Source of the DNA: a virus
Virus record (IMG/VR): IMGVR_UViG_3300029130_000018
Length of the DNA stretch: 43,040 nucleotides
Reading direction: 5' to 3' (one strand)
The translations under genes were made by a program, and so were the position numbers. The notes beneath the pieces were generated by a model. It worked only from the letters and a program-made list of their open reading frames with translations. It was not told where the DNA came from and did no database searches. This document shows, one piece after another, positions 1-43,040 of the stretch (positions are counted from its first letter, which is position 1; each line of letters begins with the position of its first letter).

Positions 1-99
1 ATACCTCAAAAGTTAATGCCGCCGACGCGGATTGCGCGGTATTGCTGCCAAGTCCTCAAGGAGCAGACCGGGAAGGATAGATTTATCGTCACCGGCGTC
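1..99 (+). repeat. Terminal overlap copy 1 (identical to 42942-43040)
   Basis: Exact 99-nt identity read directly. It lies inside a coding frame that continues from 42645. Confidence 0.95.
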
Positions 100-591
100 C
101 GGTGGGCGGAAAGTTTTGCCCGCAAGGCGCACCGCGGCAGCTTGGAAATCCAGCGGCGCAACAGGGACGAAAAGTTGCTCCTCAACTGCGATAACGATGA
201 CGCGCGTCGACTTTTTGAGTCGTGCGAGCTTAAGGGCAAACGCATTTGCAATCCGATCGTAGATTGGACGGAGGATGATGTGTGGGCATACCTCAGCGAG
301 CAGAAGGTAGAGGTTAACCCGCTGTACTGCGAGGGCTGGAAGCGCGTCGGCTGCGTTGGCTGCCCGATGGCGGGAAAAGTACGTTATGCCGAGTTCGCGA
401 GATACCCAAAATTTCAGCAGCTGTACATAGCCGCATTTGAGCGTATGCTCGCAGAGCGCAAGCGGCGAGGCAAACTTGAGGGCAGTTGGAGCAAGGGCGC
501 AACAGGCCGCGATGTATTTCATTGGTGGATGGAGGACGGCGTTCTCCCCGGCCAGTATACGATTGATGATATGGAGACGAGCGATGAATAA
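1..591 (+). CDS. PAPS reductase-like PP-loop protein, C-terminal part (continues from 42645-42941 across the circular junction; 295 aa in total)
   Basis: Frame 1 is open from base 1 (IPQKLMPPTRIARYCCQVLKEQTGKDRF...) and matches the end of the 42645 ORF. It carries the Cys cluster CEGWKRVGCVGCPMAG typical of phage PAPS-reductase-family proteins. Stop at 589-591. Confidence 0.85.
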   Translation: MPQKLMPPTRIARYCCQVLKEQTGKDRFIVTGVRWAESFARKAHRGSLEIQRRNRDEKLLLNCDNDDARRLFESCELKGKRICNPIVDWTEDDVWAYLSEQKVEVNPLYCEGWKRVGCVGCPMAGKVRYAEFARYPKFQQLYIAAFERMLAERKRRGKLEGSWSKGATGRDVFHWWMEDGVLPGQYTIDDMETSDE

Positions 592-1009
592 AGGCTTGAT
601 GTTCTCGTCCGCGACGTGCGAGTGGGCAACGCCGCCGGAACTGTTTAAAACGCTCGACGCGGAGTTTGGTTTTACTTGCGATGTATGCGCCACAGCTGAT
701 AACGCAAAGTGCAAGGAGTTTTACTCGCCGGAACAAGACGGGCTTGCGCAGGAGTGGACGGGCGTATGCTGGTGCAACCCGCCATATGGCCGTGAGATTG
801 GCAAATGGGTACGCAAGGCAGCGGAAAGCCGCTGCACCGTCGTAATGCTTCTCCCGGCGCGCACGGATACAAAATGGTTTCACGATTACATATACGGCAA
901 GACGGAGATACGCTTCATAAAGGGGCGGCTAAAGTTTGGAGCTGCAAAAAACTCGGCTCCGTTCCCGTCAATAATAGTAATTTTTAAACGCGAAAGCGAG
1001 ACGGGCTAA
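584..1009 (+). CDS. Phage N6-adenine DNA methyltransferase (Dam-type, NPPY)
   Basis: MNKGLMFSSATCEWATPPELFKTLDAEFGFTCDVCA...WCNPPYGREIGKWVRKA...LLPARTDTKWFH...APFPS matches the phage Dam family pattern. ATGA overlap with the upstream stop. Confidence 0.9.
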   Translation: MNKGLMFSSATCEWATPPELFKTLDAEFGFTCDVCATADNAKCKEFYSPEQDGLAQEWTGVCWCNPPYGREIGKWVRKAAESRCTVVMLLPARTDTKWFHDYIYGKTEIRFIKGRLKFGAAKNSAPFPSIIVIFKRESETG

Positions 1010-1041
1010 ATGGCTGAATACATAGACAAGGAGGAACTGCA

Positions 1042-1206
1042 ATGAGATTTAAGGCGGCAAAAACAACAAACAAATTCGTAATAATACCAGCATTCGGCTG
1101 GATAAATGAGCGCCGTTATTACGGCTATCCGGTTATCGCCATTGCCTTTGCGTGGCTGTGCTGGCGGTGCAAAATCGAAATCGGGGTCAAGAAACATAGG
1201 AGGTAA
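1042..1206 (+). CDS. Small hypothetical membrane protein (54 aa)
   Basis: AAGGAGG 7 nt upstream of the ATG. Hydrophobic core IAIAFAWLCW. Below the ORF-track size cutoff, translated by hand. Confidence 0.4.
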   Translation: MRFKAAKTTNKFVIIPAFGWINERRYYGYPVIAIAFAWLCWRCKIEIGVKKHRR

Positions 1207-1209
1207 ATC

Positions 1210-1410
1210 ATGGCTGAACTGAAACCGTGCCCATTCTGCGGATGCGACATGAAGATCGAGACCGCGACGATTGATTATATCGAAACTGCCTTGCTCGTTG
1301 GAAATCCTCGGCATAAGGATGGGTGCATGATGGGCGTAATGCCATCGTTGAGAAGCAAAGACGTTGACAAGCTGGTCGAATTTTGGAACAGGATGGCTGA
1401 CAATGGATGA
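1210..1410 (+). CDS. Lar-family restriction alleviation protein
   Basis: N-terminal LKPCPFCG zinc-ribbon signature, ~66 aa, AGGAGG RBS. Confidence 0.6.
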   Translation: MAELKPCPFCGCDMKIETATIDYIETALLVGNPRHKDGCMMGVMPSLRSKDVDKLVEFWNRMADNG

Positions 1411-1636
1411 ACTGACAAGAGAAAAAGTGAGCGAAGTAATGTGCGATTTCTTGAAGGCTATTATTTGCATTGCTGACGAGGGGAATTATGATAGAGACTC
1501 TTTCGTAACGGCAATTGCCGATATGTTCGCCGCGTTAGTAAAAATCGGCACATTCGAAAATTTCAAGACTGCCGGAGGTGACGGCGATGCCGGTGTGCGG
1601 CAACCGTTAGAATGGGATGGTGCTGACAATGGCTGA
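1403..1636 (+). CDS. Hypothetical protein
   Basis: In-frame ATG in an ATGGATGA overlap with the Lar stop. Acidic helical protein. Confidence 0.5.
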   Translation: MDELTREKVSEVMCDFLKAIICIADEGNYDRDSFVTAIADMFAALVKIGTFENFKTAGGDGDAGVRQPLEWDGADNG

Positions 1637-1853
1637 ATACAAAATCTGCTTTAGCGTGGCTGGGGCGTTTGGCGCTCAAATCAGATTTGAGGCAAAACCC
1701 GGCGTATCCTATGAGGACGTTGCGGCGTCTATTAACAAGGAAAAGCTGGTCCGGCTGATGTGCCTCGACACCTTGGGCTACTCCGCAAAGGACATTGAGG
1801 TTATCACTCCTGAACAGTACGAAGCGGAATTTGGAGGGGATGAAGATGGATGA
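1629..1853 (+). CDS. Hypothetical protein
   Basis: ATGGCTGA overlap with the upstream stop, the same junction sequence as at 1403. Normal codon usage. Confidence 0.5.
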   Translation: MAEYKICFSVAGAFGAQIRFEAKPGVSYEDVAASINKEKLVRLMCLDTLGYSAKDIEVITPEQYEAEFGGDEDG

Positions 1854-2358
1854 ATACATAAGCCGCAAGGCGGCAATCGCTTATATCCGTGAGCAATCGG
1901 AAGAATGTCAAAAAGCGTTTGAAGAGCTTGGCGGGGAAAGCGGAATCTACGCAGACGCCTATAACGATTTGGCGGAGGACTTTTACAGCATTCCCGCCGC
2001 CGACGTTGCGCCGGAGGGCTGGATCAGCGTCAAAGACAAGCTGCCGGAGCCGGAAACCGAAGTTCTGGCGGTGTGTGTGCGGGACGGCTACCGCTTCATC
2101 TGCCCCGTGATTTTTGAGGACGGAACCATGCTGACGCAAAACAGCATGTGGAACTGGTATGAGTTGGAGAATTACGGGTTGTATAGTGAAGAAAACGATG
2201 ATTACTTTATCCCTGAAGGTTGGTGGGAAAATCGGCAGTTCACACCGGACGACATATACAACAATCCCGTGGATTGCACGGTCACGCACTGGATGCCGCT
2301 CCCCGAACCACCGATGAGCGCGATAATGGACGGTGAAAGCAATGGCAAGGCTGATTGA
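1840..2358 (+). CDS. DUF551-domain protein
   Basis: C-terminal WISVKDKLPEPETEVLAV...THWMPLPEPP is the DUF551 signature. GGAGGGG RBS. Confidence 0.7.
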   Translation: MKMDEYISRKAAIAYIREQSEECQKAFEELGGESGIYADAYNDLAEDFYSIPAADVAPEGWISVKDKLPEPETEVLAVCVRDGYRFICPVIFEDGTMLTQNSMWNWYELENYGLYSEENDDYFIPEGWWENRQFTPDDIYNNPVDCTVTHWMPLPEPPMSAIMDGESNGKAD

Positions 2359-2629
2359 CGCGGATATAGCATTAGAAAATATCGACGAATGGCTTGACAC
2401 AGTTGGAACGGCGCTGATTGGCCGAGGGCTTTCATATTATGCGGAACTGCAAGGCTGCATAGAGGATGCGCCCACGGTTGACGCTGTTCCCGTGGTGCGT
2501 TGCGAGGACTGCAAGTATGGCGAGTTTGTCTCGTGGTGTTCCAAATACTCCTGCCGCAAGGTCGAGGGGTTTCTGAATTTTCACAATTTTTATTGCAAGG
2601 ATGGTGCAAGAAAGGAGGATGCGGAGTGA
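2342..2629 (+). CDS. Hypothetical Cys-containing protein
   Basis: ORF 2333-2629. The ATG at 2342 is preferred (MARLIDADIALENI...). Confidence 0.5.
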   Translation: MARLIDADIALENIDEWLDTVGTALIGRGLSYYAELQGCIEDAPTVDAVPVVRCEDCKYGEFVSWCSKYSCRKVEGFLNFHNFYCKDGARKEDAE

Positions 2630-2793
2630 GTGAAAAACGAGAAAAGAGGTGCCGCTACAATCTGCGGCTCGATTTTATCGCGCAGTTTTACAAGTGGCTC
2701 GATAGTGAGCCGCCGCGCTGGAAGCTTGTAAGTTGGCGCAGATGGAGAGATAGCCGACCAACAATGCGCCGTGAGGTGGAAACCGATGTTTGA
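2626..2793 (+). CDS. Hypothetical protein (55 aa, GTG start)
   Basis: AGGAGG 7 nt before a GTG that overlaps the upstream stop. Arg/Trp-rich. Confidence 0.35.
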   Translation: MSEKREKRCRYNLRLDFIAQFYKWLDSEPPRWKLVSWRRWRDSRPTMRREVETDV

Positions 2794-2817
2794 CTGGATT
2801 ATTAAGGAGAGTGACAC

Positions 2818-2919
2818 ATGATACATTGGCTATGGGCGCTCGCGGCGTTTATCCTCGGCGGCTCGCTTGGCACCTTGATAATGGCCGTCATCATCGGAGG
2901 GAGCCGCGGCGATGAGTAA
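2818..2919 (+). CDS. Small membrane protein (33 aa)
   Basis: AAGGAG RBS and a single TM segment, WLWALAAFILGGSLGTLIMAVIIGG. Translated by hand. Confidence 0.4.
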   Translation: MIHWLWALAAFILGGSLGTLIMAVIIGGSRGDE

Positions 2920-3237
2920 GTACCACAACACCAGGACGACGGTTTCCGGCCATACCTTTGACAGCCGCCATGAGGCCGAGAGATACATCGTACTGCGGAG
3001 CATGGAGAGAAGAGCGGGTTAATATCCAACCTGCGCTTGCAAGTGCCGTATGAGCTGGTACAGGGGCGGAAGATAAAGGGCAAGACGATACGCCCATCGT
3101 ATTACATCGCCGACTTTGTATACACCTGCGGCGGCGAAGAAGTAGTGGAGGACGCGAAGGGCGTGAAGACGGCGGTATATCAGCTCAAGAAAAAGCTGAT
3201 GGCGGACAGATACGGTATATTGATACAGGAGGTGTAG
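2912..3237 (+). pseudogene. DUF1064-family gene interrupted by a frameshift
   Basis: Frame 2 gives MSKYHNTRTTVSGHTFDSRHEAERYIVLRSME and stops at 3020-3022. Frame 1 continues EKSGLISNLRLQVPYELVQG...YYIADFVY...VEDAKGVKT to 3237. Together they give a full DUF1064 pattern. The break lies in the GAGAGAAGAG tract at 3005-3014. Confidence 0.6.
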
Positions 3238-3239
3238 CG

Positions 3240-3464
3240 ATGGAATCTTGGCGGGCGGCGGACATAAAATGCCCGTACTACAAAAACTGCGACGACAACA
3301 GACGGCTTATAATCTGCGAGGGCATCATGGATCGGACGACTCTGAGTACAAAGTTCCGCCGCAGGAAGGACATGGCGAACCACATAGCGGCGAACTGCGA
3401 GCAGATCGCGTCTCCATGCGTTATACGCAAGCTGAACGACAAGAAATACGAAAACTTGGGGTGA
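3240..3464 (+). CDS. Hypothetical Cys-rich protein
   Basis: 74-aa ORF directly after 3237, with CPYYKNC...CEG...C...C spacing. Confidence 0.55.
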   Translation: MESWRAADIKCPYYKNCDDNRRLIICEGIMDRTTLSTKFRRRKDMANHIAANCEQIASPCVIRKLNDKKYENLG

Positions 3465-3481
3465 AAGCCCCAAGTTTTTTA
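3454..3481 (+). terminator. Rho-independent terminator
   Basis: ACTTGGGG-TGAAAG-CCCCAAGT followed by TTTTTT. Confidence 0.7.
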
Positions 3482-3482
3482 G

Positions 3483-3525
3483 TTTTAGGGTTAGAGAAAG
3501 GGCGGGCGGATTTAGTAAAATAAGC
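3483..3525 (+). promoter_or_regulatory. Conserved late-operon motif, copy 1 (GGGTTAGAGAAA-N8-GGATTT-N2-TAAAAT)
   Basis: Near-identical motif at 20757-20800. Both copies follow a terminator and precede a late operon (here terS). Confidence 0.45.
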
Positions 3526-3541
3526 AGGAGGAGGTGAGCCG

Positions 3542-4027
3542 ATGGGAAAGAAGTCACCGAACTGGGCAAAAATCGAAAAAGAATACGTGACGACCGAGGC
3601 GAGCCTCCGCCAGCTGGCGGCAAAGTACGGCGTGGGCATGAGCTCCATGAACCGGCACTCACGCGAGCGCGGCTGGGTAGCCAAGCGCAAGGCACACGAA
3701 AACGCGGTAGCGGACAAGGTGGGGGCGCGACTCGCCTCGGCGGAAGCTGACGAACAGTCAGACAGGGCTCTGCGGGTAATGCAGGTATCAGACAAGCTGC
3801 TTGACCTCTGCGAGAAGATGTGCGACATGGAGGGCATAGCCCCGCGCGATCTGCGGAGCCTGACGGCGGCGCTGATGGATATAAAGGAGATACAGATGAT
3901 CAAGTCTGCTCTTGATATACGAGAGCAACAGGCACGAATCAAGAATCTTGAGAAAGCGGCAAGCCCTGAAGCCGAGGACACCGGCGAGACCGGCGTGATC
4001 ATCCTGCCGGAGGTGCTGCATGGCTGA
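3542..4027 (+). CDS. terS: Terminase small subunit (HTH type)
   Basis: N-terminal HTH EASLRQLAAKYGVGMSSMNRH, a coiled C-terminal part, and an overlap with terL. Confidence 0.75.
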   Translation: MGKKSPNWAKIEKEYVTTEASLRQLAAKYGVGMSSMNRHSRERGWVAKRKAHENAVADKVGARLASAEADEQSDRALRVMQVSDKLLDLCEKMCDMEGIAPRDLRSLTAALMDIKEIQMIKSALDIREQQARIKNLEKAASPEAEDTGETGVIILPEVLHG

Positions 4028-5495
4028 GGTGATATGGACGCCGCAGGAGAAGCAGATCGCCTTTATGGAACGGCCGGAGTATGAGGCCTTATACGGCGGA
4101 GCGGCGGGCGGAGGCAAGAGCGATGCGTTGCTCGTCGAAGCGCTGCGGCAGGTGGACAACCCCGACTACCGCGGGCTGATCCTGCGAAAGACATACCCGC
4201 AGCTGGCGGAGCTGATAGACCGCAGCATGGCGATATACCCGCTGGCTTTCCCGCGGGCAAAGTACAACGACAGCAAACACGTCTGGATGTTCCCTTCGGG
4301 CGCGAAGATATATTTCGGCTCGATGCAGCACAGCAAGGACAAGATAAACTACCAGGGCAAGCGCTACGATTTTATAGGCTTTGACGAGCTGACGCATTTT
4401 ACATGGGAGGAGTACAGCTACATGTTTTCGCGCAACCGTCCGAGCCGGAAGCCGAGGAGCACCAAGAAAACCCGCGTATACATACGCGCAACGACAAACC
4501 CCGGCGGCATCGGCCACGGCTGGGTGAAGGACAGGTTTATAGATGCCGCTCCTCCGTTGACTCCGATAACCGAGAAGGTGGAGATAACGACGCCGGAGGG
4601 CAAGCTCATCGAGATGCACCGGGACAGGATATTTATACCGGCGACGGTATTTGACAACAAAGCGCTGCTGGAGGCTGACCCAGAATATCTGGCGACGCTG
4701 GCACTGCTCCCCGAAAAGGAGCGCGAGGCGCTGCTGTACGGCAAATGGGACACCTTTGAGGGGCAGTACTTCACGGAGTTCCGCGCCTCGCCAGACGTGG
4801 GGAAGTGCGCGGCGGCGGGGATAAGCGTGGAGGACGCTAAAACCGAAAGACGCTTTACGCACGTTATACCGGCCTTTGATATCTCGCACGGCGAGAGCCG
4901 GGGCTGGCGCATATACCGGAGCTATGACTGGGGCTATGCCAAGCCCTTCTCCTGCGCGTGGTGGGCGGTTGACTACGACGGAACGATATACAGGATCATG
5001 GAGCTTTACGGCTGCACGCGGACACCGAACGAGGGTGTGAAGTGGTCGAACGAAGAGCAGTTTGCCAAGATCGCGGAGATTGAGCGGACGCACCCGTGGC
5101 TCAAGGGCAAGAAAATACAGGGCGTGGCCGACCCGTCGATATGGGCGAACAAGGGCGGCGTAAGCATTGCAGAGACTGCGATAAAGTACGGGATATACTT
5201 CGACCCCGGCGACAATGAGCGCATACCCGGCTGGATGCAGTGCCACTACCGGCTGCAGTTTGATGAGCGCGGATATCCGAGGATGTACGTATTTGACTCG
5301 TGCAAGGCGTTTATACGCACGGTCCCCCTGCTGATGTACAGCCAGACGCACGTCGAGGACGTGGACAGCGACATGGAGGATCATGTGGCCGACGAGTGGA
5401 GATATTTTTGCATGTCACGCCCGATAAAGCCGATGCGGCCGGTCGAGCAGCCAAACATCATAAACGACCCGCTGAACCAATATAAAAAAAGATGA
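4020..5495 (+). CDS. terL: Terminase large subunit
   Basis: Walker A YGGAAGGGKSDAL, Walker B-like YDFIGFDELTHF and a C-terminal nuclease-region pattern. 491 aa. Confidence 0.95.
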   Translation: MAEVIWTPQEKQIAFMERPEYEALYGGAAGGGKSDALLVEALRQVDNPDYRGLILRKTYPQLAELIDRSMAIYPLAFPRAKYNDSKHVWMFPSGAKIYFGSMQHSKDKINYQGKRYDFIGFDELTHFTWEEYSYMFSRNRPSRKPRSTKKTRVYIRATTNPGGIGHGWVKDRFIDAAPPLTPITEKVEITTPEGKLIEMHRDRIFIPATVFDNKALLEADPEYLATLALLPEKEREALLYGKWDTFEGQYFTEFRASPDVGKCAAAGISVEDAKTERRFTHVIPAFDISHGESRGWRIYRSYDWGYAKPFSCAWWAVDYDGTIYRIMELYGCTRTPNEGVKWSNEEQFAKIAEIERTHPWLKGKKIQGVADPSIWANKGGVSIAETAIKYGIYFDPGDNERIPGWMQCHYRLQFDERGYPRMYVFDSCKAFIRTVPLLMYSQTHVEDVDSDMEDHVADEWRYFCMSRPIKPMRPVEQPNIINDPLNQYKKR

Positions 5496-5514
5496 CGCCT
5501 TTCGGCATCATCTT
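5484..5514 (-). terminator. Intrinsic terminator of the leftward cassette (hairpin overlaps the terL stop)
   Basis: AAGATGACGCC-TTTC-GGCATCATCTT (one mismatch). On the minus strand it is followed by TTTTTTT. Confidence 0.55.
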
Positions 5515-5607
5515 CCCGCTTACTAAAAATTAAATAATTATTTCAATCCACAGCCCACGAGGGGCTGACACCGATATTATAACGGCTCATGGCGGAGTTG
5601 TCAAGGG

Positions 5608-6057
5608 TCAACGCTCCGCGCGGATTCGCGCGAACTCCAGCATCCACACGCCCTGCTGCTGCAAGGTCAGGCACTTGCCGAAGTCTCGCTGCATAGTCTC
5701 GGCGCTTATGCGGCCAAACAAATCGCCGATCTGCTTGTCAATTTCCGGCGTGGCCTTGTGCATCGCGTGGAGCTTTTGCACGTACCGGGACACAAGCAGG
5801 AGCGGGAAGCGCTGGGCATTTGCGATGTCCGCCTCGTTGCGGGATTTAGTCGCCGCGTAGCAGACGGCGAATATACCGGCTGCGGCCTTGATCTCATCGT
5901 TTGTCATGGTTGTTTCTCCTTCCGCGTCGAGGGAGGCGAGCAGCACATCCTCGACATAATTTGTGATACTGCGGTTTTTGCTTGCGGCGGCTTCCGCGAG
6001 CCGCGCTTTGACATCCGGCGTGATCCGGATGTACAGACGTTCGGTTTTCCCTGCCAT
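5608..6057 (-). CDS. Ribbon-helix-helix (CopG/Arc-like) DNA-binding protein with an unknown ~100-aa C-terminal domain
   Basis: MAGKTERLYIRITPDVKARLAEAAASKNRSITNYVEDVLLASL is an RHH pattern. The start is 1 nt after the upstream stop. Confidence 0.7.
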   Translation of the reverse strand: MAGKTERLYIRITPDVKARLAEAAASKNRSITNYVEDVLLASLDAEGETTMTNDEIKAAAGIFAVCYAATKSRNEADIANAQRFPLLLVSRYVQKLHAMHKATPEIDKQIGDLFGRISAETMQRDFGKCLTLQQQGVWMLEFARIRAER

Positions 6058-6058
6058 G

Positions 6059-6334
6059 TCAGTTGCCACCCACGACAGAGAGCTTGCGCAGGACATAACC
6101 ATCGCCGTCGAAGCAACGGAGGCACGGCGCGTTATCACCGCACAGGACCTCATCGAGCAGATAGGTTATGCCGGCGACACCGATGAGCACCTCGCCCGCG
6201 CCGTTGACGCCGGCGTAAAGGTCATCAGGAATGTTGACGCTCAGCGCGTCGGACACTTCACCGCGGCGGGTGCTGTACACCGTGCGCTTCTCCGCTCCGA
6301 GGAGCCCGTAATTAGCATAAATCGTAGTTGTCAT
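6059..6334 (-). CDS. Hypothetical protein (91 aa), first gene of the leftward cassette
   Basis: AAAGGAGGAAAACACA precedes the ATG at 6334 (MTTTIYANYG...). No family recognised. Confidence 0.6.
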   Translation of the reverse strand: MTTTIYANYGLLGAEKRTVYSTRRGEVSDALSVNIPDDLYAGVNGAGEVLIGVAGITYLLDEVLCGDNAPCLRCFDGDGYVLRKLSVVGGN

Positions 6335-6394
6335 TGTGTTTTCCTCCTTTTTGATTTTGATTCGAGAGCTTTGCGCTCTCTCAAGTACGCCCTT

Positions 6395-6423
6395 ATTGTA
6401 CGCCATTTGTGCGTACAAATCAA
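6395..6423 (-). promoter_or_regulatory. Leftward promoter TTGATT-17-TACAAT with an embedded inverted repeat TTGTACGC-N7-GCGTACAA
   Basis: -35 at 6423-6418 and -10 at 6400-6395 (minus strand). The 8-bp inverted repeat at 6396-6418 spans the spacer and the -10. Confidence 0.5.
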
Positions 6424-6454
6424 TAGGCAGAATGCACAAAATTTAAACTCAATA

Positions 6455-6464
6455 TTTGTACAAA
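6455..6464. promoter_or_regulatory. Perfect palindrome TTTGTACAAA (third TTGTAC motif) just upstream of the portal RBS
   Basis: Read directly. It shares the TTGTAC half-site with the 6396-6418 inverted repeat. Confidence 0.35.
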
Positions 6465-6483
6465 ATGGCAAGGAGGCCGTTGA

Positions 6484-8310
6484 ATGGACAATATACAAAG
6501 CAAAATAACCCCCGAAAGACTGCAGGAGCTGACGCGGATACTACAAAAATACAAGACCGGCAAAGCGCACCTTGAGCGCCGCGTAGTGAGCGCGGAGAAC
6601 TGGTGGAAGCTGCGCAACAGCAGCGAGGAAATGAAAACCACGTCGCTCGACGACGGCGGTTTCCGCAGCCGCTCCGGATGGCTGCACAACGTCATTGTAT
6701 CAAAACACGCCGACGCGATGGAGGCGTACCCCGAACCCAACATACTGCCGCGCGAGCCGAACGACCGCGAAGAGGCGCGGATGCTCAGCAGCATCGTGCC
6801 GGTAGTAATGGAGCAAAACCTATTTGAGGATACATACTGCGATGCGATGTGGCAAAAGCTGAAGACCGGCACGGGCGTATATAAGGTAACGTGGGACGCG
6901 GACAAGCTCGGCGGCCTCGGCGACATCTCGATAGAGCGCGTCGACCTGCTGAACCTCTTTTGGGAGCCGGGCGTGCGAGACATACAGGACAGCCGGTATT
7001 TTTACCACACGGCGCTGCACGACAACGACATCCTGGAGCAGAGATACCCGCAGCTTGAGGGCAAGCTCAAGGGCAGCCCGTTCACGGCGACCAAGTTTTT
7101 ATATGATGACGCGGTCGATACGAGCGGCAAGACGACGGTTATCGACTGCTACTACAAGCTGTGGCAGGACGGGCGCACGGTGCTTCACTACGTCAAGTAC
7201 GTCGGCGACACGGTGCTTTACGCGACGGAGGACGAGGGCAAGCCGCTGTATGATCACGGGCTTTATCCCTTCGTCTTCGACTCGCTGTTCCCCGTCGAGG
7301 GCAGCCCCTGCGGCTACGGTTTTGTCGACCTGTGCAGCAACGCGCAGACGGCAATAGACCTGATGGACACGGCGTTCGTCAAAAACACTATGGTGGGCGC
7401 GATGCCGCGATACTTCCGGCGCAACGACGGCGGCGTACATGAGGACGAGTTTCTGGATCTGTCGACGCCGCTGGTGACGGTGGACGGCAAACTCGGAGAT
7501 GATGCGCTTAAAATTATAGATTACCGGCCTCTGAGCGGCAATTACATGGAGTTCCAGGCCGGAAAAGTGAACGAATTGCGCGAGACTTCCGGCAATACCG
7601 AGACGGCCACGGGGTCGACCTCGCAGGGCGTGACGGCGGCAAGCGCCATCGCGGCGCTGCAGGAGGCGAGCGGCAAGGGCAGCCGCGACAGCACGAAGAC
7701 CAGTTACAGGGCGTACAGCCAAGTGGTAACGCTGGTGATAGAGCTGATACGGCAGTTTTACGATGTGCCGCGGCAGTTTCGCATCACGGGCAGCCTCGGC
7801 GAAGAGCAGTTTGTGCAGTACGGTAACGCGGGCTTGCGCGGGCAGCCGCTCGGCATGCTGGGCGGGCAGGACATGGGCATGAGACTGCCGGTATTCGATA
7901 TCGAGGTTAAGGCACAAAAGGCCGCGGCGTACACCAAGATGAGCCAAAATGAGTTGGCGCTGCAGTTTTACTCGCTGGGCTTCTTCAACCCCGCGCAGGC
8001 GGACACGAGCCTGATGTGCCTTGACATGATGGAGTTTGACGGCAAAGACGCGCTGATGCAAAAGATATCGCAGATGGGCGGGATGTATCAGCAGCTCATC
8101 ATGTACCAGCAGATGGCGCTGACGCTGGCGCAAAAATACGAGCCAAACCTCGCGGCCGGACTCATGACGGCGATAACCGGCGAGCAGCCGCAGCAGCGGC
8201 AGGCATCGGCGGACGTCAACCTCGACGCGGGACAGCCGCGTGAACAGACTCGCGTACAAAACGCGCGGGCGCGGAGCAGACAGGCGTCACAGCCGGGAGG
8301 CGCGGAATGA
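6484..8310 (+). CDS. Portal protein (SPP1 Gp6-like)
   Basis: 608 aa, positioned after terL. The N-terminus ITPERLQELTRILQKYKTGKAHLERRVVSAENWWKLRN and overall pattern are typical of Firmicutes phage portals. Confidence 0.9.
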   Translation: MDNIQSKITPERLQELTRILQKYKTGKAHLERRVVSAENWWKLRNSSEEMKTTSLDDGGFRSRSGWLHNVIVSKHADAMEAYPEPNILPREPNDREEARMLSSIVPVVMEQNLFEDTYCDAMWQKLKTGTGVYKVTWDADKLGGLGDISIERVDLLNLFWEPGVRDIQDSRYFYHTALHDNDILEQRYPQLEGKLKGSPFTATKFLYDDAVDTSGKTTVIDCYYKLWQDGRTVLHYVKYVGDTVLYATEDEGKPLYDHGLYPFVFDSLFPVEGSPCGYGFVDLCSNAQTAIDLMDTAFVKNTMVGAMPRYFRRNDGGVHEDEFLDLSTPLVTVDGKLGDDALKIIDYRPLSGNYMEFQAGKVNELRETSGNTETATGSTSQGVTAASAIAALQEASGKGSRDSTKTSYRAYSQVVTLVIELIRQFYDVPRQFRITGSLGEEQFVQYGNAGLRGQPLGMLGGQDMGMRLPVFDIEVKAQKAAAYTKMSQNELALQFYSLGFFNPAQADTSLMCLDMMEFDGKDALMQKISQMGGMYQQLIMYQQMALTLAQKYEPNLAAGLMTAITGEQPQQRQASADVNLDAGQPREQTRVQNARARSRQASQPGGAE

Positions 8311-8564
8311 TAAGCGTACACGCGGGGCTGACGGGGATAGACATAAAAGGCCATGCGCACTATGCGCCGCAGGGCGAAGACATTGTTTGCGCGGCGGCGT
8401 CGATACTGGCCATGACGCTGCTGGACATCTGCGAGGACGCGGAGGTCAAGCGCGAGGACGGGCACATCAGCATCAAGCACGGAGACCCCGCGGCGATACT
8501 CTTCGCGCGGCGCGGGTATAAGCTGCTGGCCGACGCGTATCCGGAGTTTGTGGAGGTAATATGA
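8307..8564 (+). CDS. prp: Prp-like cysteine protease (ribosomal-processing protease family, DUF464)
   Basis: GHAHYAPQGEDIVCAAASIL contains the His/Cys dyad motif. 85 aa. ATGA overlaps on both sides. Confidence 0.85.
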   Translation: MISVHAGLTGIDIKGHAHYAPQGEDIVCAAASILAMTLLDICEDAEVKREDGHISIKHGDPAAILFARRGYKLLADAYPEFVEVI

Positions 8565-10444
8565 CGGTTACAACGACAGGGCGCGCCGCATACCGCGGAG
8601 GTGCGAGCCATACGGGATATCTCGCGGGCTTCGAGACGGCAAACAAGCTCACCCGCGTGCTCCGCTACACCTTCACAACGCCCGCGGACGGCGTGAGCAA
8701 ACTGAGCTTCACGGGGGCACATCTGGCGCACAGTGCGTCGTACTCGTGGGGCGGGCTTAACTGGTACGCCACCACGTCGCCGACGTCACACGTAAACGCG
8801 GGCGCAGGCTCCGCGAGCTGCGGGACGCTGACGATCACCGGCAACGGCAAGGACTACGACATCTCCGCGGCGGAAGCGGCGGTCAACCTCCCTGCAAACA
8901 CTGAGGCGTACATATATATATTCCCCAATAACACAAATTACTTTTTATGGAATTTTGCGAACGTCGCAACCCTGAACATAACGACGGCGGCGGGCAGCTC
9001 GACGATCGCGGCGATAACGCAGACGGTCGAAACGCTGGGGACACTGACGGTGAGCCTTAACAAGGCGGTGGACGCGTTCCGCCACAAGCTGACGGTGACG
9101 GCGGGTGACAAGACGTTGTACACGTCAGAGCTGTTCGACGCCTCGCACAGCGTGACTGTGCCGAGATCGTGGTTTGACAGCTTCGCAGACGTCACGACGA
9201 TATCTGCCACGGCTACGGTAACGACGTACAACGGTGACACGGCAGTGGGCACGGCGAGCGCAGCGGTGACGATAACGGCGGACGACGGCATGAGGCCGCA
9301 GATATCCGAGGGCTGGGCAACGGCTGCACCGTACAACATCGGCGCAGTGGCAGGGCTGACGGGCTACATCGCGGGCTATTCGCAGGCCGAGATAAGCTTC
9401 GACGCCGCCAAGCTGACACAGGCGGCGGGGGCTGCGCTTGCAAGCGTCACAGTGACGTGCAGCGGCGTTACAAGCACTGCGGTACCTTACAGGACGCCCA
9501 TTATTCTCGACGCGGCTGACGTAGTGTGTGCGGCGACAGACAGCAGAGGCAGGACAGCGACGCAGACGATCCGCATCGAGCCGATGGCATATGCGCCGCC
9601 TACGCTGAGCCAAGTGCAGATACTTCGCTGCACGGCGGCGGGCGTGGAGGCCGAGGACGGCAACTACTACAGCGCAAAGGCGACGGCGACATTCAGCGCG
9701 CTCGGCGGCCAAAACACTCTGACGCTGACGGCGGCGCACAAGATACAGGGCGGCGTATACGGCACGGAGACGCCGCTCACGTCCGGCGAGACGGCAATCA
9801 TCGGCACGATATCCCCCGACAGCACGTATCAGGTGCGAATAACGGCGACGGATGCGCTCGGCAATACGGCGGTGACGGTGACGTCCCTGCCGACGCGGCA
9901 ATGGGCGCTGAAATTCCGCGCGGACGGACTCGGTGCGGCTTTTGGAAAAGCGCCGGAGCACAGCAAGGCGCTGGAAATCCCGGCGGACTGGCAGATATGG
10001 ATAGGCAGCGCAACGATAGCGGAGAGCATCAAGCAGTCGATATTGGAAAGCCTGAAGCAGACGATAATTGACGCGGTGCTCCCGGTGGGAATATACATAA
10101 GCCTCTCAGCAGCAACTGACCCGGCAACGCTCTGGGGCGGCGCGTGGGAGCGCGTGGATGAGGGGCGGACGCTTATATCAGCCGGCAGCACGTACACTGC
10201 CGGGAGCACGGGCGGCGAGGCAACGCATACCTTGATAAACTCGGAAATGCCTTCGCACAACCATGCTATCTGGTATCCTAATGAGAGCGCGGGGAACAAT
10301 TCGGCGCAGATTGGTTATCCGAGCGTTGCGAGTAAAAGCACCTACTACGCAGTTGGTTCTAATACGGGCGACGTCGGCGGCGGAGAAGCTCACAACAATA
10401 TGCCGCCTTATTTGGCGGTGTACATCTGGCACAGGATAGGATAA
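8561..10444 (+). CDS. Tail fibre / receptor-binding protein with a C-terminal phage tail-collar domain
   Basis: C-terminus GGEATHTLINSEMPSHNH...GGGEAHNNMPPYLAVYIWHRIG is the collar-domain signature. The N-terminal part is Thr/Ala-rich beta repeats. Confidence 0.8.
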   Translation: MTVTTTGRAAYRGGASHTGYLAGFETANKLTRVLRYTFTTPADGVSKLSFTGAHLAHSASYSWGGLNWYATTSPTSHVNAGAGSASCGTLTITGNGKDYDISAAEAAVNLPANTEAYIYIFPNNTNYFLWNFANVATLNITTAAGSSTIAAITQTVETLGTLTVSLNKAVDAFRHKLTVTAGDKTLYTSELFDASHSVTVPRSWFDSFADVTTISATATVTTYNGDTAVGTASAAVTITADDGMRPQISEGWATAAPYNIGAVAGLTGYIAGYSQAEISFDAAKLTQAAGAALASVTVTCSGVTSTAVPYRTPIILDAADVVCAATDSRGRTATQTIRIEPMAYAPPTLSQVQILRCTAAGVEAEDGNYYSAKATATFSALGGQNTLTLTAAHKIQGGVYGTETPLTSGETAIIGTISPDSTYQVRITATDALGNTAVTVTSLPTRQWALKFRADGLGAAFGKAPEHSKALEIPADWQIWIGSATIAESIKQSILESLKQTIIDAVLPVGIYISLSAATDPATLWGGAWERVDEGRTLISAGSTYTAGSTGGEATHTLINSEMPSHNHAIWYPNESAGNNSAQIGYPSVASKSTYYAVGSNTGDVGGGEAHNNMPPYLAVYIWHRIG

Positions 10445-10454
10445 GGAGGGCAAA

Positions 10455-11528
10455 ATGGCAACATACGAAGACGAACGAAAGAAACAGGAGCAGGCCGCGA
10501 TGAGCGGCACACAGCAGCAGAATACGCAGCAGCCCGCACAGCAGCCGGACAACACGCAGTATCAGGCGACCATGCAGGCGCTTGAGGGCGCGAAGACGCA
10601 GGCTCCCGTGTATGGCGGGCAGTATGACCAGCAGATACAGGATATATACCAGCAGATAGTCAACCGCAAGAAGTTCAGCTATGACGCGGCGAGCGATCCG
10701 CTGTTCCAGCAGTACAAGCAGCAGTATGTGCAGCAGGGGCAGCAGGCGATGCGCGACACGATGGGGCAGGCGGCGGCTCTGACCGGCGGCTACGGCAGCA
10801 GCTATGGGCAGGCTGCCGGGCAGCAGCAGTATGACGCGTACCTTCAGCGGCTCGGCGAGGTGCTGCCGGAGACTTACAGCATGGCGCTCAATCAGTACAA
10901 CGCCGAGGGCGACGCGCTGACGAACCAGTACGCGATGCTTAACAACATGGCGATGACCGACTACAACCGCTACCGCGACCAGCTCGGCGACTGGCAGTAT
11001 GACGAAGCGCTCAGGCGGCAGGACGAGGAGACGGCATACGGCAGGCAGCAGGATGCATACAACAAGCTGCTGTACCTCATCAACAACACCGGCTACTCCC
11101 CCACCGACGACGAGCTGACGGCGGCAGGGCTGACACGCGATCAGGCGGACAAACTGCTCTATATGTGGCAGCTGCAGAACGCGGGCGCAAGCGGTTCCGG
11201 CAGCGGCAGCGGGGGCGGCGGTCACTACGACACCGGCGGCGGAGGAAACGGCAGGGCGGACGTTGACGCGACAACGCTTGCCGGAATGAAACAGACGATA
11301 TACAACCTCTACAAATATTACGGCAAGGACGCGGCAGCGGACAGGCTCGACCAGTACGCAGGCCAGCTCAACGACGCGCAGTACGCGCAGCTTGTGCAGC
11401 AGGCGCAGGAGCTGATGAACGGCGCGGGGCAGGCAAAGAAAACCCCAACAATAAAAAAGCCGGGGCAGAAAAAGAAGAGCGGCGGCAGCGGCGGCTCCGG
11501 CAGACAGAACACGGCGGCAACAAGATAA
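10455..11528 (+). CDS. Gln/Tyr-rich virion-module protein, unknown function
   Basis: 357 aa with a GGAGGG RBS. Q-rich with Gly-Ser tracts and a basic C-terminus. Confidence 0.7.
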   Translation: MATYEDERKKQEQAAMSGTQQQNTQQPAQQPDNTQYQATMQALEGAKTQAPVYGGQYDQQIQDIYQQIVNRKKFSYDAASDPLFQQYKQQYVQQGQQAMRDTMGQAAALTGGYGSSYGQAAGQQQYDAYLQRLGEVLPETYSMALNQYNAEGDALTNQYAMLNNMAMTDYNRYRDQLGDWQYDEALRRQDEETAYGRQQDAYNKLLYLINNTGYSPTDDELTAAGLTRDQADKLLYMWQLQNAGASGSGSGSGGGGHYDTGGGGNGRADVDATTLAGMKQTIYNLYKYYGKDAAADRLDQYAGQLNDAQYAQLVQQAQELMNGAGQAKKTPTIKKPGQKKKSGGSGGSGRQNTAATR

Positions 11529-11543
11529 AAACGGAGGCGGAGC

Positions 11544-14500
11544 ATGGCTTACAATCCTTTCCGAGACGGCAAGCAGACGCAGAGCACGCAGACCGGGCGA
11601 GTGAATCCGTTCCGGCAGACCAGCGCGGACAGAAGCGACAGAGAGCGCGTGATGCGCAACTGGCAGAGCGACGCGGAGCAGCACGGCATATTGAACAATC
11701 CCCAGTATACCGACGAGGGCAAAGCGTATCAGCAGATGGCGCAGGAATACGCAAAGTACGGCACACAGTATCAGAACCAGCTCAAACAGGGCATGACCGG
11801 GCGGCAGTGGGCGGCTGACACGGCGCGGCGGCTTGAGGAGCTTACACAGCAGCAGAGAGCGGCACAGCAGACGGAACGGCGCAGGCAGGACGCGGACGCT
11901 ATAGGCGATCCGGGACTGTGGGTGACTACGACGGAGCAGTACGACGCACTGCCAGAGGCTCGCAGACAGGAGGAGGCGCGCAGGGCAAAGCAGCGCCCTG
12001 CCGTAAGCCTTGCTGACTACGACAAGCGCATAGCGGAGCTGCGCAAAGAAAAGGAATGGGCAGACTACTTTGCCGAGGCCGGACTGCGCGACGAGCAGGG
12101 CTATACAAGGGGCGTTATCAGCGGACGCACGGCGTATGACGGCGCTGCCGATAAGCGCAGGCGCATAGCAGAACTGGAAAACAGGCTTGTGACGCTCAAT
12201 CAGAACAGCGGCTGGGCGAGCACGGTGGAGCAGTCGGACGAGATCGAGCGTGAGCGGAACGCCATCCAGCAGGAGCTGGAATCTCTCGGCGCGGGCTACA
12301 AAAACGCGCAGCAGGCGGACTATGCCACGAGCTGGCGCAACGGTGTCCGGGATAACTGGACGGATGAAGAGCGCAGCAACTTTTACTACCTCTACAACGA
12401 CAATAAGGACGAGGCACAGGCTTATGCGCGGCGCATCAATGACAGATACGCTTATTCGGACGCGCAGGCGAAGAAGGAAAAGGTCGGCGAGTGGGCAAGT
12501 CAGAATTTCTGGACGGGCTTGGCTGGCACAGCGGCTTCCGTGGGGATGACCATGACGTCTCTTGCCGACACGCTTGACAGGACAAAAGAATATGCGGCGA
12601 CCGGAGACGTCTCGGCCAAATCCGGCCTCACTCCCGCGGACATAGGCATGGCGATGACGTCCGCAATTGCCTCGTCGCTGAACAAAAAGAGTGGGACTAT
12701 CAACGACAATGTGTGGGTCATCGGCGGCAAGGGCTTGGGCGACCTATACGAGACGGGGGTAAGCATCCTCAACTCCCTCGCATCTGTATACATGCTGGGC
12801 GGCGTGGGCACGTACGCCAACTTCTTCGGGCAGGCGAGCAAAACGGCCTACGAGGAGGGCATACAGCGCGGGCTCAGCGTAGACAAGGCGCTGACCTACG
12901 GCTACGCAAGCGGTGTCGCCGAGGTCGCGGGCGAGATGTTCTCAATAGAGCATCTGATAAAGATGAAGAACCCCTCTTCACTCAAGGGCATTATCAAGAA
13001 CATCTTCGTGCAGGGCGGCATCGAGGCAAGCGAAGAGTCGGCCACGACGTTGATGAACACGATATCGGACGCAATAATAAACGGCGACAAGAGCGAGCTT
13101 GCGAGCAACTACTACGCGCTGATACAGGCGGGTTACAGCCCTGCGGACGCTGAAAAGATTGTAATAGCGGACTGGACTCAGGGTGTTATGTATGATGCCT
13201 TGGGCGGCTTTGTGAGCGGCGTTGCAAGCGCCGGTGTCCACAGCACCGTGCAGGGCGGCATGACATACAAGGGCGATGCGCAGGAGCTTATCGACTACGC
13301 CAAGAGCGAGGGCGCAGACACCGCAGCGGGCAAACGTGCGCAGAAATATGAAAAGCGCGTACAGAGCGGGAAGCGCATGACGAACTATCAGGCGGGGACG
13401 CTCACGGAGCTTGCGCAGGAGGCCGTGGTCTCGAAAGACCTCGATAACATCCGCGAGGCCGTCGGCAAGCGGCTTGCCGCGCTCGGTGAAAACAGCTCAG
13501 CGCTCACGGAAGCCGTTGTGCGGCAGGCGGTGCAGCAGGAGGCAAAGGCGACGGACATCAGCGTCCCGAAGGTCACGGAGAAGCAGCGCGGCCTGATCCA
13601 GAACAGCAAGGCGGCAAAGCGCGTGCTCTCCGAGATGGATATCGGCAACATGCGCATGGAGACCGCGGCGGAGCTGAGCGGGCATGACGGCAGCCAGTAT
13701 CAGCGCTCTAACGAGTGGGCACGGGATATCGGCACACGCATCATTGCACCCGGCGAATACGGTGTACGCAGCACCAACACCGTGACCGCAGAGGAGAAGC
13801 GGGCTGACGTGAAGGTCGGCGACGAGAGTGGAAAGGTTGTCGGCTTCAAGGACGGCATGGCGCGCGTCGAGGTCACGGAGAACGGCAAGAGTACCATCCG
13901 GGAGGTAAAGCCCGACGACGTGCAGCAGCTCCCCAAGCAGACGCGCAGGCTGTTTGACGAGATATCCCGCTATGACGGCGACACGCAGGCGGCAATGTAC
14001 GCGGCGTATATGCCGGGGCAGGACATAGAAGCATACGTGCAGGCAGCGGACACTGCGATGAACCTCTACGGCGCGCAGACCAAAGCAACACTTGAGCAGG
14101 CGCGCAGTTTCGGCAAGGCGACCTTCCGGATGCTGAGCGACGCCCAGCTCGACGCGCTGATGCAGGCAGGGCGCAAGCTCGCGGAGCAGCGAAAAGCGGC
14201 GGCGGAGCGCACCGGCGAGAGCAAGGGCGAGGTCAAGCAGGGCAAGGTGTCCTACGACGGCGGCGAGGCCGACGGGCGCAAGCTCAAAGCCCCAAGCAAG
14301 GAAGCGATAGACCGCATGAGCGACGCCGAGAAGACCCTCGCGGAGGCGCTGACGGCTACGGGCGTGAACGTTGTGTTCTACGAGAGCGAGGCAAACGCCG
14401 AGGGCAGATACAGCGGCGCGCAGGGCATGTACTACAACGGCACGGTTTACCTCGATGTGAACGCAGGCATGAACAGCGTGGAGAGCGGGCAGCGGACGAT

Positions 14501-17500
14501 AGTTCTGACGGCAGCGCACGAAATGACGCACTTCATCCGCGAGAACAGCGAGGCCGGATATATAGCGCTGCGCGAGTTCATAACCGACAGGCTCATGCAG
14601 CAGGGGCTGGATATCAAAGAGCTTGTCACGCAGAAGCGCGCAAGAGAGAGCCGCGAGTTGAGCTATGACGAGGCCGTGGAGGAGGTAATAGCCGACGCAT
14701 GCGAGACGGTTCTGACGGAGCCAACGGCAATAAGGCAGCTTGCAAGCGATAATATGCCTCTGGCAAAGAAGATACGCAAGTGGCTGAATGATTTCTTCGG
14801 GAAAATCAAAAGCGCGTTTGCGGGGCTTGAAGCCGTCCACGACGAGGCCAAGGCAATGACCGAGTACATGGACGAGCTGCGGGCGATGTGGGACGACGCA
14901 CTCGCCGACGCCGTGCGGAACAGGGCAAACAAAAACGCCGCCGAAAACGGCGACGGGGCGAAGTACAGCTTAAGGAGCTATAGCGAGCAGCAACTTCGGA
15001 ACTGGGAAAACAGCAAGCGCATTGTCGTTTATAGCAGCGAAGCGCAACTACGTGAATTTATCAAGGACGCAAGAGCAGGCAGAATTGGCGGACGGAAAAT
15101 GTACTTCGGAATGGTTCCGCAAAATCTAGCGCAAAAGATAATGTCGGAGACGGGAATAAATGTCGATGGTTATAACTGCTCTCTCTCGGCATATGAGATT
15201 CAAAAGATTTTCAAAGACCACGGCAACGCCGCCACTGAGCGCCTGCGGGGTCAGCGCGCTGTTACCGAGGACGATGTAGCTGCAATCCCAGAGATTTTAC
15301 AAAATGCTGATACTATAGTTCCTTCTGACAAGAAGTATAATGGCAAGCCTGCCATACAGTTTACCAAGAACGGGAACGGCAAGGTGACTCTTGTCGCCGT
15401 TGTATCCGACAAACATCTGGACTTGTTTGTCCAGACAATGTATGCAGGCATAAAAAAAGGAAACCTTGCTACGCCGACGGGTGAACAAGCCCCCATCAAT
15501 ACGCCCGAAGCGAGCCGCAGTACAGTTTCCAATAACAGTATACGCTCCTCTTCCGAAAATAGCAATACCAAAATTAAAAAATCTGAGAGAGATGCTGAAT
15601 ACCTGAGCGCGGTGAAGCGCGGAGACCTTGAGACCGCAAGGAGCATGGTGAATGAAGCGGCAGAAGACGCTGAATACGACATCACCGCATATCACGTCAG
15701 CATGAATGGCGCGTTTAACGTTTTTGATAGAAACAGGCTGGGCGAAAATACTGTGGACTATGCAGACGACGCAGCGACAGCGGCAACGGCGTATCTCGGC
15801 TTCTGGTTCAGCGATCATGACGTATCGAAGCCAACGCGCAGCTATGGCATGATACCCGGTGACGCGAGGCAGTTCCGGTTGAAAGCGGAGATATTGTACC
15901 CCATAGCTTTGCAGACACTGCACGACGAGTTGCTCAATGAGTATATTTCAGAGGACGCGATAGAACAGTACTCCGCTGGTGAATATTCGGCTATACGTGA
16001 AGCCGCAGAGGAATACGCGGCAGAGCTGCAGCGGAGAGGCTATTCAGGGCTGGAAGTGTGGGACAGCGAACTTGGCGGGACTTCGTATGTTATGTTTGAC
16101 CCGGAGCAGATAAAATCCGCTGAGCCTGTCGTGTATGACGATAACGGCAAGGTCATTCCCCTGTCGGAGCGCTTTAATTCAAAAAGCCGAGATGTCCGCT
16201 ATAGTAACCGCGACGTTGACCTGACTGCGAAGTATCCGCAGCTCAACCTCAACGAGGACATATCGGAGCTTGACGGCGTACCCGCAATAGAGCTTACCGA
16301 CGGCAGCGTTCTGCCGATAACCGAGCGCGACGGCAGATACCCGACGCACGTATCCTTCATAGAAGCGAACCGCATAGACGTTGACGACCTCAAGAGCGGC
16401 GGCTGGATAGGCAACGGCGTATATGACCCGTCTTTAACCAGCGACACGCAGCGCTATATAGAGCGGCAGCAGGCGAGAAAACGCGTGGCGGAGCTGACGG
16501 GCAAGCAGTATGAGCAGTTCAGGTACAGTATGCGCGACGATGCCATGACCGACAGGGAACTTCTCGCGAGGGCGCTTGACAGCGTAGCGGCGACGGAAAG
16601 CGAAAGAAAGATTCTTGCGCAGTACCGCACCGAATTTGACCGGTATCAGGAGCTATACGACAAGCTGGACGATGCGCAGATAGAATACAGCGCGGCGCGG
16701 CGGGCGGTAGACGACGCATACGCTCAGGCCAAGCGCAGCAAGCTCACCGCAGAGGAACGCCGCAGAACAGAAAGCGCATGGCGCGAAAGAATAGGCGCGC
16801 TCAAGGCAACGCAGCAGGAGACACGGGAGGCGCGCGACAAACTGCTGAAAGAGGTAGACGCGCAGGACAGAAAGCTTCTCAAACTGCGCGCGATGAACCC
16901 AGTGAAAGACATGCTTTCCCGCGCAAGGGCAGATATGCGCGAGACTATCAAGGCAAGGCAGAGCAAAACCGACACAAGGGCAAAAGTGCGCGATATGGCG
17001 AAGAAGCTCAGCGACCTGCTCCTCAAGGAATCGAAAGAGAAACACGTACTGCTTGAGCTTCAGAAGCCTGTGGCTGAGGTTCTGGACATGCTCAACCTCG
17101 ACACCGTCAACGCGGCGGAGCGCGTCGCCAAATACGACGCGGCCATAGCAAAGACGACAGACCCGGAGATAAAGCGCGAGCTTGCGGAGACCCGCGACAG
17201 AATACAGGCGCAGGGCGACAGACTCAAGACTCGGCTGGACGCGCTGCACACGGCTTATCAGGCAATCGCAAACTCTGCCGACCCGACGGTGGCGAACGGC
17301 TACGACGAGAACATAGCCGCGAAAATGCAGGAGGTCTCGCAGCTCGTAGGAGATACGCCGCTTGTGAAAATGACGCAGGAACAGCTCGACGCGGTACACG
17401 ATCTACTCAAGATGACCTACACCGTCGTATCGAAAGCGAACAAGGCGTTTGTGCTGAACCAGAAAGCGGGCATTGAGGAGAGGGCGCAGGCAGAGATCGA

Positions 17501-20500
17501 CAGGCTCTCCGCAACAGAGGGGGCAGACCTCGGGCTCAAGCCGGTGCAGTTTGCGAAGAGACAGTTCTGGTCAATGCTCAAGCCCGGCGAAATATTCCAC
17601 AAAGTGGGCGGCGAGCTTGAGCAGGCTTACAACGAGGTACGCAAGGGCGAAGACGTCAGAGCACGGGACGTTGTAACGGCGCGCTCGTTCTTCCTGCAGG
17701 CGGCCGAAAAGCACGGATACTTCTCTTGGGCGCTTGAGGAAAAGCACGATTTCGTCTCGGCTCAGGGCAGACCGTTCAGCCTGTCGCTTGATGATATGAT
17801 GTCCGTTTACGCTACCAGTCGGCGCGAGCAGGGCAAGAAACATCTTGAGGCGGGCGGCATAGTGTTCGGCAAGAACGGAAAGATAAAGGTCAAGAAAAAG
17901 GGCGTCACGCTGACGATGTCGCAGATCAAGGCGCGGGCATACACGCTCGACGAACAGGTGCTCGACGAGATCATAGGCAAGCTCACGCCGGAGCAAAAGG
18001 CTTTCGTAGAGGAGATGGAAAACTGGCTTTCCACAAAACCCGCCGAATGGGGCAATGAGGTATCGCGCGAGCTGTACGGTATAAACCTGTTCAAGGAGAA
18101 AGTCTACTGGCCTATCAAGAGCGCGTCGGAGTACCTGCAAAGCCGGAGCGGCGACAGCGACAATGTGAAAATCAAGAACAGCGGATTTACGCGCAGCACG
18201 GTCGAGAAAGCCAACAACCCGATATACATAGGCGGCTTTGTGGACACATGGAGCCAGCACGTATATGAGATGGCGACGTATCACGGCTTCACGCTGCCGC
18301 TTGAGGACTTCACGAGAATATTCAACTACGCGACCAGCGCGAGCGACATAGAAAACGGCGCGAACTCTGTCAAGGCGATGCTTACAAACGCGTTCGGCTC
18401 GGAAGCGCCGGTGCAGCAAATAGAACTCCTGCTCAAGGATGTGAACGGCAGCGCGCGGTCTGACCCCACGACGGAGCTGATGAACAAGGGGCTTGCGTTT
18501 ATGAAGAAGTACGCGGTCGCCGGTTCGCTGTCGGTATCAATTCAGCAGCCCTCGGCAATAGCCAGAGCAACGGCATATATCGACCCGAAGTATTTCGCCG
18601 GGGAGAAGATAACCGCCGAGAAGCATAAGGAGCTGTGGGAGCACATGAAGAAGTACGCCCCCGTGGCCGCCATAAAGGAAATAGGCTATTTTGATCAGGG
18701 ATTGGGCAGAAGCGCCCGCGAGTGGATGACCGCGCGGGAATATGGCGGACTTGCGGAAAAGGCGAAGGGTCTCGTGACTGACAGCAACTACCGGAGCGAC
18801 GTTATCATGGCGCTTCCGGGGCTGATGGACGAATTGACATGGTGCTCCATCTGGCAGGCGGTTGAGCGCGAAGTAGCGGACACGACAAACCTCAAAACCG
18901 GAAGCGAGGAATTCAACAAGCGAGTCGGTGACAGGTTCACGCAGATCATAACGGAGACGCAGGTCTACGACTCCGTGTTCTCCCGAAGCGCGATGATGAG
19001 GTCGAAGGATGTCGGTGTCAAGATGGCGACGGCGTTCATGGCGGAGCCGCTGACGAACGTCAACATGGTAGTTGACGCGATAGACGACTTCCGAAACGGG
19101 CGAAAGGCGCTCGGAGTGCGAAAGCTAGGTTCTGTTGTTGCTTCCATGCTTCTCAACAGCATACTCGTGTCGTTCGTTTATGCGGCGCGCAACGACGATG
19201 ACGATAAGAGCTACATCGAAAAATATATAGCTGCGCTGACCGGGGAGCTGAAAGACGGATTCAACCCGCTGACGTATATCCCCTATATCAAGGACGTTGT
19301 GTCGATAGTTCAGGGGTACGACGTGGAGCGCAACGACATGACCATGATTGCCGACCTCTGGAATGCGTACACCTCGCTGAAGAGCGACAAGAAGTCCACG
19401 TACAGAAAAATTGAGGACTTCGCGGGGCGCATTGCGCAGATATTCGGCCTTCCGCTCAAAAACGTGATGCGAGATATGCGGGCGGCCTACTACACATACG
19501 ACACCATCGCAAACGGCGAAGAGACGACGTGGCAGGGCGCGCTTCAGGCGGTTGCCGAGGGATGGACAGGAGAAAGCCCCTCAAACTCTGAGCAGCTTTA
19601 CGACGCGCTGGTGAGCGGGAACGTGAAACAGGCAGACAGGGTAAAGGCGCGGTTTGAGGACGAGAGCGCTGCGCAGGCCGCGGTGAAGAAGGTCATCCGC
19701 GAGAAATACGCGCCGACAGACGGCGGGAAGCAGAGCATAGACAAGCAGACCGCTATAAAGCAGTTACAGGACTACGCCGGAATGAGCAAGCAGGAGGCAG
19801 AAAAGCAGGTGGCCAAGTGGACGGTCTCTCTGGCGTATGGCTTCGAGTACGGCGACACCAAAGACGAGTACCTTAACGGCAACATAACCATAGACAAGGC
19901 GAAGCGCGTGCTTATGGGAGCCGGAGCGACGGACATGGAGGCGGACGCCAAGACGCTGCAGTGGAAGTTTGAGAAGGACACCGGCATAGCCTACGACGAT
20001 ATGTCTGACGCATACGTGAGCGGGGATATCTCGCGGAGCGATGCGGTGAACTACCTCGTCAAGTACGGCAAAACATACAGGGCGGATGCGGAAGCGACGG
20101 TTCAGCAGTGGCAGTGCGAGAAGGACACGGGCTTCAAGTACAGCGAGCTGAAGGATTTATATGTTGCGGGGACAATATCGGCGGATCGCGCGGCGGCGCT
20201 GCGGAGCAAATACGGCGGAGCCTCAGAGGACGACGCAAAGTCAACCGTGCTGCAGTGGCAGTGTGTCAAGGACACCGGCATTGAATACTCGGATATCCGC
20301 AAGGCGTACGAGGAGAAACGCGTCTCCGGCGAGGCCGTTGAAAACATGCTGATGAAGTACGGCGGCAAGAGCAAGGACGACGCCGCTGCCAGACGCGAGA
20401 AATACGACTTCACCATCGCAAACCCCGGAACCGAGGACATATCCGATGCGGCGGTGCAGAAGTACAACGAGTCCGTAGCGGCGGCAGGCATAAGCGGGAA

Positions 20501-20696
20501 GGATTATTATACATCGTGGCAGATGTACAACCGCACCGAATCGGACTATGACGAAAACGGCAAGCCGATAAGCTACTCAAAGCTTTACAAGATTGCGGCG
20601 TACATCGACAGTCTGAACCTGACCAATGCGCAGAAGGACGCGATGTTCTGCGCGTTCTATACCGCGCGGAACCTGCGGCGAACCCCGTGGCACTAA
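11544..20696 (+). CDS. Giant polyvalent protein (3,050 aa): hydrophobic Gly-rich region, HExxH module, PBECR-like nuclease module, ART-PolyVal-like module, long coiled coil, large conserved domain, four C-terminal repeats
   Basis: A single uninterrupted ORF with an RBS. Motifs AAHEMTHF, IQKIFKDHGN...VTEDDVAAIPEIL and PEQIKSAEPVVYDDNGKVIPLSERFN. See findings. Confidence 0.85.
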   Translation: MAYNPFRDGKQTQSTQTGRVNPFRQTSADRSDRERVMRNWQSDAEQHGILNNPQYTDEGKAYQQMAQEYAKYGTQYQNQLKQGMTGRQWAADTARRLEELTQQQRAAQQTERRRQDADAIGDPGLWVTTTEQYDALPEARRQEEARRAKQRPAVSLADYDKRIAELRKEKEWADYFAEAGLRDEQGYTRGVISGRTAYDGAADKRRRIAELENRLVTLNQNSGWASTVEQSDEIERERNAIQQELESLGAGYKNAQQADYATSWRNGVRDNWTDEERSNFYYLYNDNKDEAQAYARRINDRYAYSDAQAKKEKVGEWASQNFWTGLAGTAASVGMTMTSLADTLDRTKEYAATGDVSAKSGLTPADIGMAMTSAIASSLNKKSGTINDNVWVIGGKGLGDLYETGVSILNSLASVYMLGGVGTYANFFGQASKTAYEEGIQRGLSVDKALTYGYASGVAEVAGEMFSIEHLIKMKNPSSLKGIIKNIFVQGGIEASEESATTLMNTISDAIINGDKSELASNYYALIQAGYSPADAEKIVIADWTQGVMYDALGGFVSGVASAGVHSTVQGGMTYKGDAQELIDYAKSEGADTAAGKRAQKYEKRVQSGKRMTNYQAGTLTELAQEAVVSKDLDNIREAVGKRLAALGENSSALTEAVVRQAVQQEAKATDISVPKVTEKQRGLIQNSKAAKRVLSEMDIGNMRMETAAELSGHDGSQYQRSNEWARDIGTRIIAPGEYGVRSTNTVTAEEKRADVKVGDESGKVVGFKDGMARVEVTENGKSTIREVKPDDVQQLPKQTRRLFDEISRYDGDTQAAMYAAYMPGQDIEAYVQAADTAMNLYGAQTKATLEQARSFGKATFRMLSDAQLDALMQAGRKLAEQRKAAAERTGESKGEVKQGKVSYDGGEADGRKLKAPSKEAIDRMSDAEKTLAEALTATGVNVVFYESEANAEGRYSGAQGMYYNGTVYLDVNAGMNSVESGQRTIVLTAAHEMTHFIRENSEAGYIALREFITDRLMQQGLDIKELVTQKRARESRELSYDEAVEEVIADACETVLTEPTAIRQLASDNMPLAKKIRKWLNDFFGKIKSAFAGLEAVHDEAKAMTEYMDELRAMWDDALADAVRNRANKNAAENGDGAKYSLRSYSEQQLRNWENSKRIVVYSSEAQLREFIKDARAGRIGGRKMYFGMVPQNLAQKIMSETGINVDGYNCSLSAYEIQKIFKDHGNAATERLRGQRAVTEDDVAAIPEILQNADTIVPSDKKYNGKPAIQFTKNGNGKVTLVAVVSDKHLDLFVQTMYAGIKKGNLATPTGEQAPINTPEASRSTVSNNSIRSSSENSNTKIKKSERDAEYLSAVKRGDLETARSMVNEAAEDAEYDITAYHVSMNGAFNVFDRNRLGENTVDYADDAATAATAYLGFWFSDHDVSKPTRSYGMIPGDARQFRLKAEILYPIALQTLHDELLNEYISEDAIEQYSAGEYSAIREAAEEYAAELQRRGYSGLEVWDSELGGTSYVMFDPEQIKSAEPVVYDDNGKVIPLSERFNSKSRDVRYSNRDVDLTAKYPQLNLNEDISELDGVPAIELTDGSVLPITERDGRYPTHVSFIEANRIDVDDLKSGGWIGNGVYDPSLTSDTQRYIERQQARKRVAELTGKQYEQFRYSMRDDAMTDRELLARALDSVAATESERKILAQYRTEFDRYQELYDKLDDAQIEYSAARRAVDDAYAQAKRSKLTAEERRRTESAWRERIGALKATQQETREARDKLLKEVDAQDRKLLKLRAMNPVKDMLSRARADMRETIKARQSKTDTRAKVRDMAKKLSDLLLKESKEKHVLLELQKPVAEVLDMLNLDTVNAAERVAKYDAAIAKTTDPEIKRELAETRDRIQAQGDRLKTRLDALHTAYQAIANSADPTVANGYDENIAAKMQEVSQLVGDTPLVKMTQEQLDAVHDLLKMTYTVVSKANKAFVLNQKAGIEERAQAEIDRLSATEGADLGLKPVQFAKRQFWSMLKPGEIFHKVGGELEQAYNEVRKGEDVRARDVVTARSFFLQAAEKHGYFSWALEEKHDFVSAQGRPFSLSLDDMMSVYATSRREQGKKHLEAGGIVFGKNGKIKVKKKGVTLTMSQIKARAYTLDEQVLDEIIGKLTPEQKAFVEEMENWLSTKPAEWGNEVSRELYGINLFKEKVYWPIKSASEYLQSRSGDSDNVKIKNSGFTRSTVEKANNPIYIGGFVDTWSQHVYEMATYHGFTLPLEDFTRIFNYATSASDIENGANSVKAMLTNAFGSEAPVQQIELLLKDVNGSARSDPTTELMNKGLAFMKKYAVAGSLSVSIQQPSAIARATAYIDPKYFAGEKITAEKHKELWEHMKKYAPVAAIKEIGYFDQGLGRSAREWMTAREYGGLAEKAKGLVTDSNYRSDVIMALPGLMDELTWCSIWQAVEREVADTTNLKTGSEEFNKRVGDRFTQIITETQVYDSVFSRSAMMRSKDVGVKMATAFMAEPLTNVNMVVDAIDDFRNGRKALGVRKLGSVVASMLLNSILVSFVYAARNDDDDKSYIEKYIAALTGELKDGFNPLTYIPYIKDVVSIVQGYDVERNDMTMIADLWNAYTSLKSDKKSTYRKIEDFAGRIAQIFGLPLKNVMRDMRAAYYTYDTIANGEETTWQGALQAVAEGWTGESPSNSEQLYDALVSGNVKQADRVKARFEDESAAQAAVKKVIREKYAPTDGGKQSIDKQTAIKQLQDYAGMSKQEAEKQVAKWTVSLAYGFEYGDTKDEYLNGNITIDKAKRVLMGAGATDMEADAKTLQWKFEKDTGIAYDDMSDAYVSGDISRSDAVNYLVKYGKTYRADAEATVQQWQCEKDTGFKYSELKDLYVAGTISADRAAALRSKYGGASEDDAKSTVLQWQCVKDTGIEYSDIRKAYEEKRVSGEAVENMLMKYGGKSKDDAAARREKYDFTIANPGTEDISDAAVQKYNESVAAAGISGKDYYTSWQMYNRTESDYDENGKPISYSKLYKIAAYIDSLNLTNAQKDAMFCAFYTARNLRRTPWH

Positions 20697-20703
20697 TACG
20701 CGG

Positions 20704-20735
20704 ACACACTGGGAGAAATCCCAGTGTGTTTTTAT
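20704..20735 (+). terminator. Rho-independent terminator
   Basis: ACACACTGGGA-GAAA-TCCCAGTGTGT followed by TTTTTAT. Confidence 0.8.
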
Positions 20736-20756
20736 ATTTTTTTGAAAAATTTTCGC

Positions 20757-20800
20757 GTTTTGGGGTTAGAGAAATGAGAGCGGGATTTGTTATCATAAAG
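20757..20800 (+). promoter_or_regulatory. Conserved late-operon motif, copy 2 (GGGTTAGAGAAA-N8-GGATTT-N2-TATCAT)
   Basis: Same blocks and spacing as 3483-3525. It precedes the scaffold and capsid genes. Confidence 0.45.
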
Positions 20801-20846
20801 CTAAGAGTCGTGGGCTTAACCCAGAGAATAAACAAGGAGGCATCCT

Positions 20847-21872
20847 ATGCACACAAAATTTGACTTCGACCTCCAGCTTTTTGCCGAGGGCGGCGCACCC
20901 GCAGGCGAGGGCGGAGGAGAAGCAACGGGCGAAAGTACTGCCGACGCCGGGCAGAGTTTTGAAGCAAGACTTGAGGCCTTGAACGTACCCAAAAGCAAGA
21001 TAAGAAAGGGCGCATACAAGAATGCCCCGACACCCGCGGCACCTGCACAGCAGGAGGAGCCGCACGAGAAGGAGCCGGAGCAGGAAGAAAGCGGAGCCGC
21101 CGTCCGCAAGAGCTGGGATGAGGTCAAGGCAGAGTACAAGGCGGAATTTGACGCAGAGATGCAGGGCACGATCAAAAGACGGCTGAAGAACAGCGACGCA
21201 GAGCTTGAGACACTGCGCGCGAAGGAAGCCGCGGCCGCGCCGCTGTATGACTATCTGGCCAGCCGCTACGGACTCGATGCCGCTAACCTGAACGTGGAGG
21301 AGCTTATACAGAAGTTCCGCGAAGACGACGCCATGTTCGAGGAGGACGCGGCGAGAATGGGGACAGACGCAGGCACGGCCAAAAAAATGATTCTGGCCGA
21401 ACAGGACGGCAAGCGCAAGGCGCGCGAAGATGAAGCCAACCGGCAGGCACGGCAGAAGGAACTGGAGGACGCATTCAAGCGTCAGCAGGCTTCCAGCCAT
21501 TTCGACGAGCTGCGTAGGCAGGGCGAGGAGCTGAAGAAAGAGTTTTCGGACTTCGACCTTGCGGCAGCAATGAGCGACGAAGCGTTCGTGAAATTCACGC
21601 AGCCGGGGAGCAACATAAGCGTACGCGCGGCGTATCTGGCACTGCATCCGGAGGTGCAGGAGCAGCGCGTGCAGCAGGCAGCAGCAAAGGCAACGGAGGC
21701 TGTTTCCGCTTCGGTCGCCGCCAACAGGGCGAGGCCGAGGGAAAACGGCAGTCAGGCCGCCACGCTTGCGACAAACGACCCCAGAAACATGACGAAAGAG
21801 GAACGCGCGGCACTGCGTAAGAGAATTTACGCCGCCGCCTACAACGGGGAAAAGCTCCCGTTAGGAGGCTGA
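20847..21872 (+). CDS. Scaffolding protein with a Prp-type N-terminal leader
   Basis: Acidic, coiled-coil, Ala/Glu/Lys-rich protein immediately upstream of the capsid gene. N-terminus MHTKFDFDLQLFA|EGG. Confidence 0.75.
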   Translation: MHTKFDFDLQLFAEGGAPAGEGGGEATGESTADAGQSFEARLEALNVPKSKIRKGAYKNAPTPAAPAQQEEPHEKEPEQEESGAAVRKSWDEVKAEYKAEFDAEMQGTIKRRLKNSDAELETLRAKEAAAAPLYDYLASRYGLDAANLNVEELIQKFREDDAMFEEDAARMGTDAGTAKKMILAEQDGKRKAREDEANRQARQKELEDAFKRQQASSHFDELRRQGEELKKEFSDFDLAAAMSDEAFVKFTQPGSNISVRAAYLALHPEVQEQRVQQAAAKATEAVSASVAANRARPRENGSQAATLATNDPRNMTKEERAALRKRIYAAAYNGEKLPLGG

Positions 21873-21895
21873 CCCCATGAGATGAAAGGAAATAT

Positions 21896-23008
21896 ATGAA
21901 CAAGTTTTTTAACCTTCAGTTTTTCGCCGACGCGGGTACGCTTGTAAACGCTACCGGCAACTATGTCAACGCGGGCACCGGCACGACCACCGCGTTTGAC
22001 GGCACCAACACCCTCGCACCCGAACTCAAGGCGTTCTACGACACCGAGCTGCTTGAGAACGCCAGAGTTGAGCAGTTTTACGCTCAGTTCGGCAAGAAGC
22101 AGCCCCTCCCCAAGAACCACAAGGGGCAGGTGGAATGGCGCAAATGGAACACCTTCGAGAAGGCATCCAAGCTGACCGAAGGCGTTATCCCCACCGGCCA
22201 GAAGTTCGGCGTCAGCTCGCTGACCGGCAGCATCGACCAGTACGGTACTTACACCTCCATCACCGACAAGCTGGAGCTTCGCGCCTACGACGACGTCATC
22301 CTCGGCGCGACCGAGGAGATGGGCGCTTCCGCCGCGGAGACGCAGGAGAAGCTGATCCGCGACGCGCTGCTCGTCGGCACCAACGTCCTTTACTGTGACA
22401 ACGTCGACAAGGATACCGGTGCGGTCATCGGCACTCCGACCAGCTGTGCGACTATGGGCGCAGGCGGCAGCTCTGCCAGCGGCGGCAGCTCCACTCCTGA
22501 CGGCTGGGCGCTGCTTACCCCCGCGATGATCAACAAGGCCGTGACCATAATGAAGAAGAACCGCGTCCCGCGCATCAACGGGCGCTACTACGCCGTCATT
22601 CACCCGTCCGTTGCGCATGACCTGCGCGAGAGCGACGGCTGGATCGAGGCGCACAAGTACGCCGCACCCGAGGAGCTGTTCAACGGCGAGATCGGCGAAC
22701 TGCACGGCGTCCGCTTCATCGAGGATGCGTTTGCCCCTGTTCTCGGTGGCACCACCTACAAGAACAAATCCGAGGGCGTGACCTACGCGACCTACTTCTT
22801 CGGCAAGGACTCCTTCGGTATCATCGACCCGGAGGGCGGCGCGCTGGAGATGATAGTCCACGACAAGGACGAGATCGGCGGACCGCTGAACCAGTTCAGC
22901 ACCATCGGCTACAAGTTCGAGACGAACGGTGCGACTATCCTCTATCAGGAGCGCATGCTCCGCGTGATGAGCGTGTCCACCTTCTCCGCAACTGACGCGG
23001 CCAACTGA
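21896..23008 (+). CDS. Major capsid protein, N4-gp56 family (HK97 fold), with a Prp-type leader
   Basis: ELKAFYDTELLENARVEQFYAQFGKKQPLPKNHKGQVEWRKW...LTEGVIP matches the N4-gp56-type pattern. N-terminus MNKFFNLQFFA|DAG. Confidence 0.9.
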   Translation: MNKFFNLQFFADAGTLVNATGNYVNAGTGTTTAFDGTNTLAPELKAFYDTELLENARVEQFYAQFGKKQPLPKNHKGQVEWRKWNTFEKASKLTEGVIPTGQKFGVSSLTGSIDQYGTYTSITDKLELRAYDDVILGATEEMGASAAETQEKLIRDALLVGTNVLYCDNVDKDTGAVIGTPTSCATMGAGGSSASGGSSTPDGWALLTPAMINKAVTIMKKNRVPRINGRYYAVIHPSVAHDLRESDGWIEAHKYAAPEELFNGEIGELHGVRFIEDAFAPVLGGTTYKNKSEGVTYATYFFGKDSFGIIDPEGGALEMIVHDKDEIGGPLNQFSTIGYKFETNGATILYQERMLRVMSVSTFSATDAAN

Positions 23009-23057
23009 CAACAAACCGGCGGGGACATTCCCCGCCGGAACCTGAAAGGAGATTAAC

Positions 23058-23309
23058 ATGGCAAAGAACACCGACATGGTTGAAGTAACCATGAACACCG
23101 ACATGGTTGAAGTAACCATACCGAGAGGCAGCGACAGGGGCGACCCGAACCTCTTCGTAGCTGTCAACGGCGTCAATTATATCCTGCCGCGCGGCAAGAA
23201 AAGCACCGTCCCGAAGTTCGTCGCGGACGAGATAAAGCGCAGCCAGGAAGCAGAAGACAAGTTCTATGAGACCAGAGACGATTTGAAACAGGAACTTCCG
23301 AAATTCTAA
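23058..23309 (+). CDS. Small head-associated protein (83 aa)
   Basis: GGAG RBS. Located between the capsid gene and a terminator. Contains an in-frame 27-bp duplication. Confidence 0.7.
   Translation: MAKNTDMVEVTMNTDMVEVTIPRGSDRGDPNLFVAVNGVNYILPRGKKSTVPKFVADEIKRSQEAEDKFYETRDDLKQELPKF
23067..23120 (+). repeat. 2 x 27-bp tandem duplication (NTDMVEVTM/NTDMVEVTI)
   Basis: AACACCGACATGGTTGAAGTAACCAT(G/A) occurs twice in a row. Confidence 0.95.
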
Positions 23310-23337
23310 CAGGCGGGCGGTAAACCCGCCTGTTTTA
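23309..23337 (+). terminator. Rho-independent terminator
   Basis: ACAGGCGGG-CGGTAAA-CCCGCCTGT followed by TTTT. Confidence 0.8.
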
Positions 23338-23347
23338 GGAGATACAC

Positions 23348-23713
23348 ATGACCGTACTTGAAATAATAAATAGGGCGGACACGCTTGAGCCGAACGCATA
23401 TTCGGCGGACGAGAAAATACGCTGGCTGTCAAACCTCGACGGGAAAATCTTCGAGGAGGTCATAAAGACCCACGAGGGCGGCGCGGAGAGCTTCACCCCG
23501 TACAGCACAGGCGACGAGGAGCTGTTGCTCGCAGAGCCGTACGGCGAGGACGTGTACACCCATTACATCGCGGCGATGATCGCGGCGGGAAACTCTGAGG
23601 CGAGCCGATATAATCAGCAGATAGCGATGTACAACGCGAACTACGGGCAGTGGTTCAACTGGTACAACCGGACGCACAGGCCACTGCCGAAAAGCAAACG
23701 CTTCGTGTTCTGA
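23348..23713 (+). CDS. Putative head-tail adaptor/connector protein
   Basis: 121 aa, the first gene after the capsid terminator. The function is inferred from position only. Confidence 0.6.
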   Translation: MTVLEIINRADTLEPNAYSADEKIRWLSNLDGKIFEEVIKTHEGGAESFTPYSTGDEELLLAEPYGEDVYTHYIAAMIAAGNSEASRYNQQIAMYNANYGQWFNWYNRTHRPLPKSKRFVF

Positions 23714-23722
23714 GGTAATAGT

Positions 23723-25483
23723 ATGCCGACATTCCCATATTTGGACGCGCAGACCACACAGCGCGACACGACAGACTCGTTTTACGGCTACAATCACCAG
23801 ACGAAGATAGGCAAAGGCGAATTCTACGAGACCCGGAACCTGAGCACAGACCACACGCCGATGCTTGCGCCGCGCAGGCCGCGCGGGATTACTGAAGTGA
23901 GCGGGGAGCTGCAAGGGATAATAGAGAAAGACGCGCTCGCGTACGTTGCGGGCGGAACGCTCTATTACAACGGCACTGCGACGCCCGTGACGGGACTTGC
24001 AAGCGGCTCTAAGCAGCTCGTAAGCATGGGGGCATATATAATCATATTTCCGGACAAGGTCTACTACAACACCGCAGACGGCGCAGACTACGGCAGCATA
24101 GAGGCGACGTTCAGCACGACCGGAAGCGTAAGTTATGCGCTGTGCCGCGCTGACGGCGACGAGTATACCACACCGACGATATCGGCAACGGAGCCGGACA
24201 ACCCGCAGAATCTTGACCTGTGGATAGACACAAGCTCCACGCCGCACGTGCTGCGGCAGTATGGCAGCGCGGCGGGAACGTGGGCGGAGATCGTGACGGC
24301 GTACACCAAGCTGACGTTCTCCACGCAGGGGCAGATACCGGCGCTGTTTGCGAAATACGACGGCGTGACCATCAGCGGCGCAAGCTTCGCTGACGCGAAC
24401 GGGGACAAGATTATCTATGCCGTCGGCGGCGAGGCGGGCAAGGTGGCGGATTATATCGTCGTCGTGGGGCTGCTGGAGCAGGCATACAGCGACGAGACGA
24501 GCGATATCACGATCAAGCGCAGTGTGCCGCAGATGGACTATGTCTGCGAATGCCAGAACCGGCTATGGGGCTGCTATTACGGCAACGACGGCACGCAGAA
24601 CCTCAACGAGCTTTACTGCTGCGCACTCGGCGACTTCAAAAACTGGCGGCAGTATCTCGGCCTCAGCACAGACAGCTGGACGGCTTCCGTCGGCTCGGAC
24701 GGAGTATGGACGGGATGCGTCAACTATCTGGGCAGCCCACTATTTTTCAAGGAAAACCGAATACACCGCATAACCGTGTCTTCGACGGGGGCGCACAGAG
24801 TAGCGGAGACGGTAGCGCGAGGCGTCCAGCGCGGGAGCGGCCGGAGCCTTGCGGTCGTCAACGAGACGCTGTACTACAAGTCCCGCGAGGACATATGCGC
24901 GTATCAGGGCGGCTTCCCCACGGGCGTAAGCGAGGCGCTTGGGCAGGAGCTGTACAGCGATGCGGCGGCCGGAGCCGTGGGCAGCAAGTACTACATTTCC
25001 ATGAAGGACAAGGCCGGAGGCTGGCATCTGTTCTGCTTCGACATCTCGAAAACGCTGTGGATGCACGAAGACGAGCTGCACGGCGAAGCCTTCGCGCGCG
25101 TGGATGACGAACTGTACTGCATTGCCGGCGGGAAGCTTGTCGGCCTGCTGGGCTACGGCGGAACGCGTGAGGCGGATGTCAGCTGGGAAGCGGTCAGCGG
25201 GATTATGTACTATGAGTACCCCGGCAATAAATACATATCGCGCTATGACATCCGGCTGAACATGGCGAAGGGCGCAAAGTTCGAGGTCTACATCGAATAC
25301 GACAGCACAGGCGTGTGGCAGCGCGGCGGAAGCGCGACGGCGTACAGGGAGGGCACGACAAGCTATATGTTCCCGATACGTCCGCGCCGCTGTGACCATA
25401 TGAGGCTCAAGCTGTGCGGCACCGGAGAGAGCCGAGTGTTCTCAATCGCGCGAATCCTGGAGATAGGGAGCGACTACCGATGA
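23723..25483 (+). CDS. Large virion/tail structural protein (586 aa, beta-rich)
   Basis: GAGG RBS and a repetitive beta-strand-like sequence (YYNGT, YYKS, YYIS, LYCIAGG). The call rests on position in the tail module. Confidence 0.7.
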   Translation: MPTFPYLDAQTTQRDTTDSFYGYNHQTKIGKGEFYETRNLSTDHTPMLAPRRPRGITEVSGELQGIIEKDALAYVAGGTLYYNGTATPVTGLASGSKQLVSMGAYIIIFPDKVYYNTADGADYGSIEATFSTTGSVSYALCRADGDEYTTPTISATEPDNPQNLDLWIDTSSTPHVLRQYGSAAGTWAEIVTAYTKLTFSTQGQIPALFAKYDGVTISGASFADANGDKIIYAVGGEAGKVADYIVVVGLLEQAYSDETSDITIKRSVPQMDYVCECQNRLWGCYYGNDGTQNLNELYCCALGDFKNWRQYLGLSTDSWTASVGSDGVWTGCVNYLGSPLFFKENRIHRITVSSTGAHRVAETVARGVQRGSGRSLAVVNETLYYKSREDICAYQGGFPTGVSEALGQELYSDAAAGAVGSKYYISMKDKAGGWHLFCFDISKTLWMHEDELHGEAFARVDDELYCIAGGKLVGLLGYGGTREADVSWEAVSGIMYYEYPGNKYISRYDIRLNMAKGAKFEVYIEYDSTGVWQRGGSATAYREGTTSYMFPIRPRRCDHMRLKLCGTGESRVFSIARILEIGSDYR

Positions 25484-26253
25484 GCGTTTTTGATATGCCC
25501 CCGATCCTGCAGGGGACGCCTGAGCAGCAAATCTCGGCGCTGCGGAATTTCCTCGTGCGGCTCGCAGACAACTTGCAGGCCGAGTTTGGCGACGACAAGA
25601 TCAACGAGGCGGTAAAGCAGGCAACCACCGCCGCCGCGGTAGGATCCGGCAGCGCGGCGAAAGCGGAGATCGACAAGAACGCGCAGAATCTGCGGCAGCT
25701 TATCACAAAGACGGCTGACAGCATTTACAGCTACGTCGACGAGATAACACAGAATCTGTCCTCTGTATACGTTGCCAAAAGCGAGTTCGGCACGTATCAG
25801 GAGACGGTAAACACAACGATACAGCAGACGGCGAAGCAGACCGTCGAGAACTATGATTTCCAGAGCCAGATCGACGCGGTGAATTCCCGCGCGGACAGCA
25901 CGGACAGATTCGTGACGACCATACGCGGGGAGATACGGCGCGGGCTTATCACCGACCCCGAAACCGGCGAAACGCAGATGGGTATTGCAATAAGCGAAAA
26001 CCTCACGTTCACGGGCGAGACCGAGGAAGAAAACGGCCTGACATATTATAAGCTTGCGCCGGGGCAAACGCTTGGCCTGTACACCGCGACCGGCTGGCAG
26101 TTTTGGATAAACGGCTCCAAGCGAGGCTGGTTTGACAGCGAGGACGGGATGCTGCACGTTGCGAACATCGTCGTTGAGGACAAGCTCCAGATCGGCGACG
26201 GATGGCTTATGACTACGACCGGAGGCTTCGGCCTCCGCTACACAGGAGGATAA
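25480..26253 (+). CDS. Tail/virion structural protein (coiled coil plus C-terminal beta domain)
   Basis: ATGA overlap with the upstream gene. The C-terminus GWFDSEDGMLHVANIVVEDKLQIGDGW...GGFGLRYTGG is typical of Firmicutes phage minor structural proteins. Confidence 0.7.
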   Translation: MSVFDMPPILQGTPEQQISALRNFLVRLADNLQAEFGDDKINEAVKQATTAAAVGSGSAAKAEIDKNAQNLRQLITKTADSIYSYVDEITQNLSSVYVAKSEFGTYQETVNTTIQQTAKQTVENYDFQSQIDAVNSRADSTDRFVTTIRGEIRRGLITDPETGETQMGIAISENLTFTGETEEENGLTYYKLAPGQTLGLYTATGWQFWINGSKRGWFDSEDGMLHVANIVVEDKLQIGDGWLMTTTGGFGLRYTGG

Positions 26254-26254
26254 T

Positions 26255-26584
26255 ATGAACAAGACAGCAATGCTCTCGCAACCAATGGCGGGGAAGAGCG
26301 AAGCAGAAATCGTGGCGACCCGCGAGCGCGCTATAAAAGCGCTGGAAGGCATGGGGTACACGGTAGTCAACACACTCTTTACCGATGAGTGGTATAGTCG
26401 GGAAGCAATGTCAAAACGTGGCGTAGTCCACATTCCACTGGCCTTCTTCGCGAAGTCGGTAGAAAACATGGCGTGTTGCGATGCCGCATACTTTTGCAAA
26501 GGCTGGGAGTCCACTCGCGGCTGCAAACTGGAACACGCTGTAGCTGAAGCGTACGGGGTTAAGATTATCTACGAGGAGGACTGA
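26255..26584 (+). CDS. DUF4406-like (nucleoside 2-deoxyribosyltransferase-like fold) protein, paralogue 1
   Basis: LSQPMAGKSEAEI...GYTVVNTLF...CDAAYFCKGWESTRGCKLEHAVAEAYGVKIIY fits the DUF4406 pattern. Confidence 0.7.
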   Translation: MNKTAMLSQPMAGKSEAEIVATRERAIKALEGMGYTVVNTLFTDEWYSREAMSKRGVVHIPLAFFAKSVENMACCDAAYFCKGWESTRGCKLEHAVAEAYGVKIIYEED

Positions 26585-26587
26585 AAC

Positions 26588-26941
26588 ATGTCAACTGCCA
26601 ATACTGCAACTAATTATGCAATGATCTCTCAGCCGATGCGAGGTTTGTCCGAAGAGGAAATAGGACGAACACGCGATATCGCGATACGCAATCTCCAGGC
26701 TCGAGGATATCAGGTGCTGAATACGCTGTTTGACTCTGATGAGCTCCCTGGTCCTCTTGGCGGACAGATACCTATACGCTTTCTGAGCAAGTCAATTGCA
26801 ACGATGTCGCTCTGCTCGGCTGTATATTTCTGCAAAGGTTGGAAAAATGCATGCGGATGCCGTATAGAGCACGCTGTGGCCACTGAATATGGCATTCCTA
26901 TACTCTATGAAGATGACGAGGAGATGATCGGCTATGTCTAA
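26588..26941 (+). CDS. DUF4406-like protein, paralogue 2
   Basis: ISQPMRGLSEEEI...GYQVLNTLF...CSAVYFCKGWKNACGCRIEHAVATEYGIPILY is collinear with paralogue 1. Confidence 0.7.
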   Translation: MSTANTATNYAMISQPMRGLSEEEIGRTRDIAIRNLQARGYQVLNTLFDSDELPGPLGGQIPIRFLSKSIATMSLCSAVYFCKGWKNACGCRIEHAVATEYGIPILYEDDEEMIGYV

Positions 26942-27698
26942 AACTAATACCGGCTTAGTTGAGTATGCCGTAGCACAGCTTGGCAAACCCTATTGGTACG
27001 GCACCTTCGGACAGACGGCGAATTCTGGACTGCTCGCAGCCAAGCGACAGCAGTACCCCGGCTATTACACGGCCAACGACTTTGCCTCGCAGTTTGGCCA
27101 GAAGGTGCACGATTGCGTAGGTCTTATAAAGGGCTACCTTTGGTGCGACACACCGGACGGCGAGCCTATATACAAAGCATCGCAGGACGTTGCGGTGAGC
27201 GGGCTATTCATGGTCTGCCCAGAAAACGGCAGCATCGACACCATGCCTGACATACCGGGCGTGTGCGTGTTTATGCGGGACATGTCCCACGTCGGCGTTT
27301 ACATCGGCGGCGGCTACGTCGTAGAGGCAACCGGCCACGCGCGCGGCGTGGTCAAGACCAAGCTTGCGGGGCGCGGCTGGGGACTGTGGGGCAAGCCCCG
27401 CTGGATAAGCTATGACGGCGCCGCACAGCCTACACAGCCGGTGCAGCCTGCCAAGCCTACAGGCTCGGCGCTGACGGTATCAGGTCTTCCGCTGCTGCGC
27501 TTCGGCGACAAGGGTGAGTGCGTCCGCTCTGCGCAGCTGCTCCTCATCGGGCGCGGCTACTCCTGCGGCAGGTGCGGCGCTGACGGCGAGATAGGGCAGG
27601 ACACCTATAATGCAATCATCGCTTTTCAGCGGGCATCCGGCTTGCAGCAGGACGGCATCATAGGCGCTCAAACTTGGGCGCGGCTGATAGGAGGTTAA
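26934..27698 (+). CDS. Endolysin: NlpC/P60-like peptidase plus a C-terminal peptidoglycan-binding domain
   Basis: GKPYWYGTFG...VHDCVGLIKGY...HVGVYIG, then GDKGECVRSAQLLL...DGEIGQDTYNAIIAFQRASGLQQDGIIGAQTWARL (PG_binding_1 pattern). Confidence 0.9.
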   Translation: MSKTNTGLVEYAVAQLGKPYWYGTFGQTANSGLLAAKRQQYPGYYTANDFASQFGQKVHDCVGLIKGYLWCDTPDGEPIYKASQDVAVSGLFMVCPENGSIDTMPDIPGVCVFMRDMSHVGVYIGGGYVVEATGHARGVVKTKLAGRGWGLWGKPRWISYDGAAQPTQPVQPAKPTGSALTVSGLPLLRFGDKGECVRSAQLLLIGRGYSCGRCGADGEIGQDTYNAIIAFQRASGLQQDGIIGAQTWARLIGG

Positions 27699-27701
27699 GG
27701 C

Positions 27702-28004
27702 ATGGCGTTTACTCTGGAGGACTTGGCTGTAAAATACGCAGAAACAGAAGCGCGGGGCAAGTCCAACACACACAGAATCGACTCACTGGAGAAAAATCAA
27801 AAAGCGCTTAACGAGCTGACCACGTCCGTCAAGGTGCTCGCCACTGAGCAGAGCACCATGAAGACGGACATAGGCGAAATCAAAACCGGCCTCAAAACGC
27901 TTACGGACAAGCCCGGCAAGCGCTGGGAGGCCATCGTAGATAAGGCAATATGGCTGGTGGCCGGTGCGCTTATTGCGTTTGTGCTGGCACAGCTTGGACT
28001 TTGA
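27702..28004 (+). CDS. xhlA: XhlA-family holin-associated membrane protein
   Basis: Coiled coil followed by a C-terminal TM segment, WEAIVDKAIWLVAGALIAFVLAQLGL. Located between the endolysin and the holin. Confidence 0.75.
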   Translation: MAFTLEDLAVKYAETEARGKSNTHRIDSLEKNQKALNELTTSVKVLATEQSTMKTDIGEIKTGLKTLTDKPGKRWEAIVDKAIWLVAGALIAFVLAQLGL

Positions 28005-28018
28005 AAGGGGGTGAAAAT

Positions 28019-28276
28019 ATGGACTTTGGTATCGCATCCGTAGCAGCCATAACCGTGATCTGCTATCTGGTGGGTCAGGCCGTCAAGGCATCCGGCCTTG
28101 ACAACAAGTGGATTCCCATCATCTGCGGCATCGTCGGCGGCATCCTCGGCGTTCTCGCCATGCGCTTCATGGCAGATTTCCCGGCGCAGGACTACATAAC
28201 CGCAGTTGCAGTCGGCATTGTATCCGGCTTCGCGGCGACCGGCGTCAACGAGGCAGTCAAGCAGCTCAAGCAGTAA
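28019..28276 (+). CDS. Holin (phage_holin_4_1 / LL-H-like)
   Basis: 85 aa with 2-3 TM segments and the NKWIPIICGIVGGILGV motif. Confidence 0.8.
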   Translation: MDFGIASVAAITVICYLVGQAVKASGLDNKWIPIICGIVGGILGVLAMRFMADFPAQDYITAVAVGIVSGFAATGVNEAVKQLKQ

Positions 28277-28435
28277 TTAAAATCAAAGCGCCGTCCATAT
28301 GGGCGGCGCAAAACAAATCCTTGTAAACCGACGACGGAGAACACATGAAAGAATCCGTTAAACAATTCTGCTCGCTTAACCGGCTCGATAGTGTGACTGT
28401 CGAGCAAATCTATACGGCGTTTTTGAGGGCAGAAA

Positions 28436-28699
28436 ATGACGAAATCAGAGTTAAAGCAAACACTGACGACCCCGGGGGCGAAGTGCAAGCTGCAATTTCC
28501 CCGGGCGCTTCGGGAGGAGTTTGAGCGCGACTGCGGCTTTACCGACGAGGAGATTACTATCCTCCGGCTACGGGCACGAGGCATGAGCGTAGTGCAAATA
28601 TCCTGCGAGCTATCCGAGGCGGACTACTACAGCCCGGAAAAGGTGGAGCGGCGAATAAGAAGCATAAAAAACAAAATAGCGGACGCAATTGAGGGTTAA
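28436..28699 (+). CDS. Small sigma-70 region-4-like / LuxR-type HTH regulator
   Basis: FTDEEITILRLRARGMSVVQISCEL...SPEKVERRIRSIKNKI is a region-4 pattern. Third codon positions are GC-rich, as in the neighbouring genes. Confidence 0.65.
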   Translation: MTKSELKQTLTTPGAKCKLQFPRALREEFERDCGFTDEEITILRLRARGMSVVQISCELSEADYYSPEKVERRIRSIKNKIADAIEG

Positions 28700-28723
28700 C
28701 CGACGGGTTAGCCCTCTTTTTTT
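28691..28723 (+). terminator. Rho-independent terminator
   Basis: GAGGGTTAACC-GACG-GGGTTAGCCCTC (one G.U pair) followed by TTTTTTT. Confidence 0.8.
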
Positions 28724-28761
28724 ATGCGATGATATAGACAGAAAAAAGAAGGAGGCACGGT

Positions 28762-29076
28762 ATGTATAACTCAAACTACCCGTTTAACAATCAGGGCACG
28801 GCAGGCTACAACCGCGCCACGCTGCTGTTTGTGCCGACGTTCGCGGACATAGAACGAGTGCCGGTAATGCCCGGAGAGAAGCTCTGGGTGATGGCAATGG
28901 ACGAAGCAATTATGGCTTGCCGCACGGGCGGCAACATGGGCGTTGAGACGACGTATTGCCGCATGGAGGAGTACATCCCGCCGTCTCCACCGAAGCCCGA
29001 AGACTACGTAACAAAAGCCGACCTCGAAGCAATGTTCGAGCGGTTTATGAAGCAGGGAGGGACGCAGAATGAGTAA
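28762..29076 (+). CDS. Hypothetical protein (moron cluster gene 1)
   Basis: AAGGAGG RBS. 104 aa. No family recognised. Confidence 0.65.
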   Translation: MYNSNYPFNNQGTAGYNRATLLFVPTFADIERVPVMPGEKLWVMAMDEAIMACRTGGNMGVETTYCRMEEYIPPSPPKPEDYVTKADLEAMFERFMKQGGTQNE

Positions 29077-29275
29077 CCCATTCTTCAAGCAGGGGGCGGC
29101 GGCGCCCAGAAACCCGATGCAGATGGTGAGCGAGTTCCGCAAATTCGCGGCGAATATGACGCCGGAAAGAGCGGAGCAGGAAATAAACCAGCTGCTCGCT
29201 TCGGGAAAGATGAGCAAACAGCAGTTTGAGGATCTGAAGCAGCAGGCAAAGAGCTTCATGCAGTTTCTGCAATAA
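29069..29275 (+). CDS. Hypothetical helical Gln-rich protein (moron cluster gene 2)
   Basis: GGGAGGG RBS. 68 aa. Overlaps gene 1 by 8 nt. Confidence 0.6.
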   Translation: MSNPFFKQGAAAPRNPMQMVSEFRKFAANMTPERAEQEINQLLASGKMSKQQFEDLKQQAKSFMQFLQ

Positions 29276-29322
29276 GCCGGGTCGACACGGTTTATATAAA
29301 AAACTAAGAAAGGAGTACACCA

Positions 29323-29892
29323 GTGGAAAATTTTAGCCTTTCCGACATCGCGGCCGCGACTCGCGGCGCAGACAACGAGAACGGCTGGGGTTCCGGTTGG
29401 TTCCTCATTGTCGTGCTCTTCCTCTTCATGTTCGGCTTTGGCGGCAACGGTTGGAACCGCCAGGGCGAGTTCGGCCAGTACGCGACCGCGGCATCTCAGC
29501 AGGAGATACTGCTCGGCCAGCAGTTCGGCCAACTCAACGACAGGATCACCAACATCGGCAACGGCATCTGCAACCTCGGCTACGAGATGCAGGGCAGCAT
29601 CGGCCAGCTCGGCAAAGAGATGGCACTCGCCCAGAACGCGACCAACATGGCAATCATGCAGACCGGCAACTCCATCGAGCGCCAGCTCTGCGGCATGAAC
29701 GCGAACATCGACGCGAAGTTCGCGGCGATGGAAAAGTCGCAGCTTGAGCAGCGTATATCCGAACAGGCCGCGCGCATTGCCAGCCTTGAAATGGATAACC
29801 GCATGTATGGCGTAGTCCGCTACCCCAACGGCTACACTTACAGCGCCGGTGCGTCCCCGTTCTGCGGCTGCAACAACGGCTGCTGCGCATAA
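29323..29892 (+). CDS. Membrane-anchored coiled-coil protein with a Cys-rich C-terminus (moron cluster gene 3, GTG start)
   Basis: AAAGGAG RBS. TM segment WFLIVVLFLFMFGFGG. C-terminus SPFCGCNNGCCA. Confidence 0.65.
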   Translation: MENFSLSDIAAATRGADNENGWGSGWFLIVVLFLFMFGFGGNGWNRQGEFGQYATAASQQEILLGQQFGQLNDRITNIGNGICNLGYEMQGSIGQLGKEMALAQNATNMAIMQTGNSIERQLCGMNANIDAKFAAMEKSQLEQRISEQAARIASLEMDNRMYGVVRYPNGYTYSAGASPFCGCNNGCCA

Positions 29893-29924
29893 CCCCTAAT
29901 CGTTAACCGCTTTAACAGCGTTAA

Positions 29925-29961
29925 GCCCCGGACGGCAAACGCTGTCCGGGGCGCCTACTTT
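29925..29961 (+). terminator. Possible terminator hairpin
   Basis: GCCCCGGAC-N10-GTCCGGGGC. The T-run (CTTTT) is offset by 6 nt. Confidence 0.45.
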
Positions 29962-29977
29962 TGAAAGGAGATAAAAT

Positions 29978-30418
29978 ATGTCCTGTAACTCTAGATTTAA
30001 GAATGCCCACTACAAGAGCGCGCAGAACGTGTACAACAACACGCCACAGACCTTTGTAGCGGCGGGTACGCCGGTTAATGTGCTGGGCATCCTCAACACC
30101 GACACTGGCTGTTCGCTCGATACCGTAGCCGGTGGCTTCGTGGTCAATAACAGTGGCCTTTACCGGATCAGCTACGACGTAGTGTTCACCGCAGGCGGCG
30201 CGGGCATCGCAGAGCTGAAAGCACTCAAAGATACCGTCTCGCTCCCGTGCGCCGACGCGCAAGTGACGACCGTGGCCGGCAACACCTACACACTGCACGT
30301 CGAGACTACCGTATACATCGCCGCATGCTGCAACGGAACGCCGACAATAAGCGCGGCTCTGGGCGGTGTCGCGGGCACTATCAACCACGTCTGCGCATGC
30401 ATGGTCAAGCTTGCGTGA
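29978..30418 (+). CDS. Cys-rich protein with a BclA-C-terminal / C1q-TNF-like jelly-roll pattern (moron cluster gene 4)
   Basis: GLYRISYDVVFTAGGAG...LKALKDTVSL...TYTLHVETTVYI resembles BclA_C/C1q-like domains. 7 Cys. Confidence 0.55.
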   Translation: MSCNSRFKNAHYKSAQNVYNNTPQTFVAAGTPVNVLGILNTDTGCSLDTVAGGFVVNNSGLYRISYDVVFTAGGAGIAELKALKDTVSLPCADAQVTTVAGNTYTLHVETTVYIAACCNGTPTISAALGGVAGTINHVCACMVKLA

Positions 30419-30428
30419 GGTGAGCGCC

Positions 30429-30737
30429 ATGAAAGAGATCAAATGTTTGTACACCAACATCCGCGACGAGATGGAAGACGCCGAGAAGTACGCCGACCTT
30501 GCCCTAAAGTATAAGGACGAAGACCGCGAACTTGCTGACACCTTTGCAAGCCTCTCCAAGCAGGAGGTAACCCACGCTGAGGCACTACACGCCGAAGCGG
30601 TACGCCTGATAAAGGATTACCGCAGCAGAAACGGGGAGCCGCCGGAGGGCATGAAAGCCGTGTACGACTGGGAACATGAGCGCATGATCGGCGATATGGC
30701 GGACGTTAAGCGGCTGCATGAGCTGTACCGAGGGTAA
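30429..30737 (+). CDS. Four-helix, ferritin-like small protein (moron cluster gene 5)
   Basis: GAGGTGA RBS. EDAEKYADLALKY...QEVTHAEALHAEA contains an ExxH motif in a helical context. Confidence 0.6.
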   Translation: MKEIKCLYTNIRDEMEDAEKYADLALKYKDEDRELADTFASLSKQEVTHAEALHAEAVRLIKDYRSRNGEPPEGMKAVYDWEHERMIGDMADVKRLHELYRG

Positions 30738-30762
30738 AGACGAAAAGCGGCGAGCTGCAAGC

Positions 30763-30798
30763 ATGTAGGCTACGATGTAGGCTACGATGTAGGCTACG
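30763..30798 (+). repeat. 3 x 12-bp tandem ATGTAGGCTACG (putative integrase arm-type sites, P arm)
   Basis: Exact triple repeat. The same TGTAGGCTA(C/T)G motif recurs at 31029, 31041 (variant) and 31108, on the other side of the core. Confidence 0.6.
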
Positions 30799-30876
30799 CA
30801 TCAGAACTTTGCAGAACTCAACGGAGCCTATCAGCGTATATGACCGGTTGAGACAAGCGAATATTTTAAACTTGGG

Positions 30877-30928
30877 TAAAGAAAAAGTACCAAGAATCAG
30901 TCGCTTCTGATTGATTCTTGGTACTTTT
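30877..30928 (-). terminator. Strong hairpin plus U-run immediately 3' of the tRNA fragment (minus strand)
   Basis: 17-bp perfect stem, AAAAGTACCAAGAATCA ... TGATTCTTGGTACTTTT. The minus strand continues TTTTTCTTT. Confidence 0.6.
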
Positions 30929-30992
30929 GGCGCAGAAGGAGGGATTTGAACCCTCGCGCGCTTTTTACACGCCTACTCCCTTAGCAGGGGAA
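30928..30992 (-). other. attP core: 3' ~65 nt of a tRNA-Ser(GCU)-like gene (not a complete tRNA)
   Basis: The minus strand reads ...TTCCC-CTGCTAA-GGGAG-(long variable arm)-GAGGG-TTCAAAT-CCCTC-CTTCTGC-G-CCA. No matching 5' acceptor strand or D arm lies upstream. The integrase gene is adjacent. Confidence 0.65.
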
Positions 30993-31028
30993 AGAAAAAC
31001 CTTGATTTATCAATGCTTTGCGGGTTTT

Positions 31029-31051
31029 TGTAGGCTATGTTGTAAGCTACG
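31029..31051 (+). repeat. Arm-type repeat copies TGTAGGCTATG and TGTAAGCTACG (P' arm)
   Basis: Same orientation as the 30763-30798 copies. Confidence 0.5.
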
Positions 31052-31107
31052 CGGCAGCGCCCAACGGAACTTTATGGGTCTTAAAATGGCCTGAATTCCC
31101 CGAAATT

Positions 31108-31118
31108 TGTAGGCTACG
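31108..31118 (+). repeat. Arm-type repeat copy TGTAGGCTACG next to the integrase stop
   Basis: Exact match to the 30764-30774 unit. Confidence 0.5.
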
Positions 31119-31144
31119 CGGGGAATTTTCGCTCTGAAATAATA

Positions 31145-32263
31145 TCATTCCTTGCCGCCTTTGTCAAGGACATTGATAGCAGCGTGGGCACTCTGCATAT
31201 CGGGATGTATATAGCGCTGGGTCGTCGTAAACTTGGTATGCCGCATGATCTCCTGTATCACGCTGGGCGCAGTCTTGGCGAGCGCCAGCGCCGTCGCCGT
31301 GGTATGGCGGCACGAGTACGGCGGCAGATCGCGCACCTTAGCCCGCGCAAGGGCGGCGTGATACTCGGTATAAAAATTATCCGCGTTCATGCCGACGATG
31401 CGCCCCTTCTTGCTGCTCACGTTGGCGAGAATATCCTGCACGAGCGGTTCGAGCCAGTCGGGATAAATCAACGGTGTTGATTTGCGCTTCTTGGTTTTCA
31501 GGCCGCAGCCGATGATCTCGTGCGTATCGGTGTGTATCATGTCGGCTGTGCAGCGCAGCAGCTCACCGGGCATCATGCCGCTGTATATCATCAGCAGCGG
31601 GAAGCGCATAAACAAGTCACCGTTGTCGTAGGCCGTCCACAACGCATTTATCTCATCCTCTGCAAACGGCTTTTGCTCTGTTTCAGCAAGAGGCGGCAGT
31701 TCGACAAACTCCGCGAGGTTTGTTCGCGCCTGCCCTTCGGCGACGGCGCGCTTGTATAGCTTGGCGAGCATGGTTTTCATGTCTTTCGCGGGGTAATATG
31801 TATCGGCCTGCGAGTCCACACAGCTTTGCAGGTTATCTATCGTAAGCTCCGCTACGGGTACATTTTTGATGGAGTCTAGCCGACGCCACGCAATATCATA
31901 CGCACACTGCTTGGAGCTGCCGAGTTTATCGTATGCACCGCTCTTTTCCCACCATTTATGGTAGTCGTTTAAAGTCGGCCTATACACCTGCTTCGGCGCG
32001 GTTTCTGTGGGATTGGCCGCAAAGGCGAGCGCGGCGGTTTTAGACGGGAAGCCGCCCTTCGTTCCGCGCCGCTGGTGCAGGCTGCCGGACGCATCAACAA
32101 ACGTGTCGATAGTCCATTGCGCTGTCCATGTCTTGCCGCGCCGGTACGCCGTGCCCTGCCCGTTCCCACGCCCCCTACGCGGCTGCGCGTTTTGCCGCGC
32201 CCCGCAGAACATGCAAAATGCGCTTATATCCGGTATTTCTTTTCTGCACTTACGGCATATCAT
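31145..32263 (-). CDS. int: Tyrosine integrase with an N-terminal zinc ribbon
   Basis: C-terminus YSCRHTTATALA...IMRHTKFTTTQRYIH carries the catalytic R, H-x-x-R, H and Y. N-terminus MICRKCRKEIPDISAFCMFCG. The start is preferred at the ATG with an AAGGAA RBS, in an ATGA overlap with the upstream stop. Confidence 0.9.
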   Translation of the reverse strand: MICRKCRKEIPDISAFCMFCGARQNAQPRRGRGNGQGTAYRRGKTWTAQWTIDTFVDASGSLHQRRGTKGGFPSKTAALAFAANPTETAPKQVYRPTLNDYHKWWEKSGAYDKLGSSKQCAYDIAWRRLDSIKNVPVAELTIDNLQSCVDSQADTYYPAKDMKTMLAKLYKRAVAEGQARTNLAEFVELPPLAETEQKPFAEDEINALWTAYDNGDLFMRFPLLMIYSGMMPGELLRCTADMIHTDTHEIIGCGLKTKKRKSTPLIYPDWLEPLVQDILANVSSKKGRIVGMNADNFYTEYHAALARAKVRDLPPYSCRHTTATALALAKTAPSVIQEIMRHTKFTTTQRYIHPDMQSAHAAINVLDKGGKE

Positions 32264-32808
32264 TTCCTTAACATCCTCAGGGCGTACACCATGACACACA
32301 CGGCGGCAACGACTATCAAGCCGAGAATAACGGCAAGGGCGCTTGACCTGGCGGACCGAAAAAGCCCCGCCGTTACAAGCTGGGCATCCCACACCATATA
32401 CGAAATCAAACACACGAGCAGCAGGGCGCAGACAGCTAAAAGCGCGTATACGACGGGTCTGCGGCTTGCAAGCTGCGCTTTGAGCATGGCGTTTACCTCT
32501 TCAAGCCGCTTGACGTCTCCGGCCTGACGGACATTATCCATTTCAAGCTCATGCACGGCGGCGAGGTCTGACGCGGGGCAAAGCCCGCACAGTTCATCCA
32601 GAGACAAGCCGAGGGTATCACATATCGCTGCCTGCTCAAATAGCTTTGGGTTTGGCGCCGTATCGGCGCTCTGGGTGGCTATAGCAGAGTATGATACGCC
32701 GGACTGTTCCGACAATTCGGCGAGGGAAAGGTGCAAGTCATTACGCGCGTCGGTTACTTTACGATTATAGCTGTCAAAGAACGGGATAAGGCGCTGATAC
32801 GGGGTCAT
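32260..32808 (-). CDS. Membrane-anchored XRE-type HTH protein (HTH, coiled coil, 2 TM)
   Basis: LSLAELSEQSGVSYSAIATQ is the HTH. The TM segments are VVYALLAVCALLLVCLISYMVW and ALAVILGLIVVAAVCVMVYAL. GGGAG RBS before the ATG at 32808. Confidence 0.7.
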   Translation of the reverse strand: MTPYQRLIPFFDSYNRKVTDARNDLHLSLAELSEQSGVSYSAIATQSADTAPNPKLFEQAAICDTLGLSLDELCGLCPASDLAAVHELEMDNVRQAGDVKRLEEVNAMLKAQLASRRPVVYALLAVCALLLVCLISYMVWDAQLVTAGLFRSARSSALAVILGLIVVAAVCVMVYALRMLRK

Positions 32809-33009
32809 TTCACACACTCCCAAAAGTTTTATTTGTTCCCGGCAACGGGGAAAAGGTCTTTTGCCGCAGACCGAGACGACATCTCGAAACCGGGCGTGGA
32901 CTATGCCGGGCGCAGATGATAGGCTATAAGCGTAGCAGATAAGTCGGTTTACAAGGTATCTGTTACATGCCCCGGCGGAGGCTGGCACCAATGCCGGGGC
33001 AAATCTTAA

Positions 33010-33654
33010 TCAATAGGACAAGTCGGGGAAGCCATAAGAGTTTTGCTCGTGGATTCCCACTTCTTCAGAGTTAAGCGTGAGCTTATTTGCCCATACTGCA
33101 AGCGTCAGCGGAGTTTTGGGAGATGCGGTGATGTCTGCCGCGGCAGACCAGTATTCTGTACTATCACCGAATAAATAGCCGCGGTCGTCATTCCATAGGC
33201 CGCACCAGTTAGCCCCACTTCCCGCCGCGCAGTATATTTTGTAGCTTCCTTCCGGAATAGACAATTCGACCGTTTGACCTGAACGAACATAAAACGCGAT
33301 GTCATCGGTTGGCGCGTCGCGGAAAGGATTCTTGTTGTCTTTGCTTTTGCGCTGGTCATTCTGGGATACATATTTGAAATATACTACATAATCATACCCC
33401 TCGGACGCAGAAACACTTACGGAACAATTACTTTCATATGACGCAGACCGGAAGACATGCCCATTCGCTTCGCGGGCTGCAACTGCCCTGTCGGGGCGCG
33501 GCGTCTGCACTTCAGCCGATGGAGATTCAACCGGCGGTGGAGTGGCAAGCTCAGCGCCATCTCGAAAAACTGCTTGCTTTAAATACGGCAGCGCAGTGAG
33601 AACAACTGCGACGACCGACAAAAAGAAAGTGATCATCGGCAAGGCTTTCTTCAT
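33010..33654 (-). CDS. Exported/membrane-anchored protein, possible superinfection-exclusion factor
   Basis: Signal-anchor segment ALPMITFFLSVVAVVLTALPYL, a Pro-rich linker and a ~150-aa beta-rich domain. G+C is lower than in the flanks. Confidence 0.6.
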   Translation of the reverse strand: MKKALPMITFFLSVVAVVLTALPYLKQAVFRDGAELATPPPVESPSAEVQTPRPDRAVAAREANGHVFRSASYESNCSVSVSASEGYDYVVYFKYVSQNDQRKSKDNKNPFRDAPTDDIAFYVRSGQTVELSIPEGSYKIYCAAGSGANWCGLWNDDRGYLFGDSTEYWSAAADITASPKTPLTLAVWANKLTLNSEEVGIHEQNSYGFPDLSY

Positions 33655-33799
33655 CTCTCTAATCACCTTCTTTCATTCATAAATTATACATATTTTAGCA
33701 CGAATAACCGGTATATTCCATACCGGTTTTCCAGTTCTACGTTATTTACAAATAAAATGCACCAAAACAATGCAAAATGACGATAAACGGGGGGAAAAC

Positions 33800-33910
33800 A
33801 TGGAGAACGAACGGGAAATACTGATTGCGGAGCTTGAAAAGCTGGCGGAGAAGCTGACATACGAACAGCTGAGGTCGGTGTACATCTTCACACTTCAAAA
33901 AACAAAATAA
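33800..33910 (+). CDS. Possible small ORF (36 aa)
   Basis: GGGGGG 6 nt before the ATG (MENEREILIAELEKLAEKLTYEQL...). Weak evidence. Confidence 0.3.
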   Translation: MENEREILIAELEKLAEKLTYEQLRSVYIFTLQKTK

Positions 33911-33914
33911 GCGG

Positions 33915-33956
33915 GAACAAGCCCGATACGGAAATCACTCCGTATCGGGCTTGTTC
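33915..33956. terminator. 18-bp perfect hairpin, bidirectional terminator at the 3' end of the repressor gene
   Basis: GAACAAGCCCGATACGGA-AATCAC-TCCGTATCGGGCTTGTTC. The minus strand continues T-rich (TTATTTTGTTTTTT). Confidence 0.6.
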
Positions 33957-34327
33957 AGTTTATCGGCGAGTCTTCGGAACACTGCGGAGAGCTCCTTCCA
34001 CTCTTCGACAGTGGTCTCGGCCATAAATTCAATGAGCAGCTGCTCAATATCCGAGCGCTTGCCCTCGGAGAGCTGGCCAATGTACTCATCTATAACGTCG
34101 CGCCGCGACTTCTTCGGGAACGGCTGACCGGTGCCGGTACGCAGCCACACCTCATCTACATTATATACTCGGCAGATATCCGCTATTGTGCGGTCGCTGG
34201 GGACTTTACGGCCGGAACAAAGCTCCGAGACGAAGGGACTCGACAAGCCGAGTTGCTTGGCAAATTCGTTGCGCTTCAGACCGAAGTGTTCAATGCAAAA
34301 AGAAATCCGTTCTGAGATAGTGCTCAT
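33935..34327 (-). CDS. CI-like repressor (XRE HTH, no peptidase domain)
   Basis: ERISFCIEHFGLKRNEFAKQLGLSSPFVSELCSGRKVPSDRTIADICRVYNVDEVWL. Transcribed divergently from the early promoter. AAAGGAGG RBS. Confidence 0.85.
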   Translation of the reverse strand: MSTISERISFCIEHFGLKRNEFAKQLGLSSPFVSELCSGRKVPSDRTIADICRVYNVDEVWLRTGTGQPFPKKSRRDVIDEYIGQLSEGKRSDIEQLLIEFMAETTVEEWKELSAVFRRLADKLNKPDTE

Positions 34328-34351
34328 TTTAACCACCTCCTTTCATAAAGA

Positions 34352-34380
34352 AGTATAAAGGCAGCGAGACAAAAAGTCAA
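34352..34380 (-). promoter_or_regulatory. Leftward (repressor) promoter TTGACT-17-TATACT
   Basis: -35 at 34380-34375 and -10 at 34357-34352 on the minus strand, ~18 nt upstream of the RBS. Confidence 0.55.
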
Positions 34381-34390
34381 GTAAAAAAAA

Positions 34391-34431
34391 TAGCTCAGCG
34401 AATTAAAAACACTTGACAAAGTAGCTGAGCG
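34391..34431. promoter_or_regulatory. Putative operators TAGCTCAGCG / TAGCTGAGCG (third, degenerate copy at 34462-34476)
   Basis: The two 10-mers differ only at the central base. One lies between the divergent promoters and the other lies in the spacer of the rightward promoter. Confidence 0.45.
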
Positions 34432-34441
34432 ATGCTAATAT
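34413..34441 (+). promoter_or_regulatory. Early rightward promoter TTGACA-17-TAATAT
   Basis: Consensus -35 at 34413-34418, a 17-bp spacer and -10 at 34436-34441. Confidence 0.65.
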
Positions 34442-34501
34442 GTAGCCAAGCTAATAAAATGTTAGCTGGAGTGAGCAATCAAACACATGAGAGGAGAACA
34501 C

Positions 34502-34801
34502 ATGATGATCAAAAAGGAAGCTAATCTGAGCGAGCGCATCAAAATGGTTAAGGCGATGGAGTTTATCTGCCGGCAGATAAACGACGAGGACGTATTTGAG
34601 TGCTGGCTCGTAAACGGCGTTGCAGACGACGACATCGAGTATGGCGATTTGAGCGTAAACACGACTGAGCCTGACGCGGCGCACTACGCAGAGAACGACG
34701 AACGGTTTGCCGACCTGATGGACACCTTCCTCTGGGTCATGAAGAAGGCAGGGAAAAGCGGCGGACTTTACTGCGACGGAGTGGTGAGCAAGGAAGAGTA
34801 A
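34502..34801 (+). CDS. Acidic early protein (99 aa), first gene of the rightward operon
   Basis: GAGAGGAG RBS (MMIKKEANLSERIKMVKAMEFICRQINDEDVFECW...). Many D/E residues. No HTH recognised. Confidence 0.65.
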   Translation: MMIKKEANLSERIKMVKAMEFICRQINDEDVFECWLVNGVADDDIEYGDLSVNTTEPDAAHYAENDERFADLMDTFLWVMKKAGKSGGLYCDGVVSKEE

Positions 34802-35153
34802 AAAACCGGGGCTTATCACATAAGCTGTGCGCATGGCGCGGTAGGGTGGGCGGCAGAGAAAGCGAGCGGGGCTGTAACCTCCGCAGGCTTCCTCTGCACA
34901 GGCTCCCAATCGGCCGCAGATATCTCCTCCGCTCAATTTACAGGATGCAAAGCAGCGCCTGATGGGCAGCGTCAACCCGGTGGATATCTCCTGTTACAGC
35001 AGGTGCTTAAGCCGGTTCCGTTCTTTCAGTGTGCGAGCTTCGCAGGCTTCATTCTCCTGCAAACTGAGAACGGGTTGCCGGGAGCAACAGGAAGGGCGAC
35101 ATTACGGAAGATATGACCTCTCCCATAAGCATCACCTCCTTTCGCTCCGGAGC
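34801..35153 (-). ncRNA. Candidate non-coding RNA, module A (strand provisional)
   Basis: Promoter at 35188-35160 and hairpin plus U-run at 34825-34801 on the minus strand. No credible ORF. Shares ordered blocks with module B. Confidence 0.4.
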
Positions 35154-35159
35154 AAGCCC

Positions 35160-35188
35160 ATCCTATCACGCCATGCGCACAGAGTCAA
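35160..35188 (-). promoter_or_regulatory. Leftward promoter TTGACT-17-TAGGAT (module A)
   Basis: Read on the minus strand. The spacer contains the 14-mer CTGTGCGCATGGCG, which is repeated in inverted orientation at 34825-34838. Confidence 0.45.
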
Positions 35189-35190
35189 AC

Positions 35191-35601
35191 AAAAAACGGG
35201 GCTTATGCGCCCCGCCTTAATGCAGCCGAGGACGGTCACAAGCCCGTGAAAATGCAGAGTGAGGACAAGGACGCCGAGAGAAAACCGGTGCATCGTCCAT
35301 ACACCGGTTTCCTCTGCACTTAGCTCCCGACACAGCGCAGATGCTTCCCTACACCAGAATTCAGCGCCGTTCCGATGCCAGAGAGGCGGTTGCGGAAGCG
35401 CAGGGGATGCGAGCCCGGGGAGCATCACTTGGAACGAACAAGTGCTTAGCTGTGTCTCAGTACTTCAACGCACGCGTCGCGCCCGGGGCAAGTACCGGGG
35501 CGGTGTACTGAATCAAGGGAGCGCCGGAGAGGCAGCATGAAAGAACCTAAGAGGCTTTCCATGACAACGTTTTTTTGATTGGTCGGTAAGATTACCGCGG
35601 C
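35191..35601 (-). ncRNA. Candidate non-coding RNA, module B (strand provisional)
   Basis: Promoter at 35636-35608 and terminator CGGGGC-GCAUAA-GCCCCG-UUUUUU at 35214-35191 on the minus strand. Several GC-rich local hairpins. Confidence 0.45.
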
Positions 35602-35607
35602 GTCCTT

Positions 35608-35636
35608 ATTCTACAAAAGATTTCAGAAAATGGCAA
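35608..35636 (-). promoter_or_regulatory. Leftward promoter TTGCCA-17-TAGAAT (module B)
   Basis: The minus strand reads tttcTTGCCAttttctgaaatcttttgTAGAATaagg. Confidence 0.5.
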
Positions 35637-35657
35637 GAAAAAAACGGAGGTGAAACA

Positions 35658-35804
35658 ATGAGCGAGCAGGAGAAAAAGGCGGCGAAGGAGCTGCTGGACG
35701 ACCTGAAGAAGATCCCGGCGGACGGCGCGGATTATATGCGCGGGTATATGCGGGGCAGGCTGGACGGCATCAAGAACCGCAAGGACAAGGAGGACGAGGA
35801 ATGA
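35658..35804 (+). CDS. Small hypothetical protein (48 aa)
   Basis: ACGGAGGTGA RBS and an ATGA overlap with the next gene. Translated by hand. Confidence 0.45.
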   Translation: MSEQEKKAAKELLDDLKKIPADGADYMRGYMRGRLDGIKNRKDKEDEE

Positions 35805-36097
35805 ACGAAGACCGTGCATATAGAGAACAGGGCACCGCGGCGTACCTAAAACTGCGAATACCATTCGACTATTCGAACTTAAAGAAGGAAATCGCCAAGC
35901 AGTACAAAACGCGAAGAGCCTTTGCACGGGCGATGGGGCTCCCTGAGAACTCGGTGTATCGGAAGTTGAACGGGAAAGCATACTGGAAGCAGCGAGAAAT
36001 CGTGGCGGCAAGCATGTTGCTTGACATACCGTTTTATCTGATGCCGGCTTATTTCTTCAACGTGGATACGAAGCGAGAAGAGGGAGGCACGACATGA
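35801..36097 (+). CDS. DUF739-like / Cro-type HTH protein
   Basis: FDYSNLKKEIAKQYKTRRAFARAMGLPENSVYRKLNGKAYWKQREIVAASMLLDIP...YFF. Confidence 0.7.
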   Translation: MNEDRAYREQGTAAYLKLRIPFDYSNLKKEIAKQYKTRRAFARAMGLPENSVYRKLNGKAYWKQREIVAASMLLDIPFYLMPAYFFNVDTKREEGGTT

Positions 36098-36315
36098 CCC
36101 TTGACGACATCGAGGCGATGACGGCGGCGACGATAAGCCCGGCACAGGCGGCAAGCGTGATCGGCTGCAACGAGCAGGCGCTGCGCATACAGGCGAGGGA
36201 ACGCCCCGAATGGTTAGGGTTTCCGGTTATCCGGATTAACAATCAGATAAAGATACCCCGCGAGGCGTTTTTGAGATACATGGGGCGGGGCGAGAGGGGG
36301 ACTGAGCGATGCTGA
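36094..36315 (+). CDS. Excisionase-family / HTH_17-type DNA-binding protein
   Basis: ISPAQAASVIGCNEQALRIQAR...PVIRINNQIKIPREAFLRYM. Confidence 0.6.
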   Translation: MTLDDIEAMTAATISPAQAASVIGCNEQALRIQARERPEWLGFPVIRINNQIKIPREAFLRYMGRGERGTERC

Positions 36316-36500
36316 GTCCATGCGTCAACTGCGAGGAGCGGGAGGCGGGCTGCCACGGGAGCTGCGGCGCATACAAGGAATGGCGCGAGCGCTACGACGC
36401 GGCAAAGGCCGCGAGGCGGAAAGGCTCCCCTGCTGCGGCGTACCTCTCGGCGTGGAAGCGCAAGAAGAAACTGCACGAGCAAAGACACAAGCGCAAATAA
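36309..36500 (+). CDS. Small Cys-rich basic protein
   Basis: CVNCEEREAGCHGSCGAYKEW followed by a Lys/Arg tail. Overlaps the upstream stop. Confidence 0.55.
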   Translation: MLSPCVNCEEREAGCHGSCGAYKEWRERYDAAKAARRKGSPAAAYLSAWKRKKKLHEQRHKRK

Positions 36501-36582
36501 AAAGCCGCCCACGGGCAGGAACCCCGTAAGGCGGCAAGGAAAACACATATCTATATCTTAGCACAGGAAGAAGGAAAAAGCA

Positions 36583-36798
36583 ATGGCAAATTGCGAGCTG
36601 CGGATGAACAAATTCGCAAATCTCACTCAAAAATACCCGATGCACCGCGACGGGCGCAAGACGCTGTACTTCGTGGTTGAGCATCAGCCGGATCACACCC
36701 GCGCCGGGTACGAGGTAGAGAGGGGCGGCAAAGCCGTACAGTTCGTTGACCTCACTGACGCGATCAAGTTCTTTAATGATGGGAGGCGCAGAAAATGA
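36583..36798 (+). CDS. Hypothetical protein
   Basis: 71-aa ORF with an AGGAAAAAG-type RBS. No family recognised. Confidence 0.5.
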   Translation: MANCELRMNKFANLTQKYPMHRDGRKTLYFVVEHQPDHTRAGYEVERGGKAVQFVDLTDAIKFFNDGRRRK

Positions 36799-36965
36799 CG
36801 CCGACGACGGCAGAGGTCGTTTTATGCGCGGTGCTGGGAATCCCGCTGGCGCTGGGGCTGCTGTGGGCGCTGTTTGTGGCGGCGCTGGCGGCCTACGACG
36901 ACTACCGCAAGGACTACAAGCGGAACCGGCTGCACCCTGAGCGCTACAACGGCTGGAACTACTGA
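36795..36965 (+). CDS. Small membrane protein (56 aa)
   Basis: ATGA overlap with the upstream gene. TM segment VVLCAVLGIPLALGLLWALFVAALAA. Translated by hand. Confidence 0.45.
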   Translation: MTPTTAEVVLCAVLGIPLALGLLWALFVAALAAYDDYRKDYKRNRLHPERYNGWNY

Positions 36966-36977
36966 GGAGGGATAAAC

Positions 36978-37085
36978 GTGTATCAGATACCGGACGACCC
37001 TATAATCCGCTGCATGGAGGCGACTGGCTGGCCGCCCTGGATGCAGGACGATGACAGCGACGAGGAGGACGAGGACGATGAATAA
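36978..37085 (+). CDS. Small acidic protein (35 aa, GTG start)
   Basis: GAGGAGGG RBS (VYQIPDDPIIRCMEATGWPPW...DSDEEDEDDE). Overlaps the next start. Confidence 0.35.
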   Translation: MYQIPDDPIIRCMEATGWPPWMQDDDSDEEDEDDE

Positions 37086-37632
37086 CCTCAGACTCTGGCG
37101 AGAGAGCCGCGGACTCAAGCAGACGGAGCTTGCGGCGCTGGTGAAGCCCATCGACGCAAGAATCGACAGCAGCATGATAAGCCGCTTTGAAAATGAGATG
37201 TGCCTGCCGACACCAAGCGTATCAAAGGCGCTTGCAAGCGCGCTGAACGTGCCGGAGAGCCTTTTATTCGGCGGGACAGAGCAGCTTTACATCTCCGGCG
37301 TAGTCGACGGAGAAGCCCGCGCAGAGCCGGAGAGCATGGACGTCACAGACCTGATAGCCCATTTCCGCGAGGCGGGAAAGGGCGCGGCGATAAGCCGTAG
37401 GGCGCTGGCGAGCATGATGGACGTATCCGACAGGCATCTGCGGCGGATCATCGAGGAGGCGCGGAACTGCGGCTACCTCATAATCAACGACAGCGACGGC
37501 ACGGGGTATTTCCTCGCGGCGTCCAGCGCCGACATTGAACGGCACTTCCGCCAGGAGAACGCGAGGGCGATGAGCATATTAAAGCGGCTGAAGGCCGCAA
37601 GAACGAGGCTGAAGGAGGTAAACATAATATGA
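37078..37632 (+). CDS. XRE-HTH protein with a C-terminal winged-helix-like domain
   Basis: LRLWRESRGLKQTELAALV...ISRFENE, then ISRRALASMMDVSDRHLRRIIEEARNCGYLIIN. Confidence 0.65.
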   Translation: MNNLRLWRESRGLKQTELAALVKPIDARIDSSMISRFENEMCLPTPSVSKALASALNVPESLLFGGTEQLYISGVVDGEARAEPESMDVTDLIAHFREAGKGAAISRRALASMMDVSDRHLRRIIEEARNCGYLIINDSDGTGYFLAASSADIERHFRQENARAMSILKRLKAARTRLKEVNII

Positions 37633-38117
37633 CCTTGTACGAAATAGACGAGGAAATACAGGAGCTTTTGAGCGAGGTAGACCCCGAAACCGGCGAGCTT
37701 ATCACGGACTATGCGGCGCTTGACGCGCTGCTCATGGAGCGCGAGGCGAAGATAGAGAACATTGTGCTCTTTATCAAGAACCTTTCCTCCGACGTGCGGG
37801 AGCTCAAGGCGGAGGAGGCCGCTCTTGCCGAGAGGCGGAAGAAGGCGGAGAAAAAGGCCGAGAGGCTGCGCGAGTATGTATCTCACGCGCTGGGCGGCGA
37901 AAGGTTCCAAACCCCGCGCTGCTGCGTGAGCTTCCGCAAGAGCACGGCGCTTGAGCTGGGCGAGGGCTTTACCGAGTGGGCAAAGGAACACGCCGACACG
38001 CTCCTGAGATATAAGGAGCCGGAGCCGGACAAGACGGCAATCAAGGCGGCGCTTGCGGGCGGCGCAGAGATTCCCAACGCAAAGCTCGTGCAGAACACCA
38101 CGATGACGATCAAATGA
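37629..38117 (+). CDS. Siphovirus Gp157-family protein
   Basis: MTLYEIDEEIQELLSEVDPETGEL...LDALLMEREAKIENIVLFIKNL...AEEAALAERRKKAEKKAERLREYV matches the Gp157 pattern. Confidence 0.8.
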   Translation: MTLYEIDEEIQELLSEVDPETGELITDYAALDALLMEREAKIENIVLFIKNLSSDVRELKAEEAALAERRKKAEKKAERLREYVSHALGGERFQTPRCCVSFRKSTALELGEGFTEWAKEHADTLLRYKEPEPDKTAIKAALAGGAEIPNAKLVQNTTMTIK

Positions 38118-38137
38118 CATAAGGAGGAAAACACATA

Positions 38138-38356
38138 ATGGAGAAAAAGACAAACACCGAACTGCTGGGCGACACCGTGATGATCGTCCCCGCGGCAGTG
38201 TACACGGACTACGTGGAACGGACGGCACGAGCCGAGACCCTGCTCGACCACATGAACGAGAAGGTCAGCGACCTGACCATCAAGAACTGGCGGCTGCAGC
38301 AGGACTTGGACAACGCGCTGGCGAAGCTGGCGGAGCTTGAGGGGGCGGCAGAATGA
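38138..38356 (+). CDS. Hypothetical coiled-coil protein
   Basis: AAGGAGG RBS. 72 aa. Confidence 0.55.
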   Translation: MEKKTNTELLGDTVMIVPAAVYTDYVERTARAETLLDHMNEKVSDLTIKNWRLQQDLDNALAKLAELEGAAE

Positions 38357-39024
38357 ACGAGACGGACAAGCTGAGATTCTACAACGCGACGGCGGAAGTC
38401 CCCCGCGAGGCGAAGAAGCCCATCGGCGGCGGCAGACTCAAGGGCATGACGGACATCAACCCAATGTGGCGCATCAAGAAGCTGACGGAGGTTTTCGGGC
38501 CCTGCGGCTTCGGGTGGTGGTACCGCATCACCGAACAGCAGATAGCCCGCGACGAGCACACCAAGCAGGCGGCGGCCTTTGCGAACATCGAGCTTTTCGT
38601 GCGGGACCCGGAGAGCGGCGAGGTATCACAGCCTATCCCCGGCACGGGCGGCGCGGCTTTCCTGGCAGCAGAAAAGAGCGGGATATATCTCGACGATGAG
38701 GCTTTCAAAAAGGCGACGACGGACGCAATCAGCGTAGCGGCGAAGGCGCTGGGCGTCGGAGCGTCCGTGTACTGGGAGCGTGACCCGGACAAGTACTCTT
38801 CAGAGCCCGCCGCACCGAAGGAGAAGCCGAGAGCGCCGGAATACATATGCGAATGCTGCGGCAGCGTGATAGCGCCATACAGGGACGGAGCGGGCAAGCC
38901 CGTGAATCTGGCCAAGCATGCGGAACGCAGCCTTGAGAAGTACGGCAAGCTGCTGTGCCTCGACTGCATAGCGGCGGAGGCGAGGACGCGGGAACTGAAC
39001 AATGGGCAGGAACTGCCGTTTTAA
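38353..39024 (+). CDS. Rad52/Sak-like single-strand annealing protein with a C-terminal zinc ribbon and an SSB-like ELPF tip
   Basis: GGGRLKGMTDINPMWRIKKLTEVFGPCGFGWWY and KKATTDAISVAAKALGVGASVYW are Rad52-family hallmarks. Also CECCG...CLDC. Confidence 0.75.
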   Translation: MNETDKLRFYNATAEVPREAKKPIGGGRLKGMTDINPMWRIKKLTEVFGPCGFGWWYRITEQQIARDEHTKQAAAFANIELFVRDPESGEVSQPIPGTGGAAFLAAEKSGIYLDDEAFKKATTDAISVAAKALGVGASVYWERDPDKYSSEPAAPKEKPRAPEYICECCGSVIAPYRDGAGKPVNLAKHAERSLEKYGKLLCLDCIAAEARTRELNNGQELPF

Positions 39025-39036
39025 GGAGGATACGAG

Positions 39037-39420
39037 ATGCTTAACAGGATATGCATAATGGGGCGGCTGACCGCTGCCCCGGAGCTGCGATACACACAAT
39101 CGAACACGCCGGTAGCGTCGTTCACGCTGGCGGTCGACCGCGACTACCAGCAGGGCGGCAGCGAGAAGCAGACGGACTTTATACCCTGCGTCGCATGGCG
39201 CGGCACGGCGGAGTTCGTAAGCAAATACTTCACCAAGGGCAGCATGGCCGCCGTTTCCGGCCGCCTGCAGCTCCGCGACTGGACGGACAAGGACGGCAAC
39301 AAGCGCCGAACGGCGGAGGTTGTCGCCGAGAGCGTGTACTTCGGCGAGAGCAAGAAGCGCGACGCGAGCCCCGACGTTCCGTTCGAGGAGATACCCGACA
39401 ATGGCGAGCTTCCGTTTTAA
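39037..39420 (+). CDS. ssb: Single-stranded DNA-binding protein
   Basis: MLNRICIMGRLTAAPELRYTQSNTPVASFTLAV...FIPCVAWRGTAEF...GRLQLRDWTDKDGNKRRTAEVVAESV, with the tail ...DNGELPF. Confidence 0.95.
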   Translation: MLNRICIMGRLTAAPELRYTQSNTPVASFTLAVDRDYQQGGSEKQTDFIPCVAWRGTAEFVSKYFTKGSMAAVSGRLQLRDWTDKDGNKRRTAEVVAESVYFGESKKRDASPDVPFEEIPDNGELPF

Positions 39421-39432
39421 GGAGGCTCCGCC

Positions 39433-40212
39433 ATGCCGAACAGGATAATCAAGGAGAGCATATGCTCAAGTGAGAAGCTGGCGGCGCTTTCGGATTTTGA
39501 ATTTCGGTTATGGGTTGGACTTATAACACAGGCAGATGATGCGGGGCGGGGCGACGCTCGCCCCGCCATAATCAAGGGACATATTTTCCCGTTCCGGGAA
39601 AGGCTATCCATCAAAGACATAGATGCTGCGCTCCAAGAATTGGCGGCAAAAGGCTGCGTTGCCCTCTACAAAGTGGACGGGAAGCCCTACTTTTTGTTCC
39701 CCGGGTGGGTCAAGCATCAGCGTGTGCGCGATTGCAAGCCGAAGTTCCCCGAACCGCCGGAAAACGGCGCTCTTGATACTTCTGCCGCAGATTGCGGCGA
39801 GTTGCCGCAAGTTGCCGCAGATTGTGGCTATAATCCAATCCAATCCGAATCCAAATCCGAATCCGAATCCAAATCCGAAAACGAATCCAAATCCAAAAGC
39901 GCACGCGAGGACGCGTTCGACGTGTTTTGGGCGGCATACCCGCGGAAAGTGGGCAAGGGGGCGGCACGCAAGGCTTTTGCGAAACTGCCTGCGGCTGTTT
40001 TCCCTCTGCTCGTGCCTGCTGTCGAGGCGCAGAAGCTCAGCGCACAGTGGCGCAAGAACGGCGGGGAGTACATCCCGAATCCGGCCACATGGCTGAATCA
40101 AGAGCGCTGGGACGACAAGTTGCCTGACACCGGCACGGCGAACGCAAAGGCGCAGGAGCTTGACGACTTTTACAGCATGACTCAGGACTGGGCGAGGAGG
40201 GACGACGAGTGA
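39433..40212 (+). CDS. Replication initiator / replisome organiser
   Basis: N-terminal IIKESICSSEKLAALSDFEFRLWVGLITQADDAGRGD...GWVKHQRV. C-terminal FDVFWAAYPRKVGKGAARKAF...IPNPATWLNQERW. Central repeats. Confidence 0.7.
   Translation: MPNRIIKESICSSEKLAALSDFEFRLWVGLITQADDAGRGDARPAIIKGHIFPFRERLSIKDIDAALQELAAKGCVALYKVDGKPYFLFPGWVKHQRVRDCKPKFPEPPENGALDTSAADCGELPQVAADCGYNPIQSESKSESESKSENESKSKSAREDAFDVFWAAYPRKVGKGAARKAFAKLPAAVFPLLVPAVEAQKLSAQWRKNGGEYIPNPATWLNQERWDDKLPDTGTANAKAQELDDFYSMTQDWARRDDE
39782..39900 (+). repeat. Iteron-like repeats (TTGCCGCA x3, GCCGCAGATTG x2) followed by ~10 tandem (A/G)AATCC hexamers: candidate origin inside the initiator gene
   Basis: Read directly. The hexamers encode (ES/KS)n. 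Confidence 0.5.
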
Positions 40213-40751
40213 CGCGAGACGAGTTCAGCATTTTTGCGAACGCTTTGCGGACATATTACGCCAAAGAGAACCTTTTGCCGAACAAACAGGCAATGGAACT
40301 TTGGTATCAGGCGCTTAAAGACCTCTCATACTCGCTGGCGTCTGCGGCGCTCGGCAAGTGGAGCCAGACGAGCCGGTGGTCGCCGACGATCGCCGACATC
40401 CGAGAGACGGCGGCGGACATCACAGACCCTGACGACGGCGAGGACTGGTCAATGGGCTGGGGCAAAGTGCTCAAGGCTATCAGCCGCTACGGTTGGAGTC
40501 GACCGGAAGAGGCGTTGGCTACGCTGGACGAGACTAGCCGCGCTGCGGTGAAGTGCCTCGGATGGCAGAACCTCTGCATGAGCGAAAACATCAGTGTGGA
40601 TCGCACATCGTTCCGCCAGACCTACGAAACCATGAAGAAGCGCAAGAAGGAGCAGCGGCAGATATCCCCCGATGTTCTGGCGATGATACAGGCCGTGAGA
40701 CTGCCGGAAATGCCGAAGCGCGAAGCGCTGGAGGGACACCATGAGGATTGA
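40209..40751 (+). CDS. Helicase loader, G39P-like (loader/inhibitor of G40P family), GTG start
   Basis: FSIFANALRTYYAKE...MELWYQALKDLSY...WSPTIADIRE matches the family pattern. GTGA overlap with the upstream gene. Confidence 0.6.
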   Translation: MTRDEFSIFANALRTYYAKENLLPNKQAMELWYQALKDLSYSLASAALGKWSQTSRWSPTIADIRETAADITDPDDGEDWSMGWGKVLKAISRYGWSRPEEALATLDETSRAAVKCLGWQNLCMSENISVDRTSFRQTYETMKKRKKEQRQISPDVLAMIQAVRLPEMPKREALEGHHED

Positions 40752-41244
40752 CAGCGCAAGGATGCAGGGCGGCGAGCTCGTGCTGACGGCCTCCGTGCCG
40801 GACGCGAGGCGGTTTGTGTACGGCTTCAGGCCGGGGGAATATGACATCTCCCCCGCCAAGAAGAAACGCAGTCTCAACGCCAATGCATACGCGTGGCGGC
40901 TCATCAACGACATAGCGCTTGCCGTACGCGAGACGCCGGAGACGGTGTACCGCGAGGCGCTGAAGAACGTGCCGAACATCTGCGAGGTTGTCTGCATCGA
41001 GGACAGGGCGGTTGACAGCATGATACGCCTGTGGACACGCGACCACATAGGGCGGCGTGTTGAGCGCGAGCCAAGCACCAAGAACGACGGCTGCTCCATA
41101 CTGTGGTTGTATTACGGCAGCTCGGATTTTGATACCCGCCAGATGGCCATGCTGATAGACGGCCTCATACAGGATGCGCGGGCGCTGGGCATCGAGACGC
41201 GGCCGGAGGAGGAAATCAGATCGTTGCTGGAGGAGTGGAAATGA
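40741..41244 (+). CDS. NinB/Orf-like recombination mediator
   Basis: KKRSLNANAYAWRLINDIALAV and SDFDTRQMAMLIDGLIQDARALGIET parallel the lambda NinB motifs. Confidence 0.55.
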   Translation: MRIDSARMQGGELVLTASVPDARRFVYGFRPGEYDISPAKKKRSLNANAYAWRLINDIALAVRETPETVYREALKNVPNICEVVCIEDRAVDSMIRLWTRDHIGRRVEREPSTKNDGCSILWLYYGSSDFDTRQMAMLIDGLIQDARALGIETRPEEEIRSLLEEWK

Positions 41245-41558
41245 AGAACGAATACGGCGTTACCCTCGACCGCAACGGCTATGCACCGTCGATCGTGCAG
41301 GACATCGAGGGCTGCTACTACTGCGCAACGCAGTGCGGCAAGCTCGACCGGCACGAGGTGTTTCACGGCGCGTCCCGCAAAAAATCAAAGGCGCTCGGGC
41401 TCTGGGTGCTGCTCTGCCACGACTGCCACATGACGCTGCACCACAAGGACGCCGCGCTTGACGCGCTGCTCAAACGTCAAGGTCAGCGCGTGGCAATGCG
41501 GCACTACGGCTGGAGCGAGGACGAGTTCCGGGCACACTTTGGGAAAAATTACATTTAA
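41241..41558 (+). CDS. Small zinc-binding / HNH-like protein
   Basis: CYYC...LDRHEVFHGASRKKSKALGLWVLLCHDCHMTLHH. ATGA overlap with the upstream gene. Confidence 0.6.
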   Translation: MKNEYGVTLDRNGYAPSIVQDIEGCYYCATQCGKLDRHEVFHGASRKKSKALGLWVLLCHDCHMTLHHKDAALDALLKRQGQRVAMRHYGWSEDEFRAHFGKNYI

Positions 41559-41569
41559 GGAGAGCACAT

Positions 41570-42652
41570 ATGAACGAGAAAATAGTTACCAGTCAAGCCG
41601 AGCTTGACGCGATACCCGTAGATTACAGCGGCAGAATCATCATAAAGTTCGGCACCCCGGCCAAGCGTGCAGTCGTGAACAAAAAGTATCTGCTCCCCGT
41701 CGAGGCGTATGACAACAGCTCCGTCGAGGCGTATGACAACAGCTCCGTTTGTACGTATGACAACAGCTCCGTTCGCGCGTATGGCAACAGCTCCGTTTGT
41801 GCGTGTAACAACAGCTCCGTTTGTGCGTATGACAACAGCTCCGTTCGCGCGTATGACAACAGCTCCGTTTGTACGTATGACAACAGCTCCGTTCGCGCGT
41901 ATGACAACAGCTCCGTTTGTGCGTGTAACAACAGCTCCGTCGAGGCGTATGACAACAGCTCCGTTTGTGCGTATGGCAACAGCTCCGTTTGTGCGTGTAA
42001 CAACAGCTCCGTTTGTACGCATGACAACAGCTCCGTCGAGGCGTATGACAACAGCTCCGTCGAGGCGTATGACAACAGCTCCGTTTGTACGTATGACAAC
42101 AGCTCAGTCGAGGCGCATGACAACAGCTCAGTCGAGGCGCATGACAACAGCTCCGTTCGTGCGTATGGCAACAGCCAAGTTGTAGATGCACACAGGCAAG
42201 GTAACATAATGGTCTCCGGCAATGCCCGCATTGTGTATAACCCCGACAATATCGCCGATTGGGCGTCGGCAAACGGTATCACCATAACCGACGGTAAAAT
42301 CAGACTGTATAAGGCCGTACATAAACGCGATGGCAAATACGTTGCCGATTGGGATAACAATTTCACATACACCATCGGCGCGGTCGCCGAGGCAAATGGG
42401 TTTACCACCGACCCCGAGGAAGATTGCGGGCAGGGAATACACATGGCAACGCTGGGGTGGTCTGCTGCGCATGGGCGAGGCTGGGGCGATATAGCACTGC
42501 TTGAGCTTGAGACCGACGCAGACGAGATAGTCGTGCCGCTGTACGAAACCGGCAAAGTCCGCGCCCCGAAAGCGCTGGTTATCCGCGAGGTGCCGCTGGA
42601 AGAGGCGGGCATTATGGGCAAGATTCTGGCGAAGCGGAGGGAGAATGGATAA
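41570..42652 (+). CDS. Repeat protein: 20 tandem octapeptides V(E/C/R)(A/T)(Y/C/H)(D/G/N)NSS plus a conserved C-terminal domain
   Basis: AGGAGAG RBS. 360 aa. The C-terminal part is IRLYKAVHKRDGKYVADWD...CGQGIHMATL...VVPL..GKVRAPKALVIREV. Confidence 0.8.
   Translation: MNEKIVTSQAELDAIPVDYSGRIIIKFGTPAKRAVVNKKYLLPVEAYDNSSVEAYDNSSVCTYDNSSVRAYGNSSVCACNNSSVCAYDNSSVRAYDNSSVCTYDNSSVRAYDNSSVCACNNSSVEAYDNSSVCAYGNSSVCACNNSSVCTHDNSSVEAYDNSSVEAYDNSSVCTYDNSSVEAHDNSSVEAHDNSSVRAYGNSQVVDAHRQGNIMVSGNARIVYNPDNIADWASANGITITDGKIRLYKAVHKRDGKYVADWDNNFTYTIGAVAEANGFTTDPEEDCGQGIHMATLGWSAAHGRGWGDIALLELETDADEIVVPLYETGKVRAPKALVIREVPLEEAGIMGKILAKRRENG
41699..42178 (+). repeat. 20 x 24-bp tandem repeat (invariant core AACAGCTCCGT)
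   Basis: Counted from both the sequence and the protein. All six frames are open across it. Confidence 0.95.
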
Positions 42653-43040
42653 AGAACATACAGCGATGGAGCGGCTGCGCCTCGCGTCGGACATGTCGCT
42701 GCGCCTGTATAAGCAGCCGCTTGTGCTTACAGACTCCGGAGGCAAAGACTCTGCGGTGATATGCCGCCTCGCCGAAAACGCCGGAATCCCGTTCGAGATC
42801 GTGCATAACCACACCACAGCGGACGCACCCGAAACCGTGTACCACGTCCGCAAGCGAGCGAAAGAATACGAGGGCAAGGGCATCAAGTACACTATCGCGC
42901 ACCCCACATACAAAGGCGAGCGTACCTCCATGTGGGCACTGATACCTCAAAAGTTAATGCCGCCGACGCGGATTGCGCGGTATTGCTGCCAAGTCCTCAA
43001 GGAGCAGACCGGGAAGGATAGATTTATCGTCACCGGCGTC
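42645..43040 (+). CDS. PAPS reductase-like PP-loop protein, N-terminal part (runs off the window end and continues at base 1)
   Basis: The ATG at 42645 overlaps the upstream stop. PP-loop motif LTDSGGKDSAV (42732-42752 encodes DSGGKDS). No stop before 43040. Absent from the ORF track because it is open-ended. Confidence 0.85.
   Translation, partial: MDKEHTAMERLRLASDMSLRLYKQPLVLTDSGGKDSAVICRLAENAGIPFEIVHNHTTADAPETVYHVRKRAKEYEGKGIKYTIAHPTYKGERTSMWALIPQKLMPPTRIARYCCQVLKEQTGKDRFIVTGV
42942..43040 (+). repeat. Terminal overlap copy 2 (identical to 1-99)
   Basis: Exact identity read directly. Confidence 0.95.

Follow-up and report, generated by a model that had tools for sequence, protein, structure and literature searches.

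The stretch of viral DNA analysed here (the window, 43,040 nucleotides) carries a giant gene whose product consists of a conserved N-terminal frame (~1,135 aa) and a conserved C-terminal frame (1,386 aa), with cassettes between them that are exchanged at the level of strains. This exchange occurs at a conserved junction motif, a new feature that the initial annotation had overlooked. The frame comprises an N-terminus with a duplicated peptide, a Gly/Ala-rich block, a zincin-like domain, a charged helical region, a C-domain of ~830 aa and repeats, and the array that it holds here combines a predicted RNase (PBECR3), an ADP-ribosyltransferase (ART-PolyVal) and a module of ~105 aa (Table 1). We favour, with a probability of roughly 0.6, the explanation that this is a polyvalent protein in which a carrier frame flanks exchangeable effector modules at its centre, packed in the head and injected with the DNA.

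Table 1. Features of the giant gene and its surroundings (window positions; aa, residues of the giant protein).
Feature	Position	Strand	Remarks
Prp-type cysteine protease, 85 aa, phage-encoded	8307..8564	+	PF04327
Fibre-like gene	8561-10444		
357-aa gene directly upstream of giant gene	10455..11528	+	conserved syntenic partner
Ribosome-binding site GGAGG	11533..11537	+	6 nt 5' of ATG, read from sequence
Giant ORF, 3050 aa + stop, polyvalent protein	11544..20696	+	ATG start, no internal stop (ORF listing)
Duplicated peptide NPFR (aa 4-7, aa 21-24) in Q/R-rich N-terminus	11553..11615	+	
Gly/Ala/Ser/Thr-rich mildly hydrophobic block, aa ~320-575, N-frame	12501..13268	+	43% G/A/S/T
Zincin-like HExxH domain, aa 880-1139, closes N-frame	14181..14960	+	family-wide conservation
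Junction 1 AKYSLR, aa 1139-1144, N-frame/first cassette	14958..14975	+	
Cassette 1, PBECR3 predicted RNase module, aa 1140-1350	14961..15593	+	PF18812 at aa 1191-1302
Cassette 2, ART-PolyVal ADP-ribosyltransferase module, aa 1351-1556	15594..16211	+	PF18760 at aa 1382-1527
Junction VRYSNRD, aa 1551-1557	16194..16214	+	
Cassette 3, ~105-aa module (VDLTAKYPQLNL...), aa 1557-1658	16212..16517	+	
Junction FRYSMRD, aa 1659-1665, boundary to C-frame	16518..16538	+	
Charged Arg/Glu/Lys/Ala helical (coiled-coil-like) region, aa ~1665-1890	16536..17213	+	
C-domain, ~830 aa, mostly alpha-helical, aa ~1891-2721	17214..19706	+	family hallmark
TM-grade hydrophobic helix SVVASMLLNSILVSFVYAA, aa 2530-2548, inside C-domain	19131..19187	+	KD19 = 1.83
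Four tandem ~48-aa repeats, aa 2752-2945	19797..20378	+	
Intrinsic terminator: 13-bp stem, 4-nt loop, T-run	20702..20741	+	starts 6 nt past stop codon

Integrity and setting of the giant gene

The initial annotation described a single uninterrupted ORF of 9.15 kb with a ribosome-binding site and a strong terminator, covering about 21% of the genome, and all of this was borne out. Since an identical 99-bp sequence occurs at both ends of the window, the true genome measures ~42,941 bp, and the ORF takes up 21.3% of it. The upstream gene stops at 11528; on the 3' side, the terminator, with stem and T-run at 20702-20731, is the only plus-strand terminator-like site within 10300-22000, and the 150-nt spacer in which it lies holds only this terminator and a promoter-like site. 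The size of the ORF is unusual in a 43-kb genome and its name in nr is 'chromosome segregation ATPase', both of which could point to an artefact, either several genes fused into a chimera during assembly or a misread tape-measure-like gene. We give this next to no credence. The identical protein (P0001) occurs on six contigs from several independent sources, in nr, JGI, ENA and Logan, more than 100 relatives of 2,847-3,532 aa are intact, and a dN/dS of 0.05-0.13 places the gene under purifying selection; on these grounds, an assembly chimera was rejected. Moreover, the giant protein matched no tape-measure families, and its nr name probably stems from a composition match to the charged coiled-coil-like region.

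The genome is circularly closed (~42.9 kb) and looks podovirus-like, with a gut Oscillospiraceae host, and an integrase marks the phage as temperate. Its portal is of the P22/SU10 type, and the scan of the ~20 larger ORFs gave no match to tape-measure, tube or sheath families, in line with the earlier view of a phage without tape measure or tail tube. The giant gene has TerL, portal, Prp and fibre on one side and scaffold and major capsid protein (MCP) on the other. N-terminal motifs LQFFA and LQLFA are seen in the MCP and the scaffold candidate, respectively. The Prp-type protease is a possible processing enzyme for virion proteins.

A location between portal and scaffold had been proposed; the virion-gene block and the scaffold and MCP beyond the ORF agree with it, but three genes (Prp, fibre-like and 357-aa) separate the ORF from the portal. 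The conserved neighbour is instead the 357-aa gene: at 18 distant loci, a homolog of it lies immediately 5' of the giant gene. This gene had no match in Pfam, PHROG or NCBIfam, and its PDB matches were discarded as low-complexity artefacts in which only Gly/Ser linkers aligned. In distant relatives, the giant gene comes not after the portal but after MCP-g121-p586-(p257)-unk357, an array in which p586 is a match to phrog_511 ('internal virion protein'). Although the order has changed, these relatives keep the gene linked to virion genes. The argument that a place after the portal is the slot of MuF proteins is weakened by the three intervening genes, by the portal not being adjacent in relatives and by the failure to find a Phage_Mu_F domain.

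Cassettes exchanged within a constant frame

Across the 120 closest homologs, the length of the N-frame is ~1131-1141 aa and that of the C-frame 1386 aa without exception; between them lie 322-1009 aa of variable sequence, in which ~12 module families form ~20 architectures. Near-identical phages with differing cassettes share flanking DNA that is 95.6-98.5% identical, with breakpoints of DNA identity at aa 1139, 1328, 1351, 1518 and 1661, and the modules swapped in include LPD3, LPD23 plus a second HExxH, MuF_C (two types) and Methyltransf_23. We found that breakpoints between strains coincide with the junction motif [KR][YF]SxR[DE]: the DNA of the variant genomes L003 and L004 ceases to match at aa 1139, at junction 1, and that of L005 matches again from aa 1661. 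The giant protein contains three such motifs as against 0.32 in shuffles, none of 300 shuffles reaching three. Among 63 homologs with identities of <=50%, the motif is enriched ~15-fold (1.37 vs 0.09 per variable region) and extends to the consensus ...NPxDI[KR][YF]SxR[DE].

The nuclease module first described as PBECR-like scored 64-67 bits against PF18812, above the Pfam cut-off of 30. Its cassette ends in the low-complexity linker SIRSSSENSNTKIKKSERD (aa ~1328-1350) and has the GC minimum (0.469, vs 0.57-0.65 in the frame); other modules take its place in relatives. The suggested ART-PolyVal-like module was likewise recovered, with 36.2 bits for PF18760 on the segment and 30.5 on the whole protein (cut-off 31.2). 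Among relatives it is present or absent, in two subtypes. Cassette 3, found in 110 of the 120 closest relatives, had no Pfam or PHROG match; placed after the ART module and before the coiled coil, it is an addition to the original list of modules.

Variable modules of toxin type (RNase, ART) in a temperate phage of a gut Firmicutes host recall MuF toxins, whose setting is the same (PMC5576092), and some relatives carry MuF_C. The protein could then be a MuF-like polymorphic toxin borne by the phage, with which lysogen or phage inhibits or kills competitors, with variable toxins and matching immunity. We consider this improbable: no Phage_Mu_F domain was found, the variable part is internal and multi-module instead of a single C-terminal toxin, the 3' spacer leaves no immunity-sized ORF, and no secretion signal was seen.

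The zincin-like domain and the C-terminal frame

The N-terminus (aa 1-~300) is rich in Q, R and A, as the proposed Q/R-rich region implied; other family members have duplicated peptides of their own there. The block described as hydrophobic and Gly/Ala-rich (~nt 12500-13300) is present too, though not of TM grade (KD19 maximum 1.19). It is kept in 54/255 family representatives and aligns with positions 356-572 of the phrog_22978 profile.

The predicted HExxH module corresponds to HEMTH at aa 992-996 (nt 14517-14531), followed by a conserved Glu at aa ~1047, in a domain present in 133/255 representatives. T110/H113/E114/L115/H117/I119 and E168/A171/D172 are nearly invariant. MPTase-PolyVal matched weakly in two of eight diverse members (E 2.6e-4), and weak matches to YgjP-like and DUF6782 were seen too; the giant protein of the window itself had no match to PF18818. 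Modelling of segments, which had been recommended, gave a zincin topology for this domain (AF2, pLDDT 84.6), in which a beta-sheet leads to the HExxH helix and then to a helix with the Glu. The best Foldseek matches were zincins (zinc peptidases), not significant (best E-value 0.2). We call the domain zincin-like, an assignment that is not statistically secure.

In the C-frame, a charged helical stretch (40-44% charged residues, kept in 187/255 representatives) does exist where an Arg/Glu/Lys coiled coil of ~400 aa was expected, but it is ~225-290 aa long. The large conserved domain behind it is real and bigger than the ~nt 17400-19350 first given. Phrog_22978 matches aa 1743-2747 (E 7e-234), and 76 columns are invariant across 55 sequences at 35-50% identity. 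With 4,099 50%-identity clusters at E<=1e-3 and no Pfam or NCBIfam model, the C-domain defines a very large uncurated family (>4,000 clusters) that had been missed. Its AF2 model (pLDDT 76, pTM 0.69) has no fold match in the PDB, including solved ejection or core proteins; its 80 BFVD matches are C-terminal pieces of other giant polyvalent proteins. These relatives are labelled sipho-, myo- and podovirus. The four C-terminal repeats originally noted align pairwise with z 6.7-23 against shuffles; they are kept in 115/255 representatives and precede a C-terminal tail of ~105 aa that runs to nt 20693.

The helix at aa 2530-2548 is the only TM-grade one in the protein and is followed by an acidic RNDDDD stretch. 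It is conserved (family consensus ILNSILVSxVYAxRDDDEDE) and corresponds to helix 631-659 of the C-domain model. Together with the Gly/Ala-rich block, it would suit a mainly structural ejection protein, whose frame forms a DNA conduit through the Gram-positive wall and membrane with the cassettes as secondary passengers. The strongest constraint does fall on the frame, found in >4,000 clusters, and not on the cassettes; the scanned ORFs lack a tape measure or tail tube, the gene of relatives sits in an internal-virion-protein slot beside the phrog_511 homolog, and the same role has been proposed for phi24B gp47 (bioRxiv 10.64898/2026.04.10.717836). However, the model resembles no solved ejection or core protein fold, and the mixed BFVD labels show that the fold also occurs outside short-tailed phages. 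The earlier suggestion of a channel-forming protein also loses weight, the hydrophobic block being below the TM threshold and the sole TM-grade helix lying elsewhere, in the C-domain. We regard a mainly structural role as unlikely, and since a conduit is compatible with effector delivery, both can hold.

Proposed delivery of the effectors and known systems

Under the favoured explanation, the carrier frame with its effectors would be made during late transcription, its gene closing the terminase-to-giant unit, and a few copies would enter the procapsid by means of the frame. At infection, the protein would exit with the DNA via the portal and short tail, so that its enzymes could be active in the new host ahead of all phage gene expression, blunting RNA- or protein-based defences or biasing host physiology or the lysogeny decision. 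Because the phage is temperate, the RNase and ART activities that it would inject must stop short of killing the host outright. The built-in zincin may then cleave at the [KR][YF]SxR[DE] junctions and free the modules, although these conserved linkers could instead serve folding, docking or recombination. Such cleavage, the effector targets and the disarming of defences are what we infer.

Packaging and ejection are inferred as well. The protein could instead be a late cytoplasmic multi-enzyme of the producing cell, for example in host shut-off, superinfection exclusion or assistance in assembly, and its coiled coil and repeats could scaffold inside the cell. We consider this very improbable: takeover enzymes from a late virion operon would come too late for use, virion-gene linkage is conserved in distant relatives, and association with virions applies to known phage polyvalent proteins and to phi24B gp47. 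Iyer et al. 2017 predicted that phage polyvalent proteins are packaged in the capsid and processed into units by the MPTase (PMC5512222).

PBECR3, ART-PolyVal, HExxH, LPD3, LPD23, MuF_C and methyltransferase are signature polyvalent-protein domains (Iyer et al. 2017, PMC5512222). Profile searches with Pfam confirmed PBECR3 and, on a segment, ART-PolyVal; with the zincin-like HExxH, and LPD3, LPD23, MuF_C and methyltransferase in relatives, the domain content assigns the giant protein to the polyvalent class in the sense of these authors, as the initial annotation had proposed. Pfam found no Phage_Mu_F or portal-fusion domain, by which known packaged polyvalent proteins are anchored. Records of cultured phages contain practically no member of the family, with one uncultured fragment among 50,697 records. 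An unrelated analogue is phi24B gp47, which is 2,811 aa long, rich in LPDs and equipped with a metallopeptidase domain; proteomics showed it to be abundant in virions, and its authors propose an encapsidated ejection protein (bioRxiv 10.64898/2026.04.10.717836). The giant protein has no detectable homology to it; gp47 is nonetheless the best support for the probable presence of our protein in the virus head and its ejection with the DNA. Little studied as it is, the giant protein is typical of a known class.

The giant gene and its genomic setting

The giant gene of the window (11544-20696, plus strand) is a single, unbroken open reading frame (ORF) with an ATG start that encodes a protein of 3050 aa. 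A GGAGG sequence lies 6 nt 5' of the ATG, and the stop of the preceding gene lies 15 nt before it. A 13-bp stem with a 4-nt loop and a T-run (20702-20731) begins 6 nt past the stop codon and is the only plus-strand terminator-like site within 10300-22000. These features confirm the initial annotation, which had described one uninterrupted ORF with a ribosome-binding site and a strong terminator. Between this terminator and the scaffold gene we found a promoter-like site with an extended -10 (TG) at 20767-20796 on the plus strand. On this basis, scaffold and MCP may be transcribed as a unit of their own, which would fit the altered gene order in relatives.

An assembly artefact was ruled out as the source of the giant ORF. 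Six contigs carry the identical protein (P0001), for which nr, JGI, ENA and Logan all have an entry, and more than 100 intact relatives of 2,847-3,532 aa were found. Moreover, comparison with three variant genomes gave a dN/dS of 0.11-0.13 over the first 1120 codons and of 0.054-0.069 over the C-terminal 1386. Exact end repeats are typical of circularly closed metagenomic assemblies. Since the window carries an exact 99-bp direct repeat at its ends (1-99 and 42942-43040), we consider the contig circularly closed, with a genome of ~42,941 bp of which the giant ORF makes up 21.3%.

In the window as in relatives, the giant gene is flanked by TerL, a P22/SU10-type portal, MCP and a scaffold candidate. 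The other arm of the genome encodes an integrase, a repressor-like protein, Gam, an exonuclease and a replication initiator, and the integrase-bearing arm indicates that the phage is temperate. A scan of the ~20 larger ORFs matched no tape-measure, tube, sheath or polymerase family, in agreement with the earlier view that this phage has neither tape measure nor tail tube. The giant protein was considered as a tape measure protein and rejected, as it matches no tape-measure family in Pfam, PHROGs or NCBIfam and the neighbouring ORFs have no tube or sheath match. The N-termini of MCP (MNKFFNLQFFA|D) and of the 341-aa phrog_13908 protein (MHTKFDFDLQLFA|E) have the form of the L27-type sites at which Prp cleaves proteins of Firmicutes and of their phages. 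They support the scaffold identity of the 341-aa protein, point to a Firmicutes host and suggest Prp-dependent head maturation in this phage.

Two small minus-strand genes (149 and 91 aa, from the gene calls of an identical contig; 5608-6334) separate TerL from the portal, in a virion operon whose other genes are on the plus strand. The pair has no Pfam match, looks like a moron-like insertion and is kept in the variant genomes L003-L005.

Features of the phage genome and of the giant protein
Feature	Window (nt)	Giant protein (aa)	Strand	Remarks
TerL	4020-5495			
P22/SU10-type portal	6484-8310			
Prp-type protease	8307-8564		+	85 aa; right after portal
Fibre-like protein	8561-10444			DUF859 and Gp10_C
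unk357	10455-11528		+	357 aa; no family
NPFR peptide, duplicated	11553-11615	4-7 and 21-24		
Q/R/A-rich region		1-~300		by composition
G/A/S/T block		~320-575		43% G/A/S/T; mildly hydrophobic; maximum hydrophobicity score (KD19) 1.19
phrog_22978 match in G/A block		378-573		profile 356-572; E 4e-11
Domain with HEMTH		880-1139		HEMTH at aa 992
Junction AKYSLR		1139		
PBECR3 (PF18812)		1191-1302		64.4-67.2 bits, cut-off 30; model positions 3-108 of 115
Junction KKSERD		1345		
ART-PolyVal (PF18760)		1382-1527		30.5 bits on whole protein, 36.2 on 450-aa segment; cut-off 31.2
Junction VRYSNRD		1551		
Module without family		1557-1658		no Pfam or PHROG match
Junction FRYSMRD		1659		
Charged region		~1665-1890		40-44% charged
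phrog_22978 match		1743-2747		profile 2290-3265; E 7e-234
Four ~48-aa repeats		2752-2945		pairwise z 6.7-23
341-aa phrog_13908 protein	20847-21872			scaffold candidate
MCP	21896-23008			
586-aa phrog_511 'internal virion protein' homolog	23723-25483			
Endolysin, then holin				3' of the 586-aa phrog_511 homolog
Tyrosine integrase	31145-32413		-	

Human and ruminant guts are the source of the metagenome-assembled genome (MAG) contigs in which relatives of the giant protein occur. These contigs are assigned to Faecousia, Ructibacterium, Acutalibacteraceae, Oscillospiraceae and other Clostridia, and some of the relatives lie within contigs of 80-247 kb. Large contigs with integrated copies include Eubacterium sp. 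CAG:251 FR889121 and the Clostridia MAG JAFVUB010000003. Across 38 loci from bacterial MAGs, the usual order is MCP - g121 - p586 - (p257) - (fibre) - unk357 - giant, where g121, p586 and p257 are virion-block genes. A homolog of unk357, the 357-aa gene upstream of the giant gene, lies directly upstream in 18/38 loci (36-61% identity). What this shared order conserves is thus linkage to unk357 and, more broadly, to the virion block; the portal is not part of it. The initial annotation had placed the gene in the MuF/gp7 slot after the portal; that assignment is weakened, as the linkage is with unk357 and Phage_Mu_F (PF04233) gave no match at E<=1 with the whole giant protein or its segments. 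We take the slot in relatives to resemble that of internal virion proteins in T7-like layouts. The unk357 protein has a Q-rich N-terminus and a Gly/Ser-rich run at ~aa 240-265 and no family in Pfam, PHROGs or NCBIfam; its PDB sequence matches were discarded as Gly/Ser-linker artefacts. A search of p586 against PDB sequences returned nothing. One 122-kb record (JAFTXX010000014.1; loci L023 and L024) holds the giant-gene block twice, at a spacing of ~40 kb and with the same match coordinates both times; a tandem prophage or a concatemer from assembly could account for this.

Protein modules, cassette exchange and the junction motif

The analysis showed the module list drawn up from the sequence to be essentially right, since PBECR3, ART-PolyVal (above its cut-off on the segment only), an HExxH domain, a coiled region, a large conserved domain and C-terminal repeats were all found. 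Candidates for the predicted H-Y-D active site of the ART-PolyVal module are visible by eye. Two segments of the giant protein match phrog_22978, a family of giant phage proteins of unknown function, in colinear order. Pfam (whole protein and segments) and a PDB sequence search revealed no RNAP, helicase or methylase in the giant protein. NCBIfam gave nothing on five giant-protein segments or three neighbouring genes, and PHROGs gave nothing on the unnamed cassettes. The G/A-rich block was rejected as a set of transmembrane (TM) segments because its KD19 of at most 1.19 is not TM-grade, and crAss001 gp36 was rejected as a PDB sequence match of the whole protein (non-significant, E 0.098).

Several family members (P0122, P0126, P0137, P0154, P0167 and others) carry a short N-terminal peptide duplicated 20-40 aa apart. 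Its sequence varies by lineage (DYRSKYMKKYV x2 or SFEEWVR x2 elsewhere, NPFR...NPFR here) while the duplication is kept, and it may be a bivalent docking signal.

A homology search with the giant protein returned 545 proteins, and we used the best 120 of these to compare architectures. Their identity to the query is 83-100%, but in many cases it covers just 46-57% of the query length, and their Pfam sets differ. When anchored on both sides, the conserved N-terminal flank (N-frame) measured ~1131-1141 aa and the C-terminal flank (C-frame) exactly 1386 aa in 120/120 homologs, with a variable region of 322-1009 aa between them. Splitting and clustering this region gave ~12 module families, which we call cassettes, in 20 architectures. 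These include PBECR3, LPD3, Methyltransf_23, two MuF_C types, two ART-PolyVal subtypes (at times duplicated), LPD23 with a second HExxH, and several without a family; the orthologs' Pfam matches in the cassette slot are PF18798, PF18838, PF18819 and PF13489. The three variant genomes are 95.6-98.5% identical in DNA to the window on both flanks, and this identity breaks at aa 1139, 1328, 1351, 1518 and 1661 of the giant protein, which are module boundaries. The frame has a GC content of 0.57-0.65; in the PBECR3 cassette it falls to a minimum of 0.469, which fits recent import of the cassette.

Low-complexity stretches rich in S/N/T/K lie 5' of the junctions, and the junctions themselves share a motif. 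In the giant protein, [KRATV][YF]SxR occurs 3 times, compared with 0.32 times in shuffles, and 0/300 shuffles reached 3. We also counted the motif in 63 family representatives at <=50% identity, each with HExxH and C-domain anchors. It occurred 1.37 times per inter-anchor region (mean 1106 aa), compared with 0.09 in shuffles, a count limited to the variable region and excluding the conserved C-domain motif LYAYSKREQA. The extended consensus reads ...(F)(D/N)P..(D/N)PDI[KR][YF]SxR[DE]. Because the motif persists at <=50% identity, its conservation argues for selection on the junction peptide itself and not only on DNA micro-homology easing recombination. No mention of the motif was found in the searchable literature (DIRYS, DIRFS and RYSxR forms), and we regard it as a candidate cleavage site.

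Prp was rejected as the junction protease, as its LQxFA motif is unlike the junction motif. A Prp-like motif, IKQLQDYA|GMSK, lies within the giant protein at aa 2739-2746 (19758-19781), just 5' of the C-terminal repeats. Its pattern is loose and post hoc, with a chance expectation of ~0.1, and is not evident in the family consensus; it is possibly a chance match.

Across 42 sequences at 20-70% identity, the H, E and H of the HExxH domain hardly vary, nor does a Glu ~55 residues further on. MPTase-PolyVal (PF18818) matched weakly in 2/8 diverse homologs (best E 2.6e-4) and did not match the window's own domain, and other members gave weak matches to YgjP-like, DUF6782 or DUF3810 metallopeptidases. 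An AlphaFold2 (AF2) model of the domain (pLDDT 84.6, pTM 0.84) shows strands, then the HExxH helix, then the Glu-bearing helix, an order that we take to be the gluzincin layout. A profile of the domain found nothing among PDB sequences. In a Foldseek search of the model against the PDB, 9/11 top matches were zinc peptidases, including BACCAC_01431, anthrax lethal factor, PPEP-1 and IrrE, none of them significant (best E 0.21). On this residue pattern and model, we treat the domain as zincin-like, and set this apart from established PF18818 membership.

The C-domain family

A 900-aa query covering the conserved C-terminal domain (C-domain) retrieved 4,099 clusters at 50% identity with E<=1e-3, 2,801 of them with E<=1e-30. 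In nearly every case the domain sits close to the C-terminal end, and the proteins that carry it are 2,500-4,650 aa long. Among 255 representatives, the HExxH domain was present in 133, a coiled coil in 187, C-terminal repeats in 115 and the G/A block in 54, all lower bounds because many representatives are fragments. An alignment of 55 sequences at 35-50% identity has 76 invariant C-domain columns. Neither Pfam nor NCBIfam has a model for any frame segment. The giant gene had no megablast match in 50,697 phage records, and tblastn of the C-domain returned one uncultured faecal fragment (31% identity).

The AF2 model of the C-domain (pLDDT 76, pTM 0.69) consists largely of helices and includes a single small beta subdomain. 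Foldseek gave no fold match in the PDB (best E 0.21, TM score <=0.12), and matches to dynein, MATE transporters and nucleoporins were rejected as generic helical matches. Against BFVD, 80 matches had E<=1e-3. The best of these are to the C-terminal parts of further giant proteins of uncultured phages (E 1e-41 to 1e-25, TMq 0.58-0.65), which bear names such as 'PolyVal ADP-ribosyltransferase', 'MuF C-terminal domain-containing', 'Large polyvalent protein-associated domain-containing' and 'Nuclease'. A 'structural protein' of Tenacibaculum phage Gundel_1 was set aside as experimental support, since its TM score is only 0.29 and its paper has no proteomics for that protein. Only one helix of the whole giant protein is TM-grade (aa 2530-2548, KD19 1.83); this helix is conserved, and an acidic run comes after it.

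A strongly conserved C-domain stretch, 'NPLTYIPYIKDVVSIVQGYDVERNDM...FGLPLKNVMRD' (aa ~2579-2649; 19278-19490), is also the least confident part of the AF2 model (pLDDT <50, model residues 689-759), and may fold only with a partner or change conformation.

With neither a curated model nor a solved fold, the 830-aa C-domain is among the larger uncharacterised phage structural families. The family is commonly mis-annotated: P0001 and its relatives carry apparently misleading public names, 'chromosome segregation ATPase/protein' in nr, 'RNA binding exosome subunit' in JGI and 'Nuclease' in UniProt/BFVD, which probably stem from coiled-coil or single-module matches.

Proposed role and comparison with known systems

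We infer that the giant protein would be packaged and co-ejected, and that it could disarm host defences and form a channel. A joint reading, to which we give a probability of about one in five, would make it the archetype of an uncurated and very large family (>4,000 clusters at 50% identity) of giant proteins in the virions of phages that infect gut Oscillospiraceae. A conserved chassis, comprising the docking peptide, the G/A block, the gluzincin, the coiled coil and a new-fold 830-aa C-domain with its membrane-grade helix, would serve as both ejection conduit and delivery vehicle. It would carry a plug-and-play array of anti-host enzymes bounded by [KR][YF]SxR[DE] sites, which the built-in protease would cut after injection to yield a strain-specific cocktail of free enzymes. 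The same sites would double as recombination joints that reshuffle the cocktail.

The junction motif and the built-in zincin-like domain make the polyprotein-processing idea of Iyer et al. biochemically testable. If the protein is injected, gut Oscillospiraceae phages carry strain-specific, fast-reshuffled, pre-made RNases, ADP-ribosyltransferases, methylases and peptidases that act before phage gene expression. The cassette catalogue would then be a read-out of defences in poorly cultured gut bacteria and a source of new anti-defence activities.

T7 gp14/15/16 and P22 gp7/16/20 are the ejection (internal core) proteins of podoviruses. Like these, the giant protein is mostly alpha-helical, its gene in relatives is placed after the capsid and tail genes, and it belongs to a short-tailed phage needing a trans-envelope conduit. 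Unlike them, it is far larger and bears cytoplasm-directed enzymes. Identity as a T7/P22-type core protein was not supported, given no PDB sequence match and no Foldseek match for the C-domain. P1 DarB/DdrB, T4 Alt and IPI* and the N4 virion RNA polymerase are capsid-internal proteins of anti-defence or takeover (summarised in PMC5512222). They are synthesised late and travel inside the head, entering the cell together with the DNA to act ahead of phage gene expression. N4 vRNAP and P1 DdrB carry an MPTase-type peptidase, a possible counterpart of the zincin-like domain here; no homology of the giant protein to any of these P1, T4 or N4 proteins was shown. Identity as an N4-type virion RNA polymerase was likewise not supported, with no RNAP family, no PDB sequence match and a C-domain without a fold match.

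MuF polymorphic toxins (Jamet et al. 2017, PMC5576092) resemble the giant protein in belonging to temperate gut Firmicutes phages, in lying in or near the packaging/head module and in having variable domains of toxin type for which delivery into host cells has been proposed. The giant protein differs in its several internal cassettes instead of one C-terminal toxin, in its ~10x larger size and in having neither a MuF domain nor an adjacent immunity gene. MuF toxins have a downstream immunity gene, whereas the 150-nt spacer after the giant gene holds no ORF. In view of this spacer and the missing PF04233 match, we rejected identity as a MuF/SPP1 gp7 head protein or a MuF toxin.

The best experimental analogue is gp47 (vb_24B_48) of the Stx phage phi24B, a large polyvalent protein of 2,807-2,811 aa that is LPD-rich, has metallopeptidase domain(s), is abundant in virions by proteomics, is unseen in the cryo-EM map and has been proposed to be an encapsidated ejection protein (bioRxiv 10.64898/2026.04.10.717836). 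Phi24B is also a temperate podovirus, and gp47 closes its virion gene block with a ~420-aa gene directly upstream. However, its host is Gram-negative and gp47 lacks the junction motif. No homology was found between gp47 and the giant protein (BLASTP E 0.1; hhalign probability 0.5%), nor between the upstream gene and unk357, so that gp47 would back a packaging/ejection mechanism by analogy only.

By its sequence features, the giant protein groups with the polyvalent proteins of Iyer, Burroughs, Anand, de Souza and Aravind (2017 J Bacteriol, PMC5512222). That paper had already predicted phage-type members to be capsid-packaged, described MPTase domains as a device that processes the polyvalent chain into units, and reported ortholog domain mosaicism in Helicobacter jhp1044. 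The initial annotation had called the giant protein polyvalent, and it shows the features of this class that can be read from sequence. It has at least two effector-type domains (PBECR3, ART-PolyVal of the HYD type and a zincin-like HExxH in one giant chain), shares the domain network (PF18812 and PF18760 here, with LPD3, LPD23, MuF_C and a methylase among those added in the cassette slot of relatives) and sits among the virion genes of a portal-terminase phage (TerL, portal, MCP, scaffold candidate). Its orthologs are domain-mosaic, as in jhp1044. Unlike the polyvalent proteins described by Iyer et al., its carrier frame lacks a Pfam or NCBIfam model and is fused to neither MuF nor portal, and exchange occurs between ~98% identical phages at a defined [KR][YF]SxR[DE] junction. 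What the giant gene adds is a very large, uncurated carrier family with a fold without match, cassette exchange at the strain level and a conserved junction motif.

What the first reader, a model, noticed from the sequence alone, without database searches (positions are those of the whole stretch)
34802..35657. 0.85-kb ORF-poor gap in the early operon: two paralogous ~0.4-kb modules, each framed by a leftward promoter and an intrinsic terminator (candidate large structured or antisense RNA pair)
Genes in this genome are otherwise packed with 1-10-nt overlaps. In contrast, 34802-35657 has no ORF with an RBS or normal composition: the three ORFs of 90 aa or more are Arg/Ser/Cys/Pro-rich shadows.

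The gap splits into two related units, 34801-35190 and 35191 to about 35601. They share ordered blocks:
- AAAAA(C/A)CGGGGCTTAT at 34801 and 35191
- TTCCTCTGCAC at 34889 and 35309
- GCTCCC at 34902 and 35323
- GCAGAT at 34916 and 35337
- GTGCTTA(A)G at 35003 and 35442

Read on the minus strand, each unit begins behind a good sigma70-type promoter. These are TTGCCA-17-TAGAAT at 35636-35608 and TTGACT-17-TAGGAT at 35188-35160. Each unit ends in a hairpin plus U-run. These are CGGGGC-GCAUAA-GCCCCG-U6 at 35214-35191 and GCUUAU-GUG-AUAAGC...U5 at 34825-34801.

Both units converge on the early promoter at 34413-34441, so early lytic transcripts must cross them in antisense before reaching the replication and recombination genes.

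The size, GC-rich helices and prophage context recall the large ornate phage-associated RNAs (GOLLD/ROOL class). I cannot assign a family by eye. It may be a new RNA class, or an antisense/transcription-interference switch.
Basis: partly seen in the sequence, partly recalled or inferred. Interest (0 to 1): 0.85.

Follow-up and report, generated by a model that had tools for sequence, protein, structure and literature searches.

The report
Twister ribozyme between two antisense mini-gene cassettes
The "empty" 0.85-kb gap in this gut prophage's early operon is not one big ornate RNA: it holds a self-cleaving twister ribozyme on the early transcript, flanked by two related, optional cassettes that point the other way and each carry their own promoter, ribosome-binding site and tiny gene.

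Summary
The interpretation needs rebuilding.

1. **Twister ribozyme.** 35214-35265 (+) is a compact, P3-less type-P1 twister (Rfam E=3.5e-11, 55.1 bits, below the gathering score of 67.2). In 27 phage relatives P1, P2 and pseudoknot T1 covary. A GC hairpin (35197-35214) abuts it. Across unrelated phages the layout is stop codon, hairpin, twister, RBS. I infer that it processes mRNA between cistrons.

2. **Two paralogous cassettes.** U1 (34825-35188) and U2 (35267-35636) are paralogues (alignment z=6.3). Both read on the minus strand. Each has a sigma70-like promoter, a Shine-Dalgarno site and a short ORF:
   - U1: 25 aa, intact in 24 sequence contexts.
   - U2: 38 aa, intact in 16.
   
   A conserved, helix-rich body of about 230-280 nt follows. 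It ends at a terminator or, in relatives, at a minus-strand cargo gene.

3. **Independent modules.** U1, twister and U2 occur independently among related phages. More distant relatives have no gap.

4. **No known large RNA.** Nothing matches GOLLD, ROOL or any other Rfam family.

The function of the cassettes is inferred, not shown. They may be moron-like, type-I-toxin-like or antisense regulators.

The parts
34413..34441 (+). Early (lytic) promoter TTGACA-17-TAATAT with TG. This is context: transcripts from here cross the whole gap.
   Evidence: The divergent CI-like HTH repressor gene at 33935-34336 (-) is identified.
34801..34824 (.). Remnant junction. It holds half of the CGGGGC hairpin (AAAAACCGGGGC) fused to TTATCACATAAG.
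   Evidence: Relatives have either the full hairpin AAAAACCGGGGCATATGCCCCG here, or the SD and start of a minus-strand gene (…TTTCACATAAG). The terminator scan does not report it.
34825..35188 (-). Cassette U1. It consists of a promoter, SD, 25-aa ORF and a structured body of about 225 nt. It is optional among relatives.
35160..35188 (-). U1 promoter-like site TTGACT-17-TAGGAT with an extended -10 TG. A T-run lies upstream on the minus strand.
   Evidence: It is identical in 22 of 24 U1 contexts and kept (TTGACT-17-TAGGAT) in the divergent L208 copy.
35132..35142 (-). Shine-Dalgarno AAAGGAGGTGA of U1 ORF1. On the + strand it reads as a mimic of the 16S rRNA 3' end.
   Evidence: It is predicted to be sequestered in a hairpin with codons 7-13.
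35049..35126 (-). U1 ORF1, 25 codons plus stop: MGEVISSVMSPFLLLPATRSQFAGE*.
   Evidence: It is intact in 24 unique contexts with 16 peptide variants. The stop codon switches between TGA and TAA. All indels in U1 lie outside it.
34825..34851 (.). Left arm of the 27-bp inverted repeat (P1) that closes U1.
   Evidence: There are two compensatory double changes in L208.
35156..35182 (.). Right arm of U1 P1. It coincides with the spacer and -10 of the U1 promoter, so it lies upstream of the predicted minus-strand start site.
35197..35214 (+). GC hairpin CGGGGC-TTATGC-GCCCCG that abuts twister P1. On the minus strand it reads as hairpin plus U6, which is terminator-like.
   Evidence: A hairpin with unrelated sequence sits 0-3 nt before P1 in most of about 25 twister lineages.
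35214..35265 (+). Type-P1 twister ribozyme without P3. The predicted cleavage is between U35218 and A35219.
   Evidence: RF03160, 55.1 bits, E=3.5e-11; the same hit in four other loci; covariation in 27 sequences, with 0 of 500 shuffles reaching the observed values.
35267..35636 (-). Cassette U2, a paralogue of U1. It consists of a promoter, a 38-aa ORF and a structured body. It is optional among relatives. In L028/L038 it sits directly behind the early promoter.
35608..35636 (-). U2 promoter-like site TTGCCA-17-TAGAAT.
35446..35562 (-). U2 ORF, 38 codons plus stop: MESLLGSFMLPL…. Its N-terminus resembles that of U1 ORF1. In this window its SD is replaced by an A-run. Most relatives have GAAAGGGGGTG.
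35646..35804 (+). SD GGAGGTG and the 48-aa early gene. This is context. In relatives without U2 the twister abuts this SD.

Best explanation
The gap is a mosaic of three independent modules.

**(A) Hairpin plus twister on the + strand.** The early lytic transcript carries a GC hairpin followed directly by a compact, P3-less type-P1 twister ribozyme (35197-35265). The ribozyme cuts the polycistronic mRNA at U35218/A35219.
- The upstream piece then ends in a protective hairpin with a 2',3'-cyclic phosphate.
- The downstream piece begins with a 5'-OH and the folded ribozyme just ahead of the next gene's ribosome-binding site.
- This 'stop codon, hairpin, twister, SD' layout is the ancestral state. 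It is seen in relatives and in unrelated phages.

**(B, C) Two cassettes on the minus strand.** Two paralogous cassettes, U1 and U2, have been inserted on either side of the twister in the opposite orientation. Each is a small autonomous transcription unit with these parts:
- a sigma70-type promoter;
- a Shine-Dalgarno site;
- a short ORF (25 or 38 aa) whose initiation region is locked in a hairpin;
- a conserved helix-rich body of 230-280 nt;
- an end that is either a terminator or, in relatives, a minus-strand cargo gene (a 101-aa Zn-ribbon/TM protein or a 138-aa PadR-like protein).

They behave like morons, meaning leader cassettes expressed from the prophage.

**Consequence of the orientation.** Because the cassettes converge on the early operon, their RNAs are fully complementary to the early transcript. 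I infer that they damp or process early transcripts, and that the twister uncouples the downstream early genes from that sense/antisense region.

**What is shown and what is inferred**
- Shown: the anatomy, the paralogy, the modularity, the twister fold with covariation, and ORF conservation.
- Inferred: promoter activity, translation, cleavage in vivo and any regulatory role.
For: **Twister**
- Rfam hit at E=3.5e-11, with the same hit in Roseburia phage Shimadzu and three relatives.
- 27 distinct sequences were compared. 87.5% of cells are paired, against 71.9% in shuffles. 11 of 16 pairs show double changes. P2 is 100% paired. The T1 pair switches A-U to C-G in 3 sequences. 0 of 500 shuffles reach the observed values.
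- An upstream hairpin abuts P1 with a 0-3 nt gap in most lineages, each time with different sequence.
- A same-strand ORF ends 9-40 nt upstream in about 17 of 26 lineages. An SD or start lies within about 40 nt downstream in about 12 of 26.

**Cassettes**
- U1 and U2 are related at z=6.3.
- Helices P1, P2, P4, P5 and P6 occur in the same order with different sequences.
- There are 8 compensatory pairs among U1 variants.
- The promoters are found by the scan and are conserved, including in the divergent L208 copy.
- U1 has a perfect SD plus a 25-codon ORF, intact in 24 contexts. The stop codon switches between TGA and TAA. Indels of 1, 7, 15 and about 55 nt all lie outside the ORF.
- Among the first 14 U1 variants, 6 of 8 variable sites in codons 9-25 are third positions.
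- Downstream on the minus strand there is either a minus-oriented hairpin plus U-run, or the SD and start of gene A or gene B.

**Modularity**
- U1+TW, TW+U2, U2 alone, TW alone and all three together are all observed.
- Phages that share the 104-aa gene at 50-70% identity have no gap.
- On the minus strand, RNA folding z-scores are -4.4 to -7.9.
Against: - There are no expression data. The promoters are only consensus matches, and the count in the region is not above chance.
- When the three extra U1 variants are added, the third-position bias weakens. By my count it becomes 6 of 11 sites, with a binomial p of about 0.12.
- The U2 ORF shows 1 synonymous against 3 non-synonymous changes (my count). 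Part of the U1/U2 peptide similarity can be explained by a shared RNA hairpin.
- The wobble-pair test does not pick a strand: 123 cells are G.U on + and 138 on -.
- The 27-bp closing helix P1 of U1 includes the promoter spacer and -10. It therefore cannot form in the RNA started at that promoter, yet it shows compensatory changes and conserved G.U pairs on the + strand. That points to a role in the + strand transcript, in read-through RNA or at the DNA level, which the cassette model does not explain.
- The family is narrow, with all copies from one human-gut phage group, so the covariation statistics are thin.
- The twister scores below Rfam's gathering threshold (55.1 against 67.2).
Confidence: 0.6

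Rival explanations
1. U1 and U2 are large structured non-coding RNA domains of the + strand early transcript, i.e. a new ornate RNA class. They are released or positioned by the twister, and the minus-strand ORFs and promoters are incidental.
For: - Closing helices P1 enclose each unit only in + strand or read-through RNA. U1 P1 has two compensatory double changes and two conserved G.U pairs on the + strand.
- U2 sits directly behind the + strand early promoter in L028/L038.
- The + strand folds better than shuffles, with z of -2.9 to -5.0.
- There are 8 compensatory pairs.
- A ribozyme lies on the same strand between the units.
Against: - No Rfam family matches.
- The units and the twister occur independently of one another.
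- The conserved motif TTCCTCTGCAC and about 55 nt of an arm are deleted in L198/L200, while the minus-strand ORF is kept.
- A perfect 11-nt SD plus a frame-preserved ORF lies on the minus strand in all 24 contexts.
- Minus-oriented terminators or minus-strand genes follow U1.
- P2 keeps a conserved G.U on the minus strand, which is A.C on the + strand, in U1, U2 and L208.
- The minus strand folds more stably: alifold -159.7 against -137.7 kcal/mol.
Confidence: 0.13
2. U1 and U2 are type I toxin-antitoxin-like loci. A translationally locked mRNA of about 350 nt encodes a small, partly hydrophobic peptide. The complementary early-operon transcript acts as the antisense partner.
For: - The small ORFs are 25 and 38 aa.
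- The SD and start codon are predicted to lie inside a stable hairpin.
- The mRNA is long and structured, with conserved long-range complementarities such as GCUCCC/GGGAGC.
- The setting is a prophage, and a convergent antisense transcript is unavoidable.
Against: - No dedicated + strand promoter for an antitoxin RNA lies inside the gap.
- The peptides have no Pfam or PHROG match, and the region matches no Rfam family.
- The U1 peptide has only about 15 hydrophobic residues and includes two prolines.
- The U2 peptide is basic, not hydrophobic.
- The window's U2 has lost its SD.
- In five of the 16 U1 contexts listed, U1 is simply the leader of a downstream gene.
Confidence: 0.12
3. The cassettes make untranslated minus-strand antisense RNAs, comparable to lambda OOP/PRE or P22 sar. 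These RNAs reinforce immunity by transcriptional interference and RNase III cleavage of early transcripts. The ORFs are not expressed as peptides.
For: - The minus promoters converge on the early promoter.
- In L028/L038 the U2 promoter faces the early promoter about 400 nt away. No terminator lies before the repressor gene region, which resembles a PRE-like geometry.
- The RNA bodies are structured.
- The U2 ORF shows no synonymous bias (my count), and U2 lacks an SD in this window.
Against: - U1 carries a perfect extended SD at the right spacing.
- The ORF length is invariant in 24 contexts despite indels elsewhere.
- The stop codon is preserved through a TGA/TAA switch.
Confidence: 0.12
4. 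U1 is a MITE-like mobile DNA element with 27-bp terminal inverted repeats and flanking direct repeats. Its RNA-level features are secondary.
For: - It has 27-bp terminal inverted repeats.
- In L040 and L002 it is flanked by near-identical 24-nt copies of the CGGGGC hairpin.
- It shows presence/absence polymorphism.
Against: - The repeat sequence occurs nowhere else in 2.9 million viral contigs except at this locus.
- U2 has different and much shorter arms.
- Internal helices show compensatory changes.
- No transposase is associated with it.
Confidence: 0.03

Closest known systems
Type-P1 twister self-cleaving ribozyme (Rfam RF03160, clan CL00120)
   Same: - It has P1, the UAA internal loop with the U-A cleavage site, P2, P4 with the loop GGUC(A/C)CAAGCCCG, and GAG(U/G)G.
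- P1, P2 and pseudoknot T1 covary.
- It lies among phage genes, as the literature notes for bacterial twisters (PMC6765202).
   Different: - It lacks the optional P3 hairpin, with CGAG in its place, so it scores 55.1 bits, below the curated 67.2.
- It always carries an extra GC hairpin immediately 5' of P1 that is not part of the family model.
- Its T1 pair is A-U instead of the consensus C-G.
Phage morons: promoter, gene, terminator units inserted between phage genes (the HK97/HK022 concept; from my own knowledge)
   Same: - The cassettes are optional inserts between conserved genes.
- Each has its own sigma70-like promoter and a hairpin/U-run end.
- In relatives they carry cargo genes, namely small membrane or DNA-binding proteins.
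   Different: - In this window the cassettes carry only a 25-aa or 38-aa ORF plus a long conserved structured RNA.
- They are antisense to an essential early operon.
- Their G+C content does not differ from that of the neighbouring DNA.
Type I toxin-antitoxin mRNAs (hok/sok; prophage txpA/RatA and bsrG/SR4 of B. subtilis; from my own knowledge)
   Same: - The structured mRNA is about 350-400 nt long.
- The ORF is very small and its SD and start are sequestered.
- A complementary transcript comes from the other strand.
- The setting is a prophage.
   Different: - There is no dedicated antitoxin promoter.
- The peptides are not clearly membrane-spanning.
- There is no sequence or CM match to any known family.
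Antisense and convergent-promoter control in temperate phages (lambda OOP and PRE, P22 sar, coliphage 186 pR/pL; from my own knowledge)
   Same: - Minus-strand promoters lie inside the early operon and fire towards the early promoter and repressor gene.
   Different: - The RNAs here would be much longer (about 350-400 nt) and ornate.
- They carry an SD and an ORF.
- They are duplicated in tandem.
- They are paired with a ribozyme on the sense strand.
GOLLD / ROOL large ornate prophage RNAs
   Same: - The setting is a prophage.
- The sequence is G+C-rich and has many helices.
   Different: - No covariance-model match on either strand, even at E<=10.
- The units are about 350 nt, optional and tolerant of deletions.
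- No tRNA genes are nearby.
- SD and ORF features are present.

Membership tests
Twister ribozyme (type P1) | Helices P1, P2 and P4 in order, with the U-A cleavage dinucleotide in the P1/P2 internal loop | tested here: met
   The cmscan alignment covers model positions 1-68. P2 is 100% paired with 4 covarying pairs. The inner P1 pairs covary.
Twister ribozyme (type P1) | Pseudoknot T1 between the P4 loop and the 3' GAGGG | tested here: met
   CAC/GUG is present in 24 sequences and CCC/GGG in 3. There are no mixed combinations.
Twister ribozyme (type P1) | Pseudoknot T2 (GC after P2 with GC of the P4 loop) | tested here: inconclusive
   G14 C15 and G31 C32 are complementary but invariant in alignment A4, so no covariation is possible.
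Twister ribozyme (type P1) | Reaches Rfam's curated gathering score | tested here: not met
   The score is 55.1 bits against 67.2. The shortfall comes from deletion of the optional P3 hairpin. The E-value is still 3.5e-11.
Twister ribozyme (type P1) | Site-specific self-cleavage giving 2',3'-cyclic phosphate and 5'-OH ends | not testable with these tools
   This needs an in vitro transcription/cleavage assay or cyclic-phosphate/5'-OH RNA-seq.
GOLLD / ROOL / other Rfam large RNAs | Match to the family covariance model | tested here: not met
   No hit at the gathering threshold in the whole window. Over 34300-36000 at E<=10 there are only chance-level miRNA and lncRNA hits.
GOLLD / ROOL / other Rfam large RNAs | A single conserved RNA of 500-800 nt, often next to tRNA genes | tested here: not met
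   There are two separable units of about 350 nt plus a ribozyme. The window has no tRNA genes.
Phage moron | Present between the same flanking genes in some relatives and absent in others | tested here: met
Phage moron | Own promoter upstream and factor-independent terminator downstream | tested here: inconclusive
   Consensus promoters are found and are conserved. Relatives have good minus-oriented terminators. In this window the left terminator is degenerate. There are no transcript data.
Phage moron | Expressed from the repressed prophage | not testable with these tools
   This needs RNA-seq of a lysogen.
Type I toxin-antitoxin | Small hydrophobic (membrane) toxin peptide | tested here: inconclusive
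   The U1 peptide has a stretch of about 15 hydrophobic residues with two prolines. The U2 peptide is basic.
Type I toxin-antitoxin | Dedicated antisense sRNA with its own promoter | tested here: not met
   No + strand promoter-like site lies inside 34802-35657. Only early-operon read-through is available.
Type I toxin-antitoxin | Translation initiation region sequestered in the full-length mRNA | tested here: met
   In the predicted fold of 35153-34801 (-), the SD and AUG pair with codons 7-13. This is a prediction only.
MITE-like element | Terminal inverted repeats plus many dispersed copies | tested here: not met
   Terminal inverted repeats are present. The repeat pattern, however, is found only at this locus in viral contigs.

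The most novel reading that the evidence does not exclude
Hairpin-plus-twister is a general phage device for cutting polycistronic mRNA between cistrons without terminating transcription. The cut leaves a hairpin-protected upstream message and a downstream message with a 5'-OH.

In this phage group the device has been combined with a previously undescribed family of structured antisense RNAs of about 350 nt that carry a small ORF (U1 and U2). These RNAs are type-I-toxin-like or OOP/PRE-like. Together the parts would form a ribozyme-plus-antisense switch on the early lysis-lysogeny operon. The closing helices loop the inserted cassettes out of the sense transcript.
Probability: 0.2. Interest if true: 0.75.

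Novelty: new variant of a known kind. Interest (0 to 1): 0.45.

Why it matters
**Twister function.** The biological role of bacterial and phage twister ribozymes is still described as largely unknown. 'Processing of polycistronic transcripts' is only a suggestion (PMC6765202, section 13). This locus gives a concrete, testable layout: stop codon, hairpin, twister, SD. That layout recurs in about 25 unrelated phage lineages.

**Natural controls.** This phage group also supplies natural variants for comparison:
- twister alone;
- twister plus U1;
- twister plus U2;
- all three modules;
- no gap at all.

**Gene annotation.** The case shows that an apparently non-coding gap in a gut phage can hide very small genes with their own expression signals. 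Standard gene callers miss them: none of the three peptide sequences looked up (two U1 variants and the U2 peptide) is in a collection of 15 billion proteins.

**If the cassettes prove to be antisense regulators or toxin-like units,** they would add a new layer to lysis-lysogeny control in abundant human-gut prophages. The neighbouring 48-aa gene is found on more than 550 contigs.

Tried and rejected
- **Rfam.** I scanned the whole window at the gathering threshold and the region at E<=10. Nothing turned up except the twister. GOLLD, ROOL, HEARO, OLE, raiA, group I/II introns, tmRNA, RNase P and known type I TA RNAs are all rejected.
- **Exact-pattern scans with the conserved U1/U2 block.**
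  - In GTDB species genomes, all 20 hits were unrelated.
  - In metagenomes, 8 of 18 hits were real, and all came from the same human-gut phage group.
- **nhmmer.** I searched U1 and U2 against all 242 loci held. No distant relatives appeared.
- **Strand assignment by wobble pairs.** The counts are balanced, 123 against 138, so the test is not informative.
- **A second minus-strand ORF** (GTG CAG AGG AA…, shared by U1 and U2). I rejected it because it shows 2 synonymous against 6 non-synonymous changes, counted by eye.
- **MITE hypothesis.** The terminal repeat is found nowhere else.
- **Protein families.** Pfam and PHROGs give nothing for the peptides, the flanking 104-aa and 48-aa proteins, or cargo gene A.
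- **Homologues of cargo gene A.** Only two clusters exist.
- **Cultured phage relatives.** None were found. The only matches are two unannotated fecal phage records at 77% identity over 3-5% of the query.
Full report
**1. Context**

The window is an uncultured temperate phage or prophage from the human gut.
- A CI-like HTH repressor gene (33935-34336, minus strand) faces a divergent promoter pair. The rightward early promoter at 34413-34441 is TTGACA-17-TAATAT.
- The gap at 34802-35657 lies between a 104-aa gene and a 48-aa gene.
- That 48-aa gene occurs, with an identical sequence, on more than 550 public contigs, so the phage group is common.
- No cultured phage is close.

**2. Checking the observation**

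The repeated blocks, the two minus-strand promoter-like sites and the hairpin plus U-run at 35218-35193 are at the stated coordinates. U1 (34825-35182) and U2 (35262-35612) align with a score 6.3 sd above dinucleotide shuffles, and none of 300 shuffles reached it.

Two statements fail.
- The left 'terminator' is not detected by the scan. It is a recombination scar.
- The claim that no ORF has an RBS is wrong (see section 5).

**3. The Rfam match: a twister ribozyme on the + strand**

A permissive Rfam scan gives one strong hit. It is a type-P1 twister at 35214-35265 on the + strand, with 55.1 bits and E=3.5e-11. The whole model is aligned except the optional P3 hairpin, which is why the score falls below the gathering score of 67.2.

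The only BLAST hit of the gap in 50,697 phage genomes is this same core, in Roseburia phage Shimadzu.

A pattern scan for the core found about 30 further viral contigs. I aligned 27 distinct sequences.
- P2 is paired in every sequence, with four covarying pairs.
- The inner P1 pairs take four to five different pair types.
- The T1 pseudoknot switches cleanly between CAC/GUG and CCC/GGG.
- No shuffle of 500 reaches any of the five measures.
- Sliding the partners by 1-3 columns collapses pairing to 20-52%.

I regard the fold as established. Catalysis is inferred from family membership. The predicted cut is between U35218 and A35219.

**4. A hairpin belongs to the twister, and the pair sits between cistrons**

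In most of the roughly 25 lineages a GC-rich hairpin of unrelated sequence ends 0-3 nt before P1. The stems seen are CCCGCA/TGCGGG, CGGGGC/GCCCCG, GGGCGG/CCGCCC, GGGGCAGG/CCTGCCCC and others.
- A same-strand ORF ends 9-40 nt upstream in about 17 of 26 lineages.
- An SD or start codon follows within about 40 nt in about 12 of 26.
- In close relatives of this window that lack U2, the twister's last bases run straight into the SD of the 48-aa gene: GAGUGAGGACAAGGAGGUGAAACAAUG.

The recurring layout is therefore stop codon, hairpin, twister, SD. My inference is that the ribozyme severs the polycistronic mRNA without stopping transcription.
- The 5' product ends in a hairpin plus a few nucleotides with a cyclic phosphate. 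That is a classic exonuclease block.
- The 3' product starts with a 5'-OH and a compact fold just ahead of the next RBS.

This fits the unproven suggestion in the literature that bacterial twisters process polycistronic transcripts (PMC6765202).

In this window the hairpin (35197-35214) is preceded by A6. On the minus strand it therefore also reads as an intrinsic terminator. It may serve both strands.

**5. U1 and U2 are minus-strand cassettes**

Read on the minus strand, U1 consists of these parts:
- the promoter TTGACT-17-TGnTAGGAT (35188-35160);
- an 11-nt Shine-Dalgarno site, AAAGGAGGTGA (35142-35132);
- after 5 nt, an ATG that opens a 25-codon ORF (35126-35049);
- a body of about 225 nt.

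The ORF is intact in all 24 distinct sequence contexts found, with 16 peptide variants.
- Its N-terminal block exists in several haplotypes that are all in frame, including MGEVISSVM, MGEIISSVM, METLVASFM and METLAASFM.
- Its stop codon alternates between TGA and TAA.
- Every indel in U1 (1, 7, 15 and about 55 nt) lies outside it.
- Among the first 14 variants, 6 of 8 variable sites in codons 9-25 are third positions.
- With three more variants the bias weakens, to 6 of 11 sites by my count. The case for coding is therefore good but not conclusive.

U2 has the same order of parts: promoter TTGCCA-17-TAGAAT (35636-35608), an SD (GAAAGGGGGTG in most relatives, lost in this window), and a 38-codon ORF (35562-35446).
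- The ORF is intact in 16 contexts, and one copy starts with GTG.
- Its first 12 residues, MESLLGSFMLPL, resemble METLVASFMSPF of U1. Part of that similarity also fits a shared RNA hairpin.

**6. What lies downstream of U1 on the minus strand**

In relatives it is one of two things.
- A good minus-oriented intrinsic terminator: CGGGGC-ATAT-GCCCCG plus U-run, or ACGGCC…GGCCGT.
- With no terminator, the SD and start codon of a minus-strand gene. This is either gene A (101 aa, Zn-ribbon plus a C-terminal membrane helix, seen on more than 115 contigs) or gene B (138 aa, named PadR-like by IMG).

A 75%-identical gene A in another phage (L208) is again preceded by a divergent U1. That copy has the promoter, SD and ORF intact but no twister.

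This is the strongest argument that U1 is transcribed leftward and acts as a promoter/leader unit. In this window the cargo gene has been lost.

**7. Modularity**

Among relatives I found these combinations:
- U1+twister: L002, L041, L121, L192, L198 and others.
- Twister+U2: L204.
- U2 alone, directly behind the early promoter: L028, L038.
- Twister alone: L206.
- All three modules: the window, L003, L030, L033, L040, L199 and others.

Phages whose 104-aa protein is 50-70% identical have tightly packed genes and no gap.

U1 is flanked in some genomes by two almost identical copies of the 24-nt A-run plus hairpin. This suggests it was inserted next to the twister's hairpin.

**8. RNA structure of the cassette bodies**

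Both units fold far better than shuffles.
- On the minus strand z is -4.4 to -7.9.
- On the + strand z is -2.9 to -5.0.

Among U1 variants 8 predicted pairs show double compensatory changes. These include five consecutive pairs of one helix, GAUAUC against GCGCUC.

U1 and U2 share the same order of helices (P1, P2, P4, P5, P6) with different sequences. Conserved structure is therefore real.

Which strand carries it is not resolved.
- Wobble pairs are balanced, with 123 cells G.U on + and 138 on -.
- P2 keeps a G.U on the minus strand in U1, U2 and L208.
- P4, P5 and P1 have G.U on the + strand.
- The minus strand is thermodynamically favoured: alifold -159.7 against -137.7 kcal/mol.
- The body is not indispensable. 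L198 and L200 lack 7 nt of P2, including the 'signature' TCTGCAC, and about 55 nt of an arm, yet they keep the ORF.

**9. An unexplained feature**

The 27-bp helix that closes U1 (34825-34851 with 35156-35182) has its right arm on the promoter spacer and -10. It therefore lies upstream of the predicted start site and cannot form in the cassette's own RNA. Even so, L208 shows two G-C to A-U double changes in it.

There are four possible explanations:
- The helix forms in the + strand early transcript and loops the inserted cassette out.
- It forms in read-through minus RNA.
- It is a pair of protein-binding sites that evolve in concert.
- It is a DNA-level palindrome.

U2 has an analogous 10-bp pair (35267-35276 with 35598-35607). 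This is the main evidence for the rival '+ strand RNA' reading.

**10. Mechanism proposed (inferred)**

- In the lysogen the early promoter is repressed. The U1 and U2 promoters can fire leftward. They would make stable structured RNAs of about 350-400 nt and, if the sequestered SD opens, small peptides. In relatives they would also express cargo genes.
- After induction, early transcription must cross both cassettes in antisense. This creates perfect sense/antisense partners and head-on transcription.
- The hairpin-twister then cuts the early transcript between U1 and the downstream genes. This gives the upstream message a protected 3' end and releases the downstream messages from the duplex-prone region.

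None of these steps has been observed. The anatomy supports each of them but proves none.

**11. Verdict**

The finding is real but ordinary in its parts.
- A sub-threshold member of a known ribozyme class sits in a now clearer genomic role.
- Two moron-like antisense small-ORF cassettes carry a conserved but dispensable structured body and are restricted to one gut phage group.
- The gap is not a GOLLD/ROOL-type RNA.
- The most useful outcome is the recurrent stop, hairpin, twister, SD architecture, together with a set of natural presence/absence variants that make twister function testable.

Noticed in passing
L211-L242 and L001 (viral contigs), e.g. L212:463-520, L221, L228, L242: A P3-less twister sub-lineage (core GCCNAGGACGGTCNCAAGCCCGTG) occurs in about 30 unrelated viral contigs. 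It almost always has a GC hairpin abutting P1, and it often lies between a stop codon and the next SD. All copies that were scanned with Rfam score below the gathering threshold, so routine annotation would miss them.
   Followed up: partly
L208:1940-2120 (shown reverse-complemented): There are two tandem copies of a unit of about 50 nt (CCCTGTCATT[CG]CGAGGAGCG…GACGTGG[GC]AATCCG…CCCC) between the divergent U1 copy and the next early gene. They occupy the position where this window has the twister. I did not analyse them.
   Followed up: no
window 33915-33956 (-): A 19-bp perfect hairpin overlaps the 3' end of the repressor gene. The scan reports it as terminator-like, but the tail is not very U-rich.
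   Followed up: no
window 34352-34441: Back-to-back promoter-like sites lie between the repressor and the early operon: TTGACT-17-TATACT leftward and TTGACA-17-TAATAT rightward. Repeated TAGCT(C/G)AGCGA-like motifs sit around them and are probably operators.
   Followed up: no
window 11544-20696 (+): A single ORF of 3050 aa lies in the structural region. It is unusually long for a phage of about 43 kb. I did not examine it.
   Followed up: no
L200:786-1271 (-): A relative of this phage carries a ToxN_toxin (PF13958) gene in the integrase-proximal accessory region, where other relatives carry different genes. This region looks like a variable defence or accessory hotspot.
   Followed up: no
window 35132-35142 (+) and 35643-35653 (+): On the + strand the complement of the U1 SD reads UCACCUCCUUU, which mimics the 16S rRNA 3' end. 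It is 91% complementary to the RBS of the 48-aa gene downstream (I6). The twister lies between the two. It is untested whether this pairing matters in the uncut early transcript.
   Followed up: no
window 35563-35590 (-): This window's U2 has an A-run (CAAAAAAACG) where most relatives have the SD GAAAGGGGGTG. This particular copy of the U2 ORF may therefore be poorly translated or decaying.
   Followed up: partly
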